A stretch of DNA of 64,000 bases from Moniliella sp. 'wahieum' (Eukaryota), in assembly GCA_003971905.1 (NCBI GenBank), contig RSEE01000004.1, positions 868,001-932,000 on the forward strand. Reading direction: 5' to 3'. The position numbers were made by a program, and so were the translations under genes. How positions within the stretch are numbered: position 1 is the stretch's first letter; the number at the start of each line of letters is the position of its first letter. Below, in pieces: positions 1 through 64,000 of this stretch. The notes beneath the pieces were generated by a model. The model did no database searches and was not told the DNA's origin. It saw only the letters and a program-made list of their open reading frames with translations.

Positions 1-1417
1 CCGCGACGCTTTCGATATAGATTTGGGGTTGACCGACATTACGCCGGGACTGATTGAAGTAACGGGGGCCGACGGGTCTGTTCCGCCGACAGAGGCAGAA
101 TGGTGGTGGGCCGAGTAATACGGAGAAGACTGGACCGAAGACCCTGACTTTGACGCCGACGAGGCATGCTGAGCTTGCGCTTGTAGCATGGACACGCCCG
201 ATGGTAACCCCGACGCAGAGGACGAAGGCAGGATGCCCGATCCCGCCAGCGTAGCCGCCGGAGGCAAGCTAGGAACCGTGACCGGAAGAGGGCTGGTTCC
301 AGGAAAAGGAGACACCTCATTGGATCCCACAGCAGAGGCAACGCTAGCGCGGGCCTGGGTGCGCCTGCGCCCACTGGGCCGTGAGGGTCGCCGCGATGAA
401 GCGGGAACAGCAGTAGGAGGAAGATTAGATTCCGGTTCCACGCCACTAAGACCCGAGGAGGCAGGGGAGCCTGGAGTCCAATATTGGCCGAAGCAGCCAG
501 CCCGACAGGGGACATTGCCGCATGAGTTGGAGTCATGTTGGGGTGATGATGGGGCCCGGGGTTGGAGAGCATGTGGGGGGATGGGGCGTACATATGTTGC
601 CCGTATTGGCCAAACTGGGAAGATACTGTGGCTGCACGACCTCGGTTTGGATCTGTGCCTGCATCTGTGCTTGCACCTGGGCCTGGGCTTGTGCCTGAGC
701 TTGGGCTTGAGCTTGGGCCTCCGCCTGGGCTTGAGCTTGAGCTTGAGCTTGGGCCTGGGCGTGCGCCTGGGCGTCAACTTGTGCTTGAGCTGGGTGCTGC
801 GCATAATGTTGCTGGTACTGCATATGCGACGGGGTATACTGATCGTACGGTGAAGATTGCGTATACTGGGGTGAAGGGCCTGGAGCAGGAGGCGGAGGTA
901 GAGGATGAGGCTGCGCTTGTGATCCATGTATCTGGGGAGGAGGGAGAGCAGGGGATGCAGTCGGAGGGGTGACCAGCCCCATGAACGATCGGGATAGAAT
1001 CGCTTGGATCTCGAGTCCTCCTCCAAGTTCTGGAAGGTCAGCATAGGATCCGGGAGGCCCATGTATCCGCCCTGCGTACGAGACGAAGGATCGTTACGCA
1101 CTACACGCCCGTCGTACCCGCGCATCTCACTCATGCCAGGATGGAAGCCGGAAGGATGAGAAGCGTGCTGAGAGGGATGCGATAGAGCGTGCTGAGCCAG
1201 TGACGAGGCACCGGGGCCGCCCGTCTGAGCTTGGGACAAAGCGGAGTAGTTATGCGGCACGGTAGACGCGCCGGCAGCGGTGGCAACCCCGTGGGTGTAG
1301 CCGTGTGCAGGCGGCACACCGCCTGCTGGCCATCGAGGGGGCGGGGGCGCGTGCATAGGGGGCGGTGGGGAAGACGCGGTCATCGGCCCCACGTGTCGGC
1401 CAGCGGTCGCGGGACAT
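1..1417 (-). CDS. N-terminal part of a Q/A/P/H-rich low-complexity protein (probable transcriptional regulator); likely runs off the window start
   Basis: Minus-strand ORF fragments 533..982 (QAQAQAQ run, PPPP, YQQH) and 39..593 join through frameshifts to ATGs at 1383/1417. No recognisable folded domain in the window. Confidence 0.55.
646..793 (-). repeat. Coding hexanucleotide repeat encoding poly(Gln-Ala)
   Basis: Degenerate (GCN CAR)n on the minus strand, translating to AQAQVDAQAHAQAQAQAQAQAQAEAQAQAQAQAQAQVQAQMQAQ. Confidence 0.9.
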
Positions 1418-1764
1418 GGATCCACGCGAGACAGAAGGGGGAGGGGGGGGAGGGAAGGGCGGGGGCGCGCTGCGGGAGGTGGTGGCGTGCGGGAGCGCGT
1501 CGGAGAGCCCGCGCGCCATAAGCCATGACGAACATCCACAGCACAGCACAGCTGGGCACAACCCACAAGCGGCACAACCGGGGCCAGGCTGCACATGCGA
1601 CGCATCACACAGGCGCCCGGCGGTGGCGGATTCGGAGCTCGAGAGCAGCCCAGTGCGCCGCACCAGCCCCGCGTCGAGCAGTGTGCTTGCGTAAGAAACG
1701 AGGCTTGAAGCTTGAAGGCGGTATCTTCCTGCGCTGCGCGGGCGGCGTAGGGCTCGGGCCGCGC

Positions 1765-1912
1765 TCTCAGGCCGGGCGCTGAGCGGCGCTGCGCTGAGCC
1801 TCAGCCAGGCAGCGCAGGGGCGCTGAGGCCTCCTGGGCTCAGGTCGGCCTGAGAAAGGCGCTCGCTCAGCTGAGCGGCTGCGTGGCTGAGGCTCAGCGCT
1901 TCACGCGCTAAG
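1765..1912. repeat. Intergenic cluster of CTGAG/CTCAG motifs between divergent genes
   Basis: About ten CTNAG sites in ~150 bp (gcgctgagc, ctgagcctcagcc, gctcagctgagc), with gcttgaagcttgaag at ~1703. Confidence 0.7.
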
Positions 1913-2457
1913 CCCTGGAATGCGAACGTTTCAAGTTGGCACGAGGTTTACGCGTTTTGAAATTTGACCCCGTCTCCAACAAATGCATCCCTGGCGGCAG
2001 AGCCGCGTCCACGATCAATACGCCTGTTGATGACGTTGGTGGTACTCGGAGCACACTTTGATTGGCGACGACACAGGCAAGTGAGAAGTGCAACACGCCA
2101 TCACCCCCGCCACCCTCGAGGTCCGTCTGCAGCGCTGCCATCGCCTGACACTTACTACTTCAATCGGCTGCGTGTGGTTTGCCCATACTGAGTACTGAGT
2201 CTCAGATCTCAGACTGATGAATGCTTCCACGTCCAGCGGGGCCAACTAGCAACTGAGCTTTTGAAACCAACTTGCCAACCAACCTGGCCGGCATCACCTG
2301 CATCACCCGGCCGATCGTCCATCATCGATTATCCCGCTCCACCGCAAGCCGCAGCAGGCTGTTTGCGTACCGCCACCATCGTCCCTCCGCGCCGTTAACA
2401 GTCACCCTTTGCAGCCGTCCGCCTTTTCCCATCGCCAGCCAACAGCTAGGTCTGAGT

Positions 2458-3193
2458 ATGTCCGATCCGTATGACGACTATGCGGCCGATGTTGGTCAGA
2501 CACTGGCCCATGCACGCCAACTGGCATCCGCGCGAGACCGCACGTCGCTCCAGTCGGCTCTCGACGCATTGAGGGTTGACCTTGACGACCTCCGTGCTGC
2601 CGTTGAGGTGGCAGCTGCCCAATCGTCTCGATTTGGATTGTCTCCGGAGGATGTGGAAGCGCGAAAACGGTTTGTAGACAAGGCGTACACCGAAATGGGC
2701 CTCTTGGCTCGCACACTCGACGTGGCAGAGGGTACCAGCGACCGGAAGGTGCAAGATCCAGAGGCCGACCCTGCTTTGGCGGACGAGGGAAGCAAGTTGG
2801 CGGATGACCAAGTTGATGACTTTGCTCAGTTGAAATGGCACACCAGGATACACTCTTTGATGCCCAAGAGGAGACACTGGGTTTGCTGGGAGGGACTCTA
2901 AGCTCACTCCAGCGCCAAGCAGGGCACTTCGGCGATGAACTCGCCACCCAGACCGAATTGTTTGAGACGTTTGACATGGAGCTAGATCAAACTCAGTCCA
3001 AACTCCAGCGGGCAATGGGCCGCATGGATACTTTTATCCGTCATACCGATGGCCGCCTTGGCGGTTGGTGCGTCTGGATCTTGATTTTGGTGCGTTGAGT
3101 GTTCTCTTCATTGGCACATGCCGAGCTATGCGCTGACTATGGAGGTCGTTACAGGCTCTGATGCTCCTGCTGCTGATGGCTATCTTGATATGA
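2458..3193 (+). CDS. TLG1: Tlg1/syntaxin-6 family Qc-SNARE
   Basis: MSDPYDDYAADV start; Syntaxin-6_N-like DLDDLRAAVEVA..SRFGLSPEDVEARKRFV; SNARE motif QEETLGLLGGTLSSLQRQAGHFGDELATQTELFETFD; C-terminal TM (WCVWILIL|ALMLLLLMAILI*) split by intron 3090..3154 (GTGCGT..GCTGAC..CAG); one frameshift near 2830. Confidence 0.85.
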
Positions 3194-4162
3194 ATCTGAT
3201 CTTGGCGCAATTGATGGTTTCTCTCGTCTCGGACAGATCGCAGTGGGAGAGTGCGACGTATTGTGGTGCAGGTTGTTCAGACATGCACTCATGCGTGAGA
3301 TGACACCAACAGCCAATGCCGTGTTTGGTGCTAATTATGGGGCAACCAAAGTCGCCATGATTTCTTTGCCCCTCTATTTCCATTATCCAGTACCTACCCA
3401 ATCTTCTCTCGCCTGCAGCACAGCCAGTGCAATCCGCTTGCGTGTCTGGTGTTGCCCCGCATCCCAAGCCCTGTTTTCAACGTTGTACTTTGCTGTCCAG
3501 TGATGAGCTCACAACCAATACCAGTATCAACAGTACCAAACCATTATCGACCACAGTATTCCTCATTCAACACAACCCGATTATGGATACGACCACGTCT
3601 GCTACCTCCCTGTTAAACTTAACACCACCCTCCCCATCTCCACTCCCAGATCGGAGGTGACGACCAGCACTCCCTCTACAATGTCGAACACCCGAACAAT
3701 CACTCCACCATACTGATCTCTCTGATAGTCGCGAAGAAAATTGTTCTTCGGTCCTTCACAGCGTCTAATGGTTCGACAAATGGCCCCACTGCTCCAACAA
3801 CCACTCATGCTTGTCGATGCCTGAGCCACATTACTGGGATATAGGCGCACAATATATATTCGTGCACGGCATGCGGGTACGGGAGCTATTAAAGTATGAG
3901 TAGAGACCCCCTTGTTTCCACTGCTGCTGCTTCCTGATGAATCAACAGTGAACCCTCCATGCCGCGAATGGAATTTGCACTGGGAGTTTTCGGCCCAGCA
4001 TACCCTCCAGAGTGGTAACAAATATGGTTTTATTCACCGCGGCAACACGGGGAGTTGTCGTCAACGTATGACACGCAAAACCCACACAGTGAGTCTACCA
4101 TATTCCCAGTCTTCCATCTATCGTGGCGTATTCCTCGAACATCAATCATCAATGAACATTAT

Positions 4163-6001
4163 TTACCCTTCGTATGGCACCGCCTTTAGCTCCGTCTGGG
4201 GCTTGCTGTCACGGCTGCTGCTTGCCTTGTCGTCATCCCTTTCTCGTCTCCCCCTGCCACGGAGTGTCCGTCACTCCATACCACCTCCTCGGTGCTGTCG
4301 CCAGCCGAGTCTTGCGCCCGCTGTTTCAGGCGTTCGTCTCGCCTCTGCAGCCATGACTGCCCCCGTCCAGGTCAGCACCAACAACGTGAGGCCAATTGAA
4401 TACCACAGGCCCTTGATTGAGTGCGGGTAATCCGTCTGCTTCCATACCGCATTCGGCATGCCCGCATGCACTGCGTATGCCACATCGTTCATCAGCCCCA
4501 CCACCAGCGTGCGCTTTTCGTTGTCCTCTGATGCCAGTTCGTTGCCCCAACCCATGATGAGCCCACTCATGCCGACACCAAATCCCGACATGGCAAAGAG
4601 ATAGAAGCGCCCTCCCACATTTTTGGGGTAGAGCGGTGCGTAGAGCAAACCTAGGCAATTGGCAATGTTGTACACACTCGTCAACACGATGGGCGGCCAG
4701 CGCCTCCCCCGGAAGATGGTGTCGGAGCTCCAGGCCCAGAAAAGCGCGCTCACAATCGCCACAGCCCATGTGATACTAGGAATGTTGTTGATCTGATTGA
4801 TGGTCCACTTGTGGTTGGGGTCATACTTGAGCCAAAAAGGCCAAATGTTGGTAGCGTCGTTGCAGTTGTTCCAGAATACATATAGCCAAGGCAGGAACAC
4901 TGTCACGCCCCCACAGCAAACATCTAGGCAGTCTCCGGATGCTCTCCCCGCTCTGTGCGCTACCGTAATCGTAAGAGAGGACGTACAACATGCCAACTTT
5001 TGATGATGCGAAGAAACCGTTTCTTGGTCCAGGGCCGGCTCTGCGCGCGCCCTACACGAGCCATGCGAGTACTGATCAGGTCCAAGTCATTCTGGTTCAG
5101 CCACCATGTAGGCCCAGTGCCCACAGCCCTTCTGCCCGGGGAGCTGTGGGAGGAAAATCCAGCTCAGCAAGCCAACTGGAAAAGAGATGAGGCCCACAAT
5201 GCAAAACAGCCAGCGCCATCCCGCGTAGCCAGAGGCTCCATTCAACGAGTGGTAAATTGAGCTCTGTAGCGCGCCGGAGAAAATGCTTCCAAGTGAACCT
5301 GCAGTGTGGAAAATGACAGCACGCTTGGCTAGCTCGTGCGGAAGGTAGAAAGAGCCAGTGATGTACTGCATGCCTGGATAGTATCCAGCCTCGGCGAGAC
5401 CAACAAAAAAGCGCGCTGCGTAAAGCGTTTTGTACGACTGGCAGAACATGCTGAACACCGTCGCCAGGCCCCAGACCACCTCGAGAGCTGGAATGACAAC
5501 CCGCGGGGACACGCGCGTAAGCAGCAAAGAGATGGGCAGTTGCATGATGCAGTACCCCACATAGAAGATGCTGTGTTCAACCATTAGCTTTTGCGAGCGG
5601 AGAAATAAAGAAGTACTAGGGGACGTACGAAATGGCAGTAGTGAGCTGGTTGCTCGTCATGCCCAAATCCTCACGCATGCCGCTAACGAAGGCATTATTG
5701 ATGGCCGACTGAGAGATGTTCTTCAGGCAGTATCCGATGGAGGCGGTGGTCAAGATGGCCGCGTCCAGCTTGAATAACAACCTACGCTCACGCGGAGGTG
5801 CATCCACCGTATCCCACACCAGCCCGAGCCGGGTTGGACGCCGACGGGTGGAGCTTTGGTTAAACAGTCCAGGTACCACAGGCAACAAGTCACGGTCGTT
5901 GTCCCGACCGATATAAGCGGATGCGCGTGCGCTTGCGGACCCAACTCCGTGTCGGTTTTCCTCTCCAGTGAAGAGTCAGGAATCGAGGAGTGAGTGCCCA
6001 T
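4163..6001 (-). CDS. MFS transporter, allantoate/pantothenate permease family (Fen2/Liz1-like)
   Basis: ERRLLFKLDAAILT, INNAFVSGMREDL, ARFFVGLAEAGYYPG..GSFYLPHELAKR, GWRWLF, WSSDTIFRGRRWP, EDNEKR motifs; intron 5571..5628 (GTACGT..GCTAAT..CAG); several frameshifts; 3' end approximate. Confidence 0.88.
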
Positions 6002-7091
6002 GGAAGGTCGTGGTTGGTACAAACGTTGGAAAAGGTGAGAGAGGAGAGCAATATCTTATACTCCTTGAAACACTTTCCAGGTGTACTATAGGGGGGAGGC
6101 AGATCTTTTTGTGGTGCTAGTTTTGAGAGTGCGTGCTTGAATGCTGGGAAGTGGTGACCGGCTGTTGGCAATGAGAGGTAGGAACGACGGGGCAATTCAA
6201 GACGCCAACCGCGGGGCAGTGCGGGGCGTAATACTACGATAATCTTTAGATACACACGACACTTACTACTGCTGGAGCTAATAGGGGTGGGTTGAGTAAC
6301 CGTATGATGAGCAGCATGATCCATGATGTCGAGAAGGTACATGCTATCAACGCTTGCCATTGCAGTCCGCTCTCAGGGTTCCATAGAAATGCGCTGCTGT
6401 ACGCGGTATAACGGGCAACACCGTGTCCGACAAGCCCTTTCGAGCTCAGATTGGAGAAGATAGAAGAGTGGGGGGATGACGCGGCGACCAACAATGTCCA
6501 ATGATTAGGAAGAGAAGCTGAGGGACTCTGCGCCACTCGGCCCAGGATGAACGGAAGAGAAGACGCAAGACCTTGCTCCAACCATCTGCATCAAGTCTCT
6601 CTCACCATCGACCATCATCGATCATCATCGATCATCATGCATCATGCTGGGGAGACATCTGTGACGCCCTGGAAGCTGGATTCAAGCTTCAAGGACGCAT
6701 ACCCCTCAGAGAGCTCGTGAGGCGATGCCGCGAGGAAAACGATGCATTATGAGACTGCCCGAAGTATCGGTTAAGCCAATAGGCGCGGCGATAAGAACAC
6801 CGTGACGGCCGTTTGACTTGGCAGGAGAATGATGCGAAGGATGACGTGCGGTGGAGCGTATTCGATGTGGAACACTGACGTTCTTGCATATCGAGACGAT
6901 CTGAATGAAGCGTTGACGCGATTTTTTCAGGCGTCCTCTTGGATGGATCGATGAGCCTCATCGATCATCACCGGTCACCCGTGACGGGTGACAGTGTGGG
7001 CGTCTTCAAGAACGTACATCCAACCCGAATGGCTATCGAGTTTATCAACGAGCCCTCTTCGGGCGGAGGCCTGCCCAGCCTGGCATTGGCT

Positions 7092-7208
7092 CTTCAAGCT
7101 CCAAGCTTCAAGCTTCAAGCTTCAGTGAGCTTGCGGCTGTGGATAGGATGCCCTCGTTACGCTGGGCCAAACATTAACGTTACCCGGTAAAAACGCGTAA
7201 CGCGTAAC
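7092..7208. repeat. Heptamer arrays (TCAAGCT)n and (TAACGCG)n
   Basis: cttcaagctccaagcttcaagcttcaagcttca at 7092..7124; aacgcgtaacgcgtaac at ~7192..7208. Confidence 0.8.
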
Positions 7209-7930
7209 CCCCTACCGCGTCTCCGGTCTTAAGACCGGACGAACGGCCGCCGGTGATGTTGTGACGTGGGGGTGATCTGGTGCCATGGCTCAGGAGCACT
7301 AGGCCAATTCATACCGTAGCTCGTGCTGCCCGCGAGAGCGGCCTTCTTCTTCTGCCCTAGTTCTCTGCAGTTGGTAATTGTCTCTCCACCACCGCTCCGC
7401 TCTTCGCTTTACTCGTACCTCCGTTCCGGTCTCTGTGGCCGATCGACTCCGGTAGTCTGCTTGTTGGAGAATGCCCTGTTCCCCGGAACAACATGATGGC
7501 CCACTGTAGTCTCATCTATGGATGCATCGCCATACCACGTCACACTTGTGGTATGTCATACTTAGCACACTACCCCCACTGCAGTTCCAATGACCTTGTA
7601 AAAGCCACAAAACACGGATCCATTCTCAAGAGCGAGAAGAAAGGAGATAGTAGAGCAGAGAAGAGGGGACGCATCGCGAAACAAAGCCACATCATGGGAA
7701 CAAGGGAGCACAGTAAGGGTAGGAAGAGGGGGCATAGGGAGCAGGCCCAAACATATGCAAGCGGTCGCTTGAAACAGGCAGGCTCGGCTTGGAAGTTGAG
7801 CGGTGGGGGATATCATGACTCGGCAATTCAGAGAGGTGAATCAAGCCAGGGGGGGTAGAAGGGGTACCAAAAAAAGAGAAACGAAAAATGGGAGAGGTAT
7901 TCTATGAGGCAAAGAGAGTGTTGAGAGCCA

Positions 7931-10900
7931 TCAGTCATGGGCTCCCGCATCGATGGCGCCTGCAAGCAAAGCAGATGTCAAGCGGGCCACGAGCACGCGC
8001 TGCGTCTCGTCCAATTCGGAGCCGCGCTGAACGCGCCACATTCAAGGAACCAGGCAAATCCAGCCTCGTCCAGGTAGGCGCCCAGGCCACCACGCCGCGC
8101 CGTCTCGGCCGCCTGAGCAGCCACCACGGGCTCGCACACCGCCACAGAAGTGATGGCCTGCACAGCGTCCAGCACCAGCCCGTTCGTCGAGGATTCAATC
8201 TCGGTTTGCATACCAGCTGCAACCCAGTCGTACCTGCACATTTTTTCGTCAGCAACGTGTACAGCAAGCAACAAGAAAAAAGGGGAGGAACGCACATGAT
8301 GGACAGGATAGCGGGCTTGGCCACAGCCATGTCGCGCAGGGAAGTGTAGAGCAGCACCTTCTCATCCTCATCCTGGGCGTAGTCGAGCAAGGCGGCCAGC
8401 AAAGCGGTAACAAGAAGAGCTTGTTTGTTGTCAACGGGCGCGAGCAGCGGGGCAAGGGACCATTCCCCTTGCCTGCGCGCATTGACCATGGACTCAGCCA
8501 CTTCGCCCGCGATCCCGGCCGATGACAAGAGCGAAGCCAGCCCGCTCTCGGTCGTAGCTGAGGGAAGTAAAGCCACAAACAACCCAACTGCGGGGGCAGC
8601 AACGCTGGCCCGCCCGGCCTTTCCATTTTCCTGGTCGGCTCCAGACGACAGACGCAGCAGGCACAGTAGCACCTCCACCGTCGTCGCCCGTGTTGTGCTC
8701 TCCCGCAGACCACGCACCAGCAGCCCCGCCAGCGCAAAGCCAAAGTCAATCTCAAAGTCCACCCCGGCCTCATCGTCGAGGCGGCAAGAGCGTCACGGAA
8801 CTCGTTCCGAGCCTCGAGGAGGAATGTGAGTGGATCAAGCCCAGCCGCAAGCGGCAACTGCACTGCAGCCAGCGTGGACAGTGCCGCGTTGAGCAGCTGT
8901 GCCGCTGCACTGAAAATCTCGGGCACACTCGTTTCGAGCATGGCAATCGCCACCCAGGCCATCTGCGGAAGGTATTTGCTCTGCGGAGGTAGAGCACGGA
9001 CGACCTTAGCGAGACAGGTAACGATCGAGGCCAGCGGACCAGGGTTACCATTGGAGCCCCACTCGAGCGTGGCACCACGGAGAGAGACCAAGATCTGGTA
9101 CATCAGATCATCATCAATCTCACCCTGTGCTAGGGAACCAAGAAGAACGAAAGCGCGAGACTGGGCATGAGGGTTGTACTGGAACGCAGTGCTGGTCACG
9201 AGGCTCACGAGACGTGCACGCCACGCGTTGGCCGCATCCATGTTGGGTGCGGCAAGATCCAGCAAGGGGAGGACACGCGAAGCGAGCTGCTCAATCTGCT
9301 CGATGGTCGGCTCCGACGCATCAACCACCATGGTTCCCGGTGAATGGGTCGGGGCAGTCATCGCCGTCCTTATCCTTTGGAAGACCAAAGAGGGGCGAGG
9401 CGTCGTTGCTGGCGAAAAAGAGGAGAGCGCTACGGAGCTTACTCGCTGCCAGGGGAGCCGGTGCCCCCACCTGGTCTGTCGGCCCAACACCCAACCAACT
9501 CTCGCCCCCACGTACATGACGCGAATCGTCAGTACACAGCGAGTGGGCCAGGTTGACCAAGCCGTGCGCGTACCGCGGCGCATCACATCTGGCCCGATCC
9601 CCACCAGGAGGAGAAGGACATGGATCGAGTCCGGCAAAAACAACATCAACTCCGCCCTAGATGTGAAGGAGAGCACGACATTGAACCGAACCAACGTGGC
9701 AAGCTCGAGCCAGACTTGCGCATCGGCATGGGGGTTGACGCCCAGGGCCTTGCTCGTCTTGGCGATGGTCCGCCGTAGGCGGGCGAGCAGCTTTCCACGC
9801 ATATTGAAGGAGGCGAATGAGGCAAGGGTCTCGGCCACCGCCTCAAACGCAGCCGTTTCGATTCCAGCATCAATCGCAGCCTCGACAAACACGTCCAACA
9901 AGATAGGCAGAAGCGAGTCCAGCTTGGTCACATGCGCCCAAACCAAGCGCTGCATCAACGAGTACACATCGGGCTCCTGCACTGTGATCTTGACCAGGTG
10001 AGAGAGGATAACCTTGATGCGCTTGATGTACTGCCTGCTGGTTGCGATTGGAATGGGTGAACAGTGCAAGGTTGGCTAGCCAAGGGACCATGTACTGCAG
10101 AGCCGCGGCCTTCTGATCAGGGGGAGACATCAAAGCCTTCAAAGAAGGACACGAGGAACTCCAGTGTGACGGTTGGTGCGGCAGTGGCAAAGTCACGGCT
10201 GATCTCGGCGGCGAAGCTTGTAGTGGTAGCAGGCAACCCAAGGCCCCGGACGGAGAGCAAGCGACGACGCGCATGGGAGGCGGTAAAGCTAAACGAGGTT
10301 GACAAGGCGAAGAGCAGGTTGTATGCGCTGACCCGCAGCGCATAGTCGCCACTGCCAAGGTTGAGCAGCGCCATGTTGAGCAGCGTGCCCGGCACATCGC
10401 TCGGCATCAGCGTCCGCTCCGCGGTGGCAGCGCCAGGAGCAGGGGCAACACGGGTGATGCGAGCCTTTGCCTGGCGGAGTGCCTGTACAATGTTAGAGCG
10501 GTCCTGGGAGTGGAAGAGGAAGACAGTCTGGCCGGCCTTGCAGGTGATGAGGAACGTGGTTTCCTCCCCGCGGGCTGAAGCAGGGCAGATGTCGTCAATA
10601 TCGGCGAAATGGATCACCTCGTTGGTCGCAGCCGCCATGTCGACCCACATCTCTTGGGGCTTGAGCGAAGTGATCTGCAGATACTCGCCACTCGTTTTGA
10701 AGGCAACAGGCACGAGAGCACGTAGTGAGTGAGCAATGAGGGTGGCGTGGCATAGATGTCTCGACGGGCGAGTGGAGGATGGCACTTGTGGTCGGCGCGA
10801 GAGCAATGTCGCGACGGGGAATGAAGCGTTGGAGCTCCTCCAGAGTGTGAACGAAGTGAATGCTCTTGCCGTTAAGGAAGGCAAAGATGCTGTCTGGAGG

Positions 10901-13900
10901 TGCCGGGCCAGCCTTCTCGGATTCGTGCTGGAAGTAGGGATAGATGCACTCCCGGGCAGCAATGTTGGCGTTGAGGACAATCACGGTACGCAAGTGCTCG
11001 CGGATGTCGGTAGGCATGAGCGTGCCCCAGAAGAGCATCCATTGGTGCGGAATCCAGTTCTCAGCTGTCATGCAGGTCATGTCGACCAGCAAGTCAAAGT
11101 CGCGGTTGAGGAAGTGTTGCAGCAGTTGCATCGCATACACGATCAGTGCCTCGAAGTCCACAGTAGCCGCCCGCACGGCAGCTACCGAGTAGTACAGCAC
11201 CGGTCGTCCACTCGCTCCGGGCGGACCGACACGCAGGATGCTCGTGAACGCCGATGTGTCCACGTGGCGTCCAGCGTTGCGTCGCATAAACTCACGGTAC
11301 GCCGCCCCGTCAGGGCGGCCGCCGGGGCCAGTGCCGAGGCCAAGAGCATTAATGTCCAATTCGTAGTCACCACGTTCGGCAAGGAGCGTACGCATCCCAT
11401 CGTACGCTCGCTTGGCGTCGTCTGCCACAGCAGTGTTCCCCTCGGCGCGGGCCGCGGCCGAGCGCGCCAACAGGTCCTTGCCCAGCTCGTCGGCATTGTC
11501 AAACAAGAACTTGTGCAGGGTGTGCTCATCTGACTCGGTCAGCTGGTACCCCACCGCAAAGATGGAGTTCTGTGCACCCGCCGCCGCCGCCGCGCCTGCT
11601 GCCGTGACAGCGCCGCTGGCCCCCACGCCGTCGGGCGGGGGCCAGCGTCTGGTCCAGCGGCTTCACATCGCTCACTTGGTCGAGGAAACGTGACACTTTC
11701 CACGAGTTGCGCTGAAGGAAGTCGTTCATACGCGCCATGAACCCTTCCTTGTGCTGTGCGAGCACAGTGTTCGCGACCAACGTTTGCAATAGCTTGGATA
11801 CGAGCAACAGCCCCCGACGCATTTCACGCGCCCCTGGCGTTAGATTGAGGTCGATGAGCTGTGGGGCGACAATCGCAGGCGAGATGAAGCGAAGGAACAT
11901 AAAGCCGCCTACGCCCTGGTAGCGCGCACCTGGGAACTTGCTGTCCATCAGGATACGAATCTGCCGACACAATTCGCCCAACACTGGTGGCAACTTGGGC
12001 GCCGAAGAGCAGATGGCATCGATGAATGCCTGGGCCATTTCCTCCAGACGTGCCTGATTCGCCGCCAAGATGGCATCGGTTGCCGCTTGCCCGCCCACCT
12101 CGGCAGGGTCAATCTTGGAGGGGTCAATCTCAAACGACACGCCCTGGACGCGTGCAGCGAAGTCAACGATCAAAGGGCCAATGGTAGCACGGAGATATTC
12201 GTAGCCATGCATGCGTGCGTACACTCAGCAGGCGCGTGCGGAACGAGCTGGAACGGAACAACATCTCCTCTGACGGGGTTCGCTCAATCTCCTCCCGTAG
12301 CGCCAATCCTAAGAAGCGCAGCACTTCCCCCTTTGCATCAAAGAGGGAAAGTAGGACGCACTCCATGCTGTCCGTCTCGAACCTGCGGAAGATCTGGCAG
12401 ATAGACAGGGCCAGCTGCATACCCGGGTCGGTAATCAGCTCGGCGAGCTGGTTTTGCTGCTGCCGGGCAGAGTTGAAACGCTCGAGATCGTCAAACTGAG
12501 CGCCCTGGCGGAGGACATTGGTCATGATTTGCATGAACACCGTGCGGATCCGCAGATCGTCCTTGTAGGCGAGCGGGAGGGAGTGCTGCAACCCAGAGTC
12601 AATGTTGGCCGCCAGCAGGTTGCTCAGGGCCTGGATGGCCGATTCCTGCAGCACTTCGCTCTCGTTGACGAGTGTTGCACCTTGCGCCCGCCGCGCCTGG
12701 GCCACAGCGCCCGTTACACCATTGACGGCGGTCGCGCGCGCCGTTGCGTTGGCCTCCGCATCTTTGGCGCGATTAAAGACCTTGAGGAAGTAATTGAAGT
12801 ACATACTGAACTGGCGCGACTTGGCCCACTCCACCTTGTCGTCCAGCACCAACGCATCGTCGGCCAAGATCAACGGCAGGTTCTCGAGCAACATTGACAC
12901 GGTGCGCAAGCAGGCCACATCCAGCTCCCGCTGGACACTCCGGCTGGGAAGCTTGCCCGCGCCACCCTCGTCCGTCTAAACGCCGTGGGTCAGTTTTTCG
13001 TTTCCACACACACTTCAGACCGGAGCGAAAGAAGCCAAGACGCACCGATTCAGATGTCCAAGTGACCAGCGCCTGGAACAGGCGGTTGCGCACGGGCAGC
13101 TCGTTGCTGAACGCAAACGAGGCCTTGTGTTTGAGCAGAGTGGCACATAGGCGTGACACCGCCAACTTGATCCGCAGCGGCTGCTCTTTTTTACCCAACG
13201 CATTCGCATACTCGACATACAAGACCATTAGAGAACCAATGTCAACCCGCAGCGGGCCTTCGCCCTCCTCAGCCTCCTCGCCTTCCTCCTGTGGAGCAAC
13301 CCGCAGCGGCATCCGTGCCAGCATGGCCTCGACCACGGCAATCGACTGCTCAATGAACACGGTAAACATGTCCGAAGGCCGCGGGAGACCCGTGTGCTTG
13401 TCAAAGAACTCAGAGAGCACAATGTGCACCTGTTTCAGCAGGTGGGCCGCCAGTTTCACCCCCAAATCCTGGCCTAGGGTGGACTTGACCTTGTCCCGGA
13501 CCCAGAGGGAGTCGCTGACGAGCAAGTCCACCATCTCCTGTACATAGGTGTCGACAAGCGTTGCCGTGTCGGACTCCTCACCAACCCCGGGCAATTTGGG
13601 CGAAACGAGCGGCAACGCCTTCTCCTCAGCATGCGGAAGGGACACCGAGCCACCCAAACTGGCCAGGAAGGCAGTCAGGTTGTGCCAGTAAGCTGCCTTG
13701 TCTTGCGCCGTGTCGCTCATGTCGGCCGCCATGGGCCGAGCGACGATTTGGGTGAGGGTGCCCCAGCGGCGATAAGCCTCGGTCCAGGCTCCCCTCGCAC
13801 CCTGGGTTGGGCCCAGTCTGTCCATCTCCGAGATCTCGGCCAGGGCTTGACGGAGCGCACGTTGTTGGGCCACACGCCCAGCAAAGGAGAGGAAACTTTC

Positions 13901-16900
13901 TCGGCTTGCAAGTAGAACGACCGCCAAGCAGCTGGGAGGGGACTCCGTTTCGCATCATGAATGTCCACCATCAGCCGCGCCAGTTGTGCCGCGCCATGGG
14001 AAATGTCAGTTTCGGCCGAGCAAAGAGTGAGCAGGACAGCCACCTCAGCTTCCACAGCTTCGGCCGCCTGGATCGCTTCCCATGAGCCTAGAGTGCCAGC
14101 AGCGACCGAGAGGCCATTCGATTTTCCATCAGCGAGATCCACAGTTGGACTCTTCTGTAGGCGAGCCAAGCGGGCAAGCAAAATATCATGTGTCAGGTGG
14201 AGGTAAAGACGCCGCGTATAGGGCGAATCGGCCCACATGATCCTCTCGTAGAAGGCCAGCAACAAATACGGCGCCACAATCTCCTGCGCCGCCACCAGGT
14301 GCGGTTGCGGTTCTTTTGCCGGCCGCCAGATGGGGATCATCAGTGCACCCAAAGCAGCGGGGGCAACCTTTTCCCAGCCATGGGCTTGGGCTGTGAATCC
14401 CACGGCCCAGGCCAGGCTGAGAGGGGTGTCCACGTTGCGCAGTTCGCCCCAGAAAGAGTCGTGGGCCCATGGTGCACGCGCCTCAGGCGGGGGCCGGGGA
14501 CGAAGGTCTTTGCCCATCCCGTGGGTACAAAGAGCAAAGTCTGCTTGCCACAGGTGCAGAATATAGACCAACAGCTCCTTCCTCCGTGCTGGTGGATCTG
14601 TAGCATTGTTGACGGCCACCGCGGCAGGTGTCAGTCCGGGCTGCCCCGATGCTGAACCACGCGTGAAAGAAAGTTTGCCCGAGGTGGATGGAGAACCGAC
14701 TGCGAGGGGGGTAAGGCCCCCGAAACGTTGCTTGCAGGAAGACCACTGGTCTGCAAGGTGATCCCATGCGCTGTTTCCTTGAACATATGCCGAAGCGGGA
14801 GGGCGATGATGGGATAGAGACTCGTCAGAGATGGGCGCCACGTGGCCCGCCCCGGGCCTGCAGACAAGCGCAGCGCCGCCTTGGCCAGCATGATCTTGGC
14901 GCTTGTTGTCGCCTTGTCAGCAAGACAGCCGGGGATGATCTCAGAGGTGGTACGAGCGGGGTCGAGCGTGTAAAGTGCAGCGAGCAATTCCGACGCAAGC
15001 GCCACCTCGTCTGTGCGTGCCCCTCCTGCGCCTGCCACAAGACGCAGTGGAGTAAACACCCGGTCTCGCAATTCGGGTTCAAGATCGGGCACAACCAGGC
15101 GCAACGCCGCATCCGACATACGGGTGTAGGATGCTGCCACGACAAGATCCACCGCGGCATGAGCAGGAGCATCCGGTGGAGAAGTCGGTTTCGAGCCTTG
15201 CCGAAGCTGCTTGCGCAACGCATCGTAGAAAGCGTGCTTCTTGCCTGTTCCGGCAGCCACAAGCTTCCTGCTCTCGCCTGCTACGAGGCGAGCAACAAGA
15301 TCGGGGCACAAAGCCAAAAGGGATGACATGAGTGGCCAAAAGACTGCGCGTCGTTTGCCCCCTACGTGAGACTCAGATACAGAGGCCACCTGGTCGAAGA
15401 GCGCGTCGGGACCACCATCCAGCCGGCGGTTAGCCTGGTACAGTGCTGCAAACTCGTTCGGGTGGTAGAGGATGAAAGCCCAGATCATCCTCCGCAGAGC
15501 AATTGCCGTGGCCACTTGCGCCGGCCGACGGAAATGGAGGAAGACACTGTTGAGTTCGGCGAGAACGACACCGAGACGTGGTTTGGTCGCATTGATTGCC
15601 TCGAGGATTCGCAGATCGCCCAAGGCAACAGCCAAATCATCCGGGTGGATGGCCGTGGCAGGGTTGCGACCTTGCGCAGCAAGGACGGTGAAACGCTGTC
15701 GCAGACGAGCGAAGACCACACCCCAGTTGGACGAGGAGAGATAAAATACTACCATGGCAGCATGCTTGCTCAGGTCGGCGACGATAGTAGGGAGCGTGTC
15801 GAGGTCACCGCGCGCCGCAGCCTCACTTGGAGTATCGCCAAGAGAGGGCGACATCTCCATCCAAGCGCGATTAAACTGGGGGGGCGAGCTACTATTGTTA
15901 GGGAGGCGGGGAAGGTGGCCGCCAAAAGGTGTGAGCGAGGGCGGGAAGGCGGGAAGCAGCGAAAAGAGAGGTGCGCCGCCACTGTGGAGAAGGTGAGGGC
16001 CGTCCAAAACGATCCTCCTTCTCTGCCTCCTTGGCATCTGCATCCTCCTCCTTGCGCCCTCCGCGGCCTCCGAAACGCTGCAGGGCATCCCTGCCACGGG
16101 ATGAAGCACCTTCGCGGCGGCCTGGGGCTTGGGCGCGTCGAGCATAGCTGGATCAATGAACAGACCGGATTCTTCCCTGGCGGCAGCGTGGCGAAGGTAG
16201 GCCGCCATCAATGCCAGAGCGCGGCGGGCCAGGGCATCGTCGATGGGAAGAGGATCGTCCCAAGCGTCACCGGTGTAGAGTCCGCCGTTCGGGGCAGACG
16301 AATCAAATGCTTCGTTGGGGAGGAGAGAGTCGTTGGTATGGCGCCAGTGACTGAAGAGGCAGGCGACAAGGACCTTGACGAGAAACAGCTGCGAAGCCAG
16401 AAGGTCGAGCCCAGCAATAGAGTCCTCGGCAACCATTTGAAGGGAGCGATTCAGGCCATCGAGCTGCTGTAGGAGTTCGTGAAGGATGAGAGGGAGGGCA
16501 TTGGGTGCGAGTTCGACCAAGTTGGCTACTTGTTTGCGCACCATGACGTCGCACTCGAGAGTGGTCAGACGCCAACCCGATTTGGCAGGAAGCTACGAAG
16601 AAAGAGTTAGTAACCTGCAGAGGTATGATGGTGAATTTGACGTACCTGGTCGGCAATGCGGGCGAAGATGGCGCGCACCAAGGCGGCACCGGGTGCGGAC
16701 GGATCGGTGGTGGACGAAGGCAGCGCATCGAGGGAGGGAGGCGAGCGGGCTTGGAGGGAATGGTTTGTTTGGGGGGGAGGAAAACGTCATCACACGGGTG
16801 GAGGAGGGGGGCGTAGGATGCAGACAACTGGTCGGCCAAACGGGGTGGGCGGTGGGGAGTTGGCGGTGGTGGAGGCAATGGAGGGGCGGTGGGGCGGGCC

Positions 16901-16994
16901 ATGGCGCCGGCGGACGCACGCCGAGGGCACCGGCGGGCATGGCAGCAGCCAACTCGGCGGCCACGAGGGGCGAGTCGGACTCGGGCCGCTCCAT
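7931..16994 (-). CDS. IRA2: Neurofibromin/Ira1-Ira2-like Ras GTPase-activating protein (N-HEAT, GRD, Sec14-PH, C-HEAT)
   Basis: NF1-like N-terminus FARIADQ|LPAKSG (intron 16593..16645); LSNLLAANIDSGLQHSL; GRD arginine finger EMLFRSSS and GGFMFLRFISPAIVAP; Sec14-like RDFDLLVDMT; DVPGTLLNMALLNLGS; AFQYNPHAQSRAFVLLG. Further introns near 12980-13045 and 8235-8295; many frameshifts. Confidence 0.92.
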
Positions 16995-17382
16995 GGGGGT
17001 ATGGGGGTGTGGGGGGAGGGGGGGTTCGGGTGGGGGTGGAGGTGGGGGTGGGGGTCGAAGTGCCCGGGAGAAGGCGAAGCGGGGGCCAGAAGAAGCGCTG
17101 ATGCGCACAGCAGCGCACGGGGGCGCACTGCCAGCAGATGGGACGGCACACTTCCCTCGTGCCTTCCTGCTCCGGAGTCGTCCCAGTTTTGGATGGCACC
17201 CAGTCGTCACACATCACCCCCACACATCACCGGACATCTGTCACTCGTCCTGTCGCATGTCCAACGGCTGCCATGTCTCGCGCAGCAAGCCGCTGATCCG
17301 ATCGATCCGATCACTCAGCCAGTATCATCGATCAAGCTTCAAGCTACATGCTACAGCAGGCTAGAGCTGCAAGGGCCCAACA

Positions 17383-17414
17383 TTCAAGCTTCAAGCTTCA
17401 AGCTTCAGCTTCAA
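17383..17414. repeat. (TCAAGCT)n heptamer array upstream of the neurofibromin start
   Basis: ttcaagcttcaagcttcaagcttcagcttcaa, plus a shorter copy at ~17332. Confidence 0.8.
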
Positions 17415-17911
17415 TGAAGAATCCCCCGCCGGCACGGGCGCCGAGGCCCAGCAGCACCACAGCACCCCAGTGCACGGGCACTAATGCACTGCACCTTGCC
17501 ATAGTGCTCGCCACGTCGCCCCACCTTTTGTGTCGTCTCCAAGATGCCAACGAAGCTTCCTACGACGTTACGTACGACAACAGAGAATGGCGCGCCCCAC
17601 TCGTCTCTGTTGGCGGAATCGACCGACAGTCCCCTCCGCCCTTCGATGCACATCGCATCTCACAGATCTCCCTGCCGTCCTCTCCTGGTCTTCTCGGTCA
17701 ACGGCATCGTCAAATACAAACGGTCAGCAGTGGTATAGGATCTGAATTCATTATGGCATTTGCACTGTAACTTACGAGAGGGACAAAGAAACGCTGCGCC
17801 TATCGCGGCTCGGGCATCCGACGTGTGCTGTTTGCTCGTGCAAACACAACTCGAAACCCACCAGAGTGGTCAGGGGAGGTGAGGACCTTCTGGCCCACTC
17901 CATTCGCTTAC

Positions 17912-18125
17912 TGTTGGGACCCGTGGTCCCGTACTTAGGCCAAGGGTGTCTCATCACCCTTCACCCCTGAATTGTCCTCCCAAGCCTCCACGTGTATACT
18001 AGGCTGTGTTTGAACCCCTGTCTCTAGGTGGGCACAAGGCTTAGACCTAAACCACACATCGCGTTGCATTGCTCTACATCTCCAGAGGTTCTTCACCCAA
18101 TCCCTTGGGTTCCTCCGGTCTTACA
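17912..18125 (+). repeat. 5' LTR of copia copy 1
   Basis: TG..CA termini, near-identical to 23243..23456. Confidence 0.95.
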
Positions 18126-21100
18126 GAGTTACAATCCTCTTGACGCTCATCCCTGAGCCTTCCATCACCCCACTCTTCCACCAACACCTACCTCCCCCTG
18201 GCAGGCTCTCAGGCTCAGGAGTCTTGGTCAACTCCTCAACCCATACTTCGCCAACTGCCGCGCAGAAGAGAGCAACATCCCGTCGGAGTTTGACCAGTCT
18301 CCCGCCGATGACACCATCACGTGAGTCTACTCCTACACCTCAGCCCACCCCGTGGGCCCGACAACACCGCGAACGATGTCGCCACCCTCGCCGACCGCAT
18401 TCGCGACATATTCAAATGGTTTCCCGAACACGTCACCCTCAAACAGCTACAGGATACTGGTAGCAACCTTGGGTACAGCGACAAGACGACCACAGAAGCC
18501 ATTGTCATGTTATCATGTGAGAATCCACCCAAGACTTGCAAGAAACGAAGATGCATATCGTCAACTCCGGCCATCGACGACAACCGTGGCCCTTGACTCC
18601 CGACAAGCTCCTCCGCAGTGCCACTCGCACCAACGTGCCGCACCACGAGAGTTTCCACAACAACAGCTCGTTTTGGTTGTGGACCGGATCTTCCTCCTCG
18701 TATCCAGATTATCCTGGAGCGCGTGAGCATCTGGAACAGGGCAAGGCCCTGGACGGGTATAAGCCAGAACTGGACGCTACTTAGCCAACATTCTACTCCC
18801 GTGGATAGACTCCGACGTCGTCCAGCAGATCACCGGCGATGGCACGCCGGCTCTAGGGTCTGCATACTATCATGCTCTGCGTGATTGTACGGCACCGTTT
18901 CAGACACTGAGGTCTGTAATATCCTCATAAAGATTCTCACCCTCAAAATGGGCACCAGTCGGGCCGCCAATACCTGAATGAGTTCACTGTGGCGGGTGGT
19001 AACCCAGTACGAGATGACGTCCAAGTCCAAGCTGGACGAGATTGGTCTAGCAAAGATGCTACGGAACGGCGTCACTGATCAGGGGTGGTTGCACCTCCAT
19101 CGTAACAGCAGCTACCGAATTGCGCCGAGCAGTGAGCGAACTCGAGGCTCCAACTACGGTAGTACCTCCAGTTCAAGCCCAATTCTTCCAGTACGACCCC
19201 TTCGGAAGCCACCGTCGCACGCCAAACAAACAGTACGGCTACAGGCAGCGGACAAGGCCGAGGTGGCAGCGGATACAGAGGAAGTCACCGTGGTGGCCAA
19301 CGTGGCGGCCATGTTGGCCGGCCGGCTACGACAGCCCAGACCACCTCATGTGCCCATGCAGTAACCCCTATGGCGCTCACTACACCACCCGAGTCAGCTA
19401 CATCGACTGAAACGGAGACTGTCGTGTCCACAACCCCTCCTCACCCCTACTCGGACAGCGCGGGAGGCCTTCCTCCAGCCAACCTCCCTGCGCAACACGA
19501 TTCAGGTGCGAGACCATCCGTATTCAATGAACGAAGTGCGTTTATCAATCTTCGTCCCACCGCGAGCCCATAGCAGTGGCAAACGGACAGATCGCATACA
19601 CTGAAGGCATTGGCACCATCTCTATGTACATTCAAACCCAGAACGGAGCCCCTATCCGCATCCACCTACCCGGCAGCTTGTACTGCCCCACCTTCCCGAC
19701 CAACCTGCTCAGCGCTTACCATCTATCTGTCGCAGGCATTGGCAGCTGGATCCCTCCAGGTGGCCATGGTCTCTATCTCGGACGACACGGCGAACCTTTT
19801 CGTCTCGCCGCCGACTCAAGCTATTCCCTTACTCTGGCGCCCAATACGACAGCCACAGCCAACAGCGCCACTTCGCTACTCAACCTTGATGCAACCCTGG
19901 TCAAGGTGAAAAACGCCCACATCCGATGGAATCATGCACCCCTAGATCAACTTTCATCCCTCACGTCGGACGACCCAGCATTCGAACGGGTCAACAGTGG
20001 CGACATCGCTTTAGTCCGGTCCTCGTGGCACTGTGCACCATGCGCATTAAGCAGAGCCACTGCCCCACCCCACGCCGCGACTGGACGCCCAATCCGATCC
20101 ATTCGCCCTTTCTCTCTCCTCCACCTCGACGTCCTTGACATATCCCGCCAAGGCGGGGGGGTCATACTTACGCCCTTATCATTGTCGACGACTTTACGCG
20201 GTATACCTGGACGCTACCCCTGGTGTCCAAGGGTGATGCCACAGCCGAACTTCAAGCCTTCATCCGGCGCGAGCATCGCCAACATCCCGACCGCCCCCTT
20301 CAGGCGGTCCGCTCTGACAATGCGCCTGAACTCACCACCGCAATGGACGAGTTTTACTGCGACTGGGAGTAGTGAGCGAGCGCACCAATCCTGGCGAAAG
20401 TGCGTCCAATGGGGTCGCCGAACGCGCCATAAGATCGATTACGGATCGCGCTCGACTCATGGTAGTCGCAAACCGATTGATTCCCGACGAGTGGTGGGAA
20501 CACAGCTTATTGGCAGCCACGTATGCACACAACCAGTCGCCGCCGAAGGCACTGGGTGGAGACAGCCGATTTGTCCGGTACCATGGCTTCAAACCTCCCT
20601 TCGCATGCGCGGTTTTGGCACCTTGCTTACCTGCACCTACTGCCCAACCAACGCGAGGGCGGCAAACTTGGTCCGCGGGCGGTCCCAGCTATGTTGGTGG
20701 GTTACGGGCACGGCCGGGTCGAAGGGGTGGCTCTTTGCCATCCACCAGGATGACGGCCAAGTTGGATTCCGTTGGAAAAAGCCGTCCACCTGGACACATG
20801 TCCCGTACACCACCGATATCCCACGCACTTCCATCTGGACCCCCTTGTTCCTTCTGGTGGCGGAGAGGTGCGGGGGGGCGGAGAGATGGGTGCTGGTGGG
20901 AAGTCAGACAGCTCCCCACCCCGGCGTGTGCGTTTTGCGATAGATGAACTGACCCGCGATACTGATGGTAAGAAAGAAAATGCCCCCAATGGAAAAGAAA
21001 ATTAAAAGAACGAAAAACAGAGGCACATCGCCCGGCTCAAGCCAAGAAAATGAGAATTCAGAGCCTGGCCCCACTCCCACCAACTCCAACCCCCGCATGT

Positions 21101-23242
21101 ACCCCCCAACCTGTTGCATCTGACCCCGCAGGCATGGCACAACGCCAGGCAAAGCAAGCCGAAGAAAATGAAACTATCACAAGATGCCGCTGACACTGGC
21201 CACCAAGTCCTGCCTCCCCTCCCTCTTCCGCTCCACCTTCCCCTCCCTCCCCCTCTCCATCCCCTCCCCCCCATCCGACACGCTCGCCCCCGTGACCGTG
21301 CCCCTGAACGATACGGCAGTCCCCGCACTCGTGCGTCGCAACCCGTTCGCCAAGCCGTATCAACGCCCCCCTCGACCTGTCCATTCCGCCAACGACAATC
21401 TACGCGATGGCACTTTTCCCTACTCGTCAACAAGGCCCCTAGCATCTTTGGCAATCCGGCCGCTCTTTCCGCCCTAGGAATGCAGGCTTTGGTGAGTATT
21501 TTCGGACCCGCGCCGGACACTCCATGCTGCCCGCTTCGGAGCCAAGTTCCCCCCATCGCACTCGCAATCGAATCCGCAGCAAGTGACACCGAGGTCATAC
21601 TGACCACCGATGGGGTCCCGGTGGCCCCCAAGAACATCAAGAAGTTGGTGGGCCACCCTGCTTTGATGGCGTACTTGAGGCAATGCGCCTCGAGCTTCGG
21701 CGCTTTGACGAGCGTGACGAAGGAAGTTGTGCCCATCCCCCCGGGGATCAAACCCCTTCCGGCATGTGGGTCCTAGGTACTAAGACGGATGCGGATGCTA
21801 ACTTCCTCAAGTACCGTGCCCGTTACGTTGTGGGAGGGCACCGACAAGTTCCTGGCACATGGGCGAAATCTTTTGCTCCTGCCGTTCGTACTGCTGCCGT
21901 CAACACGCTAATTGCGTTGGCCGAAGCTGATGGCCTCCACTTATTCTCTGCCGATGTGGAAGCTGCCTACCTCTATGCCGATATCAACGAGCTCGTCTAT
22001 GTTCGACCACCCCCCTTCTTCCCAGAAGCGCCCGGTCACTGCTGGAGACTCAAGAAAAGTCTCTATGGCCTGCACCAGAGCGGGGCCAACTTTGGAGATT
22101 GGCTCCGCACTTTCCTTTGCGACCGACTCCACTTCACTAGCCTAAAATCAGAGCCTTGCCTGTTCATACGTCGCACCGAACCTCTTGGCCTGATCTAATG
22201 CCGTCCACACTGACGACTTTTTGGTCGCGTGTCGGTCCCAAGAAGCGTATGATGAATTCTTGGTGGAGTTAAGGCGCAGCATCCAAATTAAATCCAACGG
22301 CCCTACGTTTCCATCTCGGCTGCCAATACGACCGTATCGATGGACGACTGTACATCAGCCAACCCAAATTCATCGCTGAGACGCTTGCCGCGCATGACAT
22401 ATCACCTCACCGGCCCCGCTACCTTCCAATCGGCCACCAACTTCCGCCTCCCAAGCGACCCGAACACGAAAAGCGTGCCACTCGAGACGAGCACCGTGCC
22501 TACCGTTCTATTGTCGGATCCAGCTTGTGGGCGGCTCGTATGTCCCGGCCTGATGCCCTCTTTGCGGCTACCTTTCTAGCGCGGTTTATGGACGATCCGT
22601 CCGCCGCCCACCGACGCGCAGCGGAGGACCTATTACGTTTCTTCGCCGGTACGTCTGACTACTCTTTGTGCCTCACACCCAACAGATCTCGCCCTCTACT
22701 CGAGCTGCACACCGATGCCTCCTTTGCATCAGACAAGAGCAACTCCCACTCCGTTTCGGGCCATGTTGTTTTTGTTTTCGGTGTGCCTGTATCCTGGGGC
22801 TCCAAGTCCCAGAATCAAGGTGTGAGCAACACAGCAGCATCTGAATACCTAGCCATGGGAGATGGCCTTCGAGATGCTCTATTCATTCGCAACATACTGT
22901 TTGAACTTGGTGTCTGCAAGGCTAATCACCCGATTGAGCTCTTTGTTGACAACACCGCTGCCAAAGCGTTGGCCGAAAAGCTCGGCAGCCTAGGCAAAAT
23001 ACGGGAGATTGACGTCTCGTACCACGAGGTGCGGGAACGCATCCACCGAGGCGAAATTAAAGTCCACTACACTCCAGGTGCACACCATCTCCCTGACTGG
23101 TTCACCAAACCTCTTTCTCTTCCCAAGATCATTTCTGCGCGTAACAATTTCGATTTGGCTTCTCTTTCTTCGCGCTGATCCCCTTTCTACTTTTCTTTTG
23201 TTGATGGCCAACGGGTTCTTTCGTTCCCTTGGCCCGGGGGGG

Positions 23243-23456
23243 TGTTGGGACCCGTGGTCCCGTACTTAGGCCAAGGGTCTCATCACCCTTCACCCCTGAT
23301 TTGTCCTCCAAGCCTCCACGTGTATACTCAGGCTTGTTTGAACCCCTGTCTCTAGGTGTGGCACAAGGCTTAGACCTAACCACCACCATCGCGATTGCAT
23401 TGCTCTACATCTCCAGAGGTTCTTCACCCAATCCCTTGGGTTCCTCCGGTCTTACA
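23243..23456 (+). repeat. 3' LTR of copia copy 1
   Basis: Follows the G-rich PPT; followed by TSD CTTAC. Confidence 0.95.
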
Positions 23457-24322
23457 CTTACAAACCGGCTGTAGTGTGATGAGGGTGTGGATACGAGTGA
23501 GAATGGTATAGGCATGAGTGTGGGCGATGAACCATCTCCCAATGAGACTCTTCATCAGTAAATTCCTTCCACAGTCCTCACAACTCTTGTTGGTCGTCTT
23601 GGTACCCCATATACCATCCGTGCGTCGTCATGGCCACATGGGGACGAATGGCCCTCTTGAGTGTGTCCCTGGAACTTGGCATTGTTATCGTATCCCTCTT
23701 GCCCCGACAGTTTCAGAAAGTCATTTTCCCTGTGTGTTCCACAACAGGCGTTGCGATTCGCTAGGGTACCACCTTCCGGTAGGTATCCCCATGGCCGCGT
23801 GTGTGCCTGAACCTGCCCACCCCCCCATGATATGCGACTCATCCATTGATCCCATACTATGCCATTTGTCTCTAATATCCACATTTGGGTCATATAGTTG
23901 TGCATTGGGGAACCACACAGATGCATCTCTCCCAGAGCGTGAGGAAGCAGTAACCTATATGTCATTACTATGCGATTCACAGAGTCGTTATTGGGTGGAC
24001 CTATTAACCCTTTTTTTCCCTCGTCCAATCCCAATCTCGATTTGGTGCGTATTGGGACACACTCTTGGTTGTCTGTTCCATACTTGTTGCAAGCAAATGA
24101 AAGAGCAAGAAGACGATGCTGGGTGGCCCGTTGCCCTTCAACAATCGCTGGCTCACTCTCTACCACGCTGCTCGCCGTTCATCGACCTCTTTATTCATTT
24201 TCGGTCACTACCATGGGCCCTCAAAGGAGAAGCGCACGGGACCTGTAGGTGGAGCTACCAGTATCAATCATTTAAAAAAGCCTTGCAGGGGAAAGTATAG
24301 GAACCCAATAAGAGCTTAGAGA

Positions 24323-24917
24323 TTACTTGCTCTGCTCCTTAGCCTTGTGTTCGGTCCACTCCAGCCAGGAACCGCTCGGTAGTTACGAACGTTCTTGAAC
24401 CCGTGCTGAAGTAGAGTTAATCCAGCGCCTTCTGCGAGCGCTTGCCCGAACGGCAATACACAATCAGCTTGGCATCCCGCCGGGGGCAATGAAGGAAAAC
24501 TATCCAAAAACCATTTGGTCTGGTTGTCATCCCTCCGCCGCCTGAGCGCCCCGTCAGCTCCGACAAGGGCAAGTGACTGCCGAAGGGATCATACCTTCTT
24601 GCGTTCGGCTGGCCCGCACATCAATCAGGGTCACCTCCTGCATCGCACACCTGAGTTAAGGTCCTAGCACAAGAAGGGAGAGAAAGTAGGTACCCCGGTA
24701 GGGTGCTCCGTGAGCGGCTTGAGTTCGTCGTAGGTCACGTCCTTGTGCTCGGTCCACGCGTCAAACGAAGAGCCGAGGCGACCAGCGTGCGCGAGCTGAT
24801 GCGCGGAGGAAGGGGGACAGCGACAGCCATGCGGGTGGTGGTAGGCAGGGGCCCACGCACCCCCCTCAGAAGGGCGGCAGAGCATGAGGGCACAGCACGA
24901 CGCACGGAAGCCAGCAT
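24323..24917 (-). CDS. Mitochondrial single-domain rhodanese / thiosulfate sulfurtransferase (Rdl1/Rdl2-like)
   Basis: Arg/Ser/Leu-rich presequence MLASVRRAVPS..; VTYDELKPLTEHPTG|EVTLIDVR (intron 24638..24693, GTACCT..CAG); EGMIPSAV; active-site loop LIVYCRSGKRS; GFKNVRNY..SWLEW. Manually reconstructed across frameshifts and not shown as one ORF in the track. Confidence 0.85.
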
Positions 24918-27900
24918 GGGGGAGGATATGGTGTTATTGGCTCGAGAAGCTCACAAGTCCGGCCCAAGCCTCTCCGTCCGGCTGCTTCAAGCCGAGGGTT
25001 AAGCGGGCTGAGCGCCTGAGCGCAGGCAACGGCCTCCTTCAGATCTTCAGACGTCAATATCAATGTTCAATCCCTCAGCGCCTCAGCAAACGATGGCGTC
25101 ACAGGCGGACATGACAGGATGACGCAATCATCATTCCGCCCGGCGTGAAATTTGAAAGGGGATGCGCAAAGACGATGTATACGCAGAGTTGGATCCAAAG
25201 ACACTAGGGTTATAGTGCGTAGTTGATCATGTGGGAGGCGAGCAAGGCAGGGGTCAGAATGGCGGAAGTGCAATCCAGGGGAAGGCAGCCGGAGGGGCAA
25301 CAGGAAGGGGTGGGGCAGAGGCGGAACAGAGGCGGAAGGGGGCCGCCTCGCCCAGATCGTTACATTGGATTATACGCTGGCATCCTGACTGGGCGCCTCG
25401 GCCACATGAATAGTTTGAACACGGGTCTTCCATGCTTCCTGGGACAACCAAGGCGAGGAGAAGTCGGAGACGCAAAAGAGAAATCTTTCTACGGACTGAA
25501 TATAAATGTGGGTGTGTCAAATAGTTCCGTCATGCGTGGTTTTGGAGGGGTTGCTGTTGTACACGAGGAAAGAGGCAGCACCACTAAAATGCCCCTTTGG
25601 AGCTCTGAGAGAAGGTGCTGCCTTTCAACTGTTGGAACAAACTGAATGCGACAAGAACACCAAGTACCAGAGCATTCAAGAACCTTTCTCCCCTTGGTTA
25701 TATATGACGTTGCTAGAAAACACTATATGCTGCCAAGACGGTGAGCAATATGTTTGGGCACCGATATGGATGTGGACTAGAATTAACTAGTACTGCGTCT
25801 CAATCATGAGAAAACGGTTCACCGCTCGGATGTCTACCACAATCATTCGTATGCAAGGGCACTACCTTGGGTTGGAAACTGATGGCGGGCGCCAGAGGGT
25901 CCTCATAATATGCTGACGATTCCCACGGTTTCCAATTAGACATGTTTGGCGCCAACATAGCAACACACGCCATCAGATGAGCAAATCAGGTCGGTATAGG
26001 CTCAGCGTTTTTTTTGTCCCAGTCTAAGCTTTGTCGATGATATCGTTATAGTGTATAGAGGCTTAGGAACATCCAGCAACAGAGAGCGATTGTAATGTCT
26101 CCTTCAGAGTAATGATAGTACCGTATCTCATCACTGGGTCTCGTTTTTGTTGCTGCATCTCTCTCTCCAATTCAAGTACAAAATGAACTGTGGTGCCATG
26201 AACACCATACTAGTACCAGACATTTTTGCTTGGTATATAAGCATCCTGCAAAGGAGATTCATGCCCGGAGTGATAACCTGACTGTCTCCATATAACACTT
26301 GAAGTATATACAGTAATATGAAGCATTGAGAGGGAGTTGTAATCGTTCCCCATTTGGAGAGGGTCTGCCCAGCTGTTGGTATCTTCCACCCCCCAACGGG
26401 CGGCATTTTTGAGCCAATTTTGCCGGCGTAAATGTTAACATGCAACAGCATAGGGCATGATCTGCGTGATCTGCTTGATCTGTCGGCATAATACACAAAA
26501 AAGAACACACCGTTACCAAACGCTGCTTCAATATAATAGCTTGGGCATCAACTATGTCGCTGAATGAAGGGGGCAGTGATAGCGTGTATAAGAAAGTAGG
26601 GCCAAACCAAGTTCAGACGCGTGCCTTTTGACTGATTTTCACTCACCCCGCCGACAGCTTTTTTCGCTTCAGTTCGCCTTCCCTTCGTACCGCTTCACTT
26701 GCTGCCAACATAAGTTCGCTTCGCCTACCCTCTCTCTCTCCCCTATAACTTTTTCCCCTGTCGCAGGCACCCGTGCGCAGGCTTCCTTTTTCTCAAGTCC
26801 AATCGACAAGGCGATCTCATCTCATTAACTCTTTCAGATCTCATTGGAGATGGTTCATAGTTCACATCAGGTCTACCCACACTCATTCTTTTCTTCTCAT
26901 CCACTCGCCACATCCAGGTTATTGGAAGAGAATATGGCGGGATCCACATACAGTCTCCTAAGCTCATCAGTGTTGGCGACACCTCATCGCCTTCCTAACT
27001 GGGCTAGCAGATCTACCAGCGCATATGCCGGGTGAACGTGGTGAACGTTGAACGAAGAGCTCGGCAGATGACCGATGATAGTGTTTCTTCGTCCTTCTCT
27101 CAGTCTTTTCAGTTGTTCAAGTGCTGCTAATATGAACGCAGCAGTATATATATCAGAGGGGCTATAATGGGGACTACATCATGTTAGACTGATGTTGTGG
27201 GCGGACGCTTCATCTCGTAACAAAGAGTTTTTGATATGCAATGCACGCGGCGATCAAGTTACAGCAACTGGCAATGTAGTAGTCTTAATGGATGAGAAGG
27301 TCTTGAGAGAATAACTGTATAATAACTCGTTTGCACGTGCTGTTGTGAAGGGTTTTTCACGAATGCCACGGTTTTTGGCTCAGCAGAGCAAGAGAGTACT
27401 GACTGAGAGAGTAGTATAGCCTTGCCAGTACGTTGTTTCAGAGTAGTTGTCACATGTCACGAAGCAAATACTAATGATTAATGATTAATGAGCCTGCCGT
27501 GTGCGTGATCTAGGTCTTGGCTTGAGAGTAGGAAGCACAGTATTAGCACTCGCATGTCACACCCCGACTATTATTAGTACGGATGCGCTATTGGCGTGGA
27601 TAGGAGGTGGTTGCTGGCAAGACGCCAATGGTCTACTATTAGGTGGGAACCTCTGTTAGACGCGATTGAGAGACATAATCATATGACTTCTTCATAAAAA
27701 ACGATGTGCCACACTTGTCAAGCGGCCAGTGGACTTCCTTGAGAACCTTAAGTAACGTTCACCATAAAACAAGCTGTGCACATCTCCAAAAAGGTCTGGT
27801 AATCGCCTTAGACGAGGCTGTTTGGCGTCGCTATTCTGATGTATATCCGACAAAATGTTTGGTGATATGCACTGCGTTTTGTGTATATCTCAAACGGTGT

Positions 27901-28010
27901 CTGTTGGCATCTCACAATGCCTTCAGGTTCCACAGCGAATTTTGTCGATAATCAATTCGATCATTGTCGGGTCAATCCCGCATCCCATCCCATCTCTCAG
28001 ACTCTCATTT

Positions 28011-28340
28011 CTACTGAGTACTGATGATCGATGATCGATGACATGACATGTAACACCTTAGGCCTTAGGCCTTATGGGAGCTCTACTCTTTTCGTTTTGT
28101 ATGCGGGAAAAATGCACAAGGCTTATAAAACGCGTTCAGTATGCCCCCCGTCAGACAAGCACGGTACAGCACTTGAATTTGAGAGAGGGGCTTGAAGCTT
28201 GAAGCTTGACGGAGGAAAGAGTATGTACGAGAGCTTGAAGCTTGAAGCTTGAACGTCTTGAACAAAAAATGTATATCCGACGACGACGAAGCTCAGCCTC
28301 AGCGCTCAGCCTGAGCGCTCATGCACTCATGGCACTCATG
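28011..28340. repeat. Dense cluster of heptamer palindrome arrays
   Basis: tgagtactga, tgatcgatgatcgatga, ttaggccttaggcctta (28056..28074), two (TGAAGCT)n runs (~28190-28262), ctcagcctcagcgctcag. Confidence 0.8.
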
Positions 28341-29690
28341 TTGATTATCATGTGCCTATTTTGTGAGTACTGATGCGGTGGGTGTCCAGCCGTCATGCAC
28401 AAGATGCATGGCCATGCATGAACATGAATACAGGAAGTGACCTAGTGACCCTGTGTTACGCCCTGATGTGCAAGGAAGCTCATATCATGCACACCATACA
28501 ACATTCTCAGATCTCATAAAGGACCCTCCATGAGAATTGTGGTAAAATGCGATGATTTTGAGATGTGACATGTGGGATCTGGCAATCGGATCTGAGATCT
28601 GAGATACTGAGTACGTACGGGCGTAGCACTGGCGTAGCAGGGCGTAGTGGTACGTTGAGGCTGTTGTGTTTGTGTGTGGTGTTGTGACATGTGATGTGAA
28701 CATGTGAATATGCAACCAATGCATGCGATGCATGTGATGGATGTGATGCTTAGGTCTCATATCTCGATCTTTCCGAATCTCGCACTCACATTATCACAGG
28801 TCACTTCATTGGCATGTAAAATGATTAATGACGAAGGTACTGAAGACAGAAGGTTGAAGCTGTTGTTGAAGGGGGTATCATGTACCGCATATCTCCTTCT
28901 CATCAGGACGATTGCTAGCCAGGGGGCTGATCGAGAGGGTCCGACATACTGATGGGTATACAAACACTCCAGGTAGAGAACCGGAACAGCGCAACGGTCT
29001 GGAGTGTGGCGCTAGAGCGTGGTACCGCGGTACCGTGGGGTCGGTGATACGTGGGATGGTGTGGGGGATGCAGGTGATAAAAACGCATGCATCATGCATA
29101 TCATCATGCATATGCGTCTAAGGGAGGGGAGAGGGTGCCATCATACTAATCCCAATTCAGAACGAAGGATGGGAGGTCGGCGTGTGGTGAAGCTTGAAGG
29201 GAAAGCGTGGCCCATATGATGGTGGAATCGTGTGTATTGGGATACTGTGGCCGGTAGTACTGTAATAGGTGTGTGCGATTACTTGCTAGTTATATAACAG
29301 GGCACTTTTGGAGCACAGAGAGACACAGATATTCAATGCCACACCTGACATGCCACATACACAGTTGCCGGAACTTCGCATCATGTGTGCACATCATGCA
29401 CATCATGTTTCATGCACCTTTTGCTTCATGATGCCATCCGTAATACTTCTCAGTACCTAATGGCAAACACATTTAAACACGCCCTCACATCCTATATCAA
29501 GATCAACGCATAAGACAATGGCAGTGCATTAGCTAGTAAGAAGTGCAACAAAACTTTTGAACTGGCATGCTGCATACGGAGGGTTCCTCCCCCGACGGGC
29601 CCCTACCGGCCCTATTCCCCCAAATTGCCTTCTTGTGGCCGGTTATAACATTCTGGTGAAGAGAGATCAACGGTAGAGTGGCCGCAAGTC

Positions 29691-30016
29691 TCACTAGTCA
29701 CTATAGTCACTTTCGTCACTAGTCACTATAGTCACCTTCTGGCCACCCTTGTCCGCTTCCTCCAACCGTTCTTGTGGCTGTAACAGCCTCGGTCCTGTTG
29801 GCGTCCGTTCCGGCGCACGCGACCATGCCAGCACTGCAACACGTGGCTGGTATAGGGTAGTGCCCCCCAGTGCCGCAAGTAATACAACAGAGTTTAATCC
29901 CAGACAGATTCCGGCCCCTTGTCTGGGACACGAGCCAAACTGAACGTTCACGCGTTGCCGTTTTAACGTTTAACGTGAATCTTGAATCTTGAATGTCGTG
30001 AACGCGTGACGCGTGA
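29691..30016. repeat. Duplicated TCACTAGTCACTATAGTCAC unit and further heptamer arrays
   Basis: tcactagtcactatagtcac occurs twice at 29691..29735; tttaacgtttaacg, tgaatcttgaatcttga and acgcgtgacgcgtga at ~29961..30016. Confidence 0.75.
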
Positions 30017-30342
30017 AGTTAAGCACTGAGCCTCAGCGGGCTGAGGCGCATATAGTTTTGCCAGTTACGGCCTCAGGCCTACAAAGCCCGACGGAACTAA
30101 ATGTACTAAACCCAACTGTTGTGCTAATCATTTTATCAAGTTTTTTTGCAGTGGGACCTAGTGGCCTTCAACTGAAGGTGTGAATCACATATTCACACAA
30201 TTACTAGTCTTTTATATATCTTGTAAAGCCGCCCTCGCCCCTGGAATCGCCATTCAAGTCCCTCCCACCGTCCTTACCCATTCTCAACGTTGGTTTCGCC
30301 ACAGCTCATCGTCCTTTCTCCCATTCATTACTTCTTACGATC

Positions 30343-30803
30343 ATGTCCAGCGCTTACTGCGGCAACGCGTTCAGCACCTTCTGCCTGCCCTTCTTGGGCC
30401 AATGTACGTCGAATCTCCTTGCATTCACTTTTTTTGATGCCTACCCACGCACCTCCACGTAAGAAGCCGGTGATTGACATTACCTTCCCTAGTCCGCATC
30501 TGCCAAGTGATTTGTAATGTGCTGCTTGGACCATCGCTTTGGCTGTGCTGGGATGCTGGCGAGTTTGACCATGCGGACCAGGCAGAGGACGATGCGGCGG
30601 CCGAGGCGGCCAATCTGCGAAGGAAGCAGGCCCTCCTTGCCAAGAAGGGCCCTAGCATGCCCCCTCGGCTAGCTATGCCCCCACGGAGGCAGAGAGGCAA
30701 GGGAACAACAAGTTCCGGAACAGACCGAAGCCGAAAACTACCAGCACCACCTCACCCTCGCGACACAGCAAGTCGCGCCCGCGACTGCCCCCTAATAGTC
30801 TAG
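30343..30803 (+). CDS. Hypothetical 123-aa protein with Cys-rich hydrophobic N-terminus (2 exons)
   Basis: Exon 30343..30403, intron 30404..30492 (GTACGT..TTGAC..TAG) and exon 30493..30803 splice in frame: MSSAYCGNAFSTFCLPFLGQFRICQVICNVLLGPSLWLCWDAGEFDHADQAEDD.. Confidence 0.55.
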
Positions 30804-32510
30804 ACGCAAGATTTCCCCGTGTCAACCGCCACAATGCAGGCGAGCGATGCATGCACCAATTTCGCCTTCCCCGAACACTCTTTCGGGGTTTGCTTGCTTA
30901 ATATCCCCACCCCGGTCCCTTATTCTTGTTACGGAAAGAACGGGTGTTTTTCCCTCCTCATCCTCCGACACGCCGTTTTGGTGTGTTCTGATTATATTCT
31001 GCATATGTGCTCCCACCGATCTTCTATTTTCTCTCGCGCAAGTACTTTTCATATTTCTTTATTGTCCTACTCGTGCAAGCAACAACATGTACTGTGACCC
31101 TCTAAAACGGGCCCGAGTCATCATTGGGGGGAGACCATTATGTAGATGATCGTCGAGCGCATGGTGTCTTGTAACTAAAGAAACCAACGATGGTTCACGG
31201 ATGTGGTTGAGGATAACTGTACGTTCAGCTATATGCACTTCACGAACCATGTCCAGCTTAGAAGATCCCAAAGGGTCACCTCATCAGGTGAACGCTCCAA
31301 TGCCAATGGAGTCCATAGTAGTTACACAACAGTTGATAGAGATCAGAGTTTACGTATGATACGGCTCACCTTTTAGTGGAGCGCCTGATGCTCTTTGACG
31401 ATAAATCATGTCGTATTCATATCATTTGAAAAGAAAAACTTAGCAGGGACACACAAGAAACGCTGTGCCAACCACACGAGCTTGCTCACCCGGCGTATCT
31501 GACAGCTCACGCCATCCCAACCAGGAGACCAATGGGGTTTTCCCACCGGATCGATGGAGTAGGGGGGCTTCCGCCCATTCGTTGCTATACACCGGATGCA
31601 ATGCATTATTGGTAGATATATACGAAGGCGTATCTCATTGAAACTCTCCTCTGCAAGTTCCTTCCAGCAGAGTTCAAACATCTTTTCATGACAGTATTGG
31701 TGGCGCATAGTAACCACAGTGTGTTGTCATAGTCCAAGGGTGGAAAACAGGCTTTGAGTGCGTCCGTGGAACTTGGCGTTCTGTCGCACATACGGCTCGC
31801 TCGAGCCTAGATGCAGATCCTTCCCCGCACTCCTCAGGCACTGATGAGACGATTCCTCCGGTATCAACACATTATTTGTAAGTAACGCACCCTCGCCCTC
31901 TTCGTCCCGAGTCCCACAAGATGTGTAACAACTTCCATCCCTGATCCAATAAAAGCACCTTGGGGCCTCCCCCCCTGAAGTCCTTTTACGCCAGAGCTAT
32001 TATCTCTCGTCGCGATTCCATACACTTCTTCCCCCACAACGGTCCATTGAAATAGAACATGAGCGTATCCCAAGATGAAGCGCACAACTTGAAAATGGGC
32101 TTCCCCATTGTCTCGTGCAGGGGAATGCTCCAATCCTCTGGCGCCTACGCTACAAGCCTTGCGATCTTAGAACCTTCGCTGAATCTCACTGTGACTAGTT
32201 AGTAACTCCCCCGTGTGGTCACGTACAATCTACCAGGCAAAAGAACACCCGGCGACCATCCCCACAAATAGCCCACATCTGCCCCAACGTGCAGTGCTGA
32301 TGCCTGAACATTCTTTCTCCCTCTCCCTGTGCCGTCACGTGGTATGCCAGCCACTGGCCGCCACGCCCTTCACTTCTGACGTCTGACGTCTGAGAGAGAT
32401 CTGACGCATGATGTTGCTCCCCAACCCCTCCACCTCACACCCCCATCACACCCCCACCTCACACCCCCACCTCACACCAACTAGCCCCCATTGGCCATTA
32501 CACCAACAGG

Positions 32511-32904
32511 ATGGCGACGATGGTCCCCTCCAACGCCGCTTCGTCTTCGCCGCCAATCCTCTGGACCGGGAGGACCTCAGCGTCATCCTCCACAGTGCTA
32601 GCGCACCTGACCCACTTCTGCGCCAATCGGCGTATGCCTGTCTTGCCGCTGGGCATCGGCCTCAGCCGCATACCGACCCCTCTCGCCCTACCTGCCCCCT
32701 CCCTCTCCTCTAAATTTGGCCAGTCCCGAGAGTGCAGGTGCAGCAGCTACTGCAGGCGCAGCGGGTGGCGCAAACGCTTCCCCTCTCACACTCCCCTCAG
32801 CCCCGGCGCACACCGTCTCCCCTATCGTCAAGCCCGCCGATGACGCCCCCCAGAAGGAGATACCACCTCCACACCCAAGCACGGACCCGACCATCTCTTC
32901 TTGA
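32511..32904 (+). CDS. Hypothetical small S/P/A-rich protein
   Basis: ORF fragments 32511..32843 and 32716..32904 joinable by one frameshift; no homology recognised. Confidence 0.3.
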
Positions 32905-33762
32905 GGCTTAAAAGCTTGAGCGCTGGACTCGGCACAGAGCGCTCGACGTGCTCAACGCTCAACGCTCACGCCAGACTTCGGCTGTCCTCCGTTGGGGCAC
33001 GCACCTTTACCACACCTCACCACTTCGCATTTCACTAGTATCTAGTAACTCTTGATGGCTTCGAACTCCAAGCTTCAACTCATGATCCCCTGTTACGCAC
33101 TTCTCACCTGGGTTCCTCTTGGTCATGGCGGCTTCCCTCAACAGCGGCCGCATCTCAGAGTGAGGCTGCGCCAACGCGGCGCAGCGCTGTGAATATCAGG
33201 CTCAATCAGCCTATCTGGGAACCCTTTTTTCCATTCCTATCGACTCGCAATGAACCCTAAATTACCAATGTTTTCTTCTCCGGCCGAGGATAGATGGGGC
33301 AAGAAGGGCAGGTCGCACACCGACGCAATCGGCCATTGGCTATCGATTGGGCCAGCACACAGGTGCGTTATACGGGCACCGCCGTCACAAACGCACCCAT
33401 CGACATCAACGTTCGATTGAACAGGTTGAGTCTTGCCTGTGGCTTTCCAACGTGTGCAACCTCCAATCTCCAACATCGTCCGATGGCTGATGGCCAGCAA
33501 CTGCCGTTGCCGCCTGATGTTGGGCCGGACGAACAAGGAAGGTCACGTGCGGGCCTAGCGGCGGAGACCAGACGCGCGTTGAACATTTGACAATCCCATT
33601 TTCGATCCACAGGTGGCTGCTGCGTCAGTGTCGTCATACGTCATGGTCACCCCGGTCACCCGTGGGCACCTCAGGCAGGCCTCAGGTTGGCCTCAGTGCC
33701 TCAGTGCAGCATCCTCAGCGCCTCAGCGCTCCTCAGCACTCTCAGCGCAGCCAGGTGTCACA

Positions 33763-34723
33763 ATGTCAGCAGGTGTCAGCTCAACGTCATCGAGTGTTAA
33801 GGAGCTGTAGTGCAGGCGCCACTGGCCTCTTCTCTCACCACCACCGTTGCGAACGTTGTCCAGAAGAACAATGGCCGAACAGTTGCTCTCCTCAACAATC
33901 CCCTCAGCTGGGGCGGATTGCGTCTCCCCCGTTTTGGCCTGGGAGTGTACGCGATGCATGGCCGCGTCGCCAGCGAGGCGGTGGCGAACGCGCTGCGTAC
34001 CGGCTACCGCCTGCTTGACACGGCTCAACTTTATGGTAACGAGCGGGAGGTGGGCGAGGGGATTCGTGCCTCGGGTGTGCCGAGAGAAGAAATTTTCCTC
34101 GTAACCAAGCTATATGGCGCTTCTCTTCGCGGCGGGGATCGGACGCGGCGGGCGGCACTACAGTCACTGGACCAGCTGGGCACGTACATTGATCTCATGC
34201 TACATGAGCCTTCGGCGGGTCGGCGGGGCGGCTGGACAGCTGGAAGGTGTTGAGTGAGCTGGTCGATCCCCAGAAGGGTCGCATTCGTTCGCTGGGTGTG
34301 TCCAACTTTGGCGCTACCCAGCTTGCGGAGCTACTTGCTTCGCCGCAAGGCCAGCGGGTGCGTCCGGTCGTCAACGAGATTGAGTGCCACGTGTTTTGCC
34401 AGCAGCGCGATCTCCGTTCCTGGCTCATTGCCCACGATGTGGCCATGGCCTACTGCCCCCTTGGCCAAGCCTCCTTTTTGAACGACCCCACTCTCTGTAA
34501 GGTGGCCAAGGAGGTCGGCGCGACCCCGCCCAAGTCATGCTACGCTGGCTGTGCATGCAGCAAGAACGGGTGGTGCCCATCCCTAAAATCCAAGGCAGCC
34601 AGGCAGAAGGAGAACGCCGCTGCACTCTCTCTCTCTCTTACCTCGGCGCAGATGGACACTCTGGCTAAGCTTGACCGTGGGTTCGCGGGCGTGGTCGATG
34701 GCTGGGCATCATACCAGGAGTAG
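33763..34723 (+). CDS. Aldo-keto reductase (2,5-DKG reductase/Gcy1-like)
   Basis: PRFGLGVY, GYRLLDTAQLYGNEREVG, REEIFLVTKL, YIDLMLH (D-Y-K-H tetrad), IRSLGVSNF, PVVNEIECH, AYCPLG; several frameshifts. Confidence 0.92.
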
Positions 34724-34895
34724 ACAGCGCTAATCAATTTTCAGCTGTGCTGATGTACTATTCCACAAGTACAGTACTCTTGCGTTTATTAAACGACCAT
34801 GCTGAAGGTGGCGCACACGAGCTGAACCAGAGTATACATATAGACACGGAAAAGGATATGCAACGAGCTCTAAATAGAAAGGAACGACAGGATGC

Positions 34896-36733
34896 TCAAC
34901 AGTAGCAAACGATGCAAGAATACGAGGCAGGAGGTGCACAATGGCGATACGCGTTACGCCCATGCTCTTTCGTCAAACACGGGAGAAAACTGCGGTGGGG
35001 TGGGCGAGGCCAAGGGAAACTGGTGGGATGATGCGCGTGTTTTGACCAGCCCAGGACGCTTATGTTTGCGGCCGAGCGTGTCGAACGGCGTTGCGGTTCA
35101 GGTGGTGCGACAGGAACATACCCATCATCAGGATCCTCCAGCATTGGTGCATGACCCAAAGGATCAGAGTACCCCACGGACCAAGGGATCTCTCCACCAT
35201 GGTACGCGGTGTGGGTCGAACTAGAAATCTGGACCTGTACCGCCCTGCTCACCCTTTCTTCTTCTTGATAGGATGAAGGGTCGACGACCGTGGCTTCACC
35301 CGTTTCCATAACAGCATTGAGGTAGCCCATCATGAAGGACGATATGAGCACTTGGTCCCGCAGGTTCCGTCGCGGATGAGCAAGCTTCAAGTGACTTAGA
35401 CGGTAAATGGCGTGCTCGACATGCAACGGAAACCGTGTGTAACCGTCACGTCCCTCAATTCCCCCCACGCCCCTCCCCATTCAGCCGGAATGCCACCTGG
35501 CCTCGGTTCCATCGGCAATTGCAGTTTGGGTGTTTCCTTTTCTTGCCAAAGCGACCGAAGAATTGCTTTCCTCAGCATGCCCTTGGTCGAGAGTAGATTT
35601 GCGGCGCTCCAACTCCCCCTTGGGCTCCGAGCGATCATCCGCGCGCCCGCCTAGCCACCCAACCAGATTATTCCTTTTCTTCCGTCCCGATGACGTGGGA
35701 GGAGGGCGGTCCTGAACAGAGGACGCTCGGCGGGGGAAGATGGATGTTGGCCCAGTGGAAGAAGTTACAGGGAGTGAATACGACCGTGCTGGAGTCTTTT
35801 CCTCTTCCGCAGGTCCGGAAAGATGCCAATGCTCCTGTGCAACCTCAACCTCCATCATTGGTGCGGGGAGAGATGGAAAAGAATGCGGGGAGACGGAAGG
35901 AACCATGTCTACCCCGGCGGGCCAGGGTTCGGCATCTTGAAATTGTTCGGAGGTAGGCGAGGTGGTGGGGGAGAAAGAGACGGTGTCAATCCCATCTGCG
36001 CTTCCTCGGAAGACCGAGAAGAAGGGGGGCTCTCATTCCCGTCACTCTTTTCAGAAAAAAGGGAGGCGGCGAGCGACGGAGTCAGGGAATTGGATGAAGA
36101 GGGCAGGAACTCGAACCGGAGGATGCATGTGGAGCAAGTGTCCTCCAAGCTGCCGAATTCAATCCGCCTTCTCCAGGGGACTGGTCTCCTTTCCGCGCTA
36201 CCGCAACGGGCGAAAAGGATCAGCTTTACTCAAGTCTACCTCATTGGCAAGTAGGACCAAGCCAGATGGACTGGACGTGGGGCTGGCCATTCTCTCCATT
36301 GGGAGCGATTCTGGATGTTGCCTCGGTGCGTACCACAGGCGGGACGAGTGACGGGCGAAGGTAGGATGGGCATGCTGCTGATGATTTTCGCTCGCGTCCT
36401 CCGCTCCGGACAGGGGGGGCGGTGCGATTTCCCCGTCTGCCTTCTCTTTTCAGTGAGGACAAGGGAAGGGGAGGCTTCAGAATGCGCCCAGGGGGTACCC
36501 AGCCATCTTTGGGTCGCGACGGTCCTCGTTTCTTCCGGATGGAAAGACGAGCAACGAGCGTAGGCTCCCATGAACTTGTCGCACTGCGTCCTCCGAGGGC
36601 ATGGTCTGTGGGCCGGGGCGGTGGTCCAGGATCAAGAGGTCCAGATGGAGGAGAGAGGAGAGGTCTATTTCTAGCCTGGTCGATATCTATGCAGCATAAC
36701 GCAGGGCATTGGCGCAAGGCCGCGTTGGCCCAT
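34896..36733 (-). CDS. ZDS1: Zds1/Zds2-like protein (Zds_C domain, PP2A-Cdc55 regulator)
   Basis: RFPLHVEHAIYRLSHLKLAHPRRNLRDQVLISSFMMGYL matches the Zds_C signature; preceded by S/P-rich disordered ORF fragments; ends approximate. Confidence 0.8.
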
Positions 36734-37361
36734 GCACCCTCGCCGCTATCGGGGTACTACATAGGTGTGGACGCCCTCGTCACGCGTGTCATGTGATACG
36801 CGATGCGTGACATGTGACATGCGTGGTGCCTGCTGGCTGTACGAACGGGTGACCGGTGATTGGCTTGTCGCTGGTGTGATCTGTGACACTGTGATCCGTG
36901 ACATGCGCCATCCTACATCCTACTCCTGTGGCCGACGTAGCGCCCCATCGACCATCCATCTCTCCCTTGGCTTGGCTTGGCAGTCCTGCGCAGGGAGGGC
37001 AAACATGGTGATCGGACTAGAGCTGCCCTTCAGCAGGGCAGCGCCAGGTAGCGTGCGGGACGATCGCACTACCGTGCTGCTCTGACGCCCTTTTCCTTTG
37101 CGCACACGGGCTCAAGAACATCGTCTACATGTGATGAAGAAACACGGAGGGGATCGACTTTTTGCCTCTCTCACTCGGGGCGCCCAGGAGAGGTGCACTC
37201 GTTCACTCCTGAAGCAACGGCTGGCGTTGCGAGCACACGTGCACTCACGTACTCAGGACACTCCGATCGACTGGTTCGCCGCCCGCAGAAGGCCTGAGTT
37301 AGACCTAACTGCTGAGCTCCTGATTCAGTTAACCCCTCACCCTCTCCTGCACCGCACACTG

Positions 37362-37578
37362 TGTAAGACCGGAGGAACCCAATTGATGGGTGAAGAACCT
37401 CTGGAAATGTAGAGCAATGCAATCGCGATGGTGGTGGTTAAGGTCTAAGCCTTGTGCCACACCTAGAGACAGGGGTTTCAGACAAGCCTGAGTATACACG
37501 TGGAGGCTTCGGAGGACAAATCAGGGGTGAAGGGTGATGAGGCGCCTTGGCCTAAGTACGGGACCACGGGTCCCAACA
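37362..37578 (-). repeat. 3' LTR of copia copy 2
   Basis: Reverse complement of the family LTR, adjacent to the PPT (ccccccc on +). Confidence 0.95.
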
Positions 37579-40500
37579 CCCCCCCGGGCCAAGGGAACGA
37601 AAGAAGCCCGTTGGCCATCAACAAAGAAAAGTAGAAAGGGGATCAGCGCGAAGAAAGAGAAGCCAAATCGAAATTGTTACGCGCAGAAATGATCTTGGGA
37701 AGAGAAAGAGTTTGGTGAACCAGTCAGGGAGATGGTGTGCACCTGGAGTGTAGTGGACTTTAATTTCGCCTCGGTGGATGCGTTTCCCGCACCTCGTGGT
37801 ACGAGACGTCAATCTCCCGTATTTTGCCTAGGCTGCCGAGCTTTTCGGCCAACGCTTTGGCAGCGGTGTTGTTAACAAAGAGCTCAATCGGGTGATTAGC
37901 CTTGCAGACACCAAGTTCAAACAGTATGTTGCGAATGAATAGAGCCTCTCGAAGGCCATCTCCCATGGCTAGGTATTCAGATGCTGCTGTGTTGCTCACA
38001 CCTTGATTTTGGGACTTGGAGCCCCAGGATACAGGCACACCGAAACAAAAACAACATGGCCCGAAACGGAGTGAGAGTTGCTCTTGTCTGATGCAAAGGA
38101 GGCATCGGTGTCAGCTCGAGTAGAGGCGAGATCGGTTGGGTGTGAGGCACAAAGAGTAGTCAGACGTACCGGCGAAGAAACGTAATAGGTCCTCCGCTGC
38201 GCGTCGGTGGGCGGCGGACGGGTCGTCCATAAACCGCGCTAAAAAGGTAGCCGCAAAGAGGGCATCAGGCCGGGACATACGAGCCGCCCACAAGCTGGAT
38301 CCGACAATAGAACGGTAGGCACGGTCGTCTCGAGTGGCACGCTTTTCGTGTTCGGGTCGCTTGGGGCGGAAGTTGGTGGCCGATTGGAAGGTAGCGGGGC
38401 CTGAGGTGATATGTCATGCGGCAAGCGTCTCAGCGATGATTTGGGTTGGCTGATGTACAGTCGTCCATCGATACGGTCGTATTGGCAGCCGAGATGGAAA
38501 CGTAGGGGGCCGTTGGACTTAATTTGGATGCTGCGCCTTAATTCCACTAAGAATTCATCATACGCTTCTTGGGACCGACACGCGACCAAAAAGTCGTCAG
38601 TGTGGACGGCGATTAGGATCAGGCCAAGAGGTTCGGTGCGACGTATGAACAGGCAAGGCTCTGATTTTAGGCTAGTGAAGTGGAGTCGGTCGCAAAGGAA
38701 AGTGCGGAGCCAATCTCCAAAGTTGGCCCCGCTCTGGTGCAGGCCATAGAGACTTTTCTTGAGTCTCCAGCAATGACCGGGCGCTTCTGGGAAGAAGGGG
38801 GGTGGTCGAACATAGACGAGCTCGTTGATATCGGCATAGAGGTAGGCAGCTTCCACATCGGCAGAAAATAAGTGGAGGCCATCAGCTTCGGCCAACGCAA
38901 TTAGCGTGTTGACGGCAGCAGTACGAACGGCAGGAGCAAAAGATTTCGCCCATGTGCCAGGAACTTGCCGGTGCCCTCCCACAACGTAGCGGGCACGGTA
39001 CTTGAGGAAGTTAGCATCCGCATCCGTCTTAGTACCTATGACCCACATGCCGGGAAGGGGTTTGATCCCTGGGGGGATGGGTACAACTTCCTTCACGTCA
39101 CGCTCGTCAAAACGCCGAAGCTCGAGGCGCATTGCCTCGAGTACGCCATCAAAGGCAGGGTGACCCACCAACTTCTTGATGTTCTTGGGGGCCACCGGGA
39201 CCCCATCGGTGGTCAGTATGACCTCGGTGTCACTTGCCGCGGATTCGATTGCGAGTGCAATGGGGGGCGAGCTTGGCTCCGAAGCAGGTAGCATGGATGT
39301 GTCCGGCGCTGGTCCGAAAATACTCACCAAAGCCTGCATTCCTAGGGCGGAGAGGGCGGCCGGGTTGCCAAAGATGCTAGGGGCCTTGTTGACGAGCAGG
39401 GAAAAGGTGCCATCGCGCAAATTGTCGTTGGCTGGAATGGACAGGTCGAGGGGTGGAGCGTTGATACGCGCTTGGCGAACGGGATTGCGACGCACGAGTG
39501 CGGGGACGGCTGTATCGGTCAGGGGCACGGTCACGGGGGCGAGCGTGTCGGTGGGGGAGAGAGGGGAGGGGGATAGGGCGGGAGAGGAAGGGGAAGTGGA
39601 AGAGGGAGGGGAAAGCAGGACTTGGTGGCCAGTGTCAACGGCATCTTCTGTGATAGTTTCATTTTCTTCGGCTTGCTTTGCCTGGCGTTGTGCCATGCCT
39701 GCGGGGTCAGATGCAACAGGTTGGGGGGATACATGTGGGGGGTTGGAGTTGGTGGGAGTGGGGCCAGGCTCTGAATTCTCATTTTCGTTGGCTTGAGCCG
39801 GGCGATGTGCCTCTGTTTTTCGTTCTTTTAATTTTCTTTTTCCATGGGGGGCATTGTCTTTCTTACCATTAGTATCGCGGGTCAGTTCATCTATCGCAAA
39901 ACGCACACGCCGGGGTGGGGAGCTGTCTGACTTCCCACCAGCACCCATTTCTCCGCCCCCCCGCACCTCTCCGCCACCAGCAGGGACAAGGGGGTCCAGA
40001 TGAAAGTGCGTGGGATATTCGGTGGTGTACGGGACATGCGTCCAGGTGGACGGCTTTTTCCAACGGAATCCAACTTGGCCGTCGTCCTGGTGGATGGCAA
40101 AGAGCCACCCCTTCGAACCGCGGCCGTGCCCGTAACCCACCAACATTGCTGGGACGGCCCGCGGACCAAGTTTGCCGCCCTCGCGTTGGTTGGGCAATAG
40201 GTGCAGGTAGGCAAGAGTGCCAAAACCGCGCATGCGAAGGGAGGGTTTGAAGCCATGGTACCGGACAAATCGGCTGTCCCCACCCAGTGCTTTCGGCGGC
40301 GACTGGTTGTGTGCATATGTGGCCGCCAACAAGCTGTGTTCCCACCACTCGTCGGGAGTCAATCTGTTGGCGATTACCATGAGTCGAGCGCGATCCGTAA
40401 TCGATCTTATGGCGCGTTCGGCGACCCCATTGGACGCACTTTCGCCAGGATTGGTGCGCTCGCTCACTACTCCCAGCTCGCAGTAAAACTCGTCCATTGC

Positions 40501-42688
40501 GGTGGTGAGTTCAGGCGCATTGTCAGAGCGGACCGTCTGAAGGGGGCGGTCGGGATGTTGGCGATGCTCGCGCCGGATGAAGGCTTGAAGTTCGGCTGTG
40601 GCATCACCCTTGGACACCAGGGGTAGCGTCCAGGTATACCGCGTAAAGTCGTCGACAATGATAAGGGCGTAAGTATGACCCCGCCGCCTTGGCGGGATAT
40701 GTCAAGGACGTCGAGGTGGAGGAGAGAGAAAGGGCGAATGGTTCGGATTGGGCGTCCAGTCGTGGCGTGGGGTGGGGCAGTGGCTCTGCTTAATGCGCAT
40801 GGTGCACAGTGCCACGAGGACCGGACTAAAGCGATGTCGCCACTGTTGACCCGTTCGAATGCTGGGTCATCCGACGTGAGGGATGAAAGTTGATCTAGAG
40901 GTGCATGATTCCATCGGATGTGGGCGTTTTTCACCTTGACCAGGGTTGCATCAAGGTTGAGTAGCGAAGTGGCGCTGTTGGCTGTGGCTGTCGTATTGGG
41001 CGCCAGAGTAAGGGAATAGCTTGAGTCGGCGGCGAGACGAAAAGGTTCGCCGTGTCGTCCGAGATAGAGACCATGGCCACCTGGAGGGATCCAGCTGCCA
41101 ATGCCTGCGATAGATAGATGGTAAGCGCTGAGCAGGTTGGTCGGGAAGGTGGGGCAGTACAAGCTGCCGGGTAGGTGGATGCGGATAGGGGCTCCGTTCT
41201 GGGTTTGAATGTACATAGAGATGGTGCCAATGCCTTCAGTGTATGCGATCTGTCCGTTTGCCACTGCTATGGGCTCGCGGTGTGGACGAAGATTGATAAA
41301 CGCACTTCGTTCATTGAATACGGATGGTCTCGCACCTGAATCGTGTTGCGCAGGGAGGTTGGCTGGCTTGGGTGGTGTAGTGGCTGCCATAGGGGTTACT
41401 GCATGGGCAGATGAGGTGGTCTGGGCTGTCGTAGCCGGCCGGCTAAAGTGGCCGCCACGTTGGCCACCACGGTGACTTCCTCTGTACCCGCTGCCACCTC
41501 GGCCTCGTCCGCGGCCTGTCACCGTACTGCTTGTTTGGCTGTGCGACGTGGCTTCCGAAGGGGCCGTACTGGAGGGAGCTGGGCTTGAACTGGAGGTACT
41601 GCCGTAGTTGGAGCCTTTGAGTTCGCTCACTGCTCGGCGCAATTCGGCGTAGCTGCTGTTACGATGGAGGTGCAACCACCCCTGATCAGTAACGCCTTTC
41701 CGTAGCATCTGTGCTAGACCAATCTCGTCCAGCTTGGACTTGGACGTCATCTCGTACTGGGTTACCGCCACAGTGAACTCATTCAGGTATTGGCGGCCCG
41801 ACTTGGTGCCCATTTTGAGAGTGAGAACCTTTATGAGGATATCACAGATCTCAGTGTCTGAAACGGTGCCGTACAAATCACGCAGAGCATGATAGTATGC
41901 AGACCCTAGAGCCGGCGTGCCATCGCCGGTGATCTGCTGGACGACGTCGGAGTCTATCCACGGGAGTAGAATGTTGGCCAAGTGAGCGTCCAGTTCTGCG
42001 TTATACCCGTCCAGGGCCTTGCCCTGTTCCAGATGCTCACGCGCTCCAGGGATAATCTGGATACGAGGGAGGAAGATCCGGGTCCATAACCAAAACGAGC
42101 TGTTGTTGTGGAAACGCTCGTGGTACGGCACGTTGCTGCGAGTGGCACTACGGAGGAGCTTGTCGGGAGTCAAAGCCCACGGGTTGTCGTCGACGGCCGG
42201 AGTTGACGATAAGGCACCTTCGTTCTTGCTAGCATTGGGTGGATTCTCACATGATAACATGACAATGGCTTCTGTGGTCGTCTTTTCGCTGTACCCAAGC
42301 TTGATACCAGTGTCCTGTAGCTGTTTGAGGGTGATGTGTTCGGGAAACAATTTGAACATGTTGCGAATGCGGTCGGCGAGGGTGGCGACGTCGTTCGCGG
42401 TGTTGTGGGCCCACGGGGGTGGGTTGAGGTGTAGGGGTAGATTCACGCGATGGTGTCAGCGGCGGGGAGGCGTGGTCAACTCCGACGGGAGTGGTGCTCT
42501 CTTCTGCTCCGGCAGTTGGTGAAGTAGGGGTTGAGGAGTTGAACCAAGACTCCTGAGTCTGAGAGCTCATGATGCTTGCCATTAGCTTACGCAGTTCGAG
42601 CAAGCGCTTGTGGATAGGGCCGGCAGCGGAGGACCGAAGAGTGTAAGAGTGGAAGGCTCAGGGCTGAGCGTCAAGAGGATTGTAACTC

Positions 42689-42905
42689 TGTAAGACCGGA
42701 GGAACCCAAGGGATTGGGTGAAGAACCTCTGGAAATGTAGAGCAATGCAATCGCGATGGTGGTGGTTAAGGTCTAAGCCTTGTGCCACACCTAGAGACAG
42801 GGGTTCAGACAAGCCTGAGTATACACGTGGAGGCTTCGGAGGACAAATCAGGGGTGAAGGGTGATGAGGCGCCTTGGCCTAAGTACGGGACCACGGGTCC
42901 CAACA
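42689..42905 (-). repeat. 5' LTR of copia copy 2
   Basis: Near-identical to 37362..37578; PBS at 42674..42688. Confidence 0.95.
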
Positions 42906-43498
42906 AACTGCCCTTCTCCTCCGCAATCGGTTCGGGATCGACGATCCTTTAAAGCACACATCTGGCCTGTGGTTGTGCTCTGTTGTGCCCTCGATAACTT
43001 TTACCGTGAGAGCTTGTCTTGATCGCAATCGGGTCGATGAGGCCGACAGATGATCGATGGAGAGCGGCCGCTCATTAATCATTCCCGCAACCTGAGGACA
43101 CCCTGGGGTCGGAAAGGCCCCTGGCGGGGTATAACTTTTGTTGGTCTACTGGGAGAAAGAGCCTGTCCGCGCGTAAGAGCTATCATGCATCAACATGTTT
43201 CAAGCTTCAACTTCACCGCCGTCCCATCCAACTCTCTTCCTCCTCTCGACGGCACCTCTGGATAGGATGGAATACGAATGTCATAGTTTGGCTGATCTCG
43301 CTCCCATTTCCAATTTCTTCGTCTCGAGCGTCTCGCTCCTTCCTGTTCCTTCCACTTCGCACCATGTCCTCTGTTCTTGCTTCTTCCCCACGAACGATTG
43401 CTACACCCTTGGCCTAGTCCGATCCTGGTCTCCCTCGCCTTAGCCCCGACTGTGACATTATCGTTCGTCTAACCGTCAACAGGCGAGCCCGACCAGAG

Positions 43499-46400
43499 AT
43501 GTCCTCGATCCACGACAACCCCCCTGACCCCAGTAACCCTAGCGCGCCGCAACCCATCGCGCGGCGCGGCCCAATCCGACCCCCGTCCGACCCCCCCTCT
43601 GACGCTCCGTTCGACGACGATGGCCCGGAGTGGTTCCACCCGGCTGGCCCCTCTGGACCCCCCCATGCAGCTCCGTCTGTTGCGCCCGCGCCCCCGGGGT
43701 ATACATTGGCCTCCGACCTGTCCGGGCTGGGCCTCGAGGCCGCTCAGCGTCGGGTCGATGAGGCCCGCAGAATGCGCCAGCTTCTGTTGACGGAGGCCCG
43801 GGAAAATCAGGCCTACCTTGCAGCCCAGGAGGACCAGCGCCGCGCTTTCGAGGATGAGCAAGAGGCGAAGCGCCGTGAGCACCGCCTCCGTCAGCGGCGG
43901 GAGGAGGCGGCGCTTGCCGCGGAAGAGGCCCGGTTGGCCGCCTCGGTACGGGAGGCTCAAACTGGCGTGGTGTCCTCGGCCCCCGCCCCCGCTCCCGCCC
44001 CTGGGACTTATGGTGATCTGACTGCCATCCCGAACACGGTGTCGAAGAGCCTAAGATGTTCGAGCCCGTTCGTTTCCGCCCGTCGTCTGGTGCGAATCCC
44101 AACTCTCGTGACCGGGTCCAGGCCCAGCACGTCGTCACCTCCTTCGAGATTTACGCGCGCGTCGCCCTCACGCATATGGGCGCGGCGGCATGGATCGACC
44201 GCTTCATGGGGCTGCAGGGAGAGGCCCTCACTTGGGTCGAGCAGTTCGGCTCGGAGGTGGCCCTTCCCCTGGAGGCGCGCACCACACCCGCCCTCCAGTC
44301 TTGGCCTGCGTTTCGCGCAGCTTTCCTGGAGCAGTGGGGCGAGCGCAACCCGGCGCTGAAGGCGTTTGAGGAGTTTCGTCGTCTTCGGCAGACGGGATCT
44401 GCAGCGGACTATTCCGCTACGTTCACGGTTCTGCTGCGTCGCTGGAACCCCAACGCGTCGGATGAGGACCGCTACTATTGCTTTCTGTACGGCTTGAAGC
44501 CGCGGGTGCGTGACGCAATCGCCTCCCGCGGCGAGTCGGCTCACTTGGGACGGATCAGTTTCGAACAACTGCGCACAGCGGCCATTGACATCGACCAATC
44601 GCAATCGCTGGGCGCTCATGGTACCGCCATCTCTCCGGGATCGGGCGGCAATCATTGGTTTCGGCCCTCGTCGCCCGAAGCGGAGCCCATGGACCTCAGC
44701 GCAGTCACCGCCACCGTGAAGCGGCGGCCCGGCGCACCGAGCGCCGCGCTCAAGGCGCAGTGCCGTGATCACCATATGCCTTCCACGACTGTACCCCGGC
44801 CACAGCCCCAACTCCCGCCCAAGCCCAAGCCCAGCCCAAGCCCCAAGCCCAGCCCCAGCCCCAACTCCCGCCCAAGCCCCAACTCCCGCCCAAGCCCCAA
44901 CTCCCGCCCAAGCCCCAAGCCCAGCCCCAGCCCCAAGACCAGCCCCAGCCCCAAGACCAGCCCAAGCACCAAGACCAGCCCCAGCCCCAAGACCAGCCCC
45001 AGCACCCAGACCAGCCCAAGACCAAGACTACGCACCAGCACCAGCACTCGCCCGGGCCCCGGCCCAAGTCCACCTCCTCATCTAACCCATCTCGCCCCCC
45101 TCTGTCAACTCGATTCCTTTTCCCTCCTCGGTTCCCTCCCGGCCCTGCTGGCGCGGCACCTCAAGTACTGGCGGAGCCCATGTCCGAACGTTCTGCCGCC
45201 GCCCTCAAGCTCATGGCGGCGGACCCCGAACACCGGTGGGGAGCGAGCGTCTGCCGACGAGATTCGACAGCGCATCCGCCAACTCGTGCCTCGTGACCCT
45301 CGTTGGTCCTTGCTACGGCTCCAAGCCCACCTCCCCATGCTTTGACGGTCCGCGACGGTCTTTTGTGGCACGGAAACCAGGTCTACGTCCCCGGCGACCG
45401 GCCGATCCGCGCTGCCATTCTCCACCAAGCCCACGACTCGGCATTGGCGGGCCATGAAGGGCGCGACAAGACGTTGGCCCGTGTCCGCGCTCAATATTGG
45501 TGGCCCCGCCTGTCAGCCGACGTGTGGGCCTACGTGCGCTCGTGCGACCGCTGCCAACGGACCAAAGCGCCTTGCCACCAACCCGCCGGACCCCTTCAGC
45601 CCCTTTCCCCTCCCCAAGGCCCGTGGACCCACTTGACGATGGACCACATTACCCAGCTTCCCCGATCCAATGGTTACGACGCGATTCTGGTGGTGGTGGA
45701 TCGTTGTACAAAATGGGCCACTTCATTCCCGCCCACACGACGGACACTGCGCCCCAGCTCGCACGCCAGTTTGTACACCATGTCTTTCGCTACCATGGCC
45801 TTCCCCGGGATCTGGTGAGTGATCGGGGACCGACCTTCACAAGCCACTTCTGGCAAGCCTTGTGTGCCGACTTGGGCATCAAGTCGAGCCTCAGCACCGC
45901 GTCCCACCCCCAGACGGACGGCCAGACTGAGCGACTCAACCAGATCCTCGAACAGTACCTCCGCTGCTACCTCGACGAGCAGCAGTCCAACTGGTTCGAC
46001 CTCCTCCCCACGGCCGAATTCGCCTACAACTCGTCCTCCCACTCGAGCACCCACCAGTCCCCCTTTGTCCTCACCTATGGTTACTCTCCCCGGGGGAGTT
46101 GGAGCCCTCCACTTCGCCCGTGCCCGATGCTGCGTCATATTGGAGGACTTGCGCTCGGCCCAGGCGGTGGCCCGCCGCACGCTCGCCGCGGCCCAAGACC
46201 GCTACAAGCATTATGCCGATCAGCAGCGCACCGAGGCGGCTTCCTTCACTGCTGGCCAGCCTGTCTTGGTCCGTCGGGACGGCTATGTGGCCAGCCAGCG
46301 GCCTTCGGACGGCCTCGACTATCGCTACCTCGGCCCCTTTCCCATTGTCCGCGCCGTGGGCCGCGCCGCATACCAGGTCCGCCTCCCCGACTACTACACC

Positions 46401-46755
46401 TCCATGACGTGTTCCATGTGTCCCGCTTGCGAGCCTACACCCCTGGTGACGTGGTCCCTGCCCGCTTGATTGAGCCCCCGCCTCCTCTCCCCGAGTATGC
46501 TGATGATGGTGCGGTTCATCACGAGGTTGAACATGTCCTCGACTCTCGCCGCAAGGTCGTGGTGGCCGCATTGAGTACTTTGTTCACTTCCGGGGCTATC
46601 CTGTCCACGAGCGGGAGTGGGTACCCGCTGCGGACATGTCTCATGACGCCGAGCCAGTGGTCCGTTTCCACGCCCTCTACCCCGATAAGCCTGTCTCCCA
46701 TGCCCGCCGACTCGCCCTCTCTCGCCTCCGTCGCCGCCCGGGAGATGAGGTCTGA
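43499..46755 (+). CDS. Gag - low-complexity linker - integrase - chromodomain polyprotein of the gypsy element (frameshifted)
   Basis: ATG 43499; fragments 43499.., 44056.., 45303.., 45497.., 45819..; chromodomain [29 protein letters not shown] at ~46519-46630; stop TGA at 46753. Confidence 0.85.
44797..45070 (+). repeat. C-rich 6/18-bp minisatellite inside the gypsy element
   Basis: Tandem CCCAACTCCCGCCCAAGC and CCCAAGACCAGCCCCAGC units; open in all three + frames (PSPK.., PAPA.., QPQ..). Confidence 0.9.
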
Positions 46756-47125
46756 AAGGGGCAATGTCATAGTTTGGCTGATCTCGCTCCCATTTCCAAT
46801 TTCTTCGTCTCGAGCGTCTCGCTCCTTCCCTGTTCCTTCCACTTCGCACCATGTCCTCTGTTCTTGCTTCTTCCCACGAACGATTGCTACACCCCTTGGC
46901 CTAGTCCGATCCTGGTCTCCCTCGCCTTAGCCCCGACTGTGACAACGAATATCATTGCCTCCTGTGACTTGCCTTTCATAAAACCAACACTGTCGAGTTG
47001 GGATAGCCACCATTGAAGCAGGTCGGTGCGATGAATCTCCTGTGTTGCTAATTACGACGAGTTAGGGATCCTGGGGCCTTACAATGGATGCGTGACGGCA
47101 GGGAGATGAAAAAGTGAAAAAGATG

Positions 47126-47231
47126 TGCACTCGCCGGGATTCGAACCCGGGCAACAACTTTTGTTAGCTCACTGTGATGGAACCCCAAATGGAATGGGAA
47201 AGTTGCATCTTAACCACTTGATCACGAGTGC
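47126..47231 (-). tRNA. tRNA-Gly(CCC) with 34-nt intron (47161..47194)
   Basis: Acceptor GCACTCG/CGAGTGC+A, D-loop AAGTGGTTAA, anticodon stem CAACT/AGTTG with loop TT-CCC-A^A, T-arm CCGGG-TTCGAAT-CCCGG; two T5 Pol III terminators just downstream (~47109-47121). Confidence 0.92.
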
Positions 47232-47382
47232 GCTGGGCCTCAGTCTCTCTGCCTAGTTTTTGTGTCGCGTTGCCGATGGCAATTACGTAACTTGTTCTGT
47301 TGCCTTTCGGTTTCCTCTTTTCATTTGGTAGAACGCTGATTCCACTGCCGCCACCTACCCCCATCGCCCCTCCCAATTCGCC

Positions 47383-48935
47383 ATGGCGGACACGTCTTTA
47401 CTGGAGGTTGCACGTGCGACGCACGAGGAGATTGAGCGATGCGAGCAGGCTATCGTCGACATCCTCTCTCTGCACCCTCCTCTCCGTTGGGCCCGTCTCG
47501 CTCTTGGCTCACAAGCTGGCTCTCGAGCGCGATCACACCATCTCCCACTTGCTCGACCGTCTGGTCCAACGCAAAGCCCAGTTGCGTGAATTCTATGCTG
47601 ACGAGCCCGAGCGCGCACAGGAGTTGTCCCAGCTTCAGAGTGAGGACGAGTTCCACAAACGTCTGGCCAAGCTGCAAGAGTTCCACGCCAAGTACCCAAG
47701 CCGCGCCAGAGGCCATCCAGCTTGACCCCACTGCCCTGGAGGCCGGAGATGTGGACCGGCTCTTCTCGGGGGAAGAGATGGTGGGCAAGTATGTTGACCT
47801 GGTACTGCAGCATGAACTTTTCACCAATTTGAAGGGGGTGCGCAAGGTGCCGTATGTGACGTATCTGGGACAGTTTGACCAGCTTGCCGAGCCGACGGTG
47901 CCGACGCAGACCAAGAAGACCGAGGCGTACCGGAAATACCTCACCAGTCTGCGGGACTACCTCAACTCATTCCTGCGCAAAACGCGGCCGCTCTCGGATG
48001 TGGATGCAATTGAACGCGAGGCGGAAGCGCGCTTTGCTCCCCAGTGGGACGCAGGCCAGGTCGAAGGATGGAGCAAGTTTGGTCCCGTCTCCTCGTCCGG
48101 GCAGGCGGGGGGGGAGGGGATTTGGTGCGCTGCATGCCGCAAGATGTACGCCAAACAGACAGTGTACGACGCTCACCTCAACTCCCCCAAACACCACAAG
48201 GCGGTTGCCAGGTTAGCCCAGTCCGCCACAGACGATGCCAGCGTCCAGGAAGCAAAAGGCGGGGACAAATGGCGTCATGTGGCGTTGCTGGAGCAGTATG
48301 TGGGGGCCTATGCTCACGCCCTCGAGGATGTGCGGCAAGAGACCCGGTCAAACATTGAGCGTCGCGCGGCGCTCACCGAGCGGGAGCGTGAAGCCGAAGC
48401 AGAGGCGGCCGAGGCTGCGCTGCATGCTACGGGGGAGGAAGCAGAAGAGGCTGTGCGGGAGGATGATCCTGAGGAACGGCTGTACAATCCTCTGCGTCTT
48501 CCTTTGGCTTGGGACGGCAAACCGATCCCCTACTGGCTGTACAAGTTGCACGGACTCGGGGTCGAGTTCAAATGCCAGATCTGCTCAGATTATGTTTATC
48601 AAGGCCGACGGGCATTTGAGCGGCACTTTCAAGAGGCACGCCATGCGTTTGGCATGCGTGCGCTCGGCCTTCCTAACACCAAGCATTTCTTTGAGATCAC
48701 CGAAATTGCGGACGCGCTAGCTTGTACGTCCCCATTCCCCTCACTCACCATGATGATGCTAAGGATACTAACATGAATGCAGTGTCTGAGAAATTGAAGA
48801 AGCAGGGTCGCGAGCTGGCCGAGGAACACAACGAAGCAGAAGAGGTGGAGGACGAGGAAGGCAACGCCTACTCCCGCAAAACATGGGATGATGAAGCGCC
48901 AAGGACTGGTCGAACTGCATTGCAAATTCAAGTGA
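47383..48935 (+). CDS. PRP9: Splicing factor 3A subunit 3 (Prp9/SAP61)
   Basis: LLEVARATHEEIERCE, FSGEEMVGKYVDL, IWCAACRKMYAKQTVYDAHL, YNPLRLPLAWDGKPIPYWLYKLHGLGVEFKCQICSDYVYQGRRAFERHF, EEVEDEEGN..KRQGL; intron ~48724..48782. Confidence 0.95.
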
Positions 48936-51764
48936 TCCCCACATATGGGAGGTGATGGGCTGTACTATTGCAGAACGTTCAACGTATATTCAAGGGAAGA
49001 TGGGAAGCTCAGACGGTGAAAGAGGCAATCCCAGATACCAGCATCATGAGAGGAACACGAGACTAACGCGCCAAGGCCGCAACAACACAGCCAGTAGTGG
49101 ATTCGTAGTCACTGCACTCCCTCCTATTCATTCGTTGATCAACTCCGAGTCTGGAAGGGGACAAGGGGCCCGAGCCAGGCATGACTACCAAGGTGGAAGC
49201 AGAGTCTGATGCGGCCTTGGATGCCGGAATAGGCACAGTGGCAGGGTGAAGCGTATGGCTAGGGCGGCTGGAAGCGTGAATGAGAAAGTAACAAAAGGCT
49301 TGGAAAGGAACAGGAGCACCAGAGACGCCAGAAAACTGTAGCAGGTGGTGAAGCACGAAGCATTGCGCCCGTTGCACCCAAACCATTCAAACCGGAGCGA
49401 CAGGGCCCACACATGAAGAGCATCACATGGAGCTCGAACCAGTCCGCACGATGTAGTCGCACTCCTCGCCAGCGATGCACGGGTTATGGCCAAATCAACG
49501 TAGGGAAAAGTGTGCGCCTTCCGTTGCGGGAAGACGACAAGCGCAGGAGGGACATACGTTCGGTGGTTGGACATGCACAGAAACAGCGTGCGCGCCATGC
49601 ATTCGTACTATCAATTCGATGTGTTCTCAATGAGCAGACTCATGTCGGGTCACAAGTAGAGAGTGGCATCGCAGAAAACGGTGCTACAGCCCCATTGATC
49701 TGCACCTCATTTGCGCCGCTTCTCTCTGTTCAGATCCCCTTCACTTTCTCCGGCTTAAGCCTACCGGCTTACCCCTCCCCCATCCGACGCCACCACCTGG
49801 CACTCGCCACACCGAAGAGTAAACAACTCATTTGGGACGAGAAGGCTGAGCTGGCCGCAGCGCATTTCCACATAGCATGTGATGGGCATCGTCATTACTA
49901 GCTGCCCTCCCTCCTTTTGGTCCCAAGCAATAGGCGCACGTCGTTGGATCGCCAGGACAGACAGTGAGAAAACCTCGCGTTTTGCTACTGATCTTCTCAT
50001 CAGTCTTCTTCAGCCCGCCCTGTTAAGATGCAAGATGAGTCTCATTCCTGTCCCCCTTTTATGCGAGGCCACACGCAAGTTGCCGCCTCGGTCGCGGGCC
50101 GACTGATGGCATCGGGGGAAGATGTGCGTGATGTGAGGTCCAAGAGTCCCGTTTCCATTCTCATTCCCTCTCTTCCTTTCTCGCCTTCCACACACAGCTG
50201 AAACCTTGGACCGCGGGCCGTTTGCAGGATGCCCTACGACGGATAGGGGGGGGGAATTGGACTCGGGCCTCGGGTCAAAGGGTGGCTAGTATGCTTCTCT
50301 GATGGAAGGGTTTGGGAAACGCTTAGTACGCGGGACAGAATTTCAAACGCGGATGTGCGGCGCGTGAAGAAGATTGACGAGAACGAACAACCAAAGAGAA
50401 GTGAGAGTGGGAGCGCGAGAAGAAATGGCTGCCAGATTGCGACGTCAGACCTTGGGGGTGTCAGGATCTCAGGCTATCGTGGTGCGGGTGATGTGGGCGA
50501 GGACAGGCGTCGCTCAAGACAGCCGCGCTGGGCGGGGCAGATGGTGTGCATGTGACACCTTGGGCTGGAAGGATGCCATGTCCAGCTGTTGCATGGTGTC
50601 GAGCCGAGGCATTGTGCAATGGCATGCGACATGTGAATGTGAGCCTGATTATTGCCTCATCGAGGCCGAGTGGGCCGCCTGGCGGCTGAGCCGCAGCGCT
50701 CCGCCTGAGCGCTTATCCGGGCCTCTCGATCGCTTCGATCCTCAGCGATGCATGATCCGTGCCGGAGAGGGGAATGAACAGTTGAAACAGCAGGCGGGGG
50801 GGGCCTCGGGCGCTGGATTCGCGATTACGTACGGGTGGTGATAGGGCGTGGGTACCTGCATGCCGCCCCGGCCGGCCCGCACGTGCGTCTGGTCGGGGCA
50901 CTGGCCCGCAGGGGGCGGCGGGTGCGGTGGGCGGCGGTGGGTGCCTGGGGTGGTGCCTGGCGCGGGCATTGTGTCTGCAGGCGGGGGTGGGTTTGGCGTT
51001 TCGTTTGTTGTGCAGAGCAGTGCCTGCGCGTGCGTTCGTGCAGCGCTGGCCCCGGGGTCACATACCGGCCGCTTCGTGGGCGGGCGCCGAGCGCTGAGCA
51101 GCTGCGCTGACTTGCCTGTGCGGCAGGCGGGACGCCCTGGTGGGGTGCTCCACACTGCCGCCCCATGCGTGCTTGAGCCCGCGGGGTGCAGCTGGCGGCG
51201 CTGTGCGCACTGCTCGCTCCCCCGATTGCAAACCACAGTGTGCTGCCCTGTGCTGCCCGGCGCCGCCCCTCGGCTGCCTGGCCCTGCCCGGCACGGAAGG
51301 AGCGCTCTTGTGCCAGGGTGCCCGCACGGGGGCTGTGCAGCCGCCGTCGTTGGGGGGCAGCCGACTGCCCAGGGCTGGTTGAGTCTCGAGTAGCGACTTG
51401 CCCCACCGGGCCTCCGGGAAGGAAGCAGACAAGGCATCGCCCGCTGCCGTTTCCTTTTTTTTCTCCCCCCTCGCCACCACCTGTCGCCCACCCATCCCCC
51501 CCACCTTTCTTCTTCTTGTCTTCACCTCGTCGGATCCTTGATCAGTGTAGCTGGACTACACCTCGCCCGCACGTCTTTTCATCTCGTATGTTGTGTCCTC
51601 TCGGCGCTCAGCCGGCTCAGTGCTCCCAAGTGTTTGAGACGCCCTCCCCCTCAGTCTTCGTATCCGCCCGCCCCCGTTGTCTCCTTTCCCCTTCGTCCAG
51701 CCGTCATTTCCCCATCATCTTTTACTGTGCTCACCTCCCTCTTCGCCACTCACGTCCATCCGTC

Positions 51765-52740
51765 ATGTCCCTCATCACGTCCCCCTCGCGGCGCCGGCCG
51801 CGAGCCGCTCCGCGTCGCCTGCTTCCAGCATCTCCCCCACATCCCCGACCGCCATCAAGCGCGAGCTCGATAACGACGTTACTTCCCAGGCCAACCTGAC
51901 GCCGTCCAACAAGCGGACGAAGCCGATGAGCGCCGAGCGCATTGCCCGTCTCGAAGCGCGGCAGGCGCGCAACCGTGCTTCGGCCCAGGCCAGCCGGGAC
52001 AAGAAGAAGGCCTTTTTCAACCGGATTGAGGTTGAACATCGCATGCTTTCGCAAGAGAACAATTGGCTGAAACAGCAGAACCAGCACACTCTACTCGGCC
52101 GTGATGGACTTTGAGAAGCGCCTCCAGATGGCCGAGGGGGTGATTGATGTGCTGACGAACCAGACCAACAAGACGCAAGGCATGACCTTGGCTCAGGCTC
52201 AGGATCTCGCCCGGTCGCATTTGCCTCCAGCCAGCCCGGAGGCCAATTCTCCCCCCGCGTCGAGCCTGGCCCACGCACCCGCTTCGTCCCGTGCCTTCCT
52301 CCGTCACTGGGGTCGTTGCCGGCTCAGGGTCCACTTTCGGGTGCTGGCCCTCTGCTCACTCCGCCCTCGATCCCGGGAGTGAACCAGTACTCGGCGTTGG
52401 CTACTGGCTTCCCCTTCCCATCCGCTGTGCCCACCAGTGTAGCTCCGAAGGAACTTTCCACCCTCTCGCCTTCCAACCTGTCGCCCACTCAGTCCATGTC
52501 CGCCGCGCCCGCTCAACTCGTCACCGGCTCCATCTCTTCCTCCTCCATCTCTTCCTTGGGCGAGCAGACGGTCGTGGGCGATTGGGACTTCCCTCGTCGG
52601 AAAAGAAAGAAGGTGCCGAGAATCTGCTGGAGCAAGACACGGCGTCCCCTGCGTCGCTCGGCACGGGGTTTACCGTGTCGATGCGCAAGTTTCCCTTTGA
52701 GCCCGCCTTTGGTGCGCCTCTTGCGGCAGCCCTAGAGTAA
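51765..52740 (+). CDS. bZIP transcription factor (basic region reminiscent of Hac1/Cib1-type)
   Basis: RLEARQARNRASAQASRDKKK basic region followed by heptads I-L-L; S/P-rich tail; frameshifted; 3' end approximate. Confidence 0.8.
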
Positions 52741-54693
52741 TGGGTGTGTTACTTTTGTGGCACTCTTTCCCCCCACTTCCTGTGCGCCGGCCGCATGCCA
52801 CCCTCCCCCCCCACCCCTGCTTGCCCCTGCGCACCCTCTATTTTTCCCTCTCTCCCTTTGGCTCCGCTGGCCGGATTAATGCGTTTGCCGTCATGTGGTT
52901 GTGTTCCTGCTGATTTGTTGCCTGGTTTTGGCCCTAATGCGTGGAGGATGTGTTGCCCAACCCTTGAGCTGTGATCGAGATGAACGATGTTTTGTTGTAT
53001 ATACATGTTCATTTGGGCTATTATGAGTGAGGACGAGATCTACAGAGAGAGAGAAGATGATGGGTCGATTCCAAGAGAGGAGCCCGCGCGAGGCAGAACA
53101 TAGAGAGTCGGACAGAACAGCACCAGGTGTGATGGAAGGTTGAAGGTTGAACGCACGTGGGAGGCAATGACCTGATGGAGAAATGGAGCAGTTCCGTACC
53201 CCAAATAGAGCGAATCGGAGCTGCTACACTGAGCCTGGGGGCACTGGGCTGGGCCGTGGAGATTGAACCTACAAACATGGTCCGAACGGGGACGGGCCTC
53301 TTGCATCCATGCGATTGATGCTCTATGTGCCACGGGGACACCGAACGCAAGCCAAGACCCACATGCGAACGGACTCATAGCGAGCCCGCAAGAGGGGGAG
53401 AGTGATACCTTTTAAGCCCTGTTTTGCTCATGTGCTTATGGTTGAAAGAAGGGCTGGAGGGGGGACTGTACTATTCGTCCGTACTCGACTCCGTATTATA
53501 GAGAGAGGTAAACAACCCACTCTGCCTCTCCTGCTTCGGATGCCCACTTGCGCCACGAAACGCGCCTGCAGGTCCTTATGCGTAGACCGTCCGAATCCCG
53601 TTCTGGGATGTGAGGCGAATGACGTGAATGACGGACCGGCAAGCGAGGTGGATTTCTGCGATTTAGATGAGGACGAGAGACGAGAACCAAACGGCGCCAC
53701 TCACTCCCACGTGCGGACTTGGACGCACCAGCGGAATGCAGTGGGAAAGGACTGCCCAGGGCGTCTTTGGCCGTATGACAGCGACGATAGATGACCAACC
53801 TATGACACGTGAGATGTGAGATGTGAGATGCCAATGATTAGTGAGCTCGATGAGCGTTCGCTCAGCCACGCATCTCCGGCCACTGTGCAGGGACATGTTG
53901 AAAGCGGTTGTGGGTTGCTCCTATTGTGTTGTCACTAGTCACTACCATGGTCAACTGCCCTTACGAGCAGGCGCACAGATGGCCAGGTAGGGAGAGGGTG
54001 TGGGGGGGACATTGCATGCAGTGATGGCAGCAAGCGTGGCATCCGTTTCTTTCTGGCCGCCGAGCCGGTGTGGATGCGGGTGGGGTGGCGACGTTGGCGA
54101 CGCTGGAGATGGACATGTGGACAGGGCGGAGGGCTGCTGCTCCCGGGAGCGAACAGTGGGGAGGCCGGGGTAGGGTTAGCGGATCGCCCATGGGATCTGG
54201 ACATTACCATGACATGCATGACATGCATGCCGCACTGGATGCTGGCGGGAGGTGCGACGTGGAAGGCTGCGCTGGACGTGGCACGAGGCCAGGCAGGCCA
54301 GGCGCTGCGCTGTGGATTGCAGAGCGCGGCGCCGGCCGGCGCCAGAGCGCGTGACACGGCTGCCGTGCGTGGCCGTGCGGGGCGACGGCTGGTGCCGACG
54401 GCCGGCGCAGCGGTGCAGCACACGTGATGGCTGGCAGGGCGGGCGTGTCACATGCACGTCACAGCGCACGGCGCCAGTTGCGCGCCGCCGCATCGGCTGC
54501 TGGTGGGACGGGGTGCGGGATGCTCCGATCAGCGGTCGGCCCCACTGGCTGGGCTGTCTGCTGTCTGCTGTCTGCTGCGCGCCTGCTCGCCTGCTCGCCT
54601 GCTCTGGCCTGGCCGGTGGGCTCGCGGTGCTGCTGGCCTTCGCCCCGCTGCGGTCCAGCGTCCCCACCATCCGCCTGCTCCTTCTCGCCTCAC

Positions 54694-57600
54694 ATGCCCA
54701 CAGGCACTGCGGCCGAGCGGCGGATCCGTCTGCCTGCTGCGCCCTCCTCTGCGTCTGCCTCTGCTTCCGCCTCTGCCGCTGCCTCTGCCTCTGCCGCTGC
54801 CTCCTCCTCGCCCGCCTCCTCAGCCCTGGGCGGCTCCCTGGTTGCCCACCTGCGCCGCTCCACCCGCCTCCACCCCAAACCCTCCGCCACCCTGTCTGCC
54901 TCAGCCGCTGCGACTGCCTCGGGGCCTGCAGCCGCCTCTGCACGCACTGCCCCCGCGGCCCCCGCCTCGCTCGCCCCGCCCTCGGCCCAGTTCGACTCCC
55001 TCTACACCCCGTCCCCCTCCATCTCCCACTGGCAGCTGCCTCCCCTCAGCCCCGACGCCACCCCCCTCTCTTGTCCCACCCCGACCCCGGCGCCACCACC
55101 CTCACGCCGCCCCTCTTTCCCGACCACGCGTCTCTCAACAGCAGCCACAGCCGCAGCCCTACCCCCAGCCCCCGCCTGCGCAGCAGCAGCCTCGGCACCC
55201 TCCTCACCGCCACTTCCTCCGCTACCAACCTCGTCGGTGGCCCCGCCGCCTCCTCGCCTGCCTCCCCCAACCTCGCTGGATCTGTCTCCGCGGACGGCGC
55301 CCTCGCCGACCGATCTGCTCCCCCTCTGACCGCCCATCACCACCAAAAGTCCCGCTCCACCTCCACCGGCCCAGCCGGGGACGTGCGCTTCCCCATCTCC
55401 CTCTTGCGTTCTCCGCTGTCCCCCCATTGGACGACAGGATGCCGGGTTCGCTCATGCATGCGCCCGCGACAGCGCCTTCTTCTCCCTCCGTTGCTCCTGC
55501 CCCGTCTTCGTCCCCAGCCGCGCCTCTTGCCGTTCCGCCCTCCACCTCGTCCGACTCGATCGTCATCATCTCCTCGGCTACCCCCACTCCGGCTACCTCC
55601 CAAACTCCAAGCGTTGTTCTCTCCGATGAACCGCCCTCGGGATCGGCACCCCTGCCCGCACCGGCACGACGCACTGCAGGCGGGAGCGTTCCGCCTTCCT
55701 CCTATTCACCCGCGCTTGCCACTCCTCGTGCAGGCTCGGTTTCCTCGGGAACACCCAGCTTCTACTCTGTCCCACCAGCAAGCGCTGTATCTCACACCAC
55801 TCTTCTGACCTCTCTGAACCAACCGGGTCGATTGTGGCGCAGGCGCCACTGGCCGTATCTGGCATGGTGCCCCAGCCCAACTCGGACCCGGGTGAGACGG
55901 CTGGCTCAGGTGCCCCGCCTCCCGGCAGCCCCGTTTTTTGCCTCTTACCCATAGCAGCCCGCGCCCACTCCACCATGCGCATTCAGCCTCAACTGTCTTG
56001 GCGCTTTCGCAAGACGATACAATTCTGACCGACGACACGGTCCCCATCACCGGCTCCTCCACATCAGCTTTTGCTGGTCCGCACAGCGCTGCGCACATGC
56101 GCACCTCCTCCAATGCCACCTCCATCACTTCGTCTAGCACATCCAAGGGCGCTTCGCTTGTCGGCGCGCTGGTGCGTCGGTTTAGTGTCGACTCGACCAC
56201 CCTCTCTGCCCGCCTACGATCCGTTTCCGCTTCCGACGATCGGGCGGAACGTTTGGACCGATTGGAGCGCCCCATTACTGCTGCTTCGGTGCGCCAACCT
56301 TATCCCAGCCCCAGCTCGGGCCCCAATTTGACCCTGGAAGAATCCAGGGCGGTCCCGCATCTGTCCGAACCAGCCGACTTGTCAAGGCAATCCTTGGACG
56401 CATGGACCGCGCTTCCATCCCCATGGCCGCGTAAGCGCAGAGACGTTTCAGCAATTGTGCGAGCTTGAGGTGCGTATTGTTTTTCCGTCTGATGTGATGG
56501 CGAACCTAACCCATTCTTTTGCCTGCGTTTCTTTTCTAGTTTGGCATTGCGCTGTTGGTGGACCGGGCAAAGGATAGTGTGGCTGCGGCACAGGAGATGG
56601 CCACCTTTCTTAGGCGGCGTGCTCAGTTGGAAGACGAATTTTCGCGTGGCCTTGCGCGGGCAGCCAAGGCATCCGGCGAGACACTCTCCGCGCTGCTTGG
56701 GACGCGCAGCAGGCGAAAAGAGGAGCCTTCGTTGTTGGGGGTGTTTGCGGCGCACGACCGCGTTGCCTCTGCGCGCGCCCACACGGCACGGCAGGTCCTT
56801 TCCTTCGCTGAGCGCCTGGCCAACGTTGCCCGCGACGGCGATCGGAAGGCCAAATTGCTACGCGAGACGAATTGCAAACACGAACGACATCTTGCCGATG
56901 CCGAGACGGCAGCGGAGAAGGCGCGTGCGCGCTTGGATCAGCTGGCCGAGGAGTACGAGCGGCTGAGGTTGCTGCTCGGTCCCGAGGGGCGTTCGTCGCC
57001 TTTCGAGGGAGAAGACGGATCCTTGCCCCGTACGATACAACTTCTGCAGCTTCGGGCGCAGGCAAGTCAGCGACTCGCGGGACAGCGAGTCGGCCTCCGA
57101 AAAAGCTGGCTACGCGCAACCTGTTTGGGTCCAAATCCCGTTCCCTCGCCCAGCTGGCCAAGCAGCACGACGAGCTGCGGGGCAAATTGCGCAGTGCGAG
57201 TGAGGTAGCGGAGCGCGAGGCGCGCACCGAACGTGACCTGAAGCAGACGTACTTTGACGTGCACCTTCCCCAGCTCGTCATGGCGCTGTTGGATGCGACG
57301 GATCAAGTGGATCACGGGGTCCGCGAGGCTCTCGCGTCCTATGCGCAGTGTCTGGCACAGCAAGCCCAGAACGAGACCCATCAAGCCGACGGCAGCCAAC
57401 CGTTCGCCTTGCCTGCCCTGCTCCAGAAGTGGGAAGAGACCATGGACGTACAGGCTTACTTGGCGCATTGGCAGCCGCCTCCTACACCAGGGAGGAAAGA
57501 GCCACGTCGAAAGATGAAATTGTCCACTGTGTCCCATGCCCCTCTCGGCGCCGGCAGGGCCAGGAGGGGAGGATGAGCCGACGATGCGAACCCGTCTGTT

Positions 57601-58320
57601 TGGGCGCCACGCTGCCACACCAGCCTCGGCGCCAGCAGGACCTGTCAATGGGGCTGCCGGGCCAGAGCAGGCCGTGTTTGGGGTGGATCTGACCCAACTC
57701 ATGCTGCGGGACGGGGTGGACGTATCCCCTGTTCTGGCGCTTTGCATCACGGTGATCGAGAAACGCGGCTTGTCGGTGCAAGGCTTGTACCGGCAAAGCG
57801 GGGCGGGATCCCGTGTGACTTCGATCAAAAAGGCATTCGATACGGACCTTGCGCTCGCCTCCCGTCTGCTCGCCGTGGAAGCCGAGACGGACGTGCACAC
57901 CATCACATCGGTACTCAAGTTGTGGCTACGGGAACTGCCAGAGCCCCTGATTCCTCACCACCTGTATCAAGGGTTTATCGATGCTGCGCGCATCCCCAAC
58001 CCACGTCTGCGCTACATCCGCATCCACGAGCGCGTCAACGAACTTCCCGATGCGCACTACGCCACGCTTAAAGTTCTTATGGCCCACCTCGCCCTTGTTG
58101 CCCAACACGCCGAAACCAATCAGATGACCCATCCAACTTGGCAATCGTCTGGGGCCCCACCCTGTGCCGTCCCTGGGTCGAAGGCGATAGCCCCGAAGCC
58201 CTTGCGGCTCACCACCTCGACCGTCTCTCGGAGACGCCCCTGCAAAACCGGGCGGTGGAGACCATTGTTGAATTTTTCAAGGACATCTTTGTTCACGACG
58301 AAGACGAAGAGACGGCCTAG
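54694..58320 (+). CDS. RGD1: F-BAR + RhoGAP protein (Rgd1/Rga7-like) with long S/P/A-rich N-terminus
   Basis: F-BAR LVDRAKDSVAAAQEMATFLRRRAQLEDEFSRGL, YFDVHLPQ; RhoGAP VFGVDL, GLYRQSG, SVLKLWLRELPEPL, VNELPDAHYATL, NLAIVWGPTL; intron 56470..56539; start uncertain. Confidence 0.88.
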
Positions 58321-59339
58321 CTATGCGATGAAACCAAGACCGGAACGAATGCTGGAAGCAGTTAGCAGTTCGTTCCCTATTGTGATTTCTCTTTTTTCAT
58401 TGCGTGTGTCGTCTCGGAAGCTGTCGCGTACTGCGCTGCCCTCGTTCTTTGACTTGCTCCATCGTCCACTTTTTTGTCTGTGTTACTTATTCCCCCTTTT
58501 GGTGGCCGCGCTGGCCTTTGGACTGGCTCGCCCAGCCTGCTTCTTGACCCATACGGGTTCCCTGGATCACACTTTTTACTTACTCGGATCGGGTTTGGTG
58601 ATAAAAAAAAGACTCAAAAGCCTCCATGGAACATATGCCCCCTCCCCCCCGGCCCCTTGGCACCTACCCCTCCATGCCTACTTAGAAAGACCCACTGTGC
58701 TATGGACTGCTACCTCTCCTAATCCCCTCCACTTTCGCCATTCATTTCCGTCACCTCTCTCTGTACTCTTATCTCAGTCTGTGCCCAGGTAGCTCAGTGC
58801 TAGTGATGCACGATGCAGTCTTGTTTTGTGCCACAGTGCTGCAACCAGGCAGACATGCGGGCATATCTGAGTTCCCGACAAGGGTAGGCACTATCGTCGC
58901 GGGACATGAAAACCCCGCTCCGCTATACAGCGTCCGACCAGGCCAGTCCCCTGCTCAGCACACTAAGCTCATCCCATTCTCAGCGTGTCCAAGCTGGATG
59001 GACAGTATTCCACGGGGCACCAGTAGCCCGGGGACACGAATGCAAAGGGCTTCTGTCAATTCGTGGGCTTTGGTATGCTGCCTTCCGCCGCGCTGTCACA
59101 GGGCATAGTCTCTTGGCTCTTGCCCCCCCCCCTCCTCAAAACCAACCAGACCGACCCAAACAGTAGACCAGCCCAAGTGGGGAAGAATGAGGTGACCGGG
59201 ACCCATCGCACATGAAGCATGCAGGCCACGGAAGCAGAAAAAGACGAGGGGGGGAGGCAGACAGCGCGCGCGTCTCCCAGGGAGTTGGGTCCAGTCTGCC
59301 CAAGAAGATAGCCCTGGCGTGCACTGCGTGTACGTGCGA

Positions 59340-61377
59340 TTAAGTCAGTGCTTTATCATCGAATCATCGATCATCGATTAGGGGCAAGGCACGGACTGGC
59401 AAAGCTAGGCAGAGCCAAAAAGTTCCCCTGCACGGAATCGACGCGTGACGCGCGTGGTTCGCTGACGCGCTGACGCTCGTTGGCAGTAGCTTAGTAGTTA
59501 GGAAGAAGGGTTTCCGCTCGCTGGCTGCGCCCTGCTCACCCCCTGTTTGCCCCATCTGGTCTTTCGTGTTTGGGTCTCGTGTCTCTTGTCTCTTTCCCTT
59601 CGTCTGTCTATGGTCCAGCAAGTTGCCTACCTACCAGGCGAGCTCTTCTGATGGATTTGCTGTCGGTCAGCACGTTCCTTCCACCGTCAGTGCGTCAGCG
59701 CTCAGCCCGATCATAGTCACGCGTCACGTGCATGTCACACGTCACAGGCACTGATCACCGGTCGGTACGCTCAGCCAGCGCTGCCCCCACGCCAGTAACG
59801 CGTGACGTGTGACGCTTTCGAAGGAGCGCTAAGCGCTCACTGCATGCGCTCCCATGTAACAAAGCGCAACAACAGGCATCAATATAACTGCCAGACCCGG
59901 TGGCTTGAGTGGGGCAATGAGGCTTGCCGCGGCTTCGCGCGGGGGCGAAAGACTTGTATCTGGCAATCAGTGATCAGTAAGGCCTAAGGCCCATCGCAGA
60001 CGTGATGAATGATTAATGAATCCCTCTCCGATCTCCAGCTAGCTTGAAGAGCTTGAAGTGCTTGCTTGGGGCCTTTCAAGCTTGAAGCCAAGTTTGAGCT
60101 TTTGCTCCTCCTTGCTTCTGCGGGTCGGTACAGATCGGCACCCTGCAAAGGGTCTATGGGCGGAGCGCCACGGTCGGGGTACCCTGCGCTTCGGGAGCCA
60201 GTATAACATGCATCACTCAGTACTTCGATCATCGACAATCAGTACGAAGTTGACAACAAACGCTCTGGAGAAGGTATTGCCAGGTTATGGTATGCCCGAC
60301 GCAGAGGGGAACAGCGTTTCGCCGGCCAGGACGTTAAAACGTTGAGTTCAACTCAACGTTGAACGTTGAACACGTTGAACGTCGACCTCAAAGGCCGGTC
60401 AGTTGACCGGGGCGTCCGGCCCCTCTCTCAGATCTCAGGCGGGTCTCAGACCTCAGGCAGCATACGATCAGAGACAAATGCCTAGTATGGATTTCCAACG
60501 ATTGCATTTTCTCTGAGATCTGACGTCCTATGGGATGCTAACGATTAAATTTCCTCTTCTGATGCCATATGCGACAGCAGGCGACAACATGCGACCACGC
60601 CCGTATAAAGTGTGTCGGGCGGGAGATTTTTTCCGATAAAATCGAAAGTGAATTCCCCTTCTGCGCGTTCAACGTGTTCAACGGTTCATGCATCATGGCA
60701 TCATGACACCAAGGCATTACCTGCATGATTATCGATTATCGATTATCGATTATGAACAATCAAGGTATGAATGACATGAAGCTGGCCAACGCGCCAACGC
60801 AGCGCCCCACCAGCTGTCTATGTTGTCCTGTCCTGTCGAGAGAAAGAGCAATTGGTATCATGCATGCATCACGGGCAGATCCAGGCCCCACAGGGCCTCA
60901 GGCCTCAGGGCAGCCTTCTTCAGAGAGAAAGGCTGTTTATGGCCTACTGACTGCACTAGCTCTGTACTCGGACTGACTATATACTGAGCGCGTACATTCA
61001 GGGCTCAGGCTGAGCCTTAGCAGCGCTGAGCGCTCCGCTGAGCCTAAGCCACTCGTGCCTCAGCCACTTGTGCCTCAGCCAGAGCGCCCGAGCAGCGCTG
61101 AGCCGCAACAATAATTCACTGGGCGGGCCCAGCGCCAGCGCCGCCAACGCCAATCGCCCATCGCCCATCGCCCATCGGCCGACCAGTCAAATCCTAATAG
61201 TCAGAGTATGATCAGTACATCAGTGCATCACGCATCAGGTGATACCTGGTGAAACATGGCGGCGGTGGGGCCGGTGGCGCTTCCAGCTTCCAGCTTCCAG
61301 ACAGGCCCATGGAGTTGGGTTAGGGGTTCTCCGGTTCTGAAGCAGCTGAAGGTTGACTTCAAGCTTCAAGCTTCAAG
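59340..61377. repeat. Long intergenic region rich in heptamer palindrome arrays
   Basis: taaggcctaaggcc (~59978), tgattaatga, caacgttgaacgttgaac (~60354), gattatcgattatcgattatcgatta (60727..60754), ggcctcaggcctcag (~60894), CTNAG cluster (~60985-61105), cttcaagcttcaagcttcaag (61357..61377). Confidence 0.8.
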
Positions 61378-62373
61378 TCTGCCGAAGCGCTGAAGACCTA
61401 CAGCCTAAAAAGGGACGATAGAATACGGCCGCGACAACTGGGTTTCCAGTAGTTGCACAATTCCACAAACGCAATAGGCAAACCCAACCATCGCACTATA
61501 TCGACAAACCGTCATCAACAAATCTATCGTTTTCCCCCCAGTTGCCTCGCTTGCCTGGATTGGCTGCTACAGCAAAAGGATCATGGTTGTTAGGCATAAC
61601 CTCTAGGATACAACCATGTAACAGCCTATCGCGTAATAATGGGCAACAAGGGTGACCGGTACCATGTAATAGCATGTCACCGATCATCTACATGAAACGC
61701 GAAATCCTCCTCTTTCCCAATACGCAATGCTCAAAGCACTGTACCGCCCTTTATCTCTGTGAGAGTCTGCGCCGCACGGGTGAACGAGAGCGCTGCCCCC
61801 AATCTGTAGGCGAAGACCTGCTGTCCAGATACACCCGTTGGACCCGTCTGCAAGCCACACGAAACCCTGTGTACTCCTCACTTCAATCTCGCCCTACGTA
61901 ACCACCAAGGATGGTCGAGATAGTTGAACGTTGATGGCTACGGGTGTGATCGATGATATCAGCGGCAGCTGCCTCAGCGTCTCAGCGCCACCCGACCCCA
62001 ATGTCATCTTCAGTGACTGCGTACTCACTACACCCATGTCAGAGTACCGATCGTGCTGATCTGTGTGAGTTGAGATGAGATCTCTGAGAGGCGATGGAAG
62101 CAGTGGTCCAGCTTCAAGCACAAACGCGCGTGCTCCTCTCGCTACCGTCGCCTCGAGTCTGGTACTGGCTGCGCTCCCCAAAATCCCAGTTCTAGTCCCA
62201 GTTCTTCTCCCAGTTCCAACTGGCATCGTCCCACCACTTCCAATCTTCTTCAAGCTTCACCCTCACCACCAGTGTCTTCTCATTCGCTTTCTTTTTCTCG
62301 CAATCGCCTAGTCGCAGCCTTCTCCTGTGAAGACTGCCATATCCTTTTGTTCGCCATCCCATCCTACTGAAGA

Positions 62374-64000
62374 ATGGCGTCTGCACTTGACGCGTCTGTG
62401 ACGCTATCGATGCCCTCTCTGTCTCCCGTGGCGGCTGCCCGGTGGCAATCGGTGCTGGAGCGGCAGATTACACCGTTCATCGCGACTCCGCAAGCACCAT
62501 CAACCGTGCGCCACGTTCTCCACATTCTGATGTGCTCTGCTACCTCCGGCGGTCGTAGTACCAATGTCGCGCCTGCATTTTCCTTGGGTGTTGGCTTCTC
62601 GTGGGGGGGGCAGGACGCGTCCCAGGCCACCGGACCCCCCGCCTTGCACGCTCCTCCTACTGTGACGGATGGCAGTCGCACGCAAGTCCCAGCCACCACC
62701 GTTCTCCTCTCTCCTTGACGAGGAGGAGAAGAGGAGCATTTGCAACCCTGGGGTTCTACTATCGTGCATGACGCCCTGGCCCCCGTTGTGTCGGGTGAGC
62801 GCTTGCACCACTCTCTTCCCTATGCCCTGATTCGGCTCCGGTAACCTCTTGTTCCACCTTCCAACCTGCCTCAAGTCCTTGTTCTCCCATATGGCTCCCC
62901 TTTCGGCCCCAGCAGGATCCATGGGGTTTCACGCCGATCTTCTCCCGCAAGGCTACGAATCCTCATTGCCGCCGCCGAACCAGCCGAAAGAAGCGGTTCC
63001 GGGCGTCCGACGTGCCATCTCGCTTAATACCCTTTCTACCCCATCCTCTGGCCATCAAGATTCTGCTCCCGAGCAGAACCATGCCATCAATTCGGATCCG
63101 ATTCAGATCCCTCCAGAAAGCCTTGGCAATCCATCCCCCCCCACCCATGGCTCGGCAGTCCCCCTCGCCAATGACTCCATCCCCCCCAATGAAGATGCCA
63201 AAGCCAGTGGCAGTGTACCAACAAGGGCAAGGGGGGAAAAGGACCAGGAAAGGGAAGAAGGACTTTAAAGGCCTTCCTCGTTCTTTCGCCTGTCCGTCGC
63301 GGCACCGCCTTTGCACGCAAACCACGACCTGAGGAGGTACGTTTCCATCCCCTTTCTTTTTCTTTCCCTTTTGCTCCCAAGCTGATTCCTCGATACCCCT
63401 CTCTCTCTTTTCCCAGGCATACTTTCATCCACATGCAGGACAAGCCACACAAGTGCCCTCATTGCCAGAAACAGTTTTCCGCAAGGACGCCCTCAACCGC
63501 CATTGTCGGTCAGACTGGGTGCCAGTTCCGCCGCCGCTCAGGTTGGGCCTGGGGCTGGGGTGCAATCGCCGTCGGCCCCGTTCCCTCCAACCCACGCTGT
63601 TGATGGGCTTTATCCTCCTCCGACTGGTCCCATGGAATACCAGCCTTACCCCGTCGGGCTGGAATCGAACAGTGTACTGCCCCGTACCACTGAGGGTCCA
63701 TTCGGGGTGCCCCTTGTCCCGCCGGGACAGATGTATATACCGGACTATTCACGCGGAAGCTACCCCGCTCCAGGGAAGATGATGGCGCCCGCCTACCCTT
63801 CCCATGGTTTCCTCCTGCCCTCGGACACGGCCGCTCCGGCGCGCGGTAGAGCGGCAACAGTGTCGGGCTCAACGGGGGGAGTGTGGTCATCGTCCATGGT
63901 GTCCCCACCCAACTTCCTCCCAAGGTCCCAACCCCTACCCAGTCGGCGGCTTCCTCCCGCTCCACGCCCCGCGCCTAGCTCCGATGACCCCCTTCCTCCG
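62374..64000 (+). CDS. C2H2 zinc-finger transcription factor, partial
   Basis: RSFACP..AFARKxDLRR|HTFIHMQDKPHKCPHCQKQFSRKDALNRH reconstructed across intron 63337..63416 (GTACGT..GCTGAT..CAG) and frameshifts; appears to run off the window end. Confidence 0.8.

What the first reader, a model, noticed from the sequence alone, without database searches (positions are those of the whole stretch)
43279..46944. RT-less chromovirus: structurally intact 3.7 kb LTR element encoding only Gag, integrase and chromodomain
Seen: near-identical ~180-bp LTRs, perfect ACGAA TSD, PBS and PPT, a capsid Gag, and an integrase with HHCC, DDE, GPF and chromodomain. Only ~500 bp of low-complexity sequence separates the Gag end (EPMDLS, ~44700) from the integrase lead-in (~45260). 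I find no D(S/T)G protease, YxDD RT or RNase H motif there. Known: gypsy pol order is PR-RT-RH-IN, and the non-autonomous types I know (TRIM, LARD, TR-GAG, Morgane, BARE-2) keep other subsets. Inference: a recently mobile parasite that borrows PR/RT in trans but supplies its own capsid and targeting integrase, possibly as one uncleaved Gag-IN fusion.
Basis: partly seen in the sequence, partly recalled or inferred. Interest (0 to 1): 0.78.

Follow-up and report, generated by a model that had tools for sequence, protein, structure and literature searches.

The report
Internally deleted chromovirus retrotransposon copy
This is a young copy of a fungal-type gypsy retrotransposon that has lost its protease, reverse transcriptase and RNase H genes; such deleted copies are a known kind, and nothing here shows that it spreads as a family.

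Summary
The anatomy is real. LTRs of 179 and 180 bp (TG..CA) differ by 0 substitutions and 3 single-C indels. They are flanked by a perfect ACGAA duplication. Inside lie a purine-rich tract, gag, and an integrase with H2C2, core, SH3 and chromodomain parts. No protease, RT or RNase H was found by Pfam or by tblastn with four full-length relatives. A 390-bp filler (44756-45146) holding an 18-bp minisatellite sits in their place.

"Structurally intact" does not hold as assembled: gag and integrase are split by at least eight frame changes. These may be assembly errors. A 96-99% identical copy in a food-metagenome run has an extra base at each covered break in the integrase body. The essential SF3a60 gene next door is frameshifted too.

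The primer site looks like the Tf1 self-priming type, not a tRNA site.

Whether this is a propagating family could not be tested, because no genome was held. The metagenome contigs run on unlike the window at both filler edges. That suggests the filler is not shared.

Best reading: a young ΔPR-RT-RH derivative that depends on a helper. Non-autonomous LTR families keeping integrase or chromodomain remnants are already in print. Interest is low to moderate.

The parts
43274..43278 (+). 5' target-site duplication ACGAA
   Evidence: same 5 bases at 46945-46949
43279..43457 (+). 5' LTR, 179 bp, TGTCA...TGACA ends
   Evidence: 0 substitutions and 3 single-C indels against the 3' LTR
43390..43398 (+). 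LTR-internal word complementary to the primer site. Inferred 5' end of the transcript (start of R) in a Tf1-type self-priming scheme
   Evidence: 9-nt exact complement, reached by 0 of 2000 shuffled LTRs; these 9 bases pair in the minimum-energy fold
43460..43468 (+). Candidate primer-binding site of the self-priming type, 2 nt after the LTR
   Evidence: No TGG start; only 5 nt of complement to the neighbouring tRNA
43499..44768 (+). gag: coiled-coil N-terminal part, Retrotrans_gag capsid domain, PMDLS motif, degenerate Zn-knuckle position. Frame change near 44043 and possibly 44716; TGA at 44766 in the frame the metagenome copy implies
   Evidence: (extra G behind 44043, extra C behind 44716 in the metagenome copy)
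44756..45146 (+). 390-bp filler in place of PR-RT-RH. No match to any protein family or to relatives. Metagenome contigs stop matching at 44755 and start again at 45147
44804..45047 (+). C/A-rich minisatellite, 18-bp unit x 12.6, open in all three + frames (proline-rich)
45153..45307 (+). RH-IN linker, or integrase lead-in, homologous to P0018 residues 662-709. Two frame changes
45402..45569 (+). Integrase H2C2 zinc-binding domain
   Evidence: E 3.6e-23
45590..46090 (+). Integrase catalytic core, with the D, D, E residues read by eye in the translated pieces. Frame change at 45708
46263..46400 (+). SH3_Tf2-1 (GPF) C-terminal integrase domain. Frame changes at 46139 and 46393
46490..46758 (+). 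Chromodomain and C-terminal tail, with a stop at 46756-46758. Frame change near 46553
   Evidence: Chromo E 3e-05; 63% identity to the P0018 tail
46740..46764 (+). Purine-rich tract (PPT) abutting the 3' LTR
46765..46944 (+). 3' LTR, 180 bp
46945..46949 (+). 3' target-site duplication ACGAA

Best explanation
This is a real, recently inserted, internally deleted copy of a Tf1/sushi-like Ty3/gypsy chromovirus in a eukaryotic, probably fungal, genome. The whole protease, reverse transcriptase and RNase H block, from the Zn-knuckle position of gag to the RH-IN linker, is missing. A 390-bp filler containing a proline-coding minisatellite sits in its place.

The copy keeps everything needed in cis: LTR ends, a self-priming primer site and a PPT. 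It also keeps gag and an integrase-chromodomain gene. It can therefore move only if a full-length relative supplies PR, RT and RH.

Shown here: the anatomy, the absence of PR/RT/RH, the youth of the insertion, and the existence elsewhere of 96-99% identical LTR, gag and IN sequence.

Inferred:
- The deletion arose by template switching or recombination in low-complexity inter-domain linkers. This happened either in the reverse-transcription round that made this copy or in a recent ancestor.
- The many frame breaks are largely assembly indel errors.
- The element is a single or low-copy derivative rather than a proven family.
For: Anatomy and absence of PR/RT/RH:
- Element anatomy and TSD.
- No PR, RT or RH family at E<=1 in 9 of 9 frames.
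- 4 of 4 full-length relatives align only downstream of RNase H.
- A relaxed search of 44650-45320 finds only the lead-in and low-complexity matches.

Youth:
- The LTR pair has 0 substitutions.

Related copy in metagenome run X1:
- Contigs cover the LTR, PBS, gag (43916-44755) and IN (45147-46892) with few differences.
- One 945-letter contig lies on the window only over its letters 1-845, ending at 44755.
- One 225-letter contig lies on the window only from its letter 46, starting at 45147.
- Both therefore run on unlike the window exactly at the filler's edges.
- A flank contig (46945-47152) has 25 further letters that do not lie on the LTR end.

Frame breaks as assembly error:
- 12 of 12 listed indels in X1 are extra bases relative to the window (10 single bases, 2 triplets; 9 more were not shown).
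- Extra bases at 45708, 46091, 46139 and 46393 coincide with the tblastn frame switches.
- A frame walk using those places is free of stops from 45153 to the stop at 46756.
- The LTR pairs of this element and of the neighbouring copia differ only by single-base indels, 4 of 4 differences.
- The essential SF3a60 gene changes frame near 47699 with no room for an intron.

Self-priming:
- A 9-nt complement reached by 0 of 2000 shuffles.
- In the fold, these 9 bases pair; z -2.1, and 6 of 200 shuffles fold as well.
Against: - The copy number in the host genome is unknown: no genome is held and the window has one copy.
- The letters of the two metagenome contig tails were not shown. It is therefore not shown that they carry PR or RNase H sequence. 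A different deleted form or a chimeric contig would look the same.
- The neighbouring copia has two long unbroken frames (820 and 662 aa). Assembly indel noise is therefore not uniform, and some frame breaks in this element may be real decay.
- At the lead-in (about 45229), the listed single extra base alone does not give the frame that homology requires. A third gap of that contig was not listed.
- The 9-nt self-priming duplex is shorter than the 11 nt I recall for Tf1, and the fold z-score is modest.
Confidence: 0.55

Rival explanations
1. One reading: a propagating non-autonomous family. It makes its own Gag and its own chromodomain-integrase, possibly as a Gag-IN fusion or by reading through one stop, and takes PR, RT and RH from a full-length helper.
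For: - The insertion is young with an intact TSD.
- All cis signals are kept.
- The deletion edges fall in inter-domain linkers and leave both remaining genes whole.
- After the metagenome-type corrections, gag and the IN lead-in share one frame with a single TGA between them.
- LTR, gag and IN sequence 96-99% alike exists in another organism, at higher contig depth (2.75-8.85) than the flank (2.1). The tool warns that depth is no copy number.
- A precedent of this kind exists: mouse IAP 1-delta-1 elements, whose deletion makes a gag-pol fusion that acts in cis (PMC6466679, passage read).
Against: - No second copy with this junction was seen anywhere: window; exact-word scans.
- The metagenome contigs leave the window's sequence at 44755 and 45147 instead of crossing the filler.
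- The Zn-knuckle position of gag is degenerate compared with the closest gag relatives.
- Without PR, the Gag and IN made by the element would depend on the helper for cleavage. The frame across the filler is not reliable in this assembly.
Confidence: 0.2
2. Post-insertion decay: a full-length element inserted here and later lost 2.5-3 kb by a DNA-level deletion or slippage at repeats. The frame breaks are real mutations of a dead copy.
For: - Many frame changes are present.
- A minisatellite sits at the junction.
- The filler is not shared with the metagenome copy.
- The copia next door is much less broken.
Against: - 0 substitutions between the LTRs, against 3 indels. That pattern fits sequencing error better than age.
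- An essential host gene carries the same kind of break.
- Every covered IN break is a single missing base that the metagenome copy has.
- The filler's unique parts (44756-44803 and 45048-45146) are not explained by a simple one-breakpoint deletion.
Confidence: 0.2
3. Assembly artefact: the real locus holds a full-length element and the assembler collapsed it at the minisatellite.
For: - The assembly is indel-noisy.
- The metagenome contigs diverge at both filler edges.
Against: - A collapse at a repeat would keep the parent's sequence on both sides of the repeat. Yet the unique filler parts on both sides of the minisatellite are exactly what the metagenome contigs do not match.
- No reads of this strain were available to test it.
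Confidence: 0.05

Closest known systems
Tf1/sushi-group chromoviruses (Ty3/gypsy with a chromodomain integrase; Tf1 of fission yeast as type; features recalled from memory)
   Same: - Short LTRs with TG..CA ends and a 5-bp TSD.
- gag with a Retrotrans_gag capsid.
- Integrase order H2C2, DDE core, SH3/GPF, chromodomain.
- A primer site complementary to an LTR-internal word instead of a tRNA end. Self-priming as an alternative to tRNA priming is described in PMC2864245 (passage read).
   Different: - No PR, RT or RH, so the defining RT phylogeny cannot be applied.
- The Zn knuckle is degenerate.
- The closest proteins are only 67% (IN core) and 39-42% (gag) identical.
Non-autonomous LTR retrotransposons that retain partial coding capacity: TR-GAG, RLG_Quinta/Sabrina in wheat, and sugar-beet families with GAG/PROT or decayed POL domains
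   Same: - LTRs, PBS and PPT are kept.
- gag is kept.
- They depend on an autonomous partner that shares the LTR ends and PBS (PMC11302176, abstract and passages read; PMC13570524, passages read).
- The sugar-beet survey lists 15 families that keep at least one further POL domain, such as RT, RH, INT or a chromodomain.
   Different: - TR-GAG and Quinta lack an integrase.
- The sugar-beet POL remnants are described as partly decayed.
- Here the integrase-chromodomain gene looks complete once single-base breaks are allowed for.
- Family status is not shown here.
Mouse IAP 1-delta-1 proviruses
   Same: [quoted passage not shown] Its own fusion protein helps it in cis (PMC6466679, passage read). 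This is the nearest known way of working for the reading in which this element is a family.
   Different: - IAP is a mammalian endogenous retrovirus with a 1.9-kb deletion that keeps much of pol.
- Here all of PR, RT and RH is gone.
- A fusion protein is not shown.

Membership tests
Ty3/gypsy chromovirus | LTRs with TG..CA ends flanked by a short (4-6 bp) target duplication | tested here: met
Ty3/gypsy chromovirus | pol order PR-RT-RH-IN, and placement by RT phylogeny | tested here: not met
   PR, RT and RH are absent. Only the IN end of the order can be seen, so placement rests on the integrase alone
Ty3/gypsy chromovirus | Integrase with H2C2, DDE core, GPY/F (SH3) module and a C-terminal chromodomain | tested here: met
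   The rve and Chromo scores are just under Pfam's cutoffs because each domain is split by a frame break. One search shows 46-63% identity to P0018 along the whole integrase
Tf1/sushi self-priming group | [quoted passage not shown] | tested here: inconclusive
   The 9-nt complement is reached by 0 of 2000 shuffles and pairs in the fold. The transcription start is not known, and the 11-nt figure for Tf1 is recalled
Non-autonomous LTR retrotransposon family (propagating) | Several copies with the same internal structure and different insertion sites and TSDs | not testable with these tools
   No genome is held. There is one copy in the window. The public scans were empty or unrelated
Non-autonomous LTR retrotransposon family (propagating) | An autonomous partner sharing LTR ends and PBS | tested here: inconclusive
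   Run X1 holds LTR, PBS, gag and IN 96-99% alike. Its contigs leave the window at both filler edges. Their further letters were not shown, so a full-length form is suggested, not seen
TR-GAG | Only one ORF, coding for GAG; no pol domains | tested here: not met
   An integrase and a chromodomain are present
TRIM / LARD | No coding capacity in the internal region | tested here: not met
   gag and IN are present

The most novel reading that the evidence does not exclude
A chromovirus lineage that has shed PR, RT and RH but keeps working Gag and a working chromodomain-integrase. It packages and targets its own cDNA while borrowing only the polymerase and protease from a helper. Gag and IN lie in one frame, separated by a single TGA, which would be a new expression scheme for such a parasite.
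Probability: 0.12. Interest if true: 0.6.

Novelty: new member of a known kind. Interest (0 to 1): 0.3.

Why it matters
If it were a propagating family, it would show that a parasite of a retrotransposon can profit from keeping its own capsid and its own targeting integrase. That bears on which retroelement functions act in cis.

As it stands, it is one internally deleted copy in an indel-noisy assembly. It is useful mainly in three ways:
- As a marker of recent chromovirus activity in this organism.
- As a candidate example of self-priming.
- As a warning that frames in this assembly cannot be read at face value.

Tried and rejected
- **Whole-genome search:** no genome is held for this window.
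- **Sequencing runs:** no RNA holder was listed among the runs.
- **Filler cover in run X1:** no listed X1 piece lies on 44756-44803 or 45048-45146. Runs X2 and X3 touch only the minisatellite, through short low-complexity matches that appear to come from unrelated contigs. Missing cover alone counts for nothing.
- **gag against longer proteins:** none of 3660 candidates scored.
- **gag against near-length proteins:** 2 hits at 37-42% identity among 755 candidates.
- **gag against the representative library:** 123 hits, the best at 39% identity; none were close copies.
- **IN core against longer proteins:** 7869 of 8000 candidates scored, with a best identity of 67%. No same-family protein was found.
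- **Exact-word scans:** metagenome contigs gave 0 and 1, genome contigs 0, viral contigs 0. The single hit, L001, shares only 29 nt with the element. It is an unrelated full-length chromovirus.
- **My guess of an RNase H tail remnant near 45085-45160:** no support in the relaxed tblastn.
- **Filler against the rest of the window:** only matches of 13-21 nt.
- **ARAGORN:** it found no tRNA in the window. Rfam found one.
Full report
**What is there**

The window holds one LTR element at 43279-46944.
- The LTRs run from 43279 to 43457 (179 bp) and from 46765 to 46944 (180 bp). They begin TGTCA and end TGACA.
- They differ by three single-C run-length indels and by no substitution.
- ACGAA stands on both sides.
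- A purine-rich tract abuts the 3' LTR.
- The LTR end words occur only at these two places in the 64-kb window. No other part of the element recurs in the window.

**Coding content**

Pfam was run on nine translated frames covering 43418-46930. It gives:

| Domain | E-value | Note |
|---|---|---|
| Retrotrans_gag | 4.1e-08 | |
| Integrase_H2C2 | 3.6e-23 | |
| rve | 1.1e-06 | 29.3 bits, under the 32.6 cutoff because the domain is split between frames |
| SH3_Tf2-1 | 3.5e-07 | |
| Chromo | 3e-05 | 24.3 bits against a 25.1 cutoff, also split |

No protease, RT or RNase H family appears at E<=1.

Four full-length relatives found with the integrase core were laid on the window by tblastn: P0018, P0024, P0029 and P0072.
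- All four align only from the linker after RNase H to the C-terminal end. For P0018 this is residues 662-1174 of 1190.
- Nothing of residues 1-661 aligns.
- A relaxed search confined to 44650-45320 finds only the lead-in (E 4.9e-05 in that small search) and low-complexity matches.

**What sits in the gap**

Homology to gag relatives ends around the PMDLS motif and a degenerate Zn-knuckle position near 44760-44800. The closest gag proteins, P0121 and P0244, carry a clear CX2CX3HX4C knuckle there. Homology to integrase relatives begins at 45153.

Between these points lie about 390 bp. They include an 18-bp minisatellite (12.6 units, 44804-45028). It is C/A-rich and therefore open in all three + frames. 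It matches nothing else in the window beyond 13-21 nt.

**The frames are broken in the assembly**

gag changes frame near 44043. The integrase changes frame near 45229, 45307, 45708, 46091, 46139, 46393 and about 46553. 'Structurally intact' is therefore not what the sequence shows.

Three observations suggest that much of this is assembly error:
- **LTR differences are all indels.** All four differences within the two LTR pairs of the window are single-base indels, with no substitution. Three are in this element and one is in the neighbouring copia.
- **An essential host gene is frameshifted.** Human SF3A3 residues 37-101 align to one frame of the SF3a60/Prp9 gene just downstream, up to nt 47704. 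Residues 130-232 align to another frame from nt 47763. Only 58 nt lie between, and the DNA there has no room for an intron.
- **A related copy restores the frame.** Contigs of a related copy carry an extra base at each integrase break they cover (next section).

Against a uniform error rate, the copia next door has two unbroken frames of 820 and 662 aa. Some breaks here may therefore be real.

**The related copy in a public run**

One run, a food metagenome coded X1, holds 35% of the stretch's sampled words. Laid at 85% likeness or more, its contigs cover the LTR, the primer site, gag (43916-44755) and the integrase (45147-46892) with few differences. Counts are from table 8.

| X1 piece | Substitutions | Gaps |
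|---|---|---|
| 840 nt of gag | 22 | 5 |
| 599 nt of IN | 7 | 1 |
| 252 nt of IN | 1 | 2 |

- All 12 listed indels are extra bases relative to the window: 10 single bases and 2 in-frame triplets. Nine more were not shown.
- The single-base ones at 44043, 45708, 46091, 46139 and 46393 fall at the frame switches seen by ORF listing and tblastn.
- A frame walk switched frame at those places, without building any changed sequence. It gives stop-free, homologous segments from 45153 to the natural stop at 46756.
- The break near 46553 lies where no listed X1 piece reaches.
- At about 45229, the one listed extra base does not by itself give the frame that homology requires. A third gap of that contig was not listed.

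**What the run says about the deletion**

- The 945-letter gag contig lies on the window only over its letters 1-845, ending at 44755.
- The 225-letter lead-in contig lies on the window only from its letter 46, starting at 45147 (table 8).
- Both therefore continue with sequence unlike the window, exactly at the two edges of the region that has no homology to relatives.
- The letters of those tails were not among the loose ends shown. I cannot say whether they encode a Zn knuckle and protease, or an RNase H tail.
- The simplest reading is that the form in that organism is longer, or at least different, in the middle, and that the window's filler is not shared.
- A flank contig (46945-47152) has 25 further letters that do not lie on the LTR end. 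That fits a site that is empty or different in that organism.
- One contig joins the IN end, the LTR and the start of gag. That is what a collapsed LTR of a repeated element gives in such assemblies. It is not evidence for circles or tandems.
- Contig depths were 2.75-8.85 on the element and 2.1 on the flank. The tool warns that depth is no copy number.

**Priming**

The bases after the 5' LTR do not start with TGG. They share only 5 nt of complement with the neighbouring tRNA.

Bases 43460-43468 are the exact complement of 43390-43398 inside the LTR. That 9-nt match was reached by 0 of 2000 shuffled LTRs. The two words pair in the minimum-energy fold of 43388-43480, at -20.8 kcal/mol with z -2.1; 6 of 200 shuffles fold as well.

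This is the layout of self-priming as I recall it for Tf1 and its relatives. PMC2864245 describes it as the alternative to tRNA priming (passage read). It predicts a transcription start near 43390, which was not tested.

**Relatives in sequence space**

- The integrase core is at best 67% identical to any protein found. That protein is P0018, a metagenome pol with PR, RT, RH, IN and a chromodomain.
- gag is at best 39-42% identical, to gag-only ORFs of about 320 aa.
- No longer protein with this gag was found among 3660 candidates.
- Exact-word scans of the metagenome, prokaryote-genome and viral collections gave one hit. L001 shares only 29 nt and is an unrelated full-length chromovirus, with separate gag and pol frames.

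**How it most likely works**

- Shown: a young insertion that keeps all cis signals, gag and integrase-chromodomain, and lacks PR, RT and RH.
- Inferred: the copy cannot make cDNA on its own. Its cDNA was made either by a helper's enzymes acting on an already deleted RNA, or from a full-length RNA with a template switch between low-complexity linkers in that same round. A DNA-level deletion after insertion is a third route.
- The data do not separate these three routes. The divergence of the X1 contigs at both filler edges speaks against a widely shared deleted form.
- If X1's extra base at 44716 also applies to this copy, gag ends at a TGA at 44766. It would then lie in the same frame as the integrase lead-in, with no other stop between.
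- At the indel rate seen in this assembly, however, the frame across 390 bp cannot be trusted. The Gag-IN fusion idea remains untestable here.

**Comparison with what is known**

- Non-autonomous LTR elements that keep gag are well described: TR-GAG, and RLG_Quinta with its partner RLG_Cereba (PMC11302176, abstract and passages read).
- A 2026 sugar-beet survey reports 15 non-autonomous families that keep at least one further, partly decayed POL domain, such as RT, RH, INT or a chromodomain. Eight of them also keep GAG/PROT remnants (PMC13570524, passages read).
- Mouse IAP 1-delta-1 elements show that an internal gag-pol deletion can yield a very successful non-autonomous form whose fusion protein acts in cis (PMC6466679, passage read).
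- My two literature searches for this exact subset showed no paper naming a gag-plus-integrase-only family. They covered open-access text only.

**Verdict**

This is a real and young ΔPR-RT-RH chromovirus copy: a new member of a known kind. Family status and the fusion-protein idea remain open, and the frames are unreliable because the assembly is indel-noisy.

Noticed in passing
window 47126-47231 (-): A tRNA gene with an intron lies 182 bp from the element's 3' LTR. Rfam RF00005 scores it 51.9 bits; ARAGORN missed it. The gypsy copy and a copia element both sit within 5 kb of it.
   Followed up: partly
window ~37370-42910 (-): A copia element with LTRs of about 215 bp that differ by one single-base indel and no substitution. 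Its pol frames of 820 and 662 aa carry rve, SH3_retrovirus, RVT_2 and Pol_BBD. It ends about 370 bp from the gypsy copy.
   Followed up: partly
window 19531-24300 (+): A second copia-like stretch (Pol_BBD, RVT_2), split over several frames.
   Followed up: no
window 47383-48950 (+): The SF3a60/Prp9 splicing-factor gene changes frame near 47699, and apparently also near 47480 and 48900, without room for introns. This suggests indel errors in the assembly.
   Followed up: partly
window 54001-56000: A stretch of 70% G+C with long overlapping open frames in several phases and no Pfam hit.
   Followed up: no
L001 1-5930: A metagenome contig that is a complete, unrelated chromovirus. It has 130-bp terminal repeats, a gag ORF with a Zn knuckle, and a 1298-aa pol in another frame overlapping gag by about 115 nt.
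   Followed up: partly
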